NCBI GenBank assembly: GCA_001600815.1
Contig: BCKZ01000021.1
Span: forward strand, 186,001-250,000
Direction of reading: 5' to 3'
DNA: 64,000 nucleotides
DNA from: Alloascoidea hylecoeti
Lineage: Eukaryota
A program made the position numbers and the translations under genes. Under the pieces are notes generated by a model. That model saw only the letters and a program-made list of their open reading frames with translations, did no database searches and was not told where the DNA came from. Shown in pieces: positions 1 through 64,000 of this stretch; positions within the stretch are counted from its first letter, which is position 1; the number at the start of each line of letters is the position of its first letter.

Positions 1-59
1 CTCTAATATAGACTCCCATACAAAAAAGTCAGTAAACGTGTTGTTATGGTAATTCTAAT

Positions 60-260
60 TCCTTCTACTGGTAATTGTTTACACTGCAGTCAGCGCAGTG
101 CCAATGGATTTTTAGTGAAGCCAGACGCGTTTCGTGCTAATCTGGGGAACACCTATCATTCTACCAGTTTTAGCATAGGTATGACCTGATCCTACCAAAT
201 AAACAATATACTTCTTTTTCTCTGTAGTCGTCGACCAAGTGGTTGAATATAGTTAACCAT
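60..260 (-). mobile_element. Probable Tc1/mariner-type transposase N-terminal HTH relic (frameshifted, with stops)
   Basis: Minus-strand reading from the ATG at 260 gives MVNYIQPLGRRL, then after a frameshift EKKKYIVYLVGSGHTYAKTGRMIGVPQISTKRVWLH*KSIGT. This follows the Tc1 paired-like HTH pattern (E..IV.L...G.S......GV..ST..R.....TG). Confidence 0.4.
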
Positions 261-1477
261 TTTATTTTTTCCCCAAATTCATCGATTTAATAACGAACCA
301 AATTTAAAGTTAAACCCTCCACTCGCCGATTGGATTGTTAGAATCAATTGCTATTCCCAGCTCGGCACCCATGTGACAAGATCATACAATTGCAAAGAAA
401 CTAGTGTAAAGCGTTACATACTTTGTACAACATTAAATATCCTAAATTAAAGTTTATCAAGAGGTTTATGCTGAATCTCTCGGATATCCCTGTAGTCTAA
501 GAGATACGAAGTCGTAGTATAAATATTAAATATAACGTGCAAATATTAAAGTAAATATGTCATATAGTTTTACTAGGGAATACTATCGTAACACACTAAG
601 GAGGAAAAGATAAATATTAACAACATTAAGATAACACACAATATCAAATATTGATTGATCTTCAAGGAATGAGGACTTTCCATTTATAATCGGGTGTAAA
701 ATTTAAAACATATGTTCACAGACGACCACTGCGTATCGCCGAGCATTCGAGCAATTTCGGGGATTTTTTGTGAGCTTCAATCCAATTAATCTAAATTTCA
801 CACCTCGCGAACTTTGACACGACTTAGAGACTACTTCGAGCCAAACTAAGTGAATGTCAGACCTGAAGTTCTTCGATGGGATCACGATCTCAAGCGAATT
901 TCACACCAGTCGTGTTTCGATTCAAGCAAGATCCTGCTTATGTCATGAGCCCAACCAAATAACTCAAAGGAAGTTGAAATTTTGAATCAGTAAAAACGAC
1001 AGAAAAAATATGTATGACTCAAGCTCCTGGATCCTCAAAGGTTATAGTTTACCCGAGTTTCTCAGAATACGCAAATTTTAGAGGTATAGCAAGCTCAAGG
1101 CCTCTTAAAAGACCTCGCTTAAGCATTATTTTTCAAAATATTTTATTGTTATATTCGTTTTTTTAGGATTTTGAGCTCGACTCAAATTCTGAAGGTGCAA
1201 AAGGTCCAAGATTAGGCTTGAGTGCTAGCCGATTCGCGGCCTACTATATCGTGTAGGTGGTAGGGGACCTATACCTATAACTAGATGGCTATAATATTGC
1301 TATAGGTATTGTTGATCAAATCAGCTTAACGTCATCATTAACAATTCCAAATTTAATTATATTATATATAGGTTACCGTTTAAGACAAATTCGTCGAGTC
1401 CGATCAGATTTAAAATTAAAGTTATAATAGCATGCGATGCTCCTTGCTATTATTGTTCAATTTGATATGTTATACAA

Positions 1478-1512
1478 TTATATTATATTATATTATATTA
1501 TATTATATTATA
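1478..1512. repeat. (TTATA)n microsatellite
   Basis: Perfect pentamer run upstream of the AIM6-like gene. Confidence 0.85.
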
Positions 1513-1613
1513 TACGTATATATATGATGTCACGACTCAGAAAGATATTCTGGAGAAAAAACTTAATATAAATATATGAAATCTTGCATTTTTTCCTCCT
1601 TTCAATTACAAAT

Positions 1614-2528
1614 ATGAAAATCTGTAACGTTTTTTTGTTTTTAACATGTTTAGTAATTTATTATTTTTCAGTTGTTGCTTCAGATAATAGCACCATATCA
1701 AGTTATCCTGGAAGTAATGAAGATGTTCCTGTTCGTCAAATTCATTCACATAATGATTTCTGGAGAAAACGTCCATTTTATGATGCTGTTGAAAAGGGGG
1801 TTCAAGGTATAGAAGCCGATGTTTGGCTTTTGGATGATAATGACACAACGTTATACGTTGGACATCATCCTTACTATTTGAATAAAGAGAAAACATTGGA
1901 CAAATTATATATCCAACCAATTCTTGAAAGACTTGATAATGTGAATAATCCTAAATATCATTTACCTCAGGTTAAGAATTCTTCAGATTATAATGGAAAG
2001 ACAAATGGGGTTTTTCATACCAACCAGAATGCTACTTTGTACTTCGTTCTTGATGTTAAAACCAATGGTTCAACCACTTGGCCAAAAATCCTTAAAGCTT
2101 TCCAACCATTGCGAGAAAAGGGTTATTTAACTGATTTTAATGGAACTCATATTACATACAGACAAGTAACAGTCATTGGATCTGGTACTACACCATTAGA
2201 ATATTTTCTTACAAACAAAACTCGTGATTACTTTTTTGAAGCCCAATTAGAAACATTGAACTCTACTTTTGTTCATACTATCAGCCCAATTGCTGCCACT
2301 AATTTTTTAACTTCTGTTGGAAAGCCTGGTTTAAATGGTTTAAATGAAACTGCTTTGAAAACATTAGAATCTCAAATCCAAAAAGCACACTCTTTAGGTG
2401 TTAAGACAAGATATTGGAATATTCCTGAATGGCCTGTTAGAACAAGAAATGCTGTTTGGGAACAAATGCTAAATCTAGGTGGAGACTTTCTTAACACTGA
2501 TAATTTAGATGCAGCAATAAATTTTTAA
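1614..2528 (+). CDS. AIM6: AIM6-family PLC-like phosphodiesterase with N-terminal signal peptide (paralog A)
   Basis: Motifs IHSHNDFWRKRPF, GIEADVW, LYVGH, LYIQPIL, DVKT and GVKTRYW. The first ATG is at 1614; the ORF-track start at 1584 is TTG. The N-terminus MKICNVFLFLTCLVIYYFSVVAS is hydrophobic. Confidence 0.85.
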   Translation: MKICNVFLFLTCLVIYYFSVVASDNSTISSYPGSNEDVPVRQIHSHNDFWRKRPFYDAVEKGVQGIEADVWLLDDNDTTLYVGHHPYYLNKEKTLDKLYIQPILERLDNVNNPKYHLPQVKNSSDYNGKTNGVFHTNQNATLYFVLDVKTNGSTTWPKILKAFQPLREKGYLTDFNGTHITYRQVTVIGSGTTPLEYFLTNKTRDYFFEAQLETLNSTFVHTISPIAATNFLTSVGKPGLNGLNETALKTLESQIQKAHSLGVKTRYWNIPEWPVRTRNAVWEQMLNLGGDFLNTDNLDAAINF

Positions 2529-3509
2529 TCTCTTTTTTTTTTTTTTTTTTTTTTTTGACCCACTGTAACTGTATCTTAATACGTTAGTCTTATAGTTTAT
2601 ATTTTTATTTCAAGTCCTCCTCCTCTATAGATATATTGAAGAAACCAAGCCACTACAATCTTTATAATAGCTATTCGTATTTTTTGAGACATCTTGTTCT
2701 GCAATTGCAATTAGGAATAGTATTGTAAGGAAAAGGGTCTAAAAAGTTTACATTCAACCAAAGAAAGATTTCATATCCTTTTCTTTAAGAACAGTGAATT
2801 CCAATAGTATTACTTATCTATAACAGTATAAAATTAAGTTTGTCATATATACTGTAAACAAATACGGTATAGCAGAGTACTCGGATCAGTGAGCATACTG
2901 AATACCACAACATTGTTCCGTTGTAACCATGAAGCACAGAGCCAGCAACAGATGTAAATTATTATAAATACTATCACTAAAATCTATTTGATTTCATAAT
3001 TCTGATATCGAAGAAAAAATTTACGAACATGAATATAGCAACAACAATAACAAATTTGAAGATGTTGATGCGATTTGTCCATCATTAGATATATCGTGAG
3101 TTTTTAGCTTCTCCAACCACATTTTGGGAATTTCTTTTACAAACTAAGGAGATTGCAATTCTCTAGTAAATTCCTCATATAAAATGAATTTTCCTTTATT
3201 TTTTTCCCCTTGAAATATTCTCTTCTTTCCGAAGTTGGAAGCATCTAACAATGATAGATTCGCGATGTTGTATTGAGAGAGAACCTTGAAGTAATGTAGG
3301 TCTATACCATTGGTGAATATATTTTGGATTCTCGCTTAAAATTCTGTACAGATCAAATTTTCTGGTTCTTTTGTAGAGAAGTGTCTTGAAATGACAAGTA
3401 TATGATGTTTTGCAGAACAATAATGCTTTGTTATTGCGATCCTTGTTAGAAAATTTTGAGATGGATCTTTTTTCACGCGCTCAACAATCATCTCATCAGC
3501 TAGCTTATG

Positions 3510-3785
3510 AACATGTATAATTATGTAGTGTTATTTTTTTACAATTATAAATTATAAATTATAGAAACTCCAAAACATAGTTTTACGTTAAAGTTTCAAC
3601 AATATTTCTTATACCTCTTTGATATTATCTTCAGTAATCAATACTATAATAATAAATATATCATTTGAATTCACAAGATAATTACAGTACTAGAGGCAGT
3701 TTAAAAAAGTCAGTTACTGATATTTTCAGATCAATTGTAAATTGTGAAAAAACTCGAAGCAACCGACGACGTATCATAATCAAAA
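3510..3785 (+). repeat. Truncated copy C of the dispersed RanBD-like repeat (upstream region plus N-terminal codons)
   Basis: 3683-3770 is the reverse complement of about 13905-13995 (aaaaagtcagttactgat...attgtgaaaaaa). 3600-3665 is the reverse complement of blocks in 46900-47050 (caatactataat...aaatatatcat; aatatttcttatacct). Confidence 0.75.
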
Positions 3786-3892
3786 ATATATATGGGTATG
3801 AAGATTAAACTCGGTGATCACGTGACGTGGATTAATATATTAATTTTCACACACACACTCGTGAAAATACACATTTAGTAACGGTTACGACT

Positions 3893-4426
3893 ATGGGAGA
3901 GCCGATTAATGCCAACCCAACGGTGCTACAAGCATTACCTTCCAGATACGAGAGCAGGGAAGACGCGGGCGATGAAGAGATTGAGAGGTTACTCGGGCTG
4001 AGTGTTTTCCGGCGGGAGGAGGAGGAATCGGAAACCGAAGAGGAAGAAGAGATTGACCCGCAAGAGGTTTATGATCTGGTCAGTGGGATCAGCGATCCCG
4101 AGCACCCGCTGACACTGGGGCAGCTGGCAGTTGTGAGCCTGGAGGACATTGCAGTGAGCCATGGGCGGCGGAGGATGCGGGTTGCGGTTGAGATCACGCC
4201 CACGATCACGCACTGCTCGCTGGCCACGCTCATTGGGCTGGGGGTGCGGGTGCGACTGGAGCGCAGCCTGCCGGCGCGCGCCCACCCGGTGGTGGGGGTC
4301 AAGGCCGGGTCGCACGAGAGCGCGGGGGCGGTTACCCGGCAGCTGGGGGACAAGGAGCGGGTGCACGCGGCGTGCGAGAACGGGCAGCTGGCGGCCGTGA
4401 TTTCCAAGATGCTGGACGCCTGCTGA
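3893..4426 (+). CDS. CIA2: Cytosolic Fe-S assembly component Cia2 (MIP18/FAM96 family)
   Basis: Motifs ISDPEHPLTLGQL, EITPTITHCSLATLIGL and QLGDKERVHAACEN. Confidence 0.93.
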   Translation: MGEPINANPTVLQALPSRYESREDAGDEEIERLLGLSVFRREEEESETEEEEEIDPQEVYDLVSGISDPEHPLTLGQLAVVSLEDIAVSHGRRRMRVAVEITPTITHCSLATLIGLGVRVRLERSLPARAHPVVGVKAGSHESAGAVTRQLGDKERVHAACENGQLAAVISKMLDAC

Positions 4427-4529
4427 TTCGGGCTGACGGGCGGGTAACATTCTTTTCTGTAGCCTAATCATAACTTTAAATCCAGATTCACGACTGCACC
4501 GTATTAGGTTTGGCCAGATAGATGGGTAT

Positions 4530-7500
4530 ATGTATTTGTTGAGTATGCCAAACACCAACATGCCGACGGAGCCGCCACAGCCAGCCCCACCAGGGCCCCA
4601 GCCCCAGCACGGCCTCCCGCACGGCCCCCAGCACGGCCCCCAGCACGGCCCCCAGCCGAGGCTCGTCAAGAAGAAGTCCTTCTTCCAGACTCTGTCCTCG
4701 CGTTTCCAGAAGACGCCTGCCCCCGTCCCCCCCGTCCCGGCCCCCGTCCCCGTCCAGGTGCCCGTCCAGGTGCCCGTGCCGACCATCGCCCGGCTGCCCC
4801 ACTCCCACACCGCCCCCACCGGCCCAGCCTTCCTGACCTACTCGTCCCCCATGCACTCCGACCACAACGTCAGCTCCAACGTGTCTCTGAACACCAGTTG
4901 CAGCGCAGTCTCGCTTCCTGCAGGCCAGCTCCAGCTCCAGCTCCAGCTCCAAAACTCAACTTCAACGGCATCTTCACGAAACTCCAGCGGGAGACTGCGC
5001 ATGCATCGCCGTAAGGGGAGCGTTCTGGGGTTCGTCTTCGAAAGAGACACGGCCCACACCCCGAAAAAGAAACATTCACAGTCCGCCTATTCAAACCACC
5101 TGCCTGGTATGGATCCATCGCTGCAATATAACACCCAAAGCTCGTCTTCTTTTCAGACTCCAAAAACTCCAAATCTGTACTCAAGTGCCTCGTCTCAATA
5201 TCAGTCTCAGGATCTGTCTCAAGATCTGTCTCAAGATGATAGGTCGCGATCAAAATCCATAGCCTCGAGTTTCAGTATCGGTGAATCCAATGCCTTCGTT
5301 TTAAACATCGACAGTCACTCAACTACTTCTTCAACTTCAACCCAAACTAATCAGAAAATTAATTCAATTTTAAAAAAACCAAGATCAAAATCAATACAAA
5401 CTTTAAATCTAAAACAAAGCCCGTTATCTAATTCAATACATAATGTTATTGATAATAATATTATTGAATCTCCATCTTCATCTCCTTTAAGAACAAGACA
5501 CTACACTTTATCCGAAATCCCTGGTTTAAATTCAAAATTTAATTTTAATGATGATAATCATTTCATTAATAATATTGACGAATCTTCCCCAAAATATATT
5601 GATAATTCATCACCAAAATATATTGAAAAATCAAAATCAAAATCAATACCCATTAATTCTTATAATCCTAATAATAAAGATAAAAATGATGATTTTGTAC
5701 CAAAAAGTATAATTAAAAATCATTCCCATTCAAAATCTGAAACTTTTAAATCTTCAATGTATATTAATTCTTTATCTTCAGTTTCAAATCCTGAATTAAT
5801 AAATCTTTCAGATTCAAATGATAAATCAAACTCATTCGTTTCTTCAAATGAAAATCCTGGTAATGAAAATCCTGGTAATGAAAAACTTAATTTACCACAT
5901 TCAATACCAATGACAAAAACAATATCAAGTTTAACAACTGCAAGTAATAATACTGAATTAAGTTTTATTAATAGATATACTTCTTCAATTAATTCAACTG
6001 ATCAACTTCAAGAAAGTGAAATAAAAAAAAATGATTATAATTATATTCATAATCATAATCATAATCATAATCATAATCATAATCATAATCATAATCATGA
6101 AAATGAAAATGAAGAATTATTTTCATCGATACAAAGTTCTGAATCAAATGATACATTTAAAAGATATAATACTTTACAATCAACAATATCAACATCATTA
6201 TCAATTCATAATCTTGAATCAAATAATGTTAATAATAAAATTAAAATTGAAAATGATATAGGAACTGGGAAAATAAGATCAACTGAAATTGAAATGAAAA
6301 ATTCTTATCCAATGATAACTTCTGATTCTGATCCAGAGACTGCAATACCTTCAGAAAAAACAGTAGTAAGAAGAAGAAGAAATAGTAATGGTGATGGAAA
6401 TCATAGAGCTAAAATTGATAATAGACATTCTCGTTGTATTGATGGTTTTATTAAAACTCCAAATTCAAATGCAAGTACTCCAACTTCTGTTAGTATTGAA
6501 AATATTGATAATTATCATAATAAAGAACAATCTTTATTAGAATCAAATTCTTCAATTTCAATTTCAAATTCAATTTCAAATTCCATTTCAGATTCAATTT
6601 CAAATTCTGTTTCAAATTCAAATGATAATTATAATATTAATAACAACAACGAATCAATCACAACAAATTCAATAAAAACTGTTAAATCTGAACAAATTGA
6701 AATGATGTCTCATTTAAATACTTCTAAATCTGTTCCCTTACCATATGATTTTAATCCATTATCAACAAATTCAACAATTAATCAAAGATCATTATCATCT
6801 GAAATATTATCTGAAAGATCATCAAATGATATTAATGAAAAATTAAATTATCATAATAGAACAACAACATTAAATGATATTTTAATTAAAAAACAAAAAA
6901 CAAAAATTTTAGAAAATAATAAATTAAAATCAAGTCTTAAAAGATCAAAATCAACAAATTCAACAACAATTTCAACAACATCAAAATTTCATAGAAAATC
7001 AATTCATAATAATAATAATAAACAAAAGTCTTCAATTATAACAAAACCTCAATTACCAATAAAACATCCATTAGCAGTTAATTCAACAAATGGTACTAAT
7101 TCACCAAGTCGTAAAACTTCTTTAAGGAGAACTGTTAAAGATTTCCCATCTTTAATTGATACTGATTTAGCAAATTCAAATCAATTTATTTATGCTTCAA
7201 TGAAATCATCAAAATCAACTTTTGATTATTCAAGAATGGGTATGAATGATCCTCAACAAAAATCAAAGGATAAAATTAATAATGATAATGAAAAAGATTT
7301 AGAAAAAGATAAAAAATTTAGAGATAATCATAAAAATGGTAAAAATGGTAAAAATGGTAAAAAAATAAAAAGAGCTTTATCAACTTATTTTTTAAAAAAT
7401 ATTAATTTTGATTATAATGATCATGAAAATTCAATTAATAATAATAATGATGGAATACATCAAAATGTTACAATTGTTGATAATTCATCATCAACTACAA

Positions 7501-8381
7501 ATAATAATCATAATAATAATAAATCAAATCGTAGAATTCATCATAGATCAGCAAAATCATCATCATCACATAAATTATTATCATCAAATTCAATTTCAAA
7601 TTCTTTAATAAATCCAATTCCAAAAAAATATAAATTTACTTGTCCTGTACCATTAATTGGTACATCATTAATTGAAAGATCAAATTTCGAAAAAACTTTA
7701 ATTCCTTTTATTGTAACAAGATGTTTACAAGAAGTTGAAAAAAGAGGTTTTGATGAAGAAGGTATATATAGAAAATCTGGTAGAAAATTAGAAGTTGATG
7801 AAATTTTATGGTTTTTTGATAATCCAAAAAGATATTTATTACCTTCATCTTCATCTTCATCTTCATCCTTATCTTCAAATTTAACAACTACAACAAATAA
7901 TGAAAATTCAATAAAAGTTAATAATGAATCAATTGATGATTTATTTAATAGAATTGATATTAATTCAATTACTGGTGCATTAAAAGAATATTTAAGAAAA
8001 TTACCTGAACCATTAATAACATTTGATTTATATCAAGATTTTTTAAATGCTAGTAAAATTGGTTATGATTTACAACAAAATCAAGAAGATTTTACTGAAG
8101 AAGATGAATTAAAAGTTAAACAATTAAAAATTTCACATTTAAATCAATTAATTCATAAATTACCTTTATCACATTTATATTGTTTAAATTCAATTATTAA
8201 ACATTTAAATAAAATTGTTGAAAAAAGTGATTTAAATAGAATGACAAATAGAACTTTATCAATTATTTTTAGTCCAACTTTAGCTTGGGATAAAGAAAAA
8301 AAAATGGATATAATTGATTTACCTGGGAAAAGTATGGCTATTAATATAATGATTGAAAATAGTGATGAAATTTTTGGATAG
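4530..8381 (+). CDS. Rho GTPase-activating protein with a long S/N-rich disordered N-terminus and a C-terminal RhoGAP domain
   Basis: Motifs IPFIVTRCLQEVEKRGFDEEGIYRKSG (arginine finger), LKEYLRKLPEPLIT and NRMTNRTLSIIFSPTL. The start could be the ATG at 4530, 4545 or 4560. Confidence 0.88.
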   Translation: MYLLSMPNTNMPTEPPQPAPPGPQPQHGLPHGPQHGPQHGPQPRLVKKKSFFQTLSSRFQKTPAPVPPVPAPVPVQVPVQVPVPTIARLPHSHTAPTGPAFLTYSSPMHSDHNVSSNVSLNTSCSAVSLPAGQLQLQLQLQNSTSTASSRNSSGRLRMHRRKGSVLGFVFERDTAHTPKKKHSQSAYSNHLPGMDPSLQYNTQSSSSFQTPKTPNLYSSASSQYQSQDLSQDLSQDDRSRSKSIASSFSIGESNAFVLNIDSHSTTSSTSTQTNQKINSILKKPRSKSIQTLNLKQSPLSNSIHNVIDNNIIESPSSSPLRTRHYTLSEIPGLNSKFNFNDDNHFINNIDESSPKYIDNSSPKYIEKSKSKSIPINSYNPNNKDKNDDFVPKSIIKNHSHSKSETFKSSMYINSLSSVSNPELINLSDSNDKSNSFVSSNENPGNENPGNEKLNLPHSIPMTKTISSLTTASNNTELSFINRYTSSINSTDQLQESEIKKNDYNYIHNHNHNHNHNHNHNHNHENENEELFSSIQSSESNDTFKRYNTLQSTISTSLSIHNLESNNVNNKIKIENDIGTGKIRSTEIEMKNSYPMITSDSDPETAIPSEKTVVRRRRNSNGDGNHRAKIDNRHSRCIDGFIKTPNSNASTPTSVSIENIDNYHNKEQSLLESNSSISISNSISNSISDSISNSVSNSNDNYNINNNNESITTNSIKTVKSEQIEMMSHLNTSKSVPLPYDFNPLSTNSTINQRSLSSEILSERSSNDINEKLNYHNRTTTLNDILIKKQKTKILENNKLKSSLKRSKSTNSTTISTTSKFHRKSIHNNNNKQKSSIITKPQLPIKHPLAVNSTNGTNSPSRKTSLRRTVKDFPSLIDTDLANSNQFIYASMKSSKSTFDYSRMGMNDPQQKSKDKINNDNEKDLEKDKKFRDNHKNGKNGKNGKKIKRALSTYFLKNINFDYNDHENSINNNNDGIHQNVTIVDNSSSTTNNNHNNNKSNRRIHHRSAKSSSSHKLLSSNSISNSLINPIPKKYKFTCPVPLIGTSLIERSNFEKTLIPFIVTRCLQEVEKRGFDEEGIYRKSGRKLEVDEILWFFDNPKRYLLPSSSSSSSSLSSNLTTTTNNENSIKVNNESIDDLFNRIDINSITGALKEYLRKLPEPLITFDLYQDFLNASKIGYDLQQNQEDFTEEDELKVKQLKISHLNQLIHKLPLSHLYCLNSIIKHLNKIVEKSDLNRMTNRTLSIIFSPTLAWDKEKKMDIIDLPGKSMAINIMIENSDEIFG

Positions 8382-8599
8382 ACTTTCAAAGTAATGAATG
8401 AGAAAATGAATTGGAATTGAAATTGAAATGGAGAATTATAGTATTTGATTTGAATAGTTGATGCTGGTTAATCCACTAATTAATTAAAACTGACGATTTT
8501 TTTAAACAACAATTAATAAATAATAACTGGTTATTTTAAATTTATTCAAAAGAAATAAATAGATACTGGATTTACATTCATTTTGCTTTAAAATCTTTG

Positions 8600-8668
8600 T
8601 TTTATTTTATTTTATTTTATTTTTTTATTTTATTTTATTTTATTTTATTTTATTTTATTTTATTTTTT
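8600..8668. repeat. (TTTTA)n microsatellite
   Basis: Direct inspection of the sequence. Confidence 0.85.
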
Positions 8669-9281
8669 TAAAATATAGCATGCCAGAACATTATCATAAA
8701 TTTACACTTTTTTTTCTTTAGCTATCTCTAGATTATTACAATTTCTACTTTCATAATCATTGTTATTGCTTTTTTTTTCTTTTATATTATTACTATTATT
8801 TTTCATCATTTGATTTCATTCAAATTCAGTTTATAATTTGCTTTACAATTTATTTTTGTTTGTTAACAATCAAATGCGATTTCGTTAATTAATTATAAAG
8901 TATTGCTAATTTTGCTTTCATTTATCATTATTATTATTATTAATAATATTATTATTTAGTTACATTTTTATTTGTTTTTATCTACTTTGTACTTGTTTAA
9001 TCTTTAAATTTTGAAAGGAAAAAAAATTCATTTTTGTTTTTAAAGTTTGTACTGTTTTAATTGTTAATTTTATCAACCTATATTTTCTCCATTCAATTTT
9101 GTTTTTTGTCAATGTATAATTATAATTAACATTGAAATATTTGGCATTAATAATCGATCCTTATGTAAATTTTATTTAAATGGGAGGAATTGGTTTAATT
9201 GTATTAATAAAGTTATTGGTAATGGAACTGAAATAATAATAATTGATATTTGATAATTAAAGAATAATTGTAAAAAGTTTA

Positions 9282-9688
9282 TAGTGCGCGGCACTTAAAA
9301 TGAACAACTGTTTTTTTGAGCAAAATTTGTTTCGATAATCCATGCATGCAATTATACATACTACCACATGAGAAAATACAATGGTTTATATGCATGCACA
9401 CGACTGGATAAAGCAAGTGTTATTGCCATTTTGCACACGATGCACATGGTTGCATACAATTGTGACTATCTTTCTTAACGATTTGAAATAAGAACAAATG
9501 TTGTTCAAATAATTTTGACAGATAATTGCAAAATTTAATTCAAAAAGACATGAATCACATTTTCCATTTATCTACCTTTTTTTGATGTCTCTAATACATT
9601 TAATGGAAATGTGGTAACATGTTCCCTGAGGGGTATTGAGAGTTTTTTGATTTTCCTAAAAGTTGTTCATTTTCAGTGACGTGCTCCA
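9282..9688. mobile_element. MITE-like non-coding element of about 407 bp with 28-bp imperfect terminal inverted repeats
   Basis: 9282-9309 TAGTGCGCGGCACTTAAAATGAACAACT matches the reverse complement of 9661-9688, TGGAGCACGTCACTGAAAATGAACAACT, at 23 of 28 positions. There is no ORF inside and no clear target-site duplication. Confidence 0.6.
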
Positions 9689-9708
9689 ATGTGTGTGTGG
9701 ATGTTAAC

Positions 9709-9729
9709 GCGATGAGCCAAAATTTTTCA
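9709..9729 (+). promoter_or_regulatory. PAC (GCGATGAG) and RRPE (AAAATTTTTCA) ribosome-biogenesis promoter elements of NAF1
   Basis: GCGATGAG at 9709-9716 is followed by AAAATTTTTCA at 9719-9729, about 100 bp upstream of a ribosome-biogenesis gene. Confidence 0.8.
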
Positions 9730-9831
9730 AGCAGTAAAAATCAAAATTTCTTTAGTAAAATTTCCATTACCTTTTCATTTCATTAATATTCAGACTCATT
9801 TTTTTGGAATTCAATATACAACCATTTTGTG

Positions 9832-12024
9832 ATGAATTTTCCAAATAATGATAATGAGTCTCAGGCTATAACTACAGATAACATTACACAACAAAGTCCA
9901 CAGAATATAACAACCAGAGTGTCATACACCCAAACCGAAATTGAAATCGATAATGATAAATCAGTTTCACATCAGATGGAAGAAGTTCATGAAATTGAAG
10001 ATATATATGGAAACTTACCATTTCAACAAGTAGAAATAAATGTTAATGATAAAGTTATAACCGAAGAAGTTCATGAGATTAATAATGAGGAATCCCCAGT
10101 TTATCAAATAGAAATACAACCCGATGAGAATGAAGACGTTGTCTTAATAGATGACGTTAAAATCGGTGAAGATATGATTAATTTTTCACCATTTCAACAA
10201 GTAGAAATAGTTTCCAATGAGAGGGAAGACGATTTATCAGAAACTGAACCTATGACAAATGAAAATTCATCGCTTGATGATAATTCTATTCAAACTGATG
10301 ATAGACTAGTGTTACAACAAACAACAGTGGAGGGTGAAAACTCAGAAGATATGGGACCAAAAGAAATTAAGAAGGGAAGTTCTGAGGCTGACAATACCGA
10401 AAATGAAGGACCAGATACGGAAAATCAGAATAAATTCGAGAATCAAGTAATTGCAAATCAAGTTGAAAACCAGGAATCATTACCTGATTTTTTGGACAAA
10501 GCCTTAAATAACCCCAATGAAGATGTAAATTATTCCTCTGACGAATATGAACATAATGATAATGACGATTCAAAGTCTGATTCAAGTGATAGTTCAGATG
10601 ATTCTGACTCTGATTCCGATACTAAAATTGGTGAAGATGAGGGTGAAGACGAAGACGAAGAAGATGGAGATAAAAATACTCTTATAATCTCAAAAAATGA
10701 AATCATTGAGGAACCTATACCTTCATTACCAGAAGATTTCACTGTTAATAAAAATGCTCCAATTGAACCTATTGGAGAGATCATCTCAGTTGTCGAAAGA
10801 AGTATAATAATTAAAGCTCAAGTTTCCGGTGAATTTAGAATTTTAAATGAAAAGTCAATATTTTGTTTGGAAGATAAAACAATTATTGGTTTATTATTTG
10901 AAACTTTTGGAAGAGTTCAATCCCCTTTTTATATGGTTAAATTTAAATCTGATAAAGATTTGGACAAATTTAAAACTTTAGTTGGCAAAAAAGTTTATTA
11001 TTTAGTACCAAATTCACAATTTATTTATACTGATCAAATTAAATCAATTAAAGGTAGTGATGCAAGTAATTTCTTTGATGAAGAAATTCCTGAAGAAGAA
11101 CAAGAATTCTCTGATGATGAAATGGAAAGAGCACGTAAATCAACAAAGAAGAATAAAAAGAATAGAAAAAGAAATAGAAACAATAAAGACAACAACAATA
11201 ATAATAACACTAACAATAACAATAATAATCCAACTAAAGGAGTACCAAATACATTGAATGTTCCAAAAGTTGAATCACCACCACAAAAGATTAACACTGA
11301 ACCTCCACGAAAGAGGCAATATAACAACAATAACAGAAATAATGATAATAAAAATAGCCAAAGAGCTCAAAACAAAAACCAAAGAATAAATCAACGACCT
11401 ATGAACCATATAAATAGCAATAATCATAATAATTCAACTATGATCCCTGCAGCTCAACCCTGGACCCAAAACTTTCAAAACACTAATTTAGTTCATCAAC
11501 AGATGCTTCAGTTTCAACAACAATTCAATCAATTACAGAATCAAAATCAACAACGACAACCCCCTCTAAATCAAAACCAAAATCAAAATCAAAACCAAAA
11601 TCAAAACCAAAATCAAAACCAAAATCAAAATCAAAACCAAAACCAAAATCAACAACAACAACAACAGTTTGAAAATACAAGAAACTTTCAAATGAATGGT
11701 AACAATGGTATGATGTTTAATAATGGCTTCCCAAATATACCCAATATTCCAAATGTTCCAATGCTTCCAATGAACCATCAACTAGCCGCCAATATAAACT
11801 TTCAAGCACAACAACTTGGAGCTTTTCTCGGACTACAACCACAACAACAAAATATGATTAATCCGCCAACTCGAAATCAATTTCAATGGAGTCCAAATAA
11901 TAATTACGGAAATAACATTAATAATAACAATTACAACAATAATAGTAATAATTATAGCAACACTAATAATAATTATAACACCAACAGTAGCAGCAATAAC
12001 AATAATTACAATAACAATCAGTAA
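9832..12024 (+). CDS. NAF1: H/ACA snoRNP assembly factor Naf1 (Gar1/Naf1 domain) with acidic N-terminus and Q/N-rich C-terminus
   Basis: Motifs IGLLFETFGRVQSPFYMVKF and KGSDASNFFDEEIPEEEQEFSDDEME. The first ATG is at 9832. Confidence 0.9.
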   Translation: MNFPNNDNESQAITTDNITQQSPQNITTRVSYTQTEIEIDNDKSVSHQMEEVHEIEDIYGNLPFQQVEINVNDKVITEEVHEINNEESPVYQIEIQPDENEDVVLIDDVKIGEDMINFSPFQQVEIVSNEREDDLSETEPMTNENSSLDDNSIQTDDRLVLQQTTVEGENSEDMGPKEIKKGSSEADNTENEGPDTENQNKFENQVIANQVENQESLPDFLDKALNNPNEDVNYSSDEYEHNDNDDSKSDSSDSSDDSDSDSDTKIGEDEGEDEDEEDGDKNTLIISKNEIIEEPIPSLPEDFTVNKNAPIEPIGEIISVVERSIIIKAQVSGEFRILNEKSIFCLEDKTIIGLLFETFGRVQSPFYMVKFKSDKDLDKFKTLVGKKVYYLVPNSQFIYTDQIKSIKGSDASNFFDEEIPEEEQEFSDDEMERARKSTKKNKKNRKRNRNNKDNNNNNNTNNNNNNPTKGVPNTLNVPKVESPPQKINTEPPRKRQYNNNNRNNDNKNSQRAQNKNQRINQRPMNHINSNNHNNSTMIPAAQPWTQNFQNTNLVHQQMLQFQQQFNQLQNQNQQRQPPLNQNQNQNQNQNQNQNQNQNQNQNQNQNQQQQQQFENTRNFQMNGNNGMMFNNGFPNIPNIPNVPMLPMNHQLAANINFQAQQLGAFLGLQPQQQNMINPPTRNQFQWSPNNNYGNNINNNNYNNNSNNYSNTNNNYNTNSSSNNNNYNNNQ

Positions 12025-13364
12025 CAATATGGAAACAATCAACAAAATAATAGTAATGATTCATCATATGTATTTATTAGTCTATAATATTAACAAAGTT
12101 AAAAACTTTTTGATGGTATTATTTATATAATACAAGCTATTGGGTGTTTGAGGTTGACCCCCGTAAATTTTTTTTGGACATTAATTCCCAAATTTAAACT
12201 CTAGATTCAAATCAAGTAAGAAATAAATGGTCGATATAGGTGCTCACCCAAAATAATTTAAATATATTAATTTTACTGCAATAACGTATGTAAAATGTAT
12301 AACTTATATGTGTAGCTCTAAAATAGTTGGAAGAATTTTTTTATCTACTTGTATGTAAATATACTAATACCCTATATAAAAGCGCTTTTGCCATTCAGAG
12401 TAAACAATACGGGAATTAACGACTCCCTAATTTATACCCTAGATTCAACCAAGTAAGAAATTATGTTAATTATTTAATACGCCAAAGGCCGAAAAAGCAT
12501 ATTATAATACATAGAAAAAGGGTAAAATTGTATATGAATAGATAATTAGGAGAAAATGATTTGTAAATTTTGAAGATTCTCACATGAAGTGCGATTTCCT
12601 CATATGCATCAAAGTAGTCTCAAGTTAGAATTTTAATTGAATTTATGAAAGATTAATAGAATGACGTAACTTTATAAAGAGCCATATCCAATTGCAAAAG
12701 TTTGGCAATATCTAAGAAATCAAAAAAGTGCTGTTCACGAAAGGTGAAATAAAAGTAGTCGCGTGAAAAGTAAACATTGTCGTATCACTCGAGTCGATAC
12801 TCTTCTCAACAATAAACTATCAAACTCAAAATAAAAATGGAAACTCTAAACAAAATGTCTGAAAGATGGAAAACACAATAATCAATAACTTAATCAAAAT
12901 GAAGAACTCTCTGGAACGTGTCTATATCATGGCTCTTATGATTCTTAGCTGGAATGATAACTTGTTATGAATTAAAGATTGATCTTGTATAGATCAAAAT
13001 TGATATATTCTTTATTAGAAGTGTGCTATTTAGCTAGAAGTAAGATCTTCCGGTTATATTTATATAAACGCTATATTCCGTAAGTTTTGTATGTTTTCCT
13101 TTCGCTGTCCCATATGACAACATTAATTATAGATGTAATATCTTACAAATAATTACCTACGGTAATACAGTACTTGATTTTCTCATTTATAAGTATGTGA
13201 TCTTAAAAATAGTTTCTCTACAAAAATATCTTTAGCCGCATTATTTTCAAATAGGCGAAGAGTTAAAAAGAGTAAAACACCTCCTAGAAGATATCTTAAG
13301 ATTAATGTATATATATTAAAACTAAATATAGCTAGAGGTAAATTTTACATGAAAACCCAATTTA

Positions 13365-14021
13365 TCAGAGATTATGCAGTGCACTACGCACATTTTCCCT
13401 GATATTGTAAAGTTGTTCCTTTCTGAAAATTAATTTAAACAAGTTTTTGCTCTCTTCTGTTCCAAAAATTAAACCAAATTTTACCGACAAAGGTTGTTCA
13501 TGATTTTCTAGATAATATGCTCTGCTAATGTCGTCATCTCTGGTAATCGTGTATCTTTGATACACATAATCTTCATCAAGATTATCAAAATTTAAAGACT
13601 CAGGTAATTTAAAATAATCAGAAGATGAGTCTTTTGATTTCTACTCTGGCCGAATTACATGGGTTGCTAATGCATTATTATAGGCATAAGTTTTAACTTA
13701 ATTCGAAACTGAAAGTGGAAATATTGAAAGATAAATTTCTCTAATTGAGCCTTCACCACGGAAAAATACTACCCGACAAGTTATAGGATTCGACCATTTT
13801 TGTGGTTGTTTTGGATCATTTTAAATCAATACTTTTACTCTCATTCTGTAAACTACTTTTTCATTTTGATAATATGATACTTTTTCAGAGTGGCTGATGT
13901 TTTTGTTTCGCAGTCGGCTGCTTAGATTTTTTTCACAATTCACACTTGATTAGAAAACATCAGTAACTGACTTTTTCAAACTGGCTCTACTGTAATTATG
14001 TTATGATGAAGTTTGTCCGGC
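13365..14021 (-). pseudogene. Copy A of the dispersed repeat: decayed ORF of about 210 codons with a RanBP1/Yrb1-like Ran-binding domain
   Basis: One minus-strand frame with 4 stops: SLKKSVTDVF*...EKVVYRMRVKVLI*NDPKQPQKW...LATHVIRPE*KSK...YVY...KFGLIFGTEESKNLFKLIF. It is collinear with 46311-46851. Confidence 0.65.
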
Positions 14022-14176
14022 CCTACAAATAGTGTATTCTACTGTTTTTGGTGCATTAAAGCTTACGTAGTTTGTGCTTGAGCCCATAACATCATCTTCT
14101 GAGATTCATCTTATCCTCTACACCTATGAATTAATTTACTTGTTCAGTTGTTATAATTAACATCTTACATCTCATT

Positions 14177-17100
14177 CTAACTTCCCTCTAGATCCTTCAA
14201 CGTGTCCTCCGCTATTTTTAATGCTCCTAGTGGCATGCCTGCCATACCTGCTACAACAATTCCATGTGATTGTTTACTAATTCCTGAACGTAATTTATGA
14301 CTAAATATAAAACTTTTATCCAAATTTCTTGATTGACTTATTGTTGGATTTCCAACACTAATCACATCCGTACAATAATATGCAACTTTTTTATTTAATA
14401 TATCATCCTTTGAAATTAATTTATAAAGTTCGGGCCCAAAATGTGTTGCAAATAATGTTCTTGTACAATTGTTTTCAACAAGGTATGAAAGTGTTGAGTA
14501 GGCAATTGCTAAACCTTCTCTTCCACTTGTCCCTCTACCAATTTCATCGACAATTGCGAGAGATTTCGATGTTGCGTTTTTTAAAATAAAACTTGTTTCA
14601 AGCATTTCAACCATAAAAGTGCTGAGTTCTCTGTATAAATCATCAGCCGCTCCAACACGACTGAAAATCTTATCAACAAGACCAATCTTGGCATATTTTG
14701 CAGGAACAAAGCAACCGACTTGTGCAAGAATTGTGATTAAAGCATTTTGGCGTAAAAAAGTACTTTTTCCTCCCATATTAGGACCAGAGACCAACCAAAG
14801 TTGGCCATCCTTCCCAACAGAGCAATTATTAGGAACAAAACTATGAGCATTCTTCTTTAAACCTTCTTCTACAACAACATGTCGACCATCAATAATATCG
14901 AGCTGAGTGGAATTATCAACAATTGGACATACTAATTGTTTTTCATCAGCAAGTTTTGCAAATGATAAAGTTACATCAATATAATCAAGAGTATGACTTA
15001 CTTCACGAATAAGACTCATTTTTTTTAACACTTTTTTTTGTAAAATTAAAAATACTTGACGTTCTTCATTTCTTAAACGCTCTCTTAAACTATCACGCTC
15101 TTTTCCGATTTCTGTCCATTTACCTACATATGCCCATTTTGTAGATTGACTTTTTGAAACTATTTGTCCATTTATTTCTTTAATGAACTCAGTCGCAACA
15201 CCATTACCAGAAATATGAGCTACATGTCCTAAAGCTGGAGTCCATCGAAGTTCCACCCTCACTCCTTTCGGTGCTATATTTTTATAGTAAAGCTCCAGTG
15301 TTTTTTTCTCTTGCTCTTTCAAGTTCAATTCTTCGTGAAGTTTTACTAATGTCTCCGAAGCATGCGGTTTCATTATCCAAAAATCAATAGGATCTTTCAT
15401 TCTTTCCTTCTTAGTATTTGCTTTACTGATACTGGGGTTATTAGATGATGAAGCTTCGTTAATATTGGAAGATTGTATATCGGCTAGTATTTGTTCTTGT
15501 TGGTATTGAGACTCAAGAAGCGCATCTTCATCTATACAATCTAAGATTTCATCAGCCAATTCTATCGGTGATTTCAGATGTTTATATAATTTTCTTAATA
15601 ACATTTTAGGTGCTGAACTCTCATTAACGAATTCTCCAAGCTTGCTTCTTATTTTTTCAACCATTTTCAAACTTCGTGCTAATTGAAGTAAGTCCGTAGC
15701 TCTTCCCCTCGAAAGTGATAGCCTTTGTAACAGTCTTACCATATCACTAGTTTTTGACAGCTGTTTAGAGGTAAATAGTTGCAAAGAAGGAAATTTCATT
15801 AAGAACATAACCATTTTCTGTCTTCTTCGAATTTCTTTTAAATCCATAGAGGGAGCAGAAATCCACTCTGTTAACAATCTAGCACCAGATTGAGTTGATG
15901 TTCTTCTGATAACATTTACCAAAGAGCCTTTTTTACTATTTTCTCTAACTGTTTTGTGCAATTCTAAAGCATCCATTGTTCTGGCATCTATTTGCATAAT
16001 AGAATCTCTCATTTTTCTCTCTGGTAATTCAAAAATCACCTCTGATTCAGGTAAATGTTGTCTCACATATTCTAGAACTGATAAAGACGAGGCTGTCTCC
16101 TTTTGTGTTAAATTTTGAAAGGATTTTTCGGTAGTAAGTTGATCTTCGTCAAACATTTCTAGATATCTCTCAATTGGGCGTCTTGAAACTTTTTGATATT
16201 TTATAAAATAACGTTTTAATTCAATTAAATCTGAGAACCATTTTCCTGATTCTAAATTAGCTGAAATAAGTTCATCATCTAATAATATCTCACTTGGTCT
16301 TATTCTCGAGATATCCGATATTAAATCCTTTAATTCTGTTTCTTGAACGTAGAATTCACCTAACGATAAATCAATCCATGCTAACCCAATAACTGTAGTT
16401 GGATCAGCGACTTTATTAACTGCATCAGATGGAAAATTAATTGATAATAAAAAATTATTTTCTTGAAAGTTTAGAAATGCTTCATCGATTAAGGTACCTG
16501 GTGTGACAATACGTGCTACACGTCTATTAAATTTAAAAGGATCGTTAATCGCATCCGTTTCTCTTTCAAATTGATCAGCAACAGCGACACTGAGACCCAA
16601 ATCTTGGACCAAAATTTTCAAATATCTATCCAATTGACCAATGGGAAACCCTGCCATTGCCACTGGTCCTTTGACAGTTGTCCTGAATGCCAATCTTATA
16701 TTTAATTTTTGAGAAAATTCCTCTGCTTCTTGAAAATATAACTAAATAATATGTTAATCATATTATTGAGTATGATAAAAAAATAAAAAACAATGTAAAC
16801 ACATACCTCATAGAAACTCCCAACCTGAGTCAATAGTACATGGTCTTTATAATTTTCTTTGAGCTCTATTATTCTCTCTAGTAGTCTTGGATATGAATTT
16901 TTCGTGGTTTTCGCACCTCTATCGATAAGTTTTTCATCATTTCCATCATCATTAGTTGAACCAGATTTCTTCTTTTTTATGTCCTTTTTTCTCTTTTCTT
17001 CGCTCAATATTTTCTCTTCTTCATTTTGTAAATCTTCAAGTGATATTCGCTGTATATGAGGTTTCTGATATATCGGTCCTATATGGGAGAATGATCGTAA

Positions 17101-17220
17101 TTGAAATTTCACAACAGTTTGAGTTCTCTCTATGGTAGCATTTCTGGAATATCGTATAAATGGAAAACGGCAGGTACAACCCCCTGTATGACTCAGCCCT
17201 TTAGTTAATATCCTATTCAT
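14177..17220 (-). CDS. MSH1: Mitochondrial MutS homologue Msh1; exons 17220-16807 and 16741-14177, intron 16806-16742
   Basis: MutS domain I (LTQVGSFYE|LYF) is joined across a 65-nt GTATGT...ATTAAC...TAG intron. Walker A GPNMGGKST, STFMVEM, DEIGRGT and FATH are present. The N-terminus from ATG 17220 resembles a basic presequence. Confidence 0.93.
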
Positions 17221-17504
17221 ACTCTGACATTGAGTTTTTAAGCAATATACTCTGATGCGTGTCACTGCGTGAGTGTGTAAATCGATCGCGTTGGTTTTGA
17301 AAAGTGTGGATGGTTGCAATTTATTATTATAATTCGCAAACTGCTAAGACAAACATTTGGCATACTCTATATATGACCTTTTTGGCAGTGATAAACGCAT
17401 ACGAACACAGAACAACGGCTACAATTTGACAACTTTATACTAAAATCAATACAATTTATTATACATCGTAAATAAATCAATAAAAACAAAAAAACAAAAA
17501 ATAA

Positions 17505-19868
17505 TCACCATGATGACGGTCCAAAAAATTCTCCTTTTGGCAACTTAACCTGAATAGCATCTCCATTATAATCCATGGTAGATGTGGTGACGCTATTCCC
17601 CCACCAGGATGGGAAGCTTGTTGTTGTCAAAGAAAGACATAAGAAGATAAACAAACTACTCCAAGCAAGACCTAAATCTAAACCAGCAGAAAGGGAATAG
17701 TTATACTTCGACCACCAGCTAAACCACTTTCTTTTAATCCAGAAACCAAAAATAAATCCAACAATGCAGTAGGTACTATAATTATAAGGTGTGGCAGGTG
17801 GGACGAAACCAGTGCCTGTAAAAAAAACTGGCCAGTTTATATATTTAATAGAACTCTTCGGCCATTTTAATAAAATTAGCCAACTAAAAATTGGTAAAAG
17901 AGCACCAAGAAGGAAAAACCAGAGTAAGCCACCGTATTGTTTACCTGGCGAATACATTCTACCTGGTCCAATAACACCCCAAATAATTGAAGCATTGAAG
18001 AACACTCTACCGTTTGGACAAGTAAAGTGAGAGGCCTGAGTTCTTGAACAAATATTATCAAAAGAGCCTTGAACCCATTTCATTGTAGCAACTTGAACAA
18101 TAGCACCCCAAACACAAGCAATTCCTTGGGCCCAAAATAATGTTCTTGGTGCAATTTTCATGTAATGGCCTAACTTCATATCTTGAGCAAAAGTAATTGC
18201 TTGATTATTTGTGATATAACCAAATGTTTTAAAAAGCATCATAGCAAATGGTTTACCTGGAACCATATATCCGATAATAAATTCAGTTAAAACATTTAAA
18301 CCAACAGAAATGTTTGTTAAGGCATAAATTATACCAACTGGTAAAAGAAAAATAATGGCAATAATCAACGCAACAATTAGAGACCAAACAGGCATTTCTG
18401 TATTCCAGCCACGCACTGTAGCAATAGATAAAGCAAACGAAACCAAGAAAACAATCCCAAACCACCATTGTGGAACTTCTTTATACGCCCCCATTAATCT
18501 ATTGTGAACATCAGGTTTCTGATGTTTACCACGCCATACAACCTCATAAATCTCTTTTCCGTGGAATAAAACTGTATGAACAATTGTAGAGGTAATAGCG
18601 GCAAATGATAAACCATAGGATAGACCGAAGGTTGTTGATAAAAAAAGGGGGGAATACTCTTTATATGCTTTCTCATTAAAAGAATAATCGGGGTTTAAGA
18701 TTCTTGTAACATTGTAAACATTTTGGAATCTATCGTAGGAACTAGAATCTGAGATAGGCAAATATTTTCCATGCCAAACATTGGTATAATGCAGAATTGG
18801 AGTAACAAACCAAAAAAAGACGACAACAGACAAAAAGATAGTAGCGATCGCAGAGAATGGTGGAATCAAAGGCGAGCCAATGTAACCCGCAATCTGATTC
18901 CAATCAAAGGTAATTGGAATCAAACCTAAACCACTCGATACACCAAAAACTTGATTAATTACTGGATCATTTGGTCTGATCCACGTAGGAAAAGCGAAAT
19001 AAGATAGAAATTGAGCAATATATCCAGGAAACCAGTACCAAACAAAAGAACATAAATAGATAATACCAAAAAATTTAAGTCTTGATATTTTCCACCCATT
19101 AGCTGTGTGATTTTCATTTTTGTGAATATTAGTGAGGAAAGTTGAAGTGACTAAATTCAAAGGCCAAATTAATGAACTTGGATAAACCAACACTTTTCTT
19201 ACCAAGCCAGCAAAAGAATATCCGATAACCTGTGTTGCAATACCAGCAACAATATTAAATCCCCATCCAAAGTTAACACCGTAAAAGTTGTTCATAGCGA
19301 CAAGAATGTCCGTAATATAAGCAGCACCTCCTCCAAAAGATACATTTGCCATAATTGTAATTAATGTGTGTTCTTTAATATTAAATGGCCCTGGATTAAC
19401 AGGCATGCCCAAAAATGTAACATCCGGCATTATATATTGCCATAATCTACCAATAGGCCAAGCGAAAAGCGATGAGACAAGAGTTGTGATTGTAAAAGAA
19501 GGTGAATGCATTGAAAATAAAGTGTTCAATGCTGAACCAATAGAGCAAAATACCAGGCCCAATACCCACATTCTCCAAGTATTTTGGGGAGTGCTTGGAT
19601 CATCAGTACTTGGTACTGCGGCTCTTACTTCTGGAAAAGGTGAATCATCGGCAATATCTGTTGCTAAGTATTCATTACCTTCAATACTTTGAATATCTCC
19701 AAATAGATTTTCGGCTTCAGTATCACGTATAATGCTTGAAATATCACTAGCTTCATCAGTGTTGCTCAACTTCTTTTCTTGCTTATCATCCGTAACAAAT
19801 GATTCGTTCTGAATGTCATTATGACCAATATTATTTTTTTTTCTGAATCTTGGAGTTGGTAATCCCAT
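17505..19868 (-). CDS. OPT-family oligopeptide transporter
   Basis: Motifs DSPFPEVRAAVPSTDDP, NPGPFNIKEH and DMKLGHYMKIAPR, with many transmembrane segments. The first ATG is at 19868. Confidence 0.95.
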   Translation of the reverse strand: MGLPTPRFRKKNNIGHNDIQNESFVTDDKQEKKLSNTDEASDISSIIRDTEAENLFGDIQSIEGNEYLATDIADDSPFPEVRAAVPSTDDPSTPQNTWRMWVLGLVFCSIGSALNTLFSMHSPSFTITTLVSSLFAWPIGRLWQYIMPDVTFLGMPVNPGPFNIKEHTLITIMANVSFGGGAAYITDILVAMNNFYGVNFGWGFNIVAGIATQVIGYSFAGLVRKVLVYPSSLIWPLNLVTSTFLTNIHKNENHTANGWKISRLKFFGIIYLCSFVWYWFPGYIAQFLSYFAFPTWIRPNDPVINQVFGVSSGLGLIPITFDWNQIAGYIGSPLIPPFSAIATIFLSVVVFFWFVTPILHYTNVWHGKYLPISDSSSYDRFQNVYNVTRILNPDYSFNEKAYKEYSPLFLSTTFGLSYGLSFAAITSTIVHTVLFHGKEIYEVVWRGKHQKPDVHNRLMGAYKEVPQWWFGIVFLVSFALSIATVRGWNTEMPVWSLIVALIIAIIFLLPVGIIYALTNISVGLNVLTEFIIGYMVPGKPFAMMLFKTFGYITNNQAITFAQDMKLGHYMKIAPRTLFWAQGIACVWGAIVQVATMKWVQGSFDNICSRTQASHFTCPNGRVFFNASIIWGVIGPGRMYSPGKQYGGLLWFFLLGALLPIFSWLILLKWPKSSIKYINWPVFFTGTGFVPPATPYNYSTYCIVGFIFGFWIKRKWFSWWSKYNYSLSAGLDLGLAWSSLFIFLCLSLTTTSFPSWWGNSVTTSTMDYNGDAIQVKLPKGEFFGPSSW

Positions 19869-20539
19869 GATGATTAAAATCTTGTAATCAGAAACAACCA
19901 AAATAAGACAAAAGTTGTAGCTTTACATTTATATAAACAAAAAAGTAAAACATTAAACTTCTGTCATCCTACCACGCACGGCTCCTAATCATGCATCGTA
20001 AAATGCAACTAGCCGCCGTGCATATCTCGTGTACAAAAACGTTAACTATAATATATATACAGTATCGTACAATCACCGTAATGTAGCTTTAGATCTAAAG
20101 TTCCTATTTATATTTACTTAATTATAACTGGTTGGTTACTGTTTCATTTTCCGTCACTTTGTTATTCTAAAAAAATTTAAAAGATGTTCCAAATATCAAA
20201 GAGGATACACCAAGTACTACTACTTTGGGATGATTTCAATAACTGATAAACGTGTTTCAAAAGCTACCCCTTTTTATATTTTTATATATATTCACATACA
20301 TAGGCCTATAGACTATAAAGTCACTATATACTGTATCTGTATACAGAGAAGTGAAGGCATATACCAACAACATTAATTTAAATTTGATATTTTCGTTTCT
20401 ACATAACGGAACTTTTACTTGATTGGTGGGTCTAAGGTATAACTGAGGGGTCTCAATCAACATAATTCGCCTAAAGTTAACCTCACTTATTATTATCTAC
20501 TCCCTTTATATTTCTTTATCATCAGGTATAGCTACTATA

Positions 20540-21745
20540 CATATTTCTTCACATATAAATAAAGAAAATGATTAAATATCGTTTTTTCTCAAAACTCCAC
20601 TCTAAACTTTTGCCTCCATAATTTTCACATATATCTTGATCTTTCTTAAATCCAATTCTAAGAAAAAATTGTGTGAGTATTACACTGAGTAATTTCGAGA
20701 AATCAAATCTTTTAAGTTTTAACATGAGTTTTCGTTAGGACATAAATTTATTTCAAAACTTTTAACTTTAATTTATTGCTTCTAAAAGTTAACATTTACA
20801 TACATATAAAGAAAGAAAATCTACAAATCTTTTTTTCTCAATATTCAACTCTCAGATCTCTCTAAAATTTCAGTTACATAATCATCTCATCTCAATACCT
20901 AATATGATATAATTTTTAAAAAAGGGTATTAATTTAATTTTCAATTGCAGGAAGTTGCTTTTGTAATATCTAACGTTTCTAAACTGTACGATAACGCAGG
21001 GCCAAAGTAAGCTTTAACCTGTGTTAACATGTGCGTAACTTCCGGAAATACATGTGGGGTATTTTTAGTTTACATTTTGAATAGAGAATTCACCATTACA
21101 GCTGAGGACCAGAAGAGTCGTGATATTAGACATTGGACTGTAACTTTCGTGAGGACTCAATTTCCTATCAGAACGAAACTTCAAAACTCCGAGTGAAAAC
21201 GAACAAAACTTCCGAAAAATGTAGTTAGTTTTTGTAGGAAGTTGATTTTGGCTTCGAGCATCTGGAAGAGCCAATTGTGTACGTATAGTTTCTTAGAAAA
21301 GTAAAAAATCCAGCTTTTGTCTCGTGAGAACTCAATTTCCTGTCCGGCTGTGCTGTTATTGACCTCAGTTGCCACACGTGTGTACACATCACGACGATTG
21401 TATGTTATTATCACCTGTTTAAGGTATTAATATTTGTAGATACTTGATAGTATTCTTTAAGGGTATAAGGAGATTCTTTACCCTCCTACTTTTAGGATTT
21501 GAATTTTGCCTTTAGGGTCGTCAATATATTTCCGAGAAAGATACAAGGCTCAACAAACAGACTATATGTATGTAAAAGAGTAGTTTTTAGTGATTTTCGT
21601 CAATATTGCCTGTTGTGGAAGAGTTCATGATTCTAAGCAAATATCTGCTGAAATGGGAAATCGCTTTCTCTCAAATCTCCACTCTCAACCTTGCATAGAA
21701 TTTTTTACATATATATTTAATCCTCTCATCTCAATATATATTACC
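20540..21745 (+). repeat. Three degenerate direct copies of a unit of about 100 bp (about 20540-20650, 20795-20905 and 21655-21745)
   Basis: Shared blocks catata(a)a..aagaaaat, tttt(t)ctcaaa..ctccactct and acatata...ctcatctcaata recur in the same order. Confidence 0.5.
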
Positions 21746-23045
21746 GATTCTAATAGACAGTTCATTTTGGAATTTCGGAGGAATACATACATGTACATGT
21801 ACGTATGTTTCCTTATTTATTATATAACTACTCGAAGGGTGAAATTACATTTATATGATTAAACTTGAATGAAGTAAAATCATATTATAAAGCTGAAGAA
21901 ACAAATATCAACTAAAAAAGAAAAAAAATAGTGGTTATTTACCTAAGCAGATTTCATTTCAGACCTCCACTAATCAATCTTAAACCTTTAATACTCAAAG
22001 ACTCAATGGGGGAATTTATATCAGTTGAATATGCATGGATTCATCTAGATAAGGTAAATAAACCATTTTCCTCAACTATTTGCAAGGTCTGTGAAATGTC
22101 CTTTTCAGAATAATTTTTACACTTCTTTGTCAAATTTATGACTTTTTCATATTCACTATGTACTATGTAAGCTCCAGAAAAGTATTTATATAACCAAATA
22201 AGACTTACCCTAAATTCGGCTAAACTAAAGCTAAAATCTCAAAGTATCAATGCTTAACTTTTCTAATATATTTTTTATAACTATAGCTGTACTTGTAAGT
22301 TATACAACATTAACGTAAATAGCTTTTAAGTCAGGGGTAAAGGAATCTCGAATATCTATATCTTATATTATCCATTTTAAATACAACAATCTTTCTTAAT
22401 TCTATATGTTTGATGATGTGTACATATATACATATCTGTATTAATGGCCATGGGGAGCCTAAAGAACACTGAACTATATGATTATTTGAGCATTATTAAA
22501 GATTCAACATTTGGAGGGGTCTGCAATGAAATTGTAGTTTAGGAAAATAACAGAATAACCGTTTCTTTTTCTTTTCGATAAAAGATCCTTTCTTTAGTTT
22601 TACACTGTTTCAGTCTTATAATATAAATTTTTACTTACCGTACATTACAATTTTACCTTACGAGTAGTTATAAAGTATACCTCCTTTATAATCGAGATTA
22701 AATTTAAAGCAAATATCGCGATTGATAATTTGAGATCTTTAACTATATGCATATATGATATATATTACTAGAATCAAAGTTAAAATGTGATATAGAGATA
22801 CTTCGAACTAATGCTACACTTATATTTTGTTTATCATATCAACATGATCAGTGTCCAATATCCAATGAGGTACCTTCACCTTCCTGATTAGAAATAAAAT
22901 TAGGTAACATATAAGCTTATTCATTACAAATCCATTATTTTTATAGTCTACTTAACTTGCATAACTGCCTAGAATGGTAAAAATATTTACGATTGCTCTT
23001 ACATTATAGAACATCAAGTATGTTACATATATACTGTAACCGAGA

Positions 23046-23966
23046 CTAAAATTGTATTGCCCCATCTAAATCATCTGTTAATAGAAAGTCTCCATCTGCA
23101 TTTGCTATTTGTGTCCAAATTGCGTTTCTTGTTCTAACTGGCCAATCAGGAATATTCCAATATCTTGTCTTGATGCCTAAAGAGTGCGCGTATTCGATCT
23201 GTGATTCTAATATTTCGATAGCAGTATCATTCAAACCATCTAAACCAGGTTTACCAACAGTGCCTTGGAAATCTGCAGAAGCTATTGGGCTAAGGGTAGC
23301 AGTAAAAGTATTATTCAATCCATATAATGGCGCATCAAAAAAGTAATCGCGAGAATTGTGTTCAAGGAGATAGTCCAATGGAGTCTCTCCAGTTCCTATA
23401 ACAGTTACTGGCCTGTATGTAATGGCCGTTCCATTGAAATCAGTTAAATAATTCTTCTCTCTCAAAGGTTGGAGCGCTTCAACGACTTTGGGCCAAGCGG
23501 TTGAACCATTATTTTTAACATCGACAAACAAATATAATGTGGCACCAGCATTGGTTTGAAACACTCCATTAAGATCTTTGTTAAATTCCCCAGAATTGTT
23601 AACTTCAGGTAAATGATAGATGGGATTATTCAACTTATTAAGTGTTTCAAGAATTGGTTGGATATATAAACTGTCGAATGTTCTCTCTTCCTTTAAAGAG
23701 TAAGGATTATGCCCAACGTATAATGTTGTGTCATTCTCGTTCAAAAGCCAAACATCAGCTTCTATACTTTGAACTCCTCTTTCAACAGCATCATAGAAGG
23801 GACGTTTTCTCCAATAATCATTGTGTGAATGAATTTGACGAACGGGAACATCTGCGGTACTTCCAGGGTAAGCTGTGCTGTTATTATCCGAAGTTGCAAT
23901 TGCAACAGCGGAAGAATAATAGCTCAAAAAAGATGTTAAAAAGAAAGAGACATTACAGATTTTCAT
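23046..23966 (-). CDS. AIM6: AIM6-family PLC-like phosphodiesterase with signal peptide (paralog B)
   Basis: Same motifs as 1614-2528 (IHSHNDYWRKRPF, SIEADVW, GIKTRYW) and collinear over the whole length. The ATG of MKICNV is at 23966. Confidence 0.85.
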   Translation of the reverse strand: MKICNVSFFLTSFLSYYSSAVAIATSDNNSTAYPGSTADVPVRQIHSHNDYWRKRPFYDAVERGVQSIEADVWLLNENDTTLYVGHNPYSLKEERTFDSLYIQPILETLNKLNNPIYHLPEVNNSGEFNKDLNGVFQTNAGATLYLFVDVKNNGSTAWPKVVEALQPLREKNYLTDFNGTAITYRPVTVIGTGETPLDYLLEHNSRDYFFDAPLYGLNNTFTATLSPIASADFQGTVGKPGLDGLNDTAIEILESQIEYAHSLGIKTRYWNIPDWPVRTRNAIWTQIANADGDFLLTDDLDGAIQF

Positions 23967-25979
23967 TTTTAATTGAAACAATAAAAGTAATAATTGGAAA
24001 TTACATAGATTTAATCATCTATTTATACTATAAAAAAAGATTTCTAAAATACTCGATATCGATTACCCCCCTAGCCGGAATTTATCATCATATGCAATGC
24101 ATAGCAGATGTCTGTACCACACACGTGTTATGAGATGGGGCATAGTCCAGAGTTGACCATTGTTATTTGCCAATTGTGGGCACGTTTTTATCTTCATGAA
24201 GTTCGTCACAGATTGTAGCAACCAATACTAATAGTGATAATCCTATATGCATTTCATATATAAACAGGCTCTATGTATATCATTTTATAATTATATTATC
24301 CTGGAAAAACAGTGAATTACAAGCACGAGTATTAATCCGCTGTACCTGCATAATCACATTCTAATTTTCGAAATATGCGGCTAGTACAGAGTAATGGTTT
24401 ATTTAGTGTTCCTGTTCCTGTACCTGTATTGCTCCTGATCAATCTATTAATTCTAATTTCTCCTCATAAATGAACATATTCAACAGTAGATTCCTATGTG
24501 AACATTCCATTCCGTCTTTCAGCTTCTTGATTCTGATATTTAAAGGTTTGTGGCTATGTGACTACAAAACATAATAATAGTGTCGATTGACAATGCATAT
24601 GAGATTATTATATTTTACATCTTAGCTATACTTCTGCTGTAAATATTAATAGTAACTACATTGTGTTTGACAAACTCTTAAATGTGTATTTATTTAGGAC
24701 CATCGCTGTTCGTACCGTTAATAGTAGATATCATGGGGTCCTTCTTGTCTACATTAATATTTTATGTAGATTTCGTGAGGTAGACCGTTAATTTGTTCTA
24801 GTAAGAGTAGAAAAGAGAGGAAATGTTTGTTGTTCATATCTACTTTTGTGGATGAAGAATCTATACCCAATTTCAATAGATCCTTAAAAAAGTAGAGTTT
24901 TGCGTTTACCATCTAGTATAATGACTTCAAACAACCATCTTCCTTCAGATATCCTAGTTTCTTTGAATTCTTCATTCCTTATTATTGGTGTTTTTGGATA
25001 TTAAAGTAAGTAATATCTTTTTGAAAAAGAACCTTCACATGTTTATGTTCTTCTTAATTTTCATATGTTTGCATTTATTTTTATTTTTTTGGATAGGATT
25101 TTATTATGTATAAATTATACTAAATTACAATTGATAAAAAGAAATACAATTTCATATTGTGCGAAACTTTAAAATACAAATGTTTTTAGTATAGACTTAC
25201 ACTTATTCTTTTTTAGTAAAAACAAGAGCCTACATATAGTTGAATATAATACTTTGAGCTCATTTTCGAATCCCATCGAAAGACATTAGAAATATATAAT
25301 AATAAAGTTCTAAGTGTTGCCCCAAAAAGTCAATCGACTATTTGTGAACTGTTCTAAGGTTTGATACCAACATATAATATTAACCATATGGTACTAAATG
25401 TACATACTGATATTTGAATCTAAGTTTAGGTTTCGCCGTTCACCTATGTCCCTATATATTAACAATTTTAAATCCGTTAGTAATTATAATCATACTATTC
25501 AAAAGAAGGACTCGTATTTGCCATAACTTGTGAAACAAGGCCCACTTTTTTTGAAAGTATATATATGACGGACGGGTTAAATATTCCAATCTAAGGTCTT
25601 TCCCAATAAATGAAGCGAAACAGTAATATATAAACTATAGAAGCATTAACAACATGTTCTTCGGTTTTAATACCTGGGTTTAACTATAAGATGTATAAAT
25701 ATAGAATACCAGATGTGAAAATTTAAATTTATTGGCTAAATTTACCCAATCTATTTATTATAGTTCATACTGTTCTACTCTTAACTACTAAGCTTGTGCT
25801 TGCTTTAATTTATTTTTGTAAATCGGAATTGGAATTGGAATTGGGAAACAAATATGATTTTTTTGAATTTTGAAATAAAAAATTTAGTCTTATTACTCCT
25901 ATCCAATTTTTGAAAATTATGCAACTGTAATTATGATCTTGAGTAAAATATCTGATTATAGCTATTAGAATCACATAAA

Positions 25980-26990
25980 TCTATTAATAATTGAAGGATC
26001 ATATCTAATTAGTTATGCTCTGATCAATTACATTCAGGATGAAGAGTGCCAATTGTAAAATCCCTGGATCATTATTCACCCCACAGTATTGTAATATTAA
26101 TTGATTTCATTTAACGTTACAATATTCCGGAAATAATAAAATATCATTAATATTGATATTTGTTTTCATGGCGACAACTACGAAATTAAGGTCCAAATGG
26201 ACCACAATACTTAAATTTCTATATACCATATATTGATGTCAGACCAAATAGTGACTCAATATGTATGGTAAATTGTTCATATTTGACAAGCACGAAGACC
26301 AGTTTTTCATACACTAGTACTGTCTTAAAGCATTCGTTTATAAGTTATAGCTATAAAGATCTAGAAAAAATAAAGAAAAGTATAAATTACACTTTAAATC
26401 TTATAAGTGACAGATTTATTCATTCTTCTTTATTTCTATGGGGTCAAATTTTAAGACAGGTACCAGAAGATCCATTCCAAGTACCATAATTATCATTCAA
26501 CCATTATTTCTTTGTAGTACACTTCCGGAAGATTTGGACGAAAAAATTTGATTTGTGGTTCATCAATTATATGTGTTTTAGCTTTTTCACGACATTAGAA
26601 TTATTTCTCCGTATCTTAGTCGCCCTAGTGGTAGTCCAGACAAGAATGTGGTGATTGTTTATTGCACTTGTTTGTATTTATATTTATATTATAACCTTTA
26701 TCATAAGTTGGGCACATTGTGCTTTTATAGTTGTGTCAGAAATATCCACGAAGAATCTGGCAATGACAGTTTCAGTTGCTGCAAATTGTATTTAAAAACT
26801 TTATGGATTCTTTCTTTTGTTTTCATCTCCTTCTTTAATACATAACTAAGGGTTTTATTATGGTTATGATCCTTACAATATTTTTTGTTTTTCAGGCATT
26901 CCCGAGACTAAGGGGTTGAGTTTAGAGAAGGTTGAAGAGTTATATCAGTCCTCTAGTTGCATAACACCACGGAGAACCAAAAGCAAAGAG
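25980..26990 (+). pseudogene. Hexose transporter (sugar porter, HXT-like) pseudogene
   Basis: Fragments occur in the correct order across frameshifts and stops: SG*RVPI (WRVPL), LYFYG, GRFGRK, ISWAHCAFIVVSEI, LAMTVSVAAN, GFYYGY, and IPETKGLSLEKVEELY at about 26898-26945. Confidence 0.8.
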
Positions 26991-27254
26991 CAGACTAGCC
27001 ACCATTGATATGGTATAGCTAGCTATAGCTATGGAAGCAAACCGTGCAGATATTATACTTTAACAATTATATATTAATATTACTGATACTCAATAATCGC
27101 TAATTAATTTCAAAAGATGGATGAGATGTAATGTTGTATCTCGTAAAGTAAGCAAGCAAACTCAATCAAACTCAATTGCAATTGTTACTTTTACTTTTAC
27201 TTTTCTTTTTCACTATTTCCCAGTAAATTTATTTTTTTAACAATATACTAAATA

Positions 27255-28895
27255 ATGATGTTCCATAAAGATGAAAAAGGCGCGATTGGTACCACGAACA
27301 AAAGCGGCTTGGAACTAGTTTATCCTCTATTTAATGACTTGAAAGTCTCTCCAGCCTCTCAAACACCTAAGTCTGCCGATAATATCCCTGTTTCAATGGA
27401 TACCACCTCGCACTGCAGCGATGCTTTGAATAGATCAGTAACTTTGAACTCAGCTATCTCGCCACCTGCTAACAGTTTGAGTGGGATATCAATTGATCAA
27501 GACGCGAATTCTAGGAAAACGATACCAACATCACAAGCGCCCTCAGCCAATTCTCATTTAACTGCCCCGAATTCTTTTCTATTTATGAAAGAACGATTAA
27601 CCAAATTTTTCCAAGGGGGTAATAGGCTTCAACGTCTTGAAGTTGATGTTAAAGATCGCGAAGTGGAAAATGCCTCTAGCGACAATGACAATGATAAAGA
27701 TTCCCAAGATGATGCAAGGAGCATTCAAAGTAAAAAAAGTTTTTTAAGCTTTAAAAGTTTCCGGTCTAAGATTGATGAGGGGAAAGGGTTTTCTAAGGAT
27801 GAAAAGATTTACCCAGCTTCCCCTTCAATGCTATTGTTTGATATCTCTGGGTTTTCAGAAGAACTTGTAACGACCAAAATAGATCATAATTCGTATGAAT
27901 GCTACAGAAAACTAATCAGACTAAAAATGGAAGATTTTTTTTTGTCAAACCTCTGGGATGTCTGGGATTCAAGGTAATTTTGACGATTATATCATACCAT
28001 TTATCATTTAATATATCTAACAAATGAAGCACCAACGCACTACCAAAAGCGCGTATTGTACCAAAATCATCCGGTGTGGATAACTTTGGTATTCCTTTTT
28101 TCAGATCAAAAGGGCGTGGAATGCGTAGAATTGGGGTCATACAAACTAATAAAGTAATAATGATCATAGCTATATTCGTTCTTCATTACCTTCTTACAAA
28201 AGCTAATTTGATTAAAACAATAGGAACTTAGAGAATTTTTGATAAACTGTAAAATAATTGCGGATAATAATGAGTCTAAAATTCACATATTTAAACCAGG
28301 TATTAAGCCAAAAATGTATGAATCGAACAATGACTCAAAAGCTCAATGGCCTAAAAATAACTCCCTAACCTGACTATATACTAATCATAAATTTTAGAAA
28401 CGACCCTAATAATAAAGATTATGGGTGCATTTGTTTCAAAGTCCCTCAGCATGACTTAACGGATCTAAAGTTTTGGCAAGTGTTGCTATCGTCTGCAATT
28501 AATGATGATGAATATCAAAATCTAATTGATAGTATGAATAATTCTTTTAATGTGCTTTAAATGATATTCTATGTTTCTAATCACTCATTTAGACATAAAT
28601 GGATTTACATGGCAAAAAGCGTCTGGTGTATCTGGTTCACTTTTCAAAATATGGATCTCGAAGAAGCAGGATACAGCTGACGATAGTTACGTTAAGAATG
28701 TTTACAGAACCGTTAAGGAGATATTCAAAACAGATGAGGAATTGAAGGAAGTTGTTACGCACTGCAAATTTGTCGTATGCTACTAATTCTCTATTGTTTC
28801 GACATGCTGATCATTCATTTTGATATAACTAACCGAATCTATAGATTAATGCTACACAAGAGAAGTTTGACGTTAACCTTTCAATCATCAAATGA
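27255..28895 (+). CDS. Six-exon gene with a disordered N-terminus and a divergent eIF4E-like domain; exons 27255-27973, 28030-28153, 28224-28315, 28398-28531, 28593-28774 and 28845-28895
   Basis: Five GT...CTAAY...AG introns keep one open frame: FFLSNLWDVW...IHIFKPGIKPKINDPNNKDYG...FWQVLLSSAIND...INGFTW...FKIWIS. This parallels the eIF4E blocks L.N.W..W, FK.GI.P.WEDP.N..GG, W...LL..IGE, I.G and I.LW. Confidence 0.7.
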
Positions 28896-29359
28896 TATAC
28901 AGTTAGGGATTTTTGAAATATTCTATCAAAATGTTATGAAGACCTTTCTTATATATATATATATATATATATTTTTGGTCGTGTCAATATTAAACAAGAA
29001 GCAAGATTAATGTGCTGAATCTTTCTAAAGAGACATAGCTTCACTCATATATATTATATACTACCTATTTATCTAGTATTTAATTGGTTGAATATTGAAA
29101 TTTAACCCAAATAATCTACTTCAAATTTAATAAGGCAAGTATTTATTGATTTCCTAGTAGATAGAACAAATCATATCCATATTTACTAATATTTATGTTT
29201 CAATACTACAGATAACTCATAAATATAAATGTAGCTTGGTTATTCTCTCCTAGACCTGTTATCATCTAACTGTAATTGAAAGTATAGTCAGGTGTCTTAA
29301 GCCTTGAGAACTTCCTATCGAGAATTTTAGTCAAGTTTCGAAATAACGAAATATCTTGA

Positions 29360-29600
29360 AGAGGAATAATGAAAGATGTATCACTCAGTCAACTAATATT
29401 TACTCTACAAAATGTTTCATACCCACACATGTACCTAATTTTATGATTAATAAAAAGAAAAGAAAATTGCGAACTCTTTGTCACTGAGGAAACGAACTAT
29501 TCACTCTCATAGTAGTGAAATATATTTATACATTTACCAAATACAGAATCAAACTGTTTATCAATTATATAAGGCTAAGTACCGAACTATTGGTTACCTG
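29360..29600 (+). mobile_element. Possible Ty3/gypsy reverse-transcriptase relic
   Basis: Fragments CITQSTNIYST...INKKKRKLRTLC and HLPNTES...KAKY resemble gypsy RT blocks I.PS.SPY.SP...V.KK.G.LR.C and LP.I.......AKYF. The sequence is heavily decayed. Confidence 0.3.
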
Positions 29601-29914
29601 AGGAACTAATGTTTAATCTCCAGAACGACGAAATTACACATACTGATATGACGAAATGATCTCTTTAATTTGCGATTATAAATAGTTTAGTTTTAATGAG
29701 CTACTTAAGCTTTTTAATGTTATTCACTCTAGTTAAGTATCCGTTCTCATGGTGACTTATGATTTCTTCTTTCAAGATCAATTGTAATCAAACAATTGTA
29801 ATTGATAATAATCAAGCATCTTTCCAAGATTTCATTATTATTTCAACCATACAGGCACGTGCAAGATTAAGCCTTTTCATAAACCCTTTTAAATTTCAAT
29901 ACCTCAACATTCAA

Positions 29915-31096
29915 ATGGTACTTCATTTCACAAACCTTCCATCTCATAGAAGATCAATATTATCACTTTATCGAACTTTATTAAGGCATGCCCGACATCT
30001 GGATCAAGTTACAAAATTTCCTGATAGTAATAAGTTATCAGTTGGAAGTTTTGTTTCTAATGGTATAAGATCTATATTTCAAAAACATAAGCATTGGATG
30101 TCAATTATTAATACAGAATCAGAAATTAAAAAGATTTATAAGGTATGAACAAAAATATCTAATTATTCTGGTCTAAACTTTTATGATAACTAATATATGA
30201 TATAGTGTGAAGCTATTTTAAGAGAAGCTTATGCTCCGAATGCAGATAATACAGATTTAGTACCAAGATTACAAAATCTACTACCAAAACCTCGAAAGGA
30301 AGAAACCCCTCTTATGTGGAATGAACCCTTAAAGGGAGACACACTCTTACTAGATAATGAAGCCATTGCTTTATTTTCAAAACTTAACTTTTTCACCTAC
30401 AAAGAGAAGAAACACGATAGATTACCTAAAAAAAAAAAACTTGATTCAAAATACTTGGAAGTTGTATTATTAAGTGATTTATTATATAAAGAATCAAGAA
30501 AAAGATTAAAAGAAATTCGAGGGGAAATTAATAAGGGGCCTTATATTGTTAGTCTTACAAATGCAATAGTAGCATCAAATATGTTAATGTTTCCGAGAGT
30601 GCCATGGCGTCAAAGCAAAAAATTAAGTGGTAAAATAGCCCAATTAATTGTACAGAATCAAAATACAAGAGATATAATGGCTGTATATGAATCTGGAAAA
30701 TGGAAACAGCTCGCTATAAATGAAGCAATTTGGGAATATAATATACAAAATGCTATCAAATCGAATAATAAACTTGAAAATGATAACGATAGTGGAAAAA
30801 GTTTAGAGAAATTGATTTATGAATGGACCATTGATATACAAGAAGCATATCATAGTATTCAAAAAGAAATGGATGATTTAAATCAAGAAGTTTTGGAATA
30901 TGGGCCAATTATAAAAAGACAACAGAATTATTATCAAACAATAACATTTCTAATGTATGGAAGAAGAAAAGCAAGGTTTGAAAAAGTTCAAGAATGTCTT
31001 TCTAAATTAAATCCTACTTCACATTCAGATTATGCCGGTATCGATCTTCATCAGATATTAAATGATTATGATTTTATTGAAAAATCTGGCAAATGA
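29915..31096 (+). CDS. RRG1: Rrg1-like LYR-motif mitochondrial protein; exons 29915-30142 and 30206-31096
   Basis: N-terminal motif PSHRRSILSLYRTLLRH. A 63-nt GTATGA...CTAAT...TAG intron joins the two ORF-track ORFs in frame. Blocks KGP, QSKKL, NEAIWE and MY..R...F match those recalled for yeast Rrg1. Confidence 0.75.
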
Positions 31097-31407
31097 TTCA
31101 CAATTGTCTATCAATATAATATATGCGCATAAGAATTTCACATTTATACAACTAACAAAATGTATCTAGATCTCTTTTATATACAACACCAACTTAAGAG
31201 AATCAACAACTTTTACCACAAACATTGTTATAACCTTATACCTAAAGTATTCAAACTATTACAAACATCAAACAAAAAGGTAACATAAAAGTATTATAAT
31301 TAATATATATATATAGTTGTAAATGAAATGCATCAATGAAAAGAGAATGAAGAAAAGATCATATACATTTTTTTTCTTTCTATCTAATGTTAATATTTAT
31401 TTTTAAT

Positions 31408-33294
31408 TTAGGGTATGATGGATTGTTTAGTTTGCTCTACACCTTTAATCAATGTTTCATTATTCTTATTAATAGCATTATTTACAGTTTCAGTAGCGGT
31501 GGTGGATGTTGTTGATGATGATTTTTCAGTTATGTTTTTTGATGCTAATCTTTTAGATTTTAATTCGGATAAATTTTTTAAAATTTTTGATTGATCTATT
31601 TTAGTTGAAGTCTTTTTACAAATTTGTTGAATGAAAGGCCTTGGTGTCCTAAGTCTCGAAGCTAAAACCAAAGCACTTGTTAATAAAGCTAAACTACCAG
31701 CTTGATGAGCAGAAGCTAATGGGATTGGTATTAAGTAAATTAATGTCGAAATGCCTAAAGCCATTTGTAAAGTAACAAATCCCATGGCAACATGCGTTGC
31801 TTTTACGGCAGTTTTAGGGATAATATGCTTGTTTTTAGTCGCATACATGTGTAAAGCAAATACCGAAAAAAAAGTGGTTATTGCTAATGTTCTATGAATA
31901 AATTGAACTGTTGTTGGGTTTTCAAATAAATTCCTCCACCATAAATCAGATAAATCTTCTTTTCTTGAGAAATAAGGATTAAGTAATTCAATTTTTGGTG
32001 GGATATAACCTTCACCCATTTTAGGAAATTCATTATAAATTAAACCAGCATCTAAACCAGCAACGAAACCACCTGCCATTGCAGTACAGAAAACTAAGAA
32101 ACAAAGAGCATTGCAGGCTAATCTGAATGGCTTTAATCTTGGATTGTGTAATAATGAAAATTGTTTTAAAGCTGATGATGGTTTTTTTAACCATCTGGCT
32201 TCCCTTGAAATTTCAAGACCAGTCCATACCATACCGGCGTATAAAACAAAAGCGGCACCTAAATGAGTTGTTAAACGATAAGGAGAAACAGTTGGTTTTG
32301 ATCTTCTTTCCGCTAATTGTTTTGGGTCTAAACCAGAGTAAACCATCCACCAACCAATAACACCTTGTAAACCAAATAATAAAGTTAGAAGACCTAATCT
32401 TCTTGAAACATGTAATGATACTTTTTTTGTAGAAACAAAATATAAACCAGGTAATACAAAAAATAAACCAATCATTCTACCAACTAGTCTATGACTCCAT
32501 TCCATGAAGAATATAAACTTAAAATCTTCTAATGACATATGAGAATTTAATTGTTTAAATTCAGGAGACAGTTTGTATTTATTGAATTCTATTTCCCAAT
32601 CTTCTTCGGTACTTGGGGGCAAAGCACCAATAACAGGTTTCCATTCAGTAATACTTAAACCAGATTCAGTTAATCTTGTTAAACCACCTAAAACAACAAT
32701 AAAAAAGATCAGAGTTGAAGTAGCCATTAACCAGTAACCAACTATGGGGGGACTAATTACTGCTTTTTCCTTTTTCTCCTTTTTATTTTCGGATTCAGCC
32801 TCAGATTTAGATTTAGATTCAAATTTAATTTCAGGTGAAGGATTTATATGTTCTGATTTTGATTTATTTAAAGAATCAGCAGTCTCAGAAAAGGAGACAC
32901 GAGAATTTTTAGAACCATCAGATAACGGGGAAGCAGGTTTATTTAACAAAGTACCAATAGTGGAAAATCTTCTTAGACTTTCACGCCTAATTAGAGCTGA
33001 GGGACTATAATTATTATATTTGGAAGAAATAAAACCAGTAGAAAACTGTCTTCTTATTTGAGAACCATTCTTGATATGCATTCCATTATCATTATTAATA
33101 GTTTTTATCGTGATATTTGTATTTGAGCCAAATAATTTCCCCTTTAACAAATTTAAACCTTTAATGCTTGAGTTCGTATAAGATGAAGAAGAAACCTTTG
33201 AGTTGAGATTCAACCTCCTAGCACACGCACCCCCTTTTACAAGCACGGAGAAATTCTTAGTAAAGAAGAATTCCGAGCGAGCCAGAATCACCAT
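31408..33294 (-). CDS. COX15: Heme A synthase Cox15
   Basis: Motifs LGGLTRLTESGLSITEWKP, EWSHR, AGLDAGLIYNEFP, QFIHR and AHQAG, with a long mitochondrial-presequence-like N-terminus. Confidence 0.95.
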   Translation of the reverse strand: MVILARSEFFFTKNFSVLVKGGACARRLNLNSKVSSSSYTNSSIKGLNLLKGKLFGSNTNITIKTINNDNGMHIKNGSQIRRQFSTGFISSKYNNYSPSALIRRESLRRFSTIGTLLNKPASPLSDGSKNSRVSFSETADSLNKSKSEHINPSPEIKFESKSKSEAESENKKEKKEKAVISPPIVGYWLMATSTLIFFIVVLGGLTRLTESGLSITEWKPVIGALPPSTEEDWEIEFNKYKLSPEFKQLNSHMSLEDFKFIFFMEWSHRLVGRMIGLFFVLPGLYFVSTKKVSLHVSRRLGLLTLLFGLQGVIGWWMVYSGLDPKQLAERRSKPTVSPYRLTTHLGAAFVLYAGMVWTGLEISREARWLKKPSSALKQFSLLHNPRLKPFRLACNALCFLVFCTAMAGGFVAGLDAGLIYNEFPKMGEGYIPPKIELLNPYFSRKEDLSDLWWRNLFENPTTVQFIHRTLAITTFFSVFALHMYATKNKHIIPKTAVKATHVAMGFVTLQMALGISTLIYLIPIPLASAHQAGSLALLTSALVLASRLRTPRPFIQQICKKTSTKIDQSKILKNLSELKSKRLASKNITEKSSSTTSTTATETVNNAINKNNETLIKGVEQTKQSIIP

Positions 33295-33386
33295 TTCTTA
33301 TTCTAAATTTTATGAATTTGGTCCCGAAGGAGGTTTGAAAAAGAAAAAAATCGGTTTTTATTCAGATCATCAGATATTCTGAGACA

Positions 33387-33436
33387 GTCACGTGGGGTAT
33401 TATTTAGACATCTATATAATATGGGCTGATTGGCTG
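33387..33436. promoter_or_regulatory. Cbf1-type E-box (GTCACGTG) and CCAAT box in the COX15/LSM2 divergent promoter
   Basis: GTCACGTG starts at about 33387. CTGATTGGCT at about 33426 is the reverse complement of AGCCAATCAG, a Hap2/3/5-type site, upstream of a respiratory gene. Confidence 0.5.
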
Positions 33437-33591
33437 CAGAAAACCCGGGATTTGCAGCGCTGTGCGTCCGGAGATACGGGTGTGAAGCCCGGAATTTGAT
33501 ATGATGGAGTTCCGGTTACTGGAAATTCAAAATTGCGATTTGAACATCACAAAAGAATAATTTGATATTTGCGCACAAAAGTAAAACCAAA

Positions 33592-34162
33592 ATGCTGTTT
33601 TTTTCATTTTTTAAAACATTGATAGATCATCAGGTATGTTTCTTTTGGTATTCATTTTAATTTCACTAATTAGGATATCACTAACTGCTGGATATAGGTT
33701 ACGGTAGAGGTATGACTTGTACAAACTAACCAAATATAATCCCAATTAACTTATTTAAATTGATAGTTAAAAAATGATTTATCTATACGGGGCACTTTAA
33801 AATCTGTTGATCAATATCTTAATCTTAAACTGGATGAAATAAGTTGTGTTGATGAAATAAAATACCCACATTTAGTATGTTTGATGGATATAATTTTGAA
33901 AAATTGATAATGATATTTAAGAAATCTAACAGTTGGATCCTATAGAGTGGAGTTAAGAATGTTTTCATTAGAGGTTCAGTTGTGCGATATGTTCATTTAC
34001 CTCCAAACGGTGTTGATACAGCTTTATTAGAGGATGCTACACGAAGAGGTTAGTAATTTATTTATTTCTATATTATATTCTTATATTTATTGTATGCTAA
34101 CATTATTCCTAATGATTATAGAAGCAATGGCGAATTCTGGTAAACCGATTACAGGCAAATAA
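33592..34162 (+). CDS. LSM2: U6 snRNP / Lsm complex protein Lsm2; exons 33592-33633, 33698-33709, 33767-33874, 33946-34048 and 34122-34162
   Basis: The spliced product is MLFFSFFKTLIDHQ|VTVE|LKNDLSIRGTLKSVDQYLNLKLDEISCVDEIKYPHL|SGVKNVFIRGSVVRYVHLPPNGVDTALLEDATRR|EAMANSGKPITGK*. All four introns are GT...AG with branch motifs. Confidence 0.93.
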
Positions 34163-35988
34163 TTCAAAACTAATTTGTGATGTTTAAAATAAATGATCAT
34201 TGATATAACTTGTGCATTATTCTATTATATTGGATATGAAAAAGTATATAAATATTTTATTCATGGAGATATATTTGGTTATTATGGATTTAAAGCATAT
34301 ATAGACAGGAAAGTATAGTTACAAATCATTTTTCTGTATGTAATTGTAGTATCAAAATGAATAGTTATGTTATAGAATTAATTTACATCTACATTTTAAT
34401 TCATATATCCTATAGTAGTAATTCATACAATTAGTGTTAGATGTACTCTTAAGCTTCTTTATGGTATATCTAATTATAATAGTAAAGCTTGATTATAAGA
34501 AGATTACAAGAGAGTAGCATATTAATATCAGAAACTTCGTTTAATATCCCGAATTTAATGGACACAGATATTTCTCCAAACATTGATATTTTGTAAATGT
34601 TCTTAGAATCTTTAGTAAACAAGCTCAGTTAACTGTATATTTATGTACTATGATACGTTGTGACAAAAGTTTCCTACCTAATTAGGATGTATTATTTATT
34701 TTTGGAGGGAGCTAGTGAATCGGGGCTTGAACTAAACATTACATGCACCAGTAAGTTTAATTAATAATGATAAAGAAATGTGTATTAGGGGTAACGTTAG
34801 GCGGATTGTTACGAACATAAGCTACTGGTGATATAATACTTCGCTTTCCTCACATTTTAAGGGCTGGTTCATTTTGGCCGATGGTTTTTTCACACCTATA
34901 TATAATTATATCCTGACAAAATTAATATGCGAGCCCTCCATCACTTTAATTCCTTCCTCTTAAAATCACAACATGATAACGCCAGCTTTATGAGTGGGAG
35001 AATTATCTTTCTTGAAGTTTATCCTTTTTCTGTACTTCTTCTCGAAACGACAAAGTTAGGCACTGTTAATACTAACTAATAGAGTGAATGTTTTGCGATA
35101 TTTTCTAACGGCAAATCACGGTCGACAAGCGCCAAAACGTACTAAGTGTCAAGCTGATGTAGATATTTAATAGCTTTCTTCGATCGATTTCTGTCCTCGT
35201 AATAAAGGGGTTTGGGCCTTTTGATCGCGTGAAGACTCTGAAATGCGTAGTCGCTGTATCGGGGACGTTAGTTTTCTCAAAAATCTTGCGATTGGAGTGG
35301 CTAAAATCGTGTTGCATACTGTACTAGCGCATTCGTATCTTATCGGCTTCAGTGAATCGAAGCATCTTGGGGTTGACTTGCTCATCAGGAATCTCTCTAC
35401 AGTTTTATCATTACAATTACACTTATAATCGAGTTAATATGCATTTTAGAGTCACAACTTTTTAGGAATGAAGAATCTAGAGAGATACATATTAATCTAA
35501 ATCATCTCTTCAGTTCGTTTGATGCAAATGAGTTCATGTAATCATAAGTTACTGCAGGCCTATACATTCAGTCAATATTGGCACTGGTCAGATAGTGTGA
35601 CGTTTCATACAAATATAACTTATATTATTTTTACCCAAGTTATCGATCTAAATTTAACAAAATGTTTTAGCAAATAAAGCAAAGCAAATTAATATTCATT
35701 TAACAATAAAAAAGAATAATGGTAAATATAAATAAATTTTATAGTAATAAATATGATAAAGAAATAAATTTAAAAGTTGTGAAAGATAATTAAACAAAGA
35801 CAAAATATATGAAGCTATATGAAGCTATACTTATTGCTCGTAACAAAATGAAATAGGATATGATAAGAAAAAATAACTGAAACACATGTTTTATGCAAAT
35901 AATTTAACTTATACTTAACAGTTGATAAGTTTACATGTAAAAATAAATAAAAACAGAATAAAATAAAATAAAATAAAAGGTAAAAACG

Positions 35989-38013
35989 TTATGATGTAGT
36001 TTCAGTAACTTTAATATTCACTTCCTTTGGACTTATTTTTGAACTTATAGATGTTGGTTCATTTTCTTTATTATCATTATTATCATCATTATCAATACCA
36101 CTTATTGATTGAGATGGCGATACATTTTTACTACCAATTGGTGTACTTTCAACACTTGTTCTACCAGATTCTAATTGTTTTTCTAACTCTCTTTGTTTTT
36201 TGCCTTCTTTCTTCTTTAATCTTTGAGCTTGTCTTCTCTTTTGATAACTTCTTCTTGTTTTTTCTTCTTTTAATTTAACTTCAACGGGAACTAAATTTAA
36301 TCTTCTTAATTGAATTCTTTGATCTTCAACTTTAAATGATTTCATAACAGGTCTTGTTGATGTTGATCTAATACTAGTTTCTCTTTTTAATGATGATGTT
36401 ATCGTTGCATCTGAAGCTGTTATTGGAGTTTCTGATAATGGAGTTCCAGCTTCTGAACCATTTGTAGTTAATTTATTTGCTTTTTTAATATCTAATTTTG
36501 CTAATCCATCTCTTAAATCATCCAAAATTGAAGTTGAACGTTTATGAAGACCAAATTTATTACGTGCAGGACTACTATTAACAGCTTGTGATAATGATAA
36601 TGGTAATCTTGGAGTTGATGGAGTTGAATTACCGTCATTATTTGCATTATTATTCATCATTTCATTTAATTGAGCAGATCTTTGAATTGCTGCTTTTTGT
36701 AATTCATGACTTTCTTCTAATTTTGGTGTATTATTATTATTATTATTTTTTGGGTCATCAAATAAAGATCTTGCCCTTGCATGTTTAAATCTGAAATTTA
36801 ACTGATTTGGACTAGGTTGATTTTCAATTCTTTCATTTATCGATTTTCCAAATGCAACAGCTCTTGCTTGTTGTTGTTGATGAATAGGAGTATAAGAAGA
36901 TCTTGCAGACATTGGAGTTCCTAATGGACTAAAATGTCTTCCCTCTGGAGACATCAGTGAGCCAAATTGCCTTGAACCAGGAGTAAGTGGTGGTCCTTGT
37001 TGAGGATGTGATGGACTAAATGATGGAGCAGCCGGTGACATTGGTTTTCGAGGGAAATCAAAGTTTTGAGGTTGCCTTGGACTTTCCCAAGATAATTGAT
37101 TATTATTAAAATTTGTAGAATTAGAATTACCATTACCATTGGTAACTCCTAATCCTAGATTTGGAATTGATGAAGAATATTGGTGACGATATTGTTTAGG
37201 TTGAGTTTGACTTTGACTTCGTGAACGTGATACTGATTGCGGAGTTTGATTTTGAATTTGTAATTGAGTAGTATTGTTTTGAGTTTGGGGGTTAAAACCT
37301 TGATTTGTTGACTGAGGTTTAGATTTAGGAATTCTATTATTTAATTCAAATTTTTCTAAACCAGATTTTAAATCATCCAAAACAGTTAAAGTACGTGAAT
37401 GTCTTTTATTAATGATGACATTATTATTATTATTAGTGTTGTAATTATTATTATTGTTAAGATTTATACTATTAGTACCAGACGAATTATCCTTTTGAGG
37501 AGCGCCATTTAAAAGAACAGGTTTACGAGAAGATTTCTGATTTGTTTTTGGTATTAATAGATACTCGGAAGTTTTGGATAAATCATAAACAATAGTATTA
37601 CATTTCTTACACCTGATGGGAGAAGAAACTAGGTCACAAAACGCCTTGATTTTCTCAGCATCGTATTCAATATCTTCGTCCGAAGTGGTGGTAGTGCCAG
37701 CACCAGCACCAGCACCAGCACCAGCACCAGCACCAACAAGAGATTGTTGATCCACATTAAACTGAGAACTATTTGTATTGAAGTTGATTTTAGGTCTGTG
37801 AATAGGATTAAAGCCTTGAGGTTTTTGTATTTTAGTGTAACGAGTGAGGTTTTCGACCCAAAGTTCTAGAATGTTTAGTTGGTGAGTTATTCCCTGTTTA
37901 AGAGACTCCAGATTCTCATTTTTGGAGGCGACAGCCTTTGCCAGAATGTCTATCTGGTTGTTCCACATTGTGATCTGGGATCTGGGTATAGCTATCATTT
38001 CCTCGTCCGACAT
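35989..38013 (-). CDS. Uncharacterised, largely disordered 674-aa protein (N-terminal coiled coil and CxxC, repeated HxRxxS/T motifs)
   Basis: Long uninterrupted ORF with N/Q/S-rich tracts typical of genes in this window. No catalytic domain was recognised. Confidence 0.8.
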   Translation of the reverse strand: MSDEEMIAIPRSQITMWNNQIDILAKAVASKNENLESLKQGITHQLNILELWVENLTRYTKIQKPQGFNPIHRPKINFNTNSSQFNVDQQSLVGAGAGAGAGAGAGTTTTSDEDIEYDAEKIKAFCDLVSSPIRCKKCNTIVYDLSKTSEYLLIPKTNQKSSRKPVLLNGAPQKDNSSGTNSINLNNNNNYNTNNNNNVIINKRHSRTLTVLDDLKSGLEKFELNNRIPKSKPQSTNQGFNPQTQNNTTQLQIQNQTPQSVSRSRSQSQTQPKQYRHQYSSSIPNLGLGVTNGNGNSNSTNFNNNQLSWESPRQPQNFDFPRKPMSPAAPSFSPSHPQQGPPLTPGSRQFGSLMSPEGRHFSPLGTPMSARSSYTPIHQQQQARAVAFGKSINERIENQPSPNQLNFRFKHARARSLFDDPKNNNNNNTPKLEESHELQKAAIQRSAQLNEMMNNNANNDGNSTPSTPRLPLSLSQAVNSSPARNKFGLHKRSTSILDDLRDGLAKLDIKKANKLTTNGSEAGTPLSETPITASDATITSSLKRETSIRSTSTRPVMKSFKVEDQRIQLRRLNLVPVEVKLKEEKTRRSYQKRRQAQRLKKKEGKKQRELEKQLESGRTSVESTPIGSKNVSPSQSISGIDNDDNNDNKENEPTSISSKISPKEVNIKVTETTS

Positions 38014-38850
38014 TGTTGAAAAGAGATCTAGAGAGTATGGAGGAAGGAGAGAGGAGGCACAACTTTTATGTTTTCATGCAAGCTTAAATATTATGTATGC
38101 ATTCCCTTTCTCCTTTCGGAATCCTCAACGGCCAAAACGCTTGAAACGCGAGTAACGCGAGGGTTGGATGGTCACGTGTACACGCCTGAACCCTCCCCTG
38201 CTCTGAAACGTCTCTTCGGTGCTGTTTCTATGCTGCGACTATGCTCCATGCCCCGTGCCCCGTGCCCCATGCGCTCCGTGCCATACTACTTCACATTCAC
38301 GAAGGCCGTGTTGCCGCGACAACCACCCTATTTACAACCTGTTGAAGTACAGATCGGATTCTGCGATATGTTTGAAACTTAAAGGAAAATTATTCTTGAA
38401 ACTGCCGAAACATTTGTCACCCAGGTGACGGAATGTCTTGAGAAATCTTAATTCTGAGCCATGGGAAGTAGTTGAAACGACTCCACATTGTCACATTGTC
38501 CACAATGAACCACGATAACTATATGTATGTTACAATTACGAATACAAGGTGCACGTGCTTGCTGTTTTTTGGTTCGTATCTTGATAACCACTAAAATCTG
38601 GCTTTGGTCGACCCTCCACCAACAAACAATAGTTATAATTATAGGGCTCAGCTTCTAACCACCCAATTGATATCATGCATGATTGAATTCTCCACACAAT
38701 AAAACTTGTGGGAGGGCAGTCTGCATCATTGGGAAGAATCCTCATTTTTTGAAGGACAATCCAGATTCCAGACTGTGTTGGTCAAACATATATTGTTATC
38801 CCTCAGAGTTGAAATAGTTATCGTTACGTCCCTAGCTTACCACTTAGTAT

Positions 38851-38887
38851 AACTAATTGTCTAACTAATTGTCTAACTAATTGTCTA
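38851..38887. repeat. 12-bp tandem repeat (AACTAATTGTCT) x3
   Basis: Direct inspection of the sequence. Confidence 0.8.
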
Positions 38888-38990
38888 CTTAAGTGACAAA
38901 GGCATAGTGTGTTGGTGATTCTAATGCTTTAAATTCATATTAATCACAGATTTTATAACTTTAACTTCTTCTAGCTTGCCATCTCCAACT

Positions 38991-39605
38991 TCTCCTTTAG
39001 AAGTTATTCATATGGATCTTTGTGACCCCATTAATCTTCCTGATTATTTTACTAGTTACTAATGCCTACTCAGGTTCTATGCATAGTTGATTCTTGAAAT
39101 TACAAGAACATACAGTAGGGACCATAAATGAATATGTATGTAGCATTCTCTGAGACTCAAACTGACCATAAGGTTAAGAGAGTTCAGGTATAATATATGT
39201 TATATATACCGATCGTGGTGGTGGGTTTATTGATGAAATGTTAACTCAATTCTACCGTAAACGAGATATAGTGTGCTACAGCTAGTGCTAGCCATACCTC
39301 TCAAAGTAGTGGCAGAGCTGAGCGTGCTAATCGTACGGCCGCTACAAATGGCCGCACCATTTTACATAGCTATAGTATTACACCCTGTATGTGGTGAGTC
39401 CTTTGCGATAATGCATTGTCTCAATTTAGATGACTCGCAATGTTTTGGTGCATTGCAGCTGTGTTATTATAAGTCTCTTATACGGTAGTGATGCTAAACT
39501 CGAAAGTCCTTCATCTGAAATTGTTTATGTCAAACAGCCCTTTGGATATTTCTCGAGGTGATCGTTCTCAAGTTCATTGGCTTGAACGAGCTTTGTATGG
39601 GTTGA
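38991..39605 (+). mobile_element. Ty1/copia pol relic (integrase core and RT fragment, internally deleted)
   Basis: Integrase DDE blocks SPLEVIHMDLCDP, YTDRGGGF and PQSSGRAERANRT are followed by RT blocks EIVYVKQPFGY and VHWLERALYGL. Integrase before RT is the copia order. Confidence 0.8.
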
Positions 39606-40458
39606 ATTCTTCTCCTGCTTGACATACTATGTGTATAAAAAAATCTAATTGTCACAACATAAAGCTAAGATATTTCTACACTTTTTGTATTAATTCTTCT
39701 TAATTATAGGTTTAATCGGGGAAATGAAAAAAAAAAATTATTGTATTATGGTTGTTTATGTAAATGATTGTTTTTCACTAAGGCCAAATGGAAAAACAAT
39801 GATAAAATTACAGCACATGGCTAAGAACTTATTATTATCATGAGATTAAACCTTTAGGATCTGTCAATAATTTCACTGGTCTATAGAAATTACTAATGAA
39901 TATACATCTATTTATCAGAGTGATTATACCACAAACTTGGAAACTCTTTTCGATATAAATGAAAAGAATAAATATGCTCCAATATTAAAGCCTAATATTA
40001 ATTTGTCCTTCAATGTATATCACGCCGGAGTATACCGAGTCCCAGCTATTATGCACCGTTTGACGCACAACAAACTATAATAACTAAGGATTTATTTATT
40101 GCAATGGATCTATTTGATGAATCTAAAATGAATGGAATATGGAAGTCAATGAATAATATGTGTAGATGATCATCAAATGTTGGATAATAGATGTCGAATT
40201 GTCTGAGCTCCTGATTATGACAAATAATCTTAGTTTATAGTATCAATTATAAGTTATAAAATTACATTTCAACTCCTTTTTTTTCCTTTTTCTTTCCCCT
40301 TTTACCATAACAATTGCAAATAGGATTTTTTTCTTCTTTCCTGTATTTACTTTTATATATACTGACATAGGTTTTATAATCTTCATATTTTTAATTTTCC
40401 GTAAGGTGAGCTTCTTAGTTACATTTTATGTCACAGCCAATTAACCGAATATAGAATA

Positions 40459-41565
40459 ATGAAAAACAATTTAGATAAAGCCATTTTATGCCTTGTCGGG
40501 GCTTCAATTGCAAAAGAACTGCAATTAGATACAGGTAGGTACATTTGCATATTCTAATCTTGTTATTTGAGAAGATATTCTAGATTATCATTTTCCAGGA
40601 AAATTCCCAGTCAAAATTACTGACTTCAACTTAATGCATCGGTCTTTGGCTTCAATAAAACTTCTGTTTCTATCAGTGCTGAAGTTTCTGATGAATTTTG
40701 CTATAGCACCTCATTTGTGGAAATGAATAAAGGGGATCTAAATCGGGTCTCTGTTTGTGGGAATTTTCAAGGAAATTTAATTATTTCTCCTAAATTTAAG
40801 GAGATAGAAATCAATCTAAATCATTTAAGACAAGTTGAAGATAATTTGATTGTAAGCGAAATTAAGAATAATTATATTTTCAAGGCCCCATATTTGGAAA
40901 CTGTTGCCGGTTCAATGAAATTTGAAAAAGTAACTGATCTGGAAAAAATTGATATGCCAAAATTAAGTAGAGTTGAAAACTCAATTTATATTACTGATAA
41001 TTCTTTGGCTATGAAATTCTCGCTTCCAAATCTTGTTCTAGCTAATAATATTATTATTAAAAGTGTTTCTGAATTAAATCTTGACTCTTTACAAATAGTA
41101 ACAAGATCTTTCAAACTTTTTCAAAGTTCCTCGTCAAGTCTTTCTGCACCACAGTTAAAGTTAATTGGTAATACTTTAACTATCAATGGAAAAAAATACC
41201 TATTTCCTAATACTTGAATATTTGGGTGGTTCTTTAATTATTGTTGATAATAATATTAAGAGTATTGATGGTTTTAATAGCTTACAAACTATAAATGGAG
41301 GAGATCATGAAGAGGTGTTTACAGCCCACTTGGAAGGGAACTTTGATTATATTCAATTTAACAGGTTAAAACTTATTAAAGGTAGTACATATCTATATCT
41401 AGTATTTACATCAATTACATTTGACTGGTCTACTTGCTTCTTGAATATCATCAAATATATCTCTAGGAGAAATGATTAAATGCTGCAAAAGAGTTCAGTA
41501 CTTTGGAAGGGTTGGATACTATTTGTTGCTTTTCTAGTATTTACTATTTTTATTATCGCCCTCTG
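40459..41565 (+). pseudogene. SPS2/ECM33-family (receptor L-domain, GPI-type) gene, frameshifted
   Basis: Signal-like exon MKNNLDKAILCLVGASIA is followed by L-domain repeats (CGNFQGNLII, APYLETVAGS, MPKLSRV, APQLKLIGNTL). A frameshift at about 41208 splits FPN/LEYLGGSLII, and the 3' end is further disrupted. Confidence 0.65.
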
Positions 41566-41619
41566 AGCCATATTTCAATATGGGCGGGGGTTCTACAAAA
41601 TAGAAAAAGATACCAAGCT

Positions 41620-41850
41620 TAAACATTTTTGATATTTCACTATAAATATATGATAGATTCCATTTTATGTTATGATACATCATAAGAATACTGCACATTA
41701 GAGATGGTGTATGAAAATCATCCTGACATTTGTTACTTCGTCATTCGCATTTCTGTTTAAAGGGCGAAGTCAAGTTAGAGTTAATGAACAATATTCTAAC
41801 CTCCATCATGCCTGTGAATTTACTAAGCCAGGTTCCATACCCTGCTTAGA
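41620..41850 (+). mobile_element. Possible non-LTR (LINE) reverse-transcriptase relic
   Basis: FDISL*IYDRFH resembles LD..KAYDRV.H. It is followed by FAFLFKGRSQVRVNEQYS, which resembles FL..R...VRVNG..S. Confidence 0.35.
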
Positions 41851-43893
41851 GCAATTTTTTGGTTAGTAATGATGTGTGGAATGATGTGTGGAATGATGAG
41901 AAGAACATTTATCAGTGCATTGATGAGTTTCGACAAATTCCTCAATTATGAACCACGAACAACCTATAGGTCATTTTTGCAAGCAAGAATCATTACCATA
42001 CGAATAGGAGTAAGTGTACCTATATTGTCTTTAAATTTACACACAATATGATATTTAAATATCTCTTTTCTAACATTACAATTGCAAAGGCTCGATAAAC
42101 AAAGTCATATTATTTTACCTAAAGATTCATTTAAATTATTTAGTAATAATAAATGATATAGATATTATTTCAAACAGTTCTAGTTCTAAAAGGTTTAATC
42201 CATTGATAACTAATATCTTTTTAAGAAAACATTTATTTAAGGACTTTATTGATGAAGATTGATGTATCATTGGGCAAGAAGATCTCTATGATTATTAATA
42301 CTGCAATGATAAATGTCCAAAATGAATTAAACCATGCTATAAGAAATACTAGTGATAATCATAAAGAAACTTTCTGTAATGAATTTAATAGTTTTAAAAC
42401 TGAGTGAGAAATGTTGTGTAAAACAACAAATAAAGTCAACTGAAAATTTATCTAATTATTTTTGGATCGTTATGAGAGTGGTAAGTTATATCATGTTTTA
42501 CTGTAGCTACACTTTAGTTTCTAACTATACCATGAAGAATATTCTTAATATTTATCAAGAATTGCACAAAACTACTGTAACAATAGTTGACAGACAGAAT
42601 AAGATACAAGAAAACATGGACTACAAATTCAAGAAAGGTTAGAACTTTTTTAAAAATGGGATTGATTAGATAAGATAGGAATAATCACTATTTTGAATGA
42701 AAGTTCTAATGATCTATCAATTAGAAACTTAAAAAGAATCTAAAACATTACTTTCTATACAATAATATTAATAACAGGGTTTAAATTAACTTCTATTGGC
42801 AACATTTTCTTATTCTCACAATAACTCAAATGAGTTAATCATGATCAAAATGAAGGGACTATTAGTATATCTACCGAATCATCAGGTACCATAAACTCAA
42901 TTTTGCTAATTTGAATTGCAGTTTCATTTATACTCGACAAATCCCTTTCACGTTACTTTTCAAATAATTCAGAAGAAACATACCGCAATATTTTTTTAAA
43001 TAATTTAATGATCAAGACAGAATCAAATTTAAAGGTAGATCTTGCAAAACTACTTGATACAGTTTATATGTTGGTTCTTATTTTATTTTATTGATTGTTT
43101 GATTGACAATATAAATAATCTGAAATTTTTATTAATATATTTAAAGATTTATTAAAAAAAAGTTTAAAAAAACGCATGCATATGATGAGTGTTTATCATA
43201 ATTCCAAGAAACCTTCCTCTAATATTATGTTACCATCGTGCTTCTCTATATCATAAATTCATAATACAACTTAATTGAGATAACATTAATTAGTTTCAAT
43301 TGGCATTTAATCATAAAATGATATATGTTAATAAAATAAAAGTTAATTAGTAATAATATAAATGACAATATATATAGCGATAGTTACAATACGAAATATG
43401 ATAAATCAATGAATATAATATAATATAGTATAATAAGAGAAAAGGTAAAAAAAAAAAAAATACAATATAAATATTGTAATAAGATAAATCTTCTAAAAGC
43501 TATTCCAAAAAACAAGAAAAAGAAGTTAAAAACGAATACCAATGCAATCAATTGAAAAACTAATTCACTTTCATCATAAAGGAAGAAAATAAAAAGAATA
43601 TATTATCAAAATAAATAAAACTCGAGTTAATTGTCAGATGAAAAAGATGTAAGTATATGGAATTGGAATTGGAAAATGAGAATGATAATGATAAAGGACG
43701 AGATGGGCTGGACCTCGAGGGAAATAAATAAGTGAATAAAAGGAATTATAAAATAGAGAAATTGAATGATGTAGTAACTTATAGGACGATGGAAAATAAT
43801 AAATAACATATATACAATCAAAATCAAAAAAAAAAAAGATATTTTAATTGGGATAGACATAATAAAGAATTATTTGAAAGGAATCTAAATGGA

Positions 43894-45150
43894 TTATTGA
43901 AACAATAAACTAGCTGCTAAGTCTGCATTTCCATCTGTTAATTGAAGTGCAACAAGTGCTTGATCACGGCTAAATCCTAAATTAGTTAACATTTTAATTT
44001 TATCTTCTGGGAAATCAGGCATCTGAGGAGCTGTTTTTGCCTTCTCTTCTTTTGGCTTTTCTTCCTTTTTCTTGTCTTCTTTTGGCTTTTCTTCTTTTGA
44101 CTTTTCTTCTTTTGGTTTTTCTGCTTTCGCAGGCTCATCAGAAGTTGAAGCAGTTGAACCTTGTTCTTCAAATGCATCTTTTGGTAGTTCAGATTCAGGT
44201 AAGAATGAAGTTTGTGATTCACCAAGTACTAAAATATTATTCTTCAAATCAATTATACCCTGATGACGTTTTAACATATCAAGACCTAATAATAAATCAA
44301 CACTTTGACCTTCAATAACAGTAAATGAACACGGTAAAAATGATGTACCAACTTTGATTGGAGCACTATGAATTCTACCTAAAATATTGGCAGTACCAAC
44401 ACCTTTTGCAACACCTTTAAATCGTTGATCTAAAAGTCTAAGAATTCCACATTTGTCAGCACATTCAGGGCTTATAATAGTTGCTTGAGCACCAGAATCA
44501 ACAAAAGCTTTGACGGCAAACCCATTAACTTCAACGTTAATATATAACATTGTGACTCTACCAAAAGCTTCTGGATTATGCTCCAAAGCATTTTCCAAAT
44601 TTTCAGCAATTTGCTCCTGTCTAATAATTTCTAAGATTCTCTTTTGATTGTCTTCATCGTCAGGATTTGTACTTAATTTTAATAATTCATCTTTAATAGC
44701 TCTATCCTGTTGTCTTCTCTCTTTATCAATTGCTAACATTTTATCTTTAAATTTGATTGGATCATTAATAACCGGAGTTAAATCGGGGTAGGCACCTAAT
44801 AATCGTTGTTTTAAATCATCATCGAGACTGATCTGCAGTCTTAATCTTTCAATTTCAGCTTCGAACGGATTCTCGGGTGGTGGAGGTGGTGAAGGTGGGG
44901 CAGGGTCTGCCACTGGCTTCTTTTTTTGCCTCCTTTCCACTATAATGAGTTCATCACCTTGGAATCCCCATTCATTTAATATTTTATCATCACCAACAAG
45001 TGGGTTTAATTGAAAGAAAATTATCATTTCATCAACTGGTATTCCGGTTTCGCATTCAATATATGCTTTGAAATCAGCTAATGTCATGGAAGTTGAAACT
45101 TCCAAGGAGATTAACTCCTTCAGGTTTTCGAGAGCTAAAGTAAGTCTCAT
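43894..45150 (-). CDS. DDI1: Ddi1 (UBL, helical domain, retroviral-type aspartic protease, UBA)
   Basis: Motifs MLYINVEVNG..VKAFVDSGAQATI, GVGTANILGRIH and DLLLGLDMLKRHQ. The C-terminal UBA is LTNLGFSRDQALVAL...NADLAASLLF. Confidence 0.95.
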   Translation of the reverse strand: MRLTLALENLKELISLEVSTSMTLADFKAYIECETGIPVDEMIIFFQLNPLVGDDKILNEWGFQGDELIIVERRQKKKPVADPAPPSPPPPPENPFEAEIERLRLQISLDDDLKQRLLGAYPDLTPVINDPIKFKDKMLAIDKERRQQDRAIKDELLKLSTNPDDEDNQKRILEIIRQEQIAENLENALEHNPEAFGRVTMLYINVEVNGFAVKAFVDSGAQATIISPECADKCGILRLLDQRFKGVAKGVGTANILGRIHSAPIKVGTSFLPCSFTVIEGQSVDLLLGLDMLKRHQGIIDLKNNILVLGESQTSFLPESELPKDAFEEQGSTASTSDEPAKAEKPKEEKSKEEKPKEDKKKEEKPKEEKAKTAPQMPDFPEDKIKMLTNLGFSRDQALVALQLTDGNADLAASLLFQ

Positions 45151-45686
45151 GTTTATGTTCTTGTGTACGGATCCGTAGAGCAGATATAAAAATAGAAAAG
45201 GGTTAACTTTTGTGGTGTTGAGAGTTTTGATGTTGATCGTAAAAGTGAAAAAAAAAAAGTTGAAATGCGCTGATCCAGATATTTATAATCTTTTCAATTG
45301 GAATTGAAAAAGTTAAAACGGTAGTATACATTTATTATACGAATTTTATCATTGATTCAAGCTGATCATATCCACATTATTATTGATTTAATTTTTGAAA
45401 ATCCCGTTCTAATTCTTAAACTGTCTCCTACTATTTAAGTATACGTACTCATATATTTACTATGATACTTAGTTTGGTTATACCTGACCATTTATCACTT
45501 TAATAGTGTTGAGAAAATTTATTTTGGAGGAAAAGAATCGAAACTACGATTACAGGATCAAACCTGAGATTTAAGACAGAACGAGGCCTCAAATATTGTG
45601 CTATGGGACTTTTTTTTTTTTGGATAGCGGCAATTTTTCTATTTTTTCGGGAATATTAATAAAAAATAATTCATAAAAACTCAGCA

Positions 45687-45759
45687 TGCCTCAAGTCGGA
45701 TTCGAACCAACGATCTTAACATTACTAGTGTTACGCCTTACCAACTTGGCCATCAAGGC
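45687..45759 (-). tRNA. tRNA-Thr(AGT)
   Basis: 73-nt cloverleaf with acceptor GCCTTGA/TTGAGGC, D-arm TGGCCAAGTTGGTAAGGC, anticodon arm TAACA-CTAGTAA-TGTTA and T-loop GGTTCGAATCC. A T5 Pol III terminator lies just downstream. Confidence 0.95.
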
Positions 45760-46310
45760 TGGCTCTTTCTCTGCGTGGGAACTCATTATTTGACTTGACT
45801 ATGACTTATCATACAAAACCGACCTAAGAATAGAGGTTTTTATTTCACTATATATAGTAGAGATTTCCTCAGAATTTACATAGTTTCTAGTTATATAATT
45901 TAATTGGAAAATATATGAAAAGTTAAAAAAAAAACTTATTTATTATTTCTCTACTACATTTTCTTATTTCTTTGTTACATTTTAATATTTCTTCATGACA
46001 TTTTTATGTCTTTGCCGTATTTTAACACTACTTTAAGTGTTCTATAAATATATATTGGATTATTTATATAAAATAGGGATTTATTTAACGTAATTTCAGG
46101 GACAATATTAACAAATTTCAAGAGAGCCATTTTTGACAAATTGTAAATTATGTGTCAGAGTAATTATTTAACAAATCCAACGACAATTATTTAATCATTT
46201 GTGGTTATTCATATAAATTTAAAGCCATTTTTCATAGATACTCAAACAATAAAAAGAAAGTAAAAATAAAAATAAAACTCTAAAATTAATAATACAAGTT
46301 TATTTTCTTT

Positions 46311-47105
46311 ATTGTAAAGTTGTTCCTCTTTAAAAATTGATTTAAAGAAGTTTTTGCTCTCTTCTGTTCCAAAAATTAAACCAAATTTTACCGAAAAAGG
46401 TTGTTTATGATCCAGATAATAAGCTCTTGACATCTGTTAATGTCCTCAGTTCTGGTAATCGTGTATACACACAATCTTCATACAGATTTAAAGAGTCTGG
46501 TAATTTAAAATAATTAGAATATGGGTCTTTTAATTTATATTCTGGCTGAATTTTATAGCTTGCCAAAGAATTGTTATAGACATCAGTTTTAATTGAGTTC
46601 GAAGCTGAACATGTAAATATTGTAAGAACACTTTCTCCATGAAACCCAATTAATTCACCACGGGAAATTTTTACATCACAAACTATGGGATTCGACCATT
46701 TTTAGGGTTGTTTTGGATCATTTTGAATCAGTATTTTGCTCTCACTCTGAAAACTGCTTCTTGACTTTTTATACAATTATTCACAATTAATTTGAAAACA
46801 TGAGTAACTGACTTTTTCAAACTATATATTTTGTTGTGATGTTTGTCCGGCATTCTTATCTTGATCAAATCCTGGAAACAAAGGAGTTATTTCCATAGTT
46901 ATATGATATATTTATTATAGTATTGACTACTGGGGATAATTAAAATGGGAAAGAAGAGCTTGACTGAAAAAAAATTCTACCTATATTTTGTTAACGTTAT
47001 ATGAATCATAAATACGTATAATATCAAGAAAGGTATAAGAAAATATTTTAACGTCAAATAGCACTACCCATAACTATAATCGAGTTTATAACAATTACAT
47101 GTAAA
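46311..47105 (-). pseudogene. Copy B of the dispersed RanBD-like repeat (frameshifted) plus its upstream region
   Basis: Fragments EAVFRVRAK, LIQNDPKQP, LASYKIQPEYKLKDP and KFGLIFGTEESKNFFKSIF. The DNA is collinear with 13404-14021, and its upstream part with 3510-3770. Confidence 0.65.
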
Positions 47106-47676
47106 ATGGCAATCTCGAACTCCACTGGTATTAATATTCCAATACGTGGACATCAATTGCATGCCTATAATTATATTTTTAGTAAGTTATAAATCTCACT
47201 ATATTTTGAACATGTGCTGATTTATAGCTATGTGATATACAACAAACGAATGTTATATTCATTATTAAATATTCTAACTAGATACAAATATAGAGCTATA
47301 AGGCTGTATTTATGTTTGCAATTGACTGTATTAATATTATTATGAGTACCGATTAGGAAAAATTTAAATTATGACGTATTAAAACCAAAAAAATATTCTC
47401 ATGATCATGATTAATATGTTAATAATGACAGTTAACAACTTGACACCGTATAGTCTATCGTTTAGTTGATTACAGGGCTTAAAAAAGGTTTCGTTGCCAT
47501 TCAAAATTAAAAACAAATTAACATGTATTTCAAACTAACTTTTTATCTAACATAAATATATATAATTAAAAAAAACAATATAACCTTTTAATATTGTAGT
47601 TGCAATTTGATTAGATGTAACTATAATCATATAGAATGTCATACCATTTCTTTTTTTTTCACTTTAACTATATAAA

Positions 47677-49008
47677 TTAAGCCTCTTCTTCAACTCTTGC
47701 CCTCTTAGGTAAAACAAGGTCTTTGCCAGTTATTCTTTTATATAAATCCTTAACATCATCAGTAGTTGATTCAAAATGACTTGAAGCATCATAACTTTTT
47801 GAAATGAAAACATTATCTTTTGTACCATCTTCAATTGGTTCTAATAAATCATAAATACCAGTAAATACGTCTTCATATTTACCAATTAATTTAGCAGCTG
47901 GTTCTAATTCTTTTTCAGGTTCATCTGTTTCAATTATTGTTGAAGCAATAGCTAAATAAAAATTCTTGACACAAACGTGATGTGGGGAAGATACAACAGC
48001 AATATAAATATCATTACGACGATTAACTGTTGATTGTGGAATGATAATTTGAGCAGAGTCTGAATTATCAGTACCTTTAATTGGATTCTTAATAACAAAG
48101 ATCTTTCTAATTACTTTTTTACCAGATTTTTGGACTTTATCAGCAAAATAGGTTGGATCACCAATAATTATTGGAGCATTTGCAGATTCAGAACCAGATT
48201 TAATACCAGTTGCTTTGCCATCATCACCATAAATTATACCATCAACAGGCGTTGATAACATGTAGGTACCACCATAGATTGCAGATAATCTAGCAAAACC
48301 TTGTGGTAATTCACCAAGACCATATAATGGGTAGATATAAGGACTTTTACCATATCTTGCAAGGGATTGAACATATAAGATAATACGATCATAAGTATCT
48401 CTTGCAGGAATTGTTAAGTATTTATCATCTGAAAATAAAGCCATTGCATGGCCAATGAAGTCTTTGGTGGCAGATTCCAACCCAAATTTATTATACATAT
48501 CATCAGCAGTATCAGTATCTAGATTTAAACCTTGATGTGTTGAATTGTCATCTTCAACATAGGAGGCAATAAATTCTAAGAATTTCTTCATTCTTCTTTT
48601 TTCAAATAAGCCCATCAAAGGGGAAGAAATAGCTTCTTGTTCAGTAGCGGGAACTTTAGCAACCGAACCATCTTTACTGTAAACATAGGAACCGGAAACC
48701 TGTTTAAACTCAATGTATCTGGTAACATCGGTATGAACCAAAATATTTGTCAACTCACCATTTGCCATTAAGAATTTTGGGATCAAATCAACACACCAAT
48801 CTCTATTTCTACCATATTCTTCAGAAGGTTGTTCGGTAGGTTTGAATTGAGAATAAAGTTGTGTCAAGTTTAAACTTGCACTTTCACCACCATAATGGTC
48901 CTGACGGTCGATATGGAGGACTTTTTTCCCTTCAACGGATAGGATACCGGAAAGGATACATTCAGTAAGGCCAGTGCCTAAAACAATAACGTCGTAGTTC
49001 TCATTCAT
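47677..49008 (-). CDS. GDI1: Rab GDP-dissociation inhibitor
   Basis: Motifs YDVIVLGTGLTECILSG, DLIPKFLMANG, YPLYGLGELPQGFARLSAIYGGTYML and SYDASSHFES. Confidence 0.97.
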   Translation of the reverse strand: MNENYDVIVLGTGLTECILSGILSVEGKKVLHIDRQDHYGGESASLNLTQLYSQFKPTEQPSEEYGRNRDWCVDLIPKFLMANGELTNILVHTDVTRYIEFKQVSGSYVYSKDGSVAKVPATEQEAISSPLMGLFEKRRMKKFLEFIASYVEDDNSTHQGLNLDTDTADDMYNKFGLESATKDFIGHAMALFSDDKYLTIPARDTYDRIILYVQSLARYGKSPYIYPLYGLGELPQGFARLSAIYGGTYMLSTPVDGIIYGDDGKATGIKSGSESANAPIIIGDPTYFADKVQKSGKKVIRKIFVIKNPIKGTDNSDSAQIIIPQSTVNRRNDIYIAVVSSPHHVCVKNFYLAIASTIIETDEPEKELEPAAKLIGKYEDVFTGIYDLLEPIEDGTKDNVFISKSYDASSHFESTTDDVKDLYKRITGKDLVLPKRARVEEEA

Positions 49009-49748
49009 TTTCTTGACAGGTTAGAATAAAGGAAGAAGTGGGAGGGGTTATATAGAGATTAGGGATGTATAAGATTTATGCAGAAAGAGAATGGAAAATA
49101 AGGCTTTTTCTTTGTAAGAAGGAGAAGAGAAAGAAAAGAAGGGAAAAGAGGAGAAAGGGCAAGGTGGCTCTTTTTATATAGCGTCTGATGGTTACCAGGT
49201 GTTCTTTTAGAACATTTTCTTGCTTGATGCTTCTTGTTTATTTCTGTGTGCCTACGACTGTTTGTGTCTCACTATCTGATAAAATGCAAGAATTTGAAGG
49301 TTTGGTTGCAATTGCAATTGAATGTTACTATCATATCATATCTAAAAATAAGTTATATACAAAGAAGCATTCCAACCGAATTCCAACGAATTCCAATTGC
49401 AAAAGCGATGCATGCGAATTATTCTTTCACAAAATATTAATGGCACGAAGGCAGCAAAGACTTTGGCAGCATTTTAATGCATTTTAATGTGTTTTAATGG
49501 ATTTTAATAGATATCAACGGATTTTGTTGGATCTTTGCACAAAACACACAGATTCGCACAGATTCACAGGCGTTATAAAAATATCAGAATTTAAATATCA
49601 CAGAGTCTCACCTGAAAAGCTTCATGTTAATATTTATTATTTATTATTATATGTTTTTTTCTATTATTATTTTGGTGGGTACATACACCCATACATTTGC
49701 TCCAACTTAACTTCATCACACCTTTTTTTTTTCTGATGCGCAGCATAG

Positions 49749-52700
49749 ATGATCCCTCAACCTCAGAATGGCAGGGCCCTTCCCCATAAAACAAAATCCA
49801 TCAAAGAATTAAGTCAGCTGGTGGATAAACTGCTAGCCGAGCTGTTCGATGCCAAAAGTACTTCAATAAACGATTATTTAAAAGCGACTGTTAATTGTAT
49901 GGAAGGTTACAAACAATCATTAAAAACCAAAGACTTGGAAAAATCTTATGTTAATTTCTTATCAATTTATAGTATAATCGGTGAAATAATACCTAAACAT
50001 CCGGATTTTGAAACGTTACAACAACTGCATCCAAAAACTTTTAGTCTTCATAGAGAATTTCTTAAGTTTATATCGGATGAATCCGATACCATTAAACGAA
50101 TCCAAAGTCAAATACGGATAGAAAGTGGCGAATTAGTGAAATCCCATAAAAAACAACAAAATACTAATTTGGAATCATCTATGAAAGGCTTATCACAGTT
50201 ACGAATACCCAACCAACAACCTTCATCATCACCTCTACAAAATGGTAGGGCCTCAAATTCATCACTATCTTTACAAAGTGGTAGGACTTCAATATCTTCC
50301 AACACTTCTACTCGTACACCTCCAGAGGATAACTCAATGCTTTACAAATTCAATCAAAAATCAATTGATCCCAAAACTTTAAATGAACTCTTAATAAAAT
50401 GTCCATCATCAATATTATTACTAGATATCCGAGAACGTTCAGCTTTCAATAAACTACATATTTCAATAAAAAACATTGTTTGTATTGAACCTGTTTCCGC
50501 AAGACCAAATATGACAGATCAAGCATTACAAGAATCTTTATGTATAGCTCCAGAACATGAACAACAATTATTTATGAATCGTCAAAATTTTGATTTAATT
50601 ATCATTTGTGATTATGAATCTGAAGAATTAAGAGTAAATGGTCCTGCAACTGCTGCTTCATATAATTCACAAATTAATTTAAAATCAGATTCTCCTGAAC
50701 AACTAGCAGCAATGAGAAATGTTTTCAAATCATTATCTGAATTTGCATTTAGTAAACCTTTAAAAAACAGTGTTTGTTTACTTGATGGTGGTATAAGAGC
50801 ATGGAAAGAAAAAATTGGCAATTCAAAATTAATTGGTAGTGCTCCTAATGGTTATAATTTGCCACAAAGAAGATCATCTAAATTATTTAATAGTAATGAT
50901 CCAAAATCAGTCACTTTACCATCTGTTATTCCAACTACAAATACTGATCCTGGTACTCCAAAACAATTAAGTGGGAATCCTAATTATGTTCGAAATGTAG
51001 ATGATTATTTTAGACAATTACCTGCTGGTTCTAAAAATGAAGAATTTGATTATTTACAATGGCAACAGCAACAATCTAATAATCATAATAATAGCAAAAG
51101 TCATGAAAGACGATCGAGCGTTAATATCTCTCATTTATCCAATTCATTCGATTCAATAAAACAACATAGTAGGAGTAATTCCTCAATATCTTTTAAAAAT
51201 ATTATACCATCATCCTTTTCAAACTCAAATCAACCAACGTCATTTCCACAATCTTCCTCTTCGTCATTTTCTAATTCAAATTCAAATCATAACTCCAATT
51301 CTGGATTAAATTCTAATTTCAATTTCAATTTCAATTCTAATTCTAATTCTAACTCTAATTCAAATTCATCATCATTAAATAAATTAAATTATCCTAAATT
51401 GTCAATTAGGACCCCAGAAGTTTTAGCGCCACCACCTGTTGTTCATTCACCAGCTATCGTTTCAGCACCACCTCCAATTCCTGAACTCCCGCCATATTCT
51501 GTTTTACATCCTCCACCACAACAACAACCTTCAATGATAAAAAATCGTGTTTCTTCTTTTGAACAACAACAACCACAAACAATGCAACAGTTACAACAAC
51601 AGGAATTAAAAAATATGCGTGCAAATGGTTTAGGGATTACTAATCGTAAAACAAAAGAAGAATTCACAACAGGTTTAAGAAATTTAGGAAATACTTGTTA
51701 TATGAATAGTGTTATACAATGTATTGCTGGAACACCTGATTTAATACGATATTTTCTTGATGGTTCATATCATCATCATATTAATGTACAAAGTAAATTA
51801 GGTCATAAAGGTGCTTTAGCTCAAAGTTTTGCAAAATTAATTTCTGAATTATATAAAAATGATAAAGGTTATATTGATGCTATACAACTAAAGACTCTAA
51901 GTGGGAAGATTCGAGATGAATTCAGTGGTACTGAGCAACAAGATACTGTTGATTTTTTAACTTTTTTATTAGATGGATTACATGAAGATTTAAATGAATG
52001 TGGAGGAGCAAAATATATTAATTTAACAGTTGAACAAGAAAGAGCAAGAGAATTAATGTCAGTTAGACAAGCTTCTTCAATTGAGTGGGAAAGATATTTA
52101 AAAACAGATTTTTCAATAATTTCTGATGTTTGGCAAGGTCAATATCAAAGTAAATTAGAATGTTTAACATGTGGTAATACATCAACTACTTATAATGCTT
52201 TTTCAACTTTAACTTTACCATTACCACCAAATAAATCTAAAGTTTCTTTAGAAGAATGTTTTGAATATTTTTTAAAAGGTGAGATTTTAGATAATGATGA
52301 TAGATGGAAATGTACAAAATGTAAAACTTATCGGAAAACTTCTAAAAAATTAACAATATCAAGATTACCACAAATTTTAGTTATTCATTTTAAACGTTTT
52401 AAATCTGATAATAATATAAGTGGTTCTTTTAAAAATTTTAAAAAATTAGAAACATTTGTTACTTATCCCCAAGAAAGTATTCTTGATCTTACAAGGTTCT
52501 GGCCACCATATCTTACAAATGATAGAAATGTATTGGCTAATGTACCAATAAGAGGACAAATCCCTCCTTTTAAATATCAATTATATGGTGTTGTTAATCA
52601 TTATGGTTCATTAGGTGGTGGTCATTATACCAGTTTTGTTAGAAGAGGAAAATTAGGTTGGTGTTATTTTGATGATGCGAAAGTTACCACACATCGAACA

Positions 52701-52760
52701 TCAGGGATAGTTAATCAAAATGCTTATGTGTTATTCTTCAGAAGGGTAGAAGTTAAATAA
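49749..52760 (+). CDS. DOA4: Ubiquitin-specific protease of the Doa4/USP8 type (N-terminal helical domain, rhodanese domain, USP domain)
   Basis: Rhodanese LLLDIRER...LLDGGIRAW, Cys box GLRNLGNTCYMNS, QQD..DFL, and His box HYGSLGGGHY. Confidence 0.85.
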   Translation: MIPQPQNGRALPHKTKSIKELSQLVDKLLAELFDAKSTSINDYLKATVNCMEGYKQSLKTKDLEKSYVNFLSIYSIIGEIIPKHPDFETLQQLHPKTFSLHREFLKFISDESDTIKRIQSQIRIESGELVKSHKKQQNTNLESSMKGLSQLRIPNQQPSSSPLQNGRASNSSLSLQSGRTSISSNTSTRTPPEDNSMLYKFNQKSIDPKTLNELLIKCPSSILLLDIRERSAFNKLHISIKNIVCIEPVSARPNMTDQALQESLCIAPEHEQQLFMNRQNFDLIIICDYESEELRVNGPATAASYNSQINLKSDSPEQLAAMRNVFKSLSEFAFSKPLKNSVCLLDGGIRAWKEKIGNSKLIGSAPNGYNLPQRRSSKLFNSNDPKSVTLPSVIPTTNTDPGTPKQLSGNPNYVRNVDDYFRQLPAGSKNEEFDYLQWQQQQSNNHNNSKSHERRSSVNISHLSNSFDSIKQHSRSNSSISFKNIIPSSFSNSNQPTSFPQSSSSSFSNSNSNHNSNSGLNSNFNFNFNSNSNSNSNSNSSSLNKLNYPKLSIRTPEVLAPPPVVHSPAIVSAPPPIPELPPYSVLHPPPQQQPSMIKNRVSSFEQQQPQTMQQLQQQELKNMRANGLGITNRKTKEEFTTGLRNLGNTCYMNSVIQCIAGTPDLIRYFLDGSYHHHINVQSKLGHKGALAQSFAKLISELYKNDKGYIDAIQLKTLSGKIRDEFSGTEQQDTVDFLTFLLDGLHEDLNECGGAKYINLTVEQERARELMSVRQASSIEWERYLKTDFSIISDVWQGQYQSKLECLTCGNTSTTYNAFSTLTLPLPPNKSKVSLEECFEYFLKGEILDNDDRWKCTKCKTYRKTSKKLTISRLPQILVIHFKRFKSDNNISGSFKNFKKLETFVTYPQESILDLTRFWPPYLTNDRNVLANVPIRGQIPPFKYQLYGVVNHYGSLGGGHYTSFVRRGKLGWCYFDDAKVTTHRTSGIVNQNAYVLFFRRVEVK

Positions 52761-54859
52761 ATTATTGAAGATGTACCATATATATACTTAGATTATTGTA
52801 TCTAAACATTAAAAAAGGTTCATGGACAACTACGGCCGAGCCAAGGTCAAACTGGCGCTTTACTTTCGGGTCACCATTTCACATAATTAATTATAAGGTG
52901 GCAAGATTATAAGTAGTTACTGAGTACTCTATGAAGACTTATAATTAGGATTTTCTTATAGTTTATAATGTTCCGTAAATTCTAGATATTCTAATTGTAC
53001 TACATAGGCCATGTGAAATAACATATTATGTCTAGTATTCATAATTAGTATCAGCACCCTTAACGTCATAAACGGCAGTTACTCTGAGTATTATGAACCC
53101 CAACCACTCTTTATGATGTAGTACGACCATTATTCCAAATTCCAATCCATGAATCTATATCATAAAGACTTACAGACCCATACTTTCTTTTGTTATAAAT
53201 GTTTTTTGGCTCGAAGGCCGGGCCTGATTCTCGTGCACATAGACCCAGTCTAATGTACTGTACGTGCTTCCCCAGACCCGGATCCTATAGCGACCTACCG
53301 AACGACCGAACATCCGTTACTGAATCCAACACCATCCCAAACGTCCATTCCAATTTATCTTAAGACCGTATCATTCTGTTTCTTTGGTTCCTTGCGTTAA
53401 TATTCTTAAAAGGCCTTTTGCATTCCAAGCATATTCAATATTCATGCTTTTTAAGAAGGGTTCTTAGGGTGAGTCTTTTGAATGGAACCCGAAATTAATG
53501 TGCTAGTTTAATCGGATTAAATTGCAGGAAGTGACGAATGATATTATTCAGCATACCAAATATGGGTGTTTTCAGAAACGAAATATGTAAAGACGGAATG
53601 ACGAAATACTTTTTAGATAGAAGACCTAATATTTAATACAATCTCCAAATTTAAAGTCACCAAACTATATTGTAGCTGGGTAACTAACTTTTATCACTCC
53701 ATTAGCAAATGTATTATCTCACAAGATGGTTTTAACTACTTTTACGTGAATGACGAAAATGAAATTAAATAACAATCTTTAACGCACAAGCAACATACTA
53801 TTAATTTCACACATAATAGCGCAACCACACCTACACACTTGCTGAATATTAGGTCGATAAATAAGACATGCGTACAACGAAAGTTACTAAAGAAAATTAA
53901 CGAAGTAAGTTTTTTACCCAGCAACTAATTATTAATTTATTATAATGTGCTGAATATACCCATGATAAGATGACTAAACCTTCCCATCAATATAGCGAAT
54001 TTGAATCTGTTCCAAAATTTGATGAATGATATTCATCTGACTTCTGAATTATAGGTGAAGTTCCCAGAACTTTCCTCATAAAAAATAGTTACATTCGCTT
54101 AAAGTTACTATAAGTTTAATGGCTATTCCGCTAGAAATAGCTATACATTAAATAGTTACATAACAAATTAGCTAGTTAGAAACAATATAAAAGGAGAACA
54201 AAATTTATATTATAAATTTTATAAATTTTGTTCTCCACTGAATCATCTTGATATCCTTTTACAAAAGATTTACTACTACTTAAAACTATATTACAACTTC
54301 TGGTTTTATTGATAAGATATTTCTTTGAAATCACCCATTTCAACTGATATTTTACCCCAGATTCACACCGAAAACAAATCCACCAAATAAGATTAAAAAG
54401 CAGATCTCATGATGTAATTGAGGACTCCACATTAGGCCCCGCATCGGGGAGAATTTTTGTCCTCGCCAAGATTTGCAGCTCGACCCGCTGTTTCGGAGAG
54501 CTTGCTAGTTATTTCTACTCTTATTTTAAAAAAAATTTAATTTTGTTTTTTCACGAAGTTCATCGCAGCGGTTTACTATAATTAGAACTATTTAATACCT
54601 ATAATACCTAATAACTATTCATTGAAGTGTAATGATATACTATTATCCTATTACAATAATTTGCGTTAATTTGGCGACTATTCGCATATATTTGAGAAGA
54701 TATTCCCCCACAGTTTAAATTAATAATTCAACCACATGATGTAATATTATTAGACCAGCTCCTCAAATACGAGCGAATATGTTTCAATCTATAAAGGTCT
54801 TCTCCACATCTCCGAACACTACAGTGAAGCGGAAGGAAACATAGAATCTATGATACAGA

Positions 54860-55293
54860 AATGGATGCAATCGTTTCACATATGAAGGCTAAACAAATTC
54901 AAGAGAGCATTGGATAACCTGTCTCTTCAATCAAAATTTGATGAATTACTTATCTTTTAAAACTATCCATTAAAGTCACTTGTCTTCCAATATTCCCCCG
55001 AATTTGCAATTAATCGTTTAGCCTTCGTATGTAAAAAGATCGAGTTCTGTATCATAGATTATATGTTTCCTTTCAAGATGCCTTATTAACTGACTAGTGA
55101 CACTTCCCTTAGTATTTAATGATTTATGCTGCTCGTTACACCCTTCAACGAGGCAATCCACTTGTTGTGCTGTAGCATTGTAATCGAAGAAATAGCAACA
55201 ATCACTTGTGAGGTTCGGGTTCGAAATTGTAGAAGCCTTTAGTTTAGGAAGTTCTATACCATCCAAGGTATATGATTCTGTTGAACTGTTCAT
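54860..55293 (-). mobile_element. hAT-type transposase 5' relic with BED zinc finger
   Basis: CCYFFDY...VDCLVEGC...GSVTSQLIRHLERKH fits the BED pattern (aromatic, C..C, TS.L.RHL...H). It is followed out of frame by RQVTLMDSF, and the remainder is decayed. Confidence 0.65.
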
Positions 55294-55429
55294 TAACTGG
55301 TGTAAACAATGAAATGTGATGAGAGAAAAAATTTAATTATAAGGGGAATTTATTTCTATTTAAACATATTACAATTAGCTATAGTCCTACGAAAGCTCTT
55401 AAAACTATAATATTCTATAAAATAGCATA

Positions 55430-55860
55430 ATAAGAAGATGTGCTACTGATGATACTGATAGTGTTGAAACTTCTAATTTTGTTTCTGAAGAAAATGATCC
55501 TGAAAATGATGTTGATTCATCTACCAACAATTTTAATTTGACAGCTTCAGAATCCTCGCTTAATTTATCCAGACAAAATACAAACTAGATCCAGATATTG
55601 ATTCAAATTTTGATACTGTTGAGTCAGAATTAGAGACTGAAGTTAATACAGAAGTAGATGCTGAAAGATTTCAATTAGTACCTAAAAATATATTATCTTA
55701 TGACGAAGAAAAAGAAATCAACAGCCTGAAACTTTTAATAAAACTGATTTTGATGCAGCTCATTAAATAAAGAAGGAAAAATAGAATATGGCCAATGAAG
55801 AAGAACTAAATTCTTTGCTCGATAAGGATGTTTATGAGGACATGAAATTTAGGCCAGATC
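55430..55860 (+). mobile_element. Ty1/copia pol relic (acidic linker and start of RT)
   Basis: An acidic S/E/D-rich linker is followed by ANEEELNSLLDKDVYE at about 55791-55838, matching the copia RT-start motif A...EL.SL....V/TW. Confidence 0.5.
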
Positions 55861-58800
55861 AAATTCTAAACACATAAATCAAGATTAAGAGATCAAAATT
55901 AAGCTAAGCCGAAGTAGAGGAGTTACAACATCACTTGCCGCACATATTCATTATCTGAAATTTAGAAAATGATAACGACAATATTTATTTCTTCAAATAT
56001 TCTTACTAATTATATCCACTTTGACATATAGCCCTTATGAACTTTTTTAGTACGAAGTTTATAATAAGATCTGGTAGGTAAATTTTCACCGGGAATCTGA
56101 ATGAAAATTTCTTCCTACAAAGAAAATTTTAAATAAGCAATTGTAAAATCAGCGCTAAATGTCAGATAAAGAATAGGTTCAGCAAATAATAGTATAAGAC
56201 GAATTGTGATATGATACCATGGCAGTATCAAACACGTCTCTACTCTAAGTTTACAATTAGCGAATTAAGTTTACTGTTGCAACATTTACTAACTACGGTA
56301 GAATGTAATTTGGGTCTAAATCCCACGAATTTCTGAAGCTTCAAGAATATGTTAAGCAGAATATGTACAAGAAGCGTCGACTATGGTAATGCTTTAGAAT
56401 TATCTTTACCAAGAGTTAAGTCCTTACATAGCTATAAAATCAGCTAGAATCATATAAGCTGGGCCTCGAGTCAAATGCATAACACTTACAATTTAACACA
56501 ATATATATAAAGAATAAATTTCACAGTCCATTTAAAAATAATTGGAACAGTACTGATGAGAGTATTAATCTGAAATAAAATGAATAAAATATTCAAAGAA
56601 AAAAGTGTTCGGAGAGGATTAACAATATATTTATCTTCACTATCAGTGATAACTAGGTGAGGCCAAATTAATTCCTACTGTGCTAAAACCACCGAATTCT
56701 TCCCTATAACCAGCCGAATTCACAGTGGAAAAGCTATATATTCTGAAAAAAAAGGAATAGATAAACCTGTATTTTATTTATGTATTAATATTATTAGTAG
56801 ATTATAGTTGAAGATCTATACCTACTACTTACCTATAAGCTTAAGTATAGATCTATATAGTTAATACCTTGCTTAAAGTGTACGAATTTTAATTATCAGT
56901 TACAATAATATTGATGTATTTGCAGATATTCATTAATTATATATTGAATCTGCGAAAATTTATTTAAGCTTAATAGTGTGTTTCAGACCCCACGCTCATC
57001 TGTTTTATTGAGCTCGAGTACTAGTTCTTAGTAACTTCTTACTCTTTTAAGTATAGTTTCTCTTGAACCCCCACCATGGATTAATATATATATATAAGTA
57101 CTATATATTTGGTGCTTTTTATCATTATTTTGCAATTGTTGAAAATCGGATGATCACATTGGTGTGAAATACATTCAAATAATAATAGGAAAAAAGTCTA
57201 AAATATAGAAAACTTCTATGAAAGGATAGGATCAAGCCATTATGCACATAATACATATCAAGTCTGTAATGAAACTCACACGTGCTGTTCCATTAAAAAT
57301 TCATAACCATGGCTAATATTAATGGATTTTCTAAGATACTTATAGTAATGATCAAGATTCAAGAGACATGATCATTTGCATGATCTTCAATGAATAGTTA
57401 AAATTTTATAATCAACGATTACTCTTGCCTACCAGACATAAACTACGTACACTATAGCCAGATAGCGAGATGGAGCAATACTATCTAGTTGCTCTTTTTT
57501 AATATTAATTAATATCATATAAGCTTATATAGTTACTATCATAAAATTGAATGAGATATAGGTATAACCTTATATGATATGTGTCATTCATCTTAATTAA
57601 CGGTATATGTAGAATCATTGTAGATCAATTATCTATTATAAACATATTTACCATGAAATTATGTTGATCTTTATTAAAGATATCGCGATAACATTCAATC
57701 TTAAATAAGTTTTAATTTCTGTTAATCAAATTTGTTAAAGCAGTAAAATATTTTCAATGTTTGCTTTCGTTTAAAATTACACGAGCCAATAGTGTCACTC
57801 AGGTATTAATTATGTCATTTGTAAATCAATTCCAACATCACTAATAAATTTATTGCTATGCAATCACAAATGATTTTATTATTCCTTTGCTTGTGACTTT
57901 AGCTATAAACATATAGGAATTGAAACTTAGCACTCAAAATCTCAGATATCCGATAATTGATATTTCAAACAATCACCAGTAATAAGTTCAACCAAAAATC
58001 TACAGAAACTACAATAGTATATTGAACTATAGTTAAAATAATGTTATCAAACAATTGCAATTGTAATTACACACGTTAACGTTGGCAACAGATATAGTAT
58101 ATCATGTAAAGTAGTAAAGAATTTCTCTTTTAATTCTTACGATAATCAGTTAGCATAGTAGAACTTTTTAAGTGACATGTCGATCTTTGTTTTATTTTAT
58201 TTGATCATGATGCTTTAAGATTATATGTTTGCTTATTGCAGTTATGAGTCTTATGACACATTTCTTCTAGTATCACAACTTGATTATGATATCAATCATT
58301 TTTTATTAATTAGAAATTAAGCAGTTGAAGTTTTTCAATTCTTGAGCCGCCATAATAGCTAGAATTTAAGTGAAACAATAGCTAGAATACTTTTTTTTCG
58401 TTTGTATTAACTCATGAATCTTATAAAATTAGTAAGATTCCTTTATGTGAGACTATGCATATAAATAATATGGAATCATGCATTGCATATGCATGAAGAA
58501 AACCCGATCATGACCTTCTCTCTTTTCTATTTTATTTGATAATCAAGGCTTAAGGCTTAAAGCTTCATTAGTATATTATAATATACATGAAGATATAAAA
58601 AGTTTCAATTACAAATATTATTTGCAAACATCATGATCATTCCTACTCAATAAAGCTCTTTCATGATCCATCATTAGCAGTAATTAAGTATTATAACTAG
58701 CTACTAATGCAATAGTTCCCTATATATTAATATCATGATCATGATGAGAAAGTTAACCAGACTTAAAATTATGAGAATAGCTCCAGTTTATCTTTATAAT

Positions 58801-60758
58801 TATTTATAGACGTATTCTATTTTACTTAGACCCCTTGCAATACAATAGTTTTAGATCTGCAAATTGTAATTCAATCTCATAACCGAGCCAACCCCCCTCC
58901 ATAATCCCTACTGAAAAGGTGAAAAATGACGTTAAGTAGTCATTTAATTTGACTTCTTCGAGGCCCTTTTTGTATTACAAGTTTGAGGCATGTAAATTAC
59001 TGTTTCTATAGGGGCCACCTTTCCAAAATTAAAACGTTCTTTGTAATCCTTGTATGATTGTGATTTTTATTCATAAAATTATGTGTAGAACATATTTGAA
59101 TGCTAACGAAGACAAAAGGACACGAAACCAGAGAAACGTTAGATTAGGACCGTTGCCTAGATGAGATATAATGTTACAATTTATGGCTAGAAGCCTAGTA
59201 GAAGGTGCTGGCTCATGACAGATACACTTAAGCTGGCAACCAATTGCAAGCAATAAGAAATCTGCCCATCAACTCAATGAATCATTGATATGCATAAATG
59301 CATATAACAGAGCCGAACTAAAACAAGTTTAAAATATAAATTTATACCATAAATTTGAAAATTCAAATCATTTTATATCTCGTTTAATAATCAAACATTG
59401 TATACGTACCACGAATTCGAATTCCGAGGTTAATTGATAACGTAGTCTATAGATATAAATAGTATTAGATACCAAAACAAAATAGAAGTAACGTTCCCTT
59501 TTAAATATATAAAGTAAAGTAAAAACATCATGATCAACCAGATAGAGGAATCTATCGATATACCTGTTCAACTCAATTTAAAATCCTTACTTGAAACCAA
59601 ATCATTGCAATCGTAAATGTAATTATTGAAACTGTAATTGTTGTTAACTTTGTAGAAAAAACATAATTATATATGAATAAGTTTAAATGAGTGTTTAATT
59701 GTTTATCCCAATTCAATTGAAATCAATTTAAAAAACTAAACTAAAAGAGTATTTTGATCATATCATAAGTTATAGTCAAGTAATGATATCAGTCAATATA
59801 AATACTTAAAATCTCATTTTAATAAATAAGTAAGTGATAGAAAATTCAAATTTGTAACGAGTGTTAATAAAAAGCAAAACAAAAATAAACAAAAAGAAAT
59901 AGAAAATTAATAAAAATAGTTTAAAACAATATATAATATGTAACATTTTCATCAAATATAAAAAATACCCCAGCCTAGTCTTATTTTTCACCTCTTTGCA
60001 TTTACCATAATTGTATTCCAAAAGAAAAAAGTAAATTCTAAAAATCTTTCCTTTATTTTACTTTATTTTGTTTTATCTTTATCCTTAATTTTTTTTTTTT
60101 TTTTTTATAATAATACCTATTTTGTTGTTATTCTGTCCATCAAAATTATCACTTATACCACGAATAAAATAAAAAAAAGAAAAAATATCAAACAACACAT
60201 AGTTAATATTTTTTTAATCAAACCCAAAAACAATGTCTTAATCAAAGAAGTTTCCTTTTCCTTGTATGATCTTTCATATAGGAAATATCGTAAAACCATA
60301 CAGCAAAGAAATTGAAGAGACATCAAATGGTACCATAATTAAAAATCATAATATTAAAATATTGTTTTTTTTTTTTTTTTCCCTTTTCCTTTTGTGTTTT
60401 TGTAATTGTAATAAAAAGTTTCTAAATTTAGAAAAGAAAAAAGAAAAAAAAGAAAAAAGTAAACAGTATATTTCATAAAATAAATCACAACAACAAAATA
60501 TTTATTTATATTTTTTATAATATTTTTGGGGTTCATAACAATAATATCATGTAATGTAAATTCAAATTCAATTCCAAGAAAAGAAGAATCGAAAAGAAAA
60601 GAAAAAAATAGAAAAATTCAAAGAAAAAATTCAAAAAGAAATTCAAAAAAAATAATAATAATAATCATCAATAATAAACATTCATTCATTCAATCATAGC
60701 TTTAAAAAAAATAATTAAGCCTTTTAGTTTAAGTTTTAGTTTTAGTTTAAGTTTAGGT

Positions 60759-62558
60759 TTAACTTAATATTGTCTTTTTTTTAGAAAATAAACCCATAAT
60801 TGATTGAAAAGCACTTGATGGTGGTTGTTGTTGTAAACCTCTAGGTATTGGTTCAGGTTTTGTTATAGTTAAACCTTGATTGGCAAGTTTTATAGAACCT
60901 TCAGAGAAACCAATATTTGTACCAGTACCATATAAAGTTGTATTATCACTACCACTATTACTTCTATAACGTTGACTTTCTTTTTGTTGTTGTTGTTGTT
61001 GATGATGTTGTTGTAATTGTTGTTGATAAGATTCAATTGGAATTTTATGTTGATAATTTGAATATAAATATTCAGATTCGTTTGGAATTAAATATTGATT
61101 TCCATTTGAATCTAATTGAAATTGATCATTATTTAAATCCATATCTTGATCTTGATCATATTGTATATCTTCATCATTTTCTTCTAAAATTTCATCTTCA
61201 GTTAAAAATTTAGAAATACTATCACCAATTTTAACAATTTTTTTTTTAAATTCAATTGAACCATCAAATCTTTCAAAAGTATCTAAACCAATTGAAACAT
61301 CAACAGGACTTAAATTTTCATCAACATTTAAAGATAATGGCATAAAACAATTACCAATTTTTGAAGGAACACTCCAAATTTTTCCTAAAATTATTTCACC
61401 ACCAATTTCTTTAACTTTTGTATCAATTAAATTATTAATATTACATTTTGTTGCACATTCAGGAGATATAGAAGTTAATAAATTTGAAGTATTTACAACG
61501 GCTTTAACTTTAACACCATTTATTTCAATAGCAATATATAAAGCAACGATTTTTTTTGGCATATTTTCCAAAGAAGTATTTAAGTTTTCAGCAATTATAT
61601 CTTGTTTTATAAATTCTAAAATTTTATTTTGATTTGATTGATTATAAGGATTATTATTTAATCTTAAAATTTCTTTTTGAATTTGCTGTTTTTGTTTTCT
61701 TCTTTTTTTATCATTTTCAATCATTGCAGATCTAAATAATAAAGGGTCGTTTATGATTGTTTTTAGAAAAGGATAAGCACCAAATAATTGTTCGGATAAA
61801 GTTGGATCTAATTTTGTTTGAAGTCTAAATCTTTCAATTTCTCCTTCTAATTGGTTTTCGGGTGTTGTTGACATTTGCAGTTGGTTCTGGCTTTGAATTT
61901 GCATCTGTTTTTGTGATTGATATTGCTTCTCTTTTTCCTTTTGTTTTTCTTTCTCTTTCTGTAGAAATCTTTGAACGGTTTCCTGATCGACGTAGTCAAA
62001 TCTTTTCTGGGAGCTGAAATTAGAGTTTGTCATTTTGGATAGGGTATCTAGGGATTTTGGAGATAAGGAGTTCTTGGGCAAAGAGCCTCTGGGGGGAGCA
62101 CCTCTGGGGGCGGTCTTTTTGGGCTGGGGCGGCGGGAAATACCCCGAGGCACGTGCGGACTCCTTGCTCAGCCGGATGGCCTCCTGCAAATCCTTATCGA
62201 ACTGGGCGGCCGGATCTTCTTGCGGCGGAGTAGGGGGGACTTGGGATCGGCGGCGGGACCGTGTTCGGGAGCGCCGTGGGTTGGCCCGCGAGGACGCGCG
62301 GGGGGTGGCGACGGCCGCCGGCCCCTCCGCGGGGGAGACGGGCTTCCTTTCGACTTGTATGATATCGTCGTCGTGCAGATCCCAGGACCTCAGCTTGATG
62401 CGGTCGCCCGCCATGGCCTCGTTTTCGAACAGCAGCAGCATTTTGTCTGGGGGCACGCCCGTCTCGGAGTGGGCGAAGGCCTTGAGGTCGGCCAGGGACA
62501 TGTAGCCGGACACCTCGATGGGGATGATGTCATCGCCGTGGAACAAAGTGAGTCTCAT
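60759..62558 (-). CDS. Ddi1 paralog with a degenerate protease site (UBL, UIM-like helix, helical domain, pseudo-RVP; no UBA)
   Basis: Collinear with DDI1 at MRLTL...LADLKAF...ETG, EIERFRLQ, IIAENL, LYIAIEING and SPECA.KC. It has VNTSN in place of VDSGA. Confidence 0.85.
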   Translation of the reverse strand: MRLTLFHGDDIIPIEVSGYMSLADLKAFAHSETGVPPDKMLLLFENEAMAGDRIKLRSWDLHDDDIIQVERKPVSPAEGPAAVATPRASSRANPRRSRTRSRRRSQVPPTPPQEDPAAQFDKDLQEAIRLSKESARASGYFPPPQPKKTAPRGAPPRGSLPKNSLSPKSLDTLSKMTNSNFSSQKRFDYVDQETVQRFLQKEKEKQKEKEKQYQSQKQMQIQSQNQLQMSTTPENQLEGEIERFRLQTKLDPTLSEQLFGAYPFLKTIINDPLLFRSAMIENDKKRRKQKQQIQKEILRLNNNPYNQSNQNKILEFIKQDIIAENLNTSLENMPKKIVALYIAIEINGVKVKAVVNTSNLLTSISPECATKCNINNLIDTKVKEIGGEIILGKIWSVPSKIGNCFMPLSLNVDENLSPVDVSIGLDTFERFDGSIEFKKKIVKIGDSISKFLTEDEILEENDEDIQYDQDQDMDLNNDQFQLDSNGNQYLIPNESEYLYSNYQHKIPIESYQQQLQQHHQQQQQQKESQRYRSNSGSDNTTLYGTGTNIGFSEGSIKLANQGLTITKPEPIPRGLQQQPPSSAFQSIMGLFSKKKTILS

Positions 62559-62679
62559 ATTTAACAGCGAGCAAAAGTGAGGTTGGAGGTGGAGTTAGTG
62601 CCTGCTTATATACTCTACACCCGCACACCCACACACCCCTACTTAAACCCTGCCGGCACGATCGCAGCTCCCACCAGCA

Positions 62680-63360
62680 ATGCTCGAGTCCCTCTCCCTC
62701 GCCGTGTCGGCCTCGCTGCCCCACGTCTTCGTCCGCCCCCTCGGACCACGCGACCTGCCGCAGTGCGTGGCCCTGGAACAGCTGGCCTTCCCCCCCAACG
62801 AGCGGGCCACAGAGCAGAAGATCGCGTACAGGCTGCGTGTGTGTCCAGAACTAACGGCCGGCATCTTCCTACGAACTTTCTCCTTCGCCTCCAACGAATC
62901 CTCCTCCTCGCAACTGGAGGACTCGGAATTCTCCTCGCAAATCGACGAGGATAAATTCGGTCCTTCCAAGGTCATAACCGACGAAAAACTGATTGCCCAT
63001 ATCCACGCAACGAAAATAAAGTCTCAAACTGTAACTGCTGAAACTATGGATATACCAGTTCTGGATTCTTGGGGTCGTAAAGTATCCTCTTCAAACATCG
63101 GCCATTCAGAAGATGGTATAAATGTTGCTCTACATTCTTTAGCTGTTCATCCGGATTATAGAAATCAATCTTTAGGTTCCTTACTATTAACTGATTATAT
63201 CCAAAGATTATCCAATTTAAAAGTAGCTGCGAAAATCGTTATTATTGCTCATGAAGAATTGGTATCTTATTATACAAGATTAGGCTTTGTGGACTACGGT
63301 CTTAGTGAATGTAACTGGGGTGGTGTTAAATGGCATGATTTGGCTATCTCTCTAACTTAA
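62680..63360 (+). CDS. PAA1: Polyamine N-acetyltransferase (GNAT)
   Basis: Motifs LEQLAFPPNERA...YRLRVCPEL..G.F.R, HSLAVHPDYRNQSLG and IAHEELVSYYTRLGF. Confidence 0.85.
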   Translation: MLESLSLAVSASLPHVFVRPLGPRDLPQCVALEQLAFPPNERATEQKIAYRLRVCPELTAGIFLRTFSFASNESSSSQLEDSEFSSQIDEDKFGPSKVITDEKLIAHIHATKIKSQTVTAETMDIPVLDSWGRKVSSSNIGHSEDGINVALHSLAVHPDYRNQSLGSLLLTDYIQRLSNLKVAAKIVIIAHEELVSYYTRLGFVDYGLSECNWGGVKWHDLAISLT

Positions 63361-63499
63361 CTTGATCTTTTACTTACATGTATATTAATTATGATACAAT
63401 TGAATTTTAATATAATCGACATGTGTACTTGTACATATGCATGTAAATAATTATTAAATTAATTTTATACAATTAATCACAATGACATTCAAGAATTTA

Positions 63500-64000
63500 T
63501 TATACATTTTCTTTGTTATCTTCTTCTTTATCTTCTTCTTCAGATGATTCTTTATCAATCATTGGCTTTTTTTTAGATGGTGTTAAATATTCCCAGATTT
63601 TCTTTGAAGTTCCCCAAAATCCTCCTTGATATTTACCACCTGAATTCTCAACTTCATTATCATCATCTCTTGATTTTGAAGTTGAACTTCTTGTTGATTT
63701 TGATTTTGATTTTGATTTTGGTGTACTTGCTATATCTTGATCAATATCAAGTTCATATTGTATATTCCCATTATAATTTGGTGTTCTTCTATTTTTATTT
63801 TTATTTTTATTTTTATTTTTATTTTTATTTTTATTTGCTGATTGGTATTGTATGGGATATTTAAATTTAAAATTAAATTCACCGTTATCATTATCAATAT
63901 CATTATCATTATCATTATCAATATCATTATTAATATCATTGTCATTAGCATCACTATTTTTTGTTTTTGTTTTTGTTCTTTTTATTGAAATGTTAACATT
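63500..64000 (-). CDS. 3' end of a low-complexity protein that continues beyond the window
   Basis: An open minus-strand frame of 167 codons runs from 64000 to the TAA at 63500-63502. It contains (ND)n, (NK)n and (KS)n tracts and ends GGFWGTSKKIWEYLTPSKKKPMIDKESSEEEDKEEDNKENV*. Confidence 0.7.
   Translation of the reverse strand, partial: NVNISIKRTKTKTKNSDANDNDINNDIDNDNDNDIDNDNGEFNFKFKYPIQYQSANKNKNKNKNKNKNKNRRTPNYNGNIQYELDIDQDIASTPKSKSKSKSTRSSTSKSRDDDNEVENSGGKYQGGFWGTSKKIWEYLTPSKKKPMIDKESSEEEDKEEDNKENV

What the first reader, a model, noticed from the sequence alone, without database searches (positions are those of the whole stretch)
13365..14021. Dispersed multi-copy family encoding a divergent RanBP1/Yrb1-like domain (copies at about 3.5-3.8, 13.4-14.0 and 46.3-47.1 kb)
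Seen: three related segments in different orientations. The combined reading gives EAVFRVRAK / W / LATHVIRPE-YKLK / YVY / KFGLIFGTEESKNFFKSIF. This follows recalled Yrb1 blocks EVLYKVRAK / W / ANHIIAPEYTLK / WVY / TFAIRFGSKENADKFKEEF in order. Stops in copy A are sense codons in copy B (TAA/CAA, TAA/TCA, TAG/TAT), so the copies decayed independently from an intact ancestor. Upstream non-coding DNA was copied too, so these look like DNA-level duplications rather than retrocopies. Inference: three copies in 64 kb imply a large, rapidly turning-over family, either transposon cargo or a selfish gene family acting on the Ran nuclear-transport system. Ran-pathway duplicates are known in genetic conflict, for example Drosophila Sd-RanGAP. 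That link is speculative.
Basis: partly seen in the sequence, partly recalled or inferred. Interest (0 to 1): 0.72.

Follow-up and report, generated by a model that had tools for sequence, protein, structure and literature searches.

The report
Fast-turnover Yrb1-derived yeast gene family
These are dead copies of a real, many-copy gene family that a yeast built from its nuclear-transport helper Yrb1; the family lost the usual Ran-gripping parts and kept being copied, changed and discarded, as genes in an evolutionary arms race often are, but what it does is unknown.

Summary
Confirmed, with corrections. The three segments belong to a family of at least 39 loci on 17 contigs (32 window-type B, 7 type A). 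Its profile hits only yeast Yrb1 among PDB sequences, and models of both types match Yrb1 best. All three window copies are dead; the 3.6-kb one holds no Ran-binding domain. Open frames exist elsewhere: two of type B, three of type A (A adds a myristoylation-like start and PPPY). The Ran-contact motif EWKER and the N-terminal arm are lost. New here: 15 type-B copies carry 9 stops against 37-43 expected neutrally, while the other five frames and co-duplicated gene remnants behave neutrally; yet dN/dS is about 1 (type A 0.4). So most copies were kept as genes while their residues changed fast, then died: birth-and-death evolution. Copies spread as DNA blocks without shared TIRs; both YRB1 introns are missing, so the founder may be a retrocopy. 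No evidence links it to meiosis or drive. The scan found this family before on other contigs (e1-7784994, e1-7784942).

The parts
13365..14022 (-). Type-B pseudogene (the finding): 5'-truncated, single frame with five premature stops; Yrb1-like core at about 13404-13856
   Evidence: 72-82% DNA identity to its 16 best genomic relatives
13136..13364 (-). 3' flank copied together with the gene (shared with C21:348k, C7:455k, C9:741k)
12532..12733 (-). Distal 3' flank shared with the copies at C21:349k and C3:67.7k; marks a duplicated block of about 1.5 kb
12778..13119 (.). 342-bp solo-LTR-like insertion in the 3' flank (TGTC...GACA ends, ACAT target-site duplication); separate repeat family
   Evidence: 45 matches in the genome including itself
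46305..46896 (-). Type-B pseudogene with start codon at 46896; one stop and three frame-breaking indels in the core, more in the tail
46897..47253 (-). Upstream (promoter-side) DNA shared by many type-B copies
47368..48591 (-). Spacer and GDI1 3' part co-duplicated with the 46-kb copy to C7:597.4-599.9k, where GDI1 is a decayed remnant
3581..3771 (+). 5' fragment of a type-B copy: upstream DNA and N-terminal tail only, no Ran-binding-domain sequence

Best explanation
A lineage-restricted protein family born once from YRB1 (probably through an intronless copy), which kept the PH/EVH1-like Ran-binding-domain fold but lost the canonical Ran-gripping surface and gained an insertion and new tails. 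Type A (about 7 loci, 3 intact) carries an N-terminal MGxxxS start, in two cases with cysteines, and a PPPY motif: most likely a membrane-anchored adaptor that brings an Rsp5-type ubiquitin ligase to whatever its domain binds. Type B (the window's type, 32 loci) lacks both signals and was amplified by ragged DNA duplications of 1-3 kb. Type-B copies were kept open by selection for most of their private history while many residues changed at least as fast as neutral DNA, then died one by one; a young cluster on C9 still holds open frames. The most likely driver is recognition of a fast-changing protein partner (a selfish element, virus or competitor protein) by a binding module under an arms race. 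SHOWN: ancestry, fold (by prediction), copy number, dead state of the window copies, motif loss, stop deficit, dN/dS. INFERRED: retro-origin, lipid anchoring and Rsp5 binding (motifs recalled from general knowledge and PMC10721834), loss of Ran binding, the arms race and its target (I put the specific adaptor/arms-race function at about 0.35).
For: Ancestry: profile of 13 members hits 7 of 177,635 PDB sequences at E<=10, all S. cerevisiae Yrb1 (best E 1.2e-6); P0001 finds 6 proteins among 1.84 billion, five family members and one Yrb1-like protein (E 3.9e-4); among the four host RanBD loci only YRB1 scores. Fold: models of P0001 (pLDDT 57.6) and P0005 (69.5) have Yrb1 chains as top Foldseek hits (E 1.7e-7, 1.8e-4). 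Frame kept open: 9 stops in 152 core codons of 15 copies against 37-43 in neutral simulations (0 of 400 runs reached 9, four starting copies); the other five frames match expectation; counting terminal branches only with an AT-biased spectrum gives 24-27 expected for the 11 dispersed copies; co-duplicated GDI1, SUR2-like and MSH1 remnants have 6 stops against 5.6 expected. Protein-level constraint: 24 invariant columns against 11 neutral, with normal synonymous variation in them (10 variants/24 columns vs 40/102). Fast change: omega 1.06 (MG) and 1.36 (MGK), above all 20 neutral simulations (0.68-0.94; 0.90-1.25); 24 columns with five or more residues against 15 (P 0.003-0.02). Type A omega 0.39-0.46, omega=1 rejected by 11 lnL units. 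EWKER is replaced by KWSNP/KWSDP or xWSEP in all 8 family proteins checked.
Against: No expression or binding data. Positive selection is weak: 0-fold and 4-fold sites diverge equally (0.107 vs 0.103 for AT, 0.164 vs 0.179 for GC), the non-synonymous/synonymous count excess has P 0.03-0.11, and site-mixture models crashed. Invariant columns are more AT-rich than variable ones (GC 0.27 vs 0.40), so part of the site heterogeneity may be mutational. In-frame indels are not enriched over flanks in pairwise alignments (12/42 vs 26/100, P 0.84), and the 46-kb/C7 pair has as many frame-breaking indels in the core as the GDI1 remnant (4 in 461 bp over two lineages vs 3 in 561 bp over one). The finding's own copy has 3 core stops against about 2 expected, so it shows no sign of ever having worked at this place. 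Only 2 of 15 type-B copies are open from start to end, both with single ambiguous bases. The P0005 model was built with a true Yrb1 in its alignment. The Atlas gave no usable hit for P0005.
Confidence: 0.6

Rival explanations
1. Selfish poison-antidote or spore-killer family in the manner of wtf: PY-bearing, membrane-anchored type A as antidote or suppressor, PY-less type B (or its product from the internal Met) as poison.
For: Tens of dispersed copies, many pseudogenes, fast change with open frames. wtf antidotes use PY motifs to recruit Rsp5 (PMC10721834, abstract) and wtf families hold many pseudogenes (PMC9562144, passages). A conserved internal Met starts the core, and two dispersed copies are open from it (P0005, P0009). 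The young C9/C5 block sits beside HOP2.
Against: A and B are unlinked and only about 35% identical; wtf antidote and toxin come from one gene and are multi-pass membrane proteins. No conserved MSE/URS1 upstream. No gene-conversion signal (P 0.35), whereas wtf genes show it. HOP2 pieces in the C9 copies are decayed passengers, like GDI1 and SUR2-like pieces beside other copies.
Confidence: 0.12
2. One reading: the proteins still bind Ran (or Crm1-Ran) and act as decoys or modulators of nuclear transport, like duplicated transport genes in Drosophila conflict.
For: Yrb1 is the closest fold and sequence. RanBP3 lost half its Ran contacts and still acts on export complexes (PMC3045386, passages). 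Drosophila transport duplicates turn over fast and leave pseudogenes (PMC8645118, abstract and passages). The host has two Ran genes.
Against: All of EWKER except W is replaced, the N-terminal arm is absent, and the basic MRRD stretch is gone; these are the contact classes named in PMC3045386. Ran is nearly invariant, which gives little reason for hypervariable sites.
Confidence: 0.12
3. Type B is neutral debris: dead-on-arrival segmental copies from one or a few source genes, with no function at most loci.
For: omega about 1; equal 0-fold and 4-fold divergence; 13 of 15 copies not open end to end; neighbouring genes are duplicated and decay in the same blocks, so this genome copies DNA readily; no indel-frame enrichment.
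Against: Frame-specific stop deficit, also on terminal branches alone, with remnant controls on expectation; excess invariant columns that keep synonymous variation. Copying from many since-lost functional donors would fit, but that again means a functional family.
Confidence: 0.11
4. Cargo of a transposon (pack-type DNA element, Helitron, LTR or LINE retrocopies).
For: Dispersed on 17 contigs; DDE-type elements lie near two copies (C9:712k, C7:801k); introns absent.
Against: No shared inverted repeats enclosing 9 copies, ragged ends, no poly-A tail in the alignment, upstream DNA and neighbour genes copied along; the TIR element at C7:800.5-802.5k lies beside, not around, the copy.
Confidence: 0.05

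Closest known systems
Yrb1 / RanBP1 (Ran-binding domain, Pfam PF00638)
   Same: PH-like fold and block order; residues such as RAK, W of strand 2, H..PEY, D after strand 6, FG and the C-terminal helix. One type-A member passes the Pfam cut-off (27.1 bits vs 23.2).
   Different: EWKER, N-terminal arm and basic MRRD lost; about 15-residue insertion after PEY; new N-terminal tails; no introns; multi-copy and fast-evolving, while the host keeps an ordinary YRB1 on C19. None of the six type-B proteins scanned hits any Pfam family.
RanBP3/Yrb2 Ran-binding domain (weak Ran binder, PMC3045386)
   Same: A RanBD that has lost canonical contacts
   Different: RanBP3 keeps W-ER and half the interface and is a conserved single gene; the family derives from Yrb1, not from the host's other RanBD genes
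wtf killer meiotic drivers of fission yeasts (PMC9562144, PMC10721834)
   Same: Dispersed multigene family with many pseudogenes and fast evolution; PY motif in the N-terminal tail of one class
   Different: No sequence or fold relation; soluble PH-like domain rather than multi-pass membrane protein; no gene-conversion signal, no repeat-association (1 tRNA in 37 loci), no meiotic evidence
Drosophila nuclear-transport duplicates (Ran-like, Ntf-2r, importin-alpha; PMC8645118)
   Same: Duplicates of a nuclear-transport gene, possibly RNA-born, fast-evolving, high turnover
   Different: Those are one or a few copies per genome with omega about 0.35-0.5 and testis expression; the paper has no RanBP duplicates (0 occurrences of 'RanBP'); here about 39 loci in a yeast

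Membership tests
RanBP1/Yrb1 Ran-binding domain | Sequence homology to RanBD | tested here: met
   (type A)
RanBP1/Yrb1 Ran-binding domain | PH-like fold (beta-barrel plus C-terminal helix) | tested here: met
   predicted models of moderate confidence; Yrb1 top hit
RanBP1/Yrb1 Ran-binding domain | EWKER motif in strand 2 (salt bridges to Ran effector loop; PMC3045386) | tested here: not met
   KWSNP/KWSDP/xWSEP in 8 of 8 family proteins checked; same in the 15-copy alignment
RanBP1/Yrb1 Ran-binding domain | N-terminal extension that embraces Ran | tested here: not met
   replaced by unrelated tails
RanBP1/Yrb1 Ran-binding domain | Binds Ran-GTP and co-activates RanGAP | not testable with these tools
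wtf-type killer meiotic driver | Multi-copy, pseudogene-rich, fast-evolving family | tested here: met
wtf-type killer meiotic driver | Poison and antidote from one multi-pass membrane gene, PY motifs in antidote tail | tested here: not met
   PPPY only in type A, none in type-B proteins checked; models are soluble PH-like domains
wtf-type killer meiotic driver | Non-allelic gene conversion | tested here: inconclusive
   near-site incompatibility 0.277 vs 0.283 permuted, P 0.35, 157 sites; low power on a star-like tree
wtf-type killer meiotic driver | Meiotic expression and transmission bias | not testable with these tools
   no RNA holder listed; no conserved MSE/URS1 (motifs recalled from S. 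cerevisiae)
Transposon cargo (TIR, LTR, LINE) | Shared termini, TSD or poly-A tail | tested here: not met
Rsp5 adaptor with lipid anchor (type A only) | PPxY motif and MGxxxS start | tested here: met
   P0001, P0002, P0003, P0014; the meaning of the motifs is recalled, acylation and Rsp5 binding untested

The most novel reading that the evidence does not exclude
A budding yeast turned an essential nuclear-transport cofactor into a two-class genetic-conflict system: PY-less type-B proteins as toxins or drivers that are repeatedly born and silenced, and slower-evolving, membrane-anchored PPPY type-A proteins as Rsp5-recruiting antidotes or suppressors. It would be a wtf-like logic reached independently from a Ran-binding fold, and a spore-killer family in budding yeasts.
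Probability: 0.1. Interest if true: 0.88.

Novelty: new variant of a known kind. Interest (0 to 1): 0.52.

Why it matters
RanBP1/Yrb1 is normally a conserved single gene. A family of about 39 derived loci in one yeast, with the Ran surface lost, reading frames defended by selection and residues changing at or above the neutral rate, is the pattern seen in conflict and recognition genes. It gives a short, testable list (five open genes, two classes) for asking whether budding yeasts carry wtf-like drivers or a private defence family, and shows a RanBD being reused as a general binding module. The window copies themselves are ordinary pseudogenes.

Tried and rejected
Relatives outside this organism: none. 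Word-index searches gave 4 proteins (P0001) and 13 (profile); those checked map to this genome (P0010-P0013 at 98-100%); the whole-library search gave only family members and one Yrb1. Both word searches covered near lengths only. No related genomes are held, so orthology and age could not be tested. Viral origin: best BFVD hit is a RanBD protein of a giant virus at E 2.8e-4, 15% identity, weaker than Yrb1. ESM Atlas: only leads under 0.9 (EVH1_PP4R3, WH1, Ran_BP1) for P0001, none for P0005. tRNA association: 1 of 37 loci. Shared TIRs: none. Meiotic promoter motifs: MSE-like hits in 3 of 18 upstream regions at unrelated positions, URS1 in none. Indel-length test: no enrichment. Site-mixture codon models crashed and gamma fits scored worse than the simpler model, so no formal site test. 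HOP2 remnant rows were sliced out of frame (stops in the query) and were dropped from the control count (4 of 8 rows; with them 8 observed vs 6.9). Expression: no RNA holder listed; the one RNA run laid gave two short unlike pieces inside MSH1, which is no evidence either way. Strain variation: the three DNA runs differ by at most one letter in 3.4 kb of MSH1, so they say nothing on polymorphism. Complex prediction with Ran was not available; no verdict. Literature: 'YRB1 + gene family expansion + yeast + pseudogenes' 0 papers; searches listed nothing on such a family (12 of 135, 10 of 47, 3 of 3 listings seen); subscription papers and supplements were not searched.

Full report
Setting. The window is G000:C21:186001-250000 of a 24.8-Mb, AT-rich assembly with budding-yeast gene content (MSH1, OPT, COX15, DDI1, GDI1, DOA4-like; gene names are my reading of the Pfam hits). 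The finding lies between a NAF1-like gene and the 3' end of MSH1.

Observation. Self-comparison links 13403-13871 with 46310-46773 (78%, E 1e-107) and 3671-3767 with 14006-13913 (85%, inverted). The 13.4-14.0 kb copy reads in one frame with five premature stops and lacks the family start. The 46-kb copy keeps its ATG (46896) but has a stop and frame-breaking indels. The 3.6-kb piece is upstream DNA plus the N-terminal tail only. Contigs from three DNA runs reproduce four of the five stops.

Family size. DNA and protein searches of the genome gave 38, 26, 56 and 36 matches. I merged them by hand into 32 type-B segments (21 of them 400 bp or longer) and 7 type-A segments on 17 contigs. These are lower bounds; C9:749k may be an assembly duplicate of C9:757k (99.9% over 1.5 kb) and two type-A hits are weak. 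Of 15 near-complete type-B copies, chosen by DNA similarity and length and not by frame, two are open from the family start to the end (C9:741k, 207 codons; C9:757k, 193 codons), each with single ambiguous bases that cannot form stops. Two more C9 copies have open cores, and two dispersed copies are open from an internal Met (P0005, P0009). Type A has three intact genes (P0001-P0003) that begin MGxxxS and carry PPPY.

Ancestry and fold. A 13-member profile hits 7 PDB sequences, all yeast Yrb1. P0001 finds one non-family protein in 1.84 billion, a Yrb1. Of the host's four RanBD loci only YRB1 (C19:387k, next to the neutral trehalase gene) scores. AlphaFold models give a PH-like topology with Yrb1 as best match. 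A and B share derived features (WSxP for WKER, an insertion after PEY), so they have one origin. PMC3045386 (passages read) names three classes of Ran contact: the N-terminal arm, basic residues for the DEDDDL tail, and EWKER. The family has lost the arm, EWKER and the MRRD stretch. It is a descendant of Yrb1, not a member of the Ran-binding class by motif; binding itself is untested.

How it spread. Shared DNA extends about 350 bp upstream and up to 0.8 kb downstream with ragged ends. Some blocks carry parts of neighbours: GDI1 (window to C7), HOP2 and a subtilisin gene (C5, C85, C9), a SUR2-like gene (C9). There are no shared inverted repeats, no poly-A tail, and one tRNA among 37 loci. Host YRB1 has two introns; the family is continuous across both sites. 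A retrocopy founder followed by DNA-level duplication is the simplest reading; intron gain in YRB1 after the split is not excluded.

Selection. The type-B tree is star-like with terminal branches of about 0.06-0.14 for dispersed copies. omega is 1.06 (MG) or 1.36 (MGK); 0.5 is rejected by 25 lnL units. Neutral simulations on the same tree give 0.80 and 1.05 on average. Type A gives 0.39-0.46. On omega alone type B looks like junk, but its stop load does not: 9 observed against 37-43. The deficit is confined to the coding frame, holds for terminal branches alone (24-27 expected for 11 copies), and is absent from co-duplicated remnants (6 vs 5.6). Invariant columns are twice as many as expected and keep synonymous variation; hypervariable columns are also in excess. 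By hand, frame-breaking indels in the dispersed cores run at roughly a third of the remnant rate, in line with the stops, but the numbers are small and the direct indel tests were negative. The reading: copies lived as genes for about two thirds of their private history and then died. The finding's own copy is an exception that looks dead from early on (3 stops vs 2 expected). Evidence for positive selection proper is suggestive only.

Mechanism. I commit to a birth-and-death family of binding modules that no longer grip Ran in the usual way. Type A is probably lipid-anchored and recruits an Rsp5-type ligase; type B is a soluble, faster-changing offshoot. A moving target (selfish element, virus, competitor) best explains open frames with fast residue change, but no target was found. 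Drive is possible by analogy with wtf (PMC10721834 abstract; PMC9562144 passages) and with Drosophila transport duplicates (PMC8645118 abstract and passages); nothing here ties the family to meiosis except a passenger HOP2. Sd-RanGAP as a driver is recalled, not checked.

Prior knowledge. Four literature searches found no description. Two earlier notes of this scan describe the same family on other contigs; I had found type A and its motifs before reading them, took the HOP2 lead from one, and confirmed it. The stop-deficit, selection controls and intron loss are my additions as far as the short notes show.

Verdict. Real feature, new variant of a known kind, interest 0.52.

Noticed in passing
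window 12778-13119: 342-bp solo-LTR-like element with TGTC/GACA ends and ACAT target-site duplication; 45 matches in the genome, the others at 67-94% identity
   Followed up: partly
window 1572-2528 (+) and 23046-24014 (-): Intact paralogue pair of secreted-looking GDPD/AIM6-like genes, 78% DNA identity, third positions most diverged
   Followed up: partly
window 43894-45282 and 60759-62594: Two DDI1-like genes; the second lacks the UBA hit and reads AVVNTS where the first has the protease motif AFVDSG, so it may be catalytically dead
   Followed up: no
window 15914-16135: A 222-bp piece of MSH1 is duplicated at C5:380k (91%), beside an upstream fragment of the family, and decays there
   Followed up: partly
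window 45829-45935: 107-bp AT-rich repeat with 95-96% copies at C9:735.0k and C7:453.9k, each within a few kb of a family copy; a tRNA-Thr(AGT) lies at about 45687-45759
   Followed up: no
window 4001-5000 and 62001-63000: GC-rich islands (60-64%) between divergent gene starts in otherwise 30% GC DNA
   Followed up: no
G000:C20:281.5k and C3:111.3k (L107, L108): Two Ran (GSP1-like) genes; several other small GTPases (Ras, Rho1, Ypt6, Ypt7, Cdc42) also come in pairs
   Followed up: no
G000:C9:709-758k, C5:1238-1240k, C85: Young, partly unresolved cluster of HOP2 + family gene + subtilisin blocks, with a pogo-like DDE element at C9:711.8-713.6k; HOP2 on C85 is 99% identical to C5
   Followed up: partly
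L016/L017 (C13:43.7-44.3k), L022 (C19:356.8-357.4k), L030 (C14:524.4k): Three decayed family copies contain internal inversions or fold-back duplications
   Followed up: no

Follow-up and report, generated by a model that had tools for sequence, protein, structure and literature searches.

An intact Ddi1 paralog in Alloascoidea hylecoeti that lacks the catalytic aspartate and is very probably a selected pseudoprotease

Ddi1 (Vsm1) of yeasts and DDI2 of mammals are ubiquitin-dependent retropepsin-like proteases built from a UBL, a helical domain (HDD) and an RVP domain, with a UBA or a UIM in addition. Their RVP domains are obligate dimers in which each chain supplies one catalytic Asp. How Ddi1 and DDI2 recognise and cut polyubiquitinated proteins, and which functions they have apart from catalysis, are open questions in the field. 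Catalytically dead D-to-N forms of DDI2 exist, and vertebrates also have NRIP3 and NRIP2, small proteins with a Ddi1-type RVP domain, the former of which is not known to have a UBL or HDD. NRIP3 is reported to co-immunoprecipitate with DDI1 (PMC7445249); that paper names no aspartyl or retroviral domain (0 occurrences of "aspartyl" and of "retroviral"). An engineered Ddi1 of S. cerevisiae, D220A, is described as having lost the catalytic Asp in an otherwise folded protein, and the substitution as abolishing Ddi1 activity (PMC12909987). Reported dead paralogs that act with live ones include FLIP(L) with caspase-8 (PMC7586951), prozyme with AdoMetDC (PMC5201418), and the iRhoms and Derlins among the rhomboids (PMC13277793). 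Among the papers listed in our literature searches, no title or abstract opening describes a natural dead paralog of Ddi1.

We analysed a stretch of 64,000 nucleotides of the A. hylecoeti genome (the window), which contains both a canonical DDI1 gene and a full-length paralog of it:

60759..62558, minus strand: open reading frame of the Ddi1 paralog, a probable pseudoprotease (P0001), 599 aa, stop included, standard code
43894..45150, minus strand: canonical DDI1 (P0002, 418 aa), UBL-HDD-RVP-UBA with DSGA, from its ORF and Pfam matches
62605..62612, minus strand: putative TATA-like box TATATAAG, read from the sequence
61951..63050, unstranded: GC island reaching 69% GC, where the window as a whole has 31%

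Like Ddi1 and DDI2, to which it is homologous by descent, the paralog has a UBL, an HDD and an RVP domain in the same order and with the same fold. Unlike them, it has no catalytic Asp, no Gly and Ala beside it and no UBA, its flap is four residues shorter, and it has a three-residue deletion at strand 1, a new C-terminal motif and two long disordered inserts. Unlike the engineered D220A protein, its whole active-site loop and flap have been remodelled and then conserved, so a simple substrate trap, still clamping a chain in the groove, is an unlikely role for it. It may resemble NRIP3 as a second protein that associates with DDI1. It resembles FLIP(L), prozyme, the iRhoms and the Derlins in being, very probably, a duplicate without catalysis that selection has retained, in this case near the live gene; unlike theirs, its partnership with the live protein is a candidate one.

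The reading frame is sound. The initial annotation had described an intact paralog of 599 aa lying 16 kb from DDI1, and this proved accurate: the frame is open, it encodes UBL, HDD and RVP, and the measured distance is 15.6 kb. The probability of meeting no stop in 600 codons of the paralog's composition is 6e-19, and the remaining two frames of the same strand contain 34 and 57 stops, which excludes an open frame by chance. The standard code fits, because four of the eight CTG codons (22, 42, 56 and 61) fall where Leu, Ile or Val dominates among 59 homologs; an alternative decoding of CUG was rejected on these grounds. All eight lie within residues 22-227, with none in the part that encodes HDD, RVP and tail. 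Six of the 10 sequencing runs listed contain the stretch, whole or in part, and 0 of these are recorded as RNA. Contigs from run X4, a separate study that may represent the same strain re-sequenced, span 60699-62672 with 0 differences. Those from run X3, a metagenome flagged as a possible source, span most of this interval with 0 differences in the ORF; one of them omits a single base at 62648, upstream of the ORF. Across the contigs of four runs, of which X5 and X6 cover short parts only, there is no difference inside the ORF. To the extent that contigs can tell, a sequencing error does not account for the ORF.

The encoded protein divides into the following parts:

62343..62558, minus strand: UBL, residues 1-72, in GC-rich DNA (BLASTP and AF2)
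61866..62342, minus strand: linker 1, residues 73-231, rich in Pro, Arg and Ala and then in Lys and Gln, mostly disordered
62148..62213, minus strand: UIM-like helix, residues 116-137, predicted, specific to this species
61569..61865, minus strand: HDD helical domain, residues 232-330 (5kes_A match and AF2)
61179..61568, minus strand: RVP (retropepsin-like) domain, residues 331-460 (Pfam PF09668)
61482..61493, minus strand: dead active-site loop N356-T-S-N359 in place of D-S-G-A (alignment)
61386..61418, minus strand: degenerate, shortened flap, residues 381-391 (alignment)
60813..61178, minus strand: linker 2, residues 461-582, acidic and Gln/Asn-rich, disordered, a species-specific expansion
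60762..60812, minus strand: conserved C-terminal motif AFQSIMGLFSKKKTILS, residues 583-599 (alignment with the ortholog P0003)

The UBL is 42% identical to that of DDI1 by BLASTP, matches ubiquitin chains in the PDB, and is modelled by AF2 with a block pLDDT of 97 (residues 1-70); its match to the Pfam ubiquitin family (E 1.5e-4, 21.9 bits) lies below the cut-off of 25.4. The HDD matches the yeast Ddi1 HDD chain 5kes_A (E 2.3e-5), and its helices are modelled with block pLDDT 86-97. Residue I322 aligns with the Ile of the yeast Ddi1 "AID", so that the Ile is kept, and we infer that it is the counterpart of I183 (PMC12909987). The RVP domain scores 66.7 bits with PF09668, for which the cut-off is 26. 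Its best Foldseek matches are Ddi1 and DDI2 RVP structures (4rgh, 7efy, 2i1a, 3s8i and 5ys4; TMt 0.85-0.93, rmsd 1.4-2.8). HDD and RVP together have a mean pLDDT of 91.3, and residues 239-457 are 45% identical to DDI1 98-322. The linkers are of another kind: linker 1 contains long runs with pLDDT below 50 and shares 29 of 145 aligned residues with the ortholog, while residues 465-579 are modelled below 50 and 103 of the 122 residues of linker 2 stand opposite gaps in it.

At the active site, VDSGA of DDI1 aligns with VNTSN of the paralog. The codon coordinates given before, Asp at 44497-44499 and Asn at 61491-61493, agree with those of the ORFs. Among 151 family sequences, 146 have D[ST]GA and two more have DCGA, and only the paralog and its ortholog P0003, where the loop reads S-T-S-D, lack the Asp from every RVP. 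The flap had been called shortened, and it is: 12 residues separate the conserved Asp from the Gly, where DDI1 has 16 and P0003 has 10. The flaps of the two orthologs are mutually dissimilar, and both have lost G246, A248, G250 and V251 of the pattern G-x-A-x-G-V-G. The Gly and Ala of DSGA and the His of GRIH are also replaced. No acidic loop residue is conserved between the two orthologs (NTSN and STSD).

P0003 is an open 514-aa protein of another species (E 7.7e-81). It is the one ortholog in the libraries searched, so that statements about conservation rest on two sequences. A word-index protein search with P0001, whole and as residues 236-462, gave no match, and one with P0003 255-514 returned only P0003 itself and three distant Ddi1 proteins. 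When the two-ortholog alignment was scanned against metagenomes, 173 stretches matched, of which the one confirmed was a bacterial ATPase sharing only the pattern (L001). Identity between the paralog and P0003 follows the domains: 35/72 in the UBL, 57/99 in the HDD and 60/126 in the RVP. Over all four conserved modules it comes to 165/314, and over the linkers to 34/164 (Fisher p 9e-12). The two have in common a three-residue deletion before RVP strand 1. The positions listed as at least 85% conserved in 58 canonical Ddi1 proteins number 57, five of them in the UBA and 52 in HDD and RVP. Nineteen of these 52 are altered in both orthologs, 11 to the same new residue (in DDI1 numbering A188S, E194K, V199I, M201A, S219T, G220S, Q222L, R243K, R259K, H261W and L302F). 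These 11 identical residues therefore indicate change on the stem followed by conservation.

A careful tree was built from 32 rows. In it, P0001 and P0003 form a clade with support 100/100 beside the DDI1 pair (DDI1 and P0004), and the clade of all four has 100/99. The DDI1 proteins of the two species are 72-73% identical, where P0003 and P0004 may or may not share one species. The path between the two paralogs is 1.36 and that between the DDI1 pair 0.37, a rate about 3.6 times faster, which indicates that constraint on the paralog is relaxed. The paralog stem measures 0.96 and its tips 0.66-0.70, compared with 0.12-0.25 for DDI1. Taken together, the ortholog, the shared deletion, the derived residues, the clade and a shared C-terminal tail suggest that the gene arose long ago by local duplication and that selection has kept it. 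That the paralog is an intact, selected pseudoenzyme, as first proposed, is thus strengthened: an ortholog that retained Asp would have spoken for a sequencing error, and the outcome was the opposite, since the sole ortholog has Ser and conservation is concentrated in the domains. On this comparative evidence, we consider it very probable that the paralog is a selected pseudoprotease.

The UBA is gone, as had been stated: Pfam finds none in the paralog, while that of DDI1 is matched at E 2.3e-7. The tail sequence FQSIMGLFSKKKTILS is present. In P0003 the acidic, Q-rich tail that takes the place of the UBA is absent, and only the last 17 residues are conserved. They form the motif AFQSIMGLFSKKKTILS, with a short hydrophobic helix and, after it, a cluster of Lys, which is identical to the P0003 C-terminus at 13/17 positions and is carried only by these two among 154 fetched proteins. 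AF2 places helices at 581-588 and 593-598 (pLDDT about 70). By pattern, the tail may contain an Atg8-binding F-x-x-I, a degenerate PCNA box (Q-x-x-M-x-x-F) or a membrane-binding amphipathic helix. The UIM-like helix reported after the UBL fared less well. The stretch FDKDLQEAIRLSKES is present and AF2 predicts a helix at 116-137 (block pLDDT 63-82), but Pfam finds no UIM in the paralog even at E<=10, the core readable by eye is only the L-x-x-A-x-x-x-S of the UIM consensus, and nothing similar aligns with it in P0003. Neither this helix nor the acidic, Q-rich tail is supported as a general feature. A reading of the paralog as a ubiquitin receptor is weakened, because the UBA is lost and the UIM-like helix is not conserved.

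We modelled the paralog RVP together with that of Ddi1. The pair reached an ipSAE of 0.83 against 0.00 for the best of three controls, with contact agreement of at least 84% and partner pLDDT of at least 83. In calibration, 51 of 78 solved pairs and 2 of 108 mismatched ones cleared the pass mark; close cousins of the true partner passed in 10 of 12 cases. In the predicted interface, as in dimers of Ddi1, contacts are made by strand 1, the active-site loop, the GLD helix and the strand after it. GLD is kept, and the hydroxyl residue of the fireman's grip is Thr in both orthologs. According to PMC7072860, retropepsins cannot dimerise without this residue, and the flaps of Ddi proteins make no contribution to dimerisation. 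Conserved positions in the predicted interface are altered in both orthologs at 8/14 sites, against 11/38 elsewhere, a difference that is not significant (Fisher p 0.10). Because Ddi1 RVP homodimers are solved and close relatives usually pass, the result speaks for a Ddi1-like dimer surface in the predicted domain, not for a preference over self-pairing; the model does not separate hetero- from homodimer. The heterodimer with Ddi1 that was originally suggested is partly supported.

Three rival explanations each conflict with evidence given above. That an assembly or sequencing artefact made the Asn codon or the long frame is hardly conceivable: contigs of other runs are indeed interrupted by the GC island near 61943-61956, and nothing else was found in its favour, while the X4 and X3 contigs agree over the ORF and P0003 lacks the Asp too. 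An active protease with a non-canonical catalytic arrangement is very improbable. The fold and the scaffold of the groove are kept and P0003 has an Asp three residues downstream, in STSD; against this, there is no conserved acidic loop residue, other residues stand in place of the DSGA Gly and Ala, the flap and the His of GRIH, and D220A is reported to kill Ddi1 activity (PMC12909987). If the gene were decaying or functionless, a copy in which no stop codon has arisen so far, this would account for the faster evolution on stem and tips, for the large low-complexity expansions specific to one species, and for a GC3 of 0.00-0.12 in the 3' two thirds, so that there is no sign of codon selection. 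Yet both species keep long frames in DNA where stops occur at about 0.09 per codon, and decay explains neither the domain-structured conservation nor the 11 shared derived residues and the 13/17 tail; we regard it as improbable.

A more serious alternative concerns function, namely that the dead RVP pairs with that of Ddi1 and the paralog acts as a titratable inhibitor or localiser. The mixed dimer would be inactive or retargeted, because a retropepsin site needs one Asp per chain; with the site shared between two chains, such a dimer can only lose activity, not gain it. The passing model, the kept Thr and GLD, and the 16 kb between the genes are consistent with this. So are reports that heteromers often persist after homomer duplication (PMC11066126), that dead paralogs pair with live ones (prozyme, PMC5201418; FLIP(L), PMC7586951) and that human NRIP3 co-immunoprecipitates with DDI1 (PMC7445249). 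Conversely, a pass is expected for any close relative of Ddi1, the interface changes and the deletion adjoining strand 1 could just as well insulate the paralog from Ddi1, a poison subunit that is always present would come at a cost, and simple inhibition does not need a conserved new C-terminal motif. We think it rather unlikely that the paralog acts mainly by pairing with Ddi1. Less likely still is the particular form in which it is a natural poison or targeting subunit, forming one-Asp heterodimers that the C-terminal motif would bring to a membrane or a partner. If true, this would be a genetically encoded switch for Ddi1 activity, and no dimer of the retropepsin type would have had a natural dead subunit described before.

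The explanation that we favour is that the paralog is mainly its own dimer, an adaptor that binds ubiquitin conjugates. UBL and HDD are retained, together with a foldable RVP that has a predicted Ddi1-like dimer surface; catalytic Asp, flap and UBA are gone, and a conserved C-terminal motif of hydrophobic residues plus Lys has been added. The paralog would have arisen by local duplication of DDI1 before this yeast and at least one other sequenced species diverged, and would no longer cut or clamp a substrate chain. Its UBL and HDD, ubiquitin-binding modules in Ddi1 and assumed from homology to bind ubiquitin here, may make it a dimeric, non-catalytic binder of ubiquitin conjugates, and the new motif may dock it to a partner or surface beyond the reach of Ddi1. 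It would then draw polyubiquitinated clients away from Ddi1 by competition, or reroute them, without processing. We advance this full mechanism tentatively. Because UBL, HDD and dimer scaffold were long retained after the loss of Asp, flap and UBA, the paralog may serve as a natural separation-of-function allele, showing which parts matter without catalysis, and within the cell it may compete with Ddi1 or inhibit it. Its value lies in mechanism rather than breadth, since the clade is small (two sequences known).

Around the gene, Rfam gave no match within 52000-64000. Of the Rpn4 PACE motif there is no exact copy; matches with one mismatch number 11, with 8.9 expected, and none of them lies in either promoter. 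The TATA-like box lies 47-54 nt upstream of the paralog ATG, in a divergent intergenic region of 121 bp. The GC island covers the 5' ends of both the paralog and the divergent GNAT gene, and GC3 within the paralog falls from 0.88 in codons 1-50 to 0.00-0.12 in codons 251-600.

Chance is excluded as the source of the long open frame of the protease-dead DDI1 paralog (P0001). Given the base composition of the ORF itself, a run of 600 codons would lack a stop with a probability of 6e-19, and the remaining two frames of its strand hold 34 and 57 stops. The paralog and the window's canonical DDI1 (P0002) were both translated under the standard code.

60759-62558, minus strand: the paralog P0001, an open reading frame of 599 codons
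43894-45150, minus strand: canonical DDI1, P0002, 418 aa
45687-45759: tRNA-Thr(AGT), just upstream of DDI1
31408-52760: COX15-, DDI1-, GDI- and UBP-family genes (Pfam)

Of the words sampled from the paralog's stretch, at least half were present in 4 of the 10 sequencing runs listed, and contigs of four runs (X3, X4, X5 and X6) were compared with the region. Only small portions of it are covered by the X5 and X6 contigs. Two contigs of X4, from the same organism in another study, span 60699-62672 with 0 other letters, and contigs of X3, a wood-decay metagenome marked as a possible source, cover 60699-60968 and 61028-62649, again without a differing letter. Thus, the Asn codon is reproducible across runs, of which X4 may represent the same strain.

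The initial annotation described an Asp-to-Asn change, a shorter flap and the loss of the UBA, all of which are seen in the BLASTP alignment and the Pfam results; its codon coordinates for Asp and Asn are correct. VDSGA of DDI1 aligns with VNTSN of the paralog, whose flap is 4 residues shorter, and identity is 45% across HDD and RVP and 42% in the UBL. Pfam finds a Ddi1-type Asp_protease domain in both proteins (66.7 bits in the paralog and 174.2 bits in DDI1, cut-off 26) and a UBA in DDI1 only, while the paralog's ubiquitin-family match, at 21.9 bits, is sub-threshold. Residues 232-470 were modelled by AlphaFold2 (60-row alignment) with a mean pLDDT of 91.3, and the PDB structures that Foldseek ranks best against this model are RVP domains from human DDI2 and DDI1 and from yeast and protozoan Ddi1 (E about 1e-13 to 7e-12, TMt 0.85-0.93). 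In the full-length model, the UBL (residues 1-70) has a block pLDDT of 97, the prediction has helices at 116-137 and 192-225 and disorder at 144-170 and 465-579, and the last 19 residues form two short predicted helices (pLDDT about 70).

When 1.84 billion representatives were searched exhaustively with HMMER, 1,092 proteins reached E<=0.001. The first match is P0003, a 514-aa protein of another species (E 7.7e-81, spanning paralog residues 2-461), and the second is the window's own DDI1. The initial annotation had set orthologs retaining Asp against its own proposal; the one ortholog found, P0003, instead reads S-T-S-D in the active-site loop. It has the same architecture, a flap 6 residues shorter than DDI1's, the same 3-residue deletion before strand 1, and a C-terminus, KFQSIMGMFSKKKTIVG, that matches the paralog's tail at 13 of 17 positions. 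Among the query and the best 150 of the 1,092 matches, 146 of 151 sequences have D[ST]GA, two have DCGA, and one, P0096, is a tandem double-RVP protein with Gly in place of Asp in its first domain; P0001 and P0003 are alone in having no RVP domain with the Asp. A word-index search started from P0003 gave nothing closer, leaving an apparent family of two known members.

Identity between the two orthologs is concentrated in the modules (UBL 35/72, HDD 57/99, RVP 60/126, tail 13/17) rather than the linkers (29/145 and 5/19; Fisher p 9e-12), and in linker 2 no residue of P0003 aligns with 103 of the 122 positions. As reference we took 57 positions at which 58 canonical Ddi1 proteins reach a conservation of at least 85%. 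Five fall in the UBA and are missing here; the remaining 52 are kept in both (20), in one (13) or in neither (19). Positions lost from both are concentrated in the active-site loop, flap, GRIH turn and RVP start, and at 11 of these 19 both orthologs carry the same new residue, which looks like change on a common stem followed by conservation.

In the careful tree (32 rows, those under 330 aa excluded except P0004, the ortholog of the window's DDI1), P0001 and P0003 form a clade (support 100/100) that groups with DDI1 and P0004 (100/99), with DDI1 and P0004 weakly paired (86/30); P0001 and P0003 have an odd amino-acid composition here, and P0003 and P0004 are possibly, not certainly, from one species. 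A quick tree of 46 rows agrees. Stem lengths (0.96 for the dead clade versus 0.07 for the DDI1 pair) and tip-to-tip paths (1.36 versus 0.37) indicate that the dead copy underwent a burst of change and is still evolving about 3.6 times faster than DDI1. The DDI1 orthologs are only 72-73% identical, from which we infer saturation at silent sites; in the absence of selection, a copy would presumably not have remained open in both lineages.

Two features proposed initially are not general. The UIM-like insert is a predicted helix, but it has no Pfam UIM match at E<=10 and is missing in P0003; it sits inside a GC island, where the linker is dominated by GC-rich codons. The Q-rich acidic tail is present but restricted to this species.

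The retention of UBL and HDD, with Asp, flap and UBA dropped, suggests a protein that dimerises and binds ubiquitin conjugates but does not cut them, and that has a new docking motif, a reading we hold tentatively, at slightly under even chances. The HDD-RVP core of Ddi1 is reported to bind mono-ubiquitin, with the HDD required, its atypical UBL to bind ubiquitin, and D220A to abolish cleavage (PMC12909987). The paralog would bind conjugates as a putative dimer, with its partner presumed, would dock through the conserved C-terminal tail on a presumed target, and may compete with Ddi1 for clients or reroute them. The main rival, the heterodimeric regulator of Ddi1 proposed initially, seems to us rather unlikely. 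A mixed dimer with one Asp would be inactive by established retropepsin chemistry. The modelled RVP pair (DDI1 residues 186-326 with paralog residues 327-462) reached a median ipSAE of 0.83 against 0.00 for the best of 3 controls, with at least 84% contact agreement between runs and partner pLDDT of at least 83. In the method's calibration, 51 of 78 solved complexes and 2 of 108 mismatched pairs attained the ipSAE mark, and close relatives of a true partner passed 10 times in 12. Since Ddi1 RVP homodimers are solved structures, the pass shows a predicted Ddi1-like dimer surface on the paralog, not partner choice.

The predicted interface comprises strand 1, the active-site loop, the GLD helix and the next strand; conserved positions changed in both orthologs make up 8 of 14 there versus 11 of 38 elsewhere (p 0.10). 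Both orthologs have Thr at the hydroxyl position of D-T/S-G-A, which fits a domain kept to pair, not to cut. The Thr or Ser of this motif is described as essential to dimer formation, dimers of HIV-1 and AMV proteases as tighter with Thr than with Ser, and Ddi flaps as not contributing to dimerisation (PMC7072860).

By descent the paralog is a member of the Ddi1 family, whereas it lacks the defining features of an active peptidase. A Ddi1-like domain is also present in NRIP3. No description of a natural dead Ddi1 paralog was found in the literature surveyed, a part of the matching papers; the nearest case there is NRIP3. This protein is reported to co-immunoprecipitate with human DDI1 (PMC7445249).

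Several observations concern the family and the surroundings. P0096, a 519-aa Ddi1-family protein, combines two RVP domains in a single polypeptide, with VGSGA (Asp to Gly) in the first and IDSAS in the second; it is possibly a fused pseudo-dimer that has no more than one Asp. P0004 has a 20-residue insert directly after DSGAQATI, absent from the window's DDI1, and ends early, which suggests that the record contains a read-through intron or a faulty gene model. We take the gene order across 31408-52760 to resemble the COX15/DDI1/UBP5/GDI1 neighbourhood of S. cerevisiae chromosome V. The 8 kb between the UBP gene and the paralog (52761-60758) is unusually empty for yeast: ORFs of at least 70 aa occur only at 55018-55293 and 60266-60478, and it holds short repeats only and no Rfam match. 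It could contain intron-rich genes, decayed genes or a structural element.

Two sharp GC islands, 3851-5200 (up to 73% GC) and 61951-63050 (up to 69% GC), each lie on the 5' end of a gene in a window of 31% GC. GC3 drops from about 0.9 to about 0.02 inside single ORFs (the RhoGAP gene 4530-8381, the DDI1 paralog and the GNAT gene 62680-63360), and the bias also shapes linker amino-acid content (Pro, Ala, Arg, Gly). A recombination hotspot with GC-biased gene conversion could underlie this pattern; GC3 peaks in S. cerevisiae have been linked to hot spots (PMC2997560). Long Asn/Ser/Gln low-complexity runs occur in several window proteins (49749-52760, 4530-8381), for example NSNSNSNS in the UBP, and the paralog's expansions are therefore part of a genome-wide habit.
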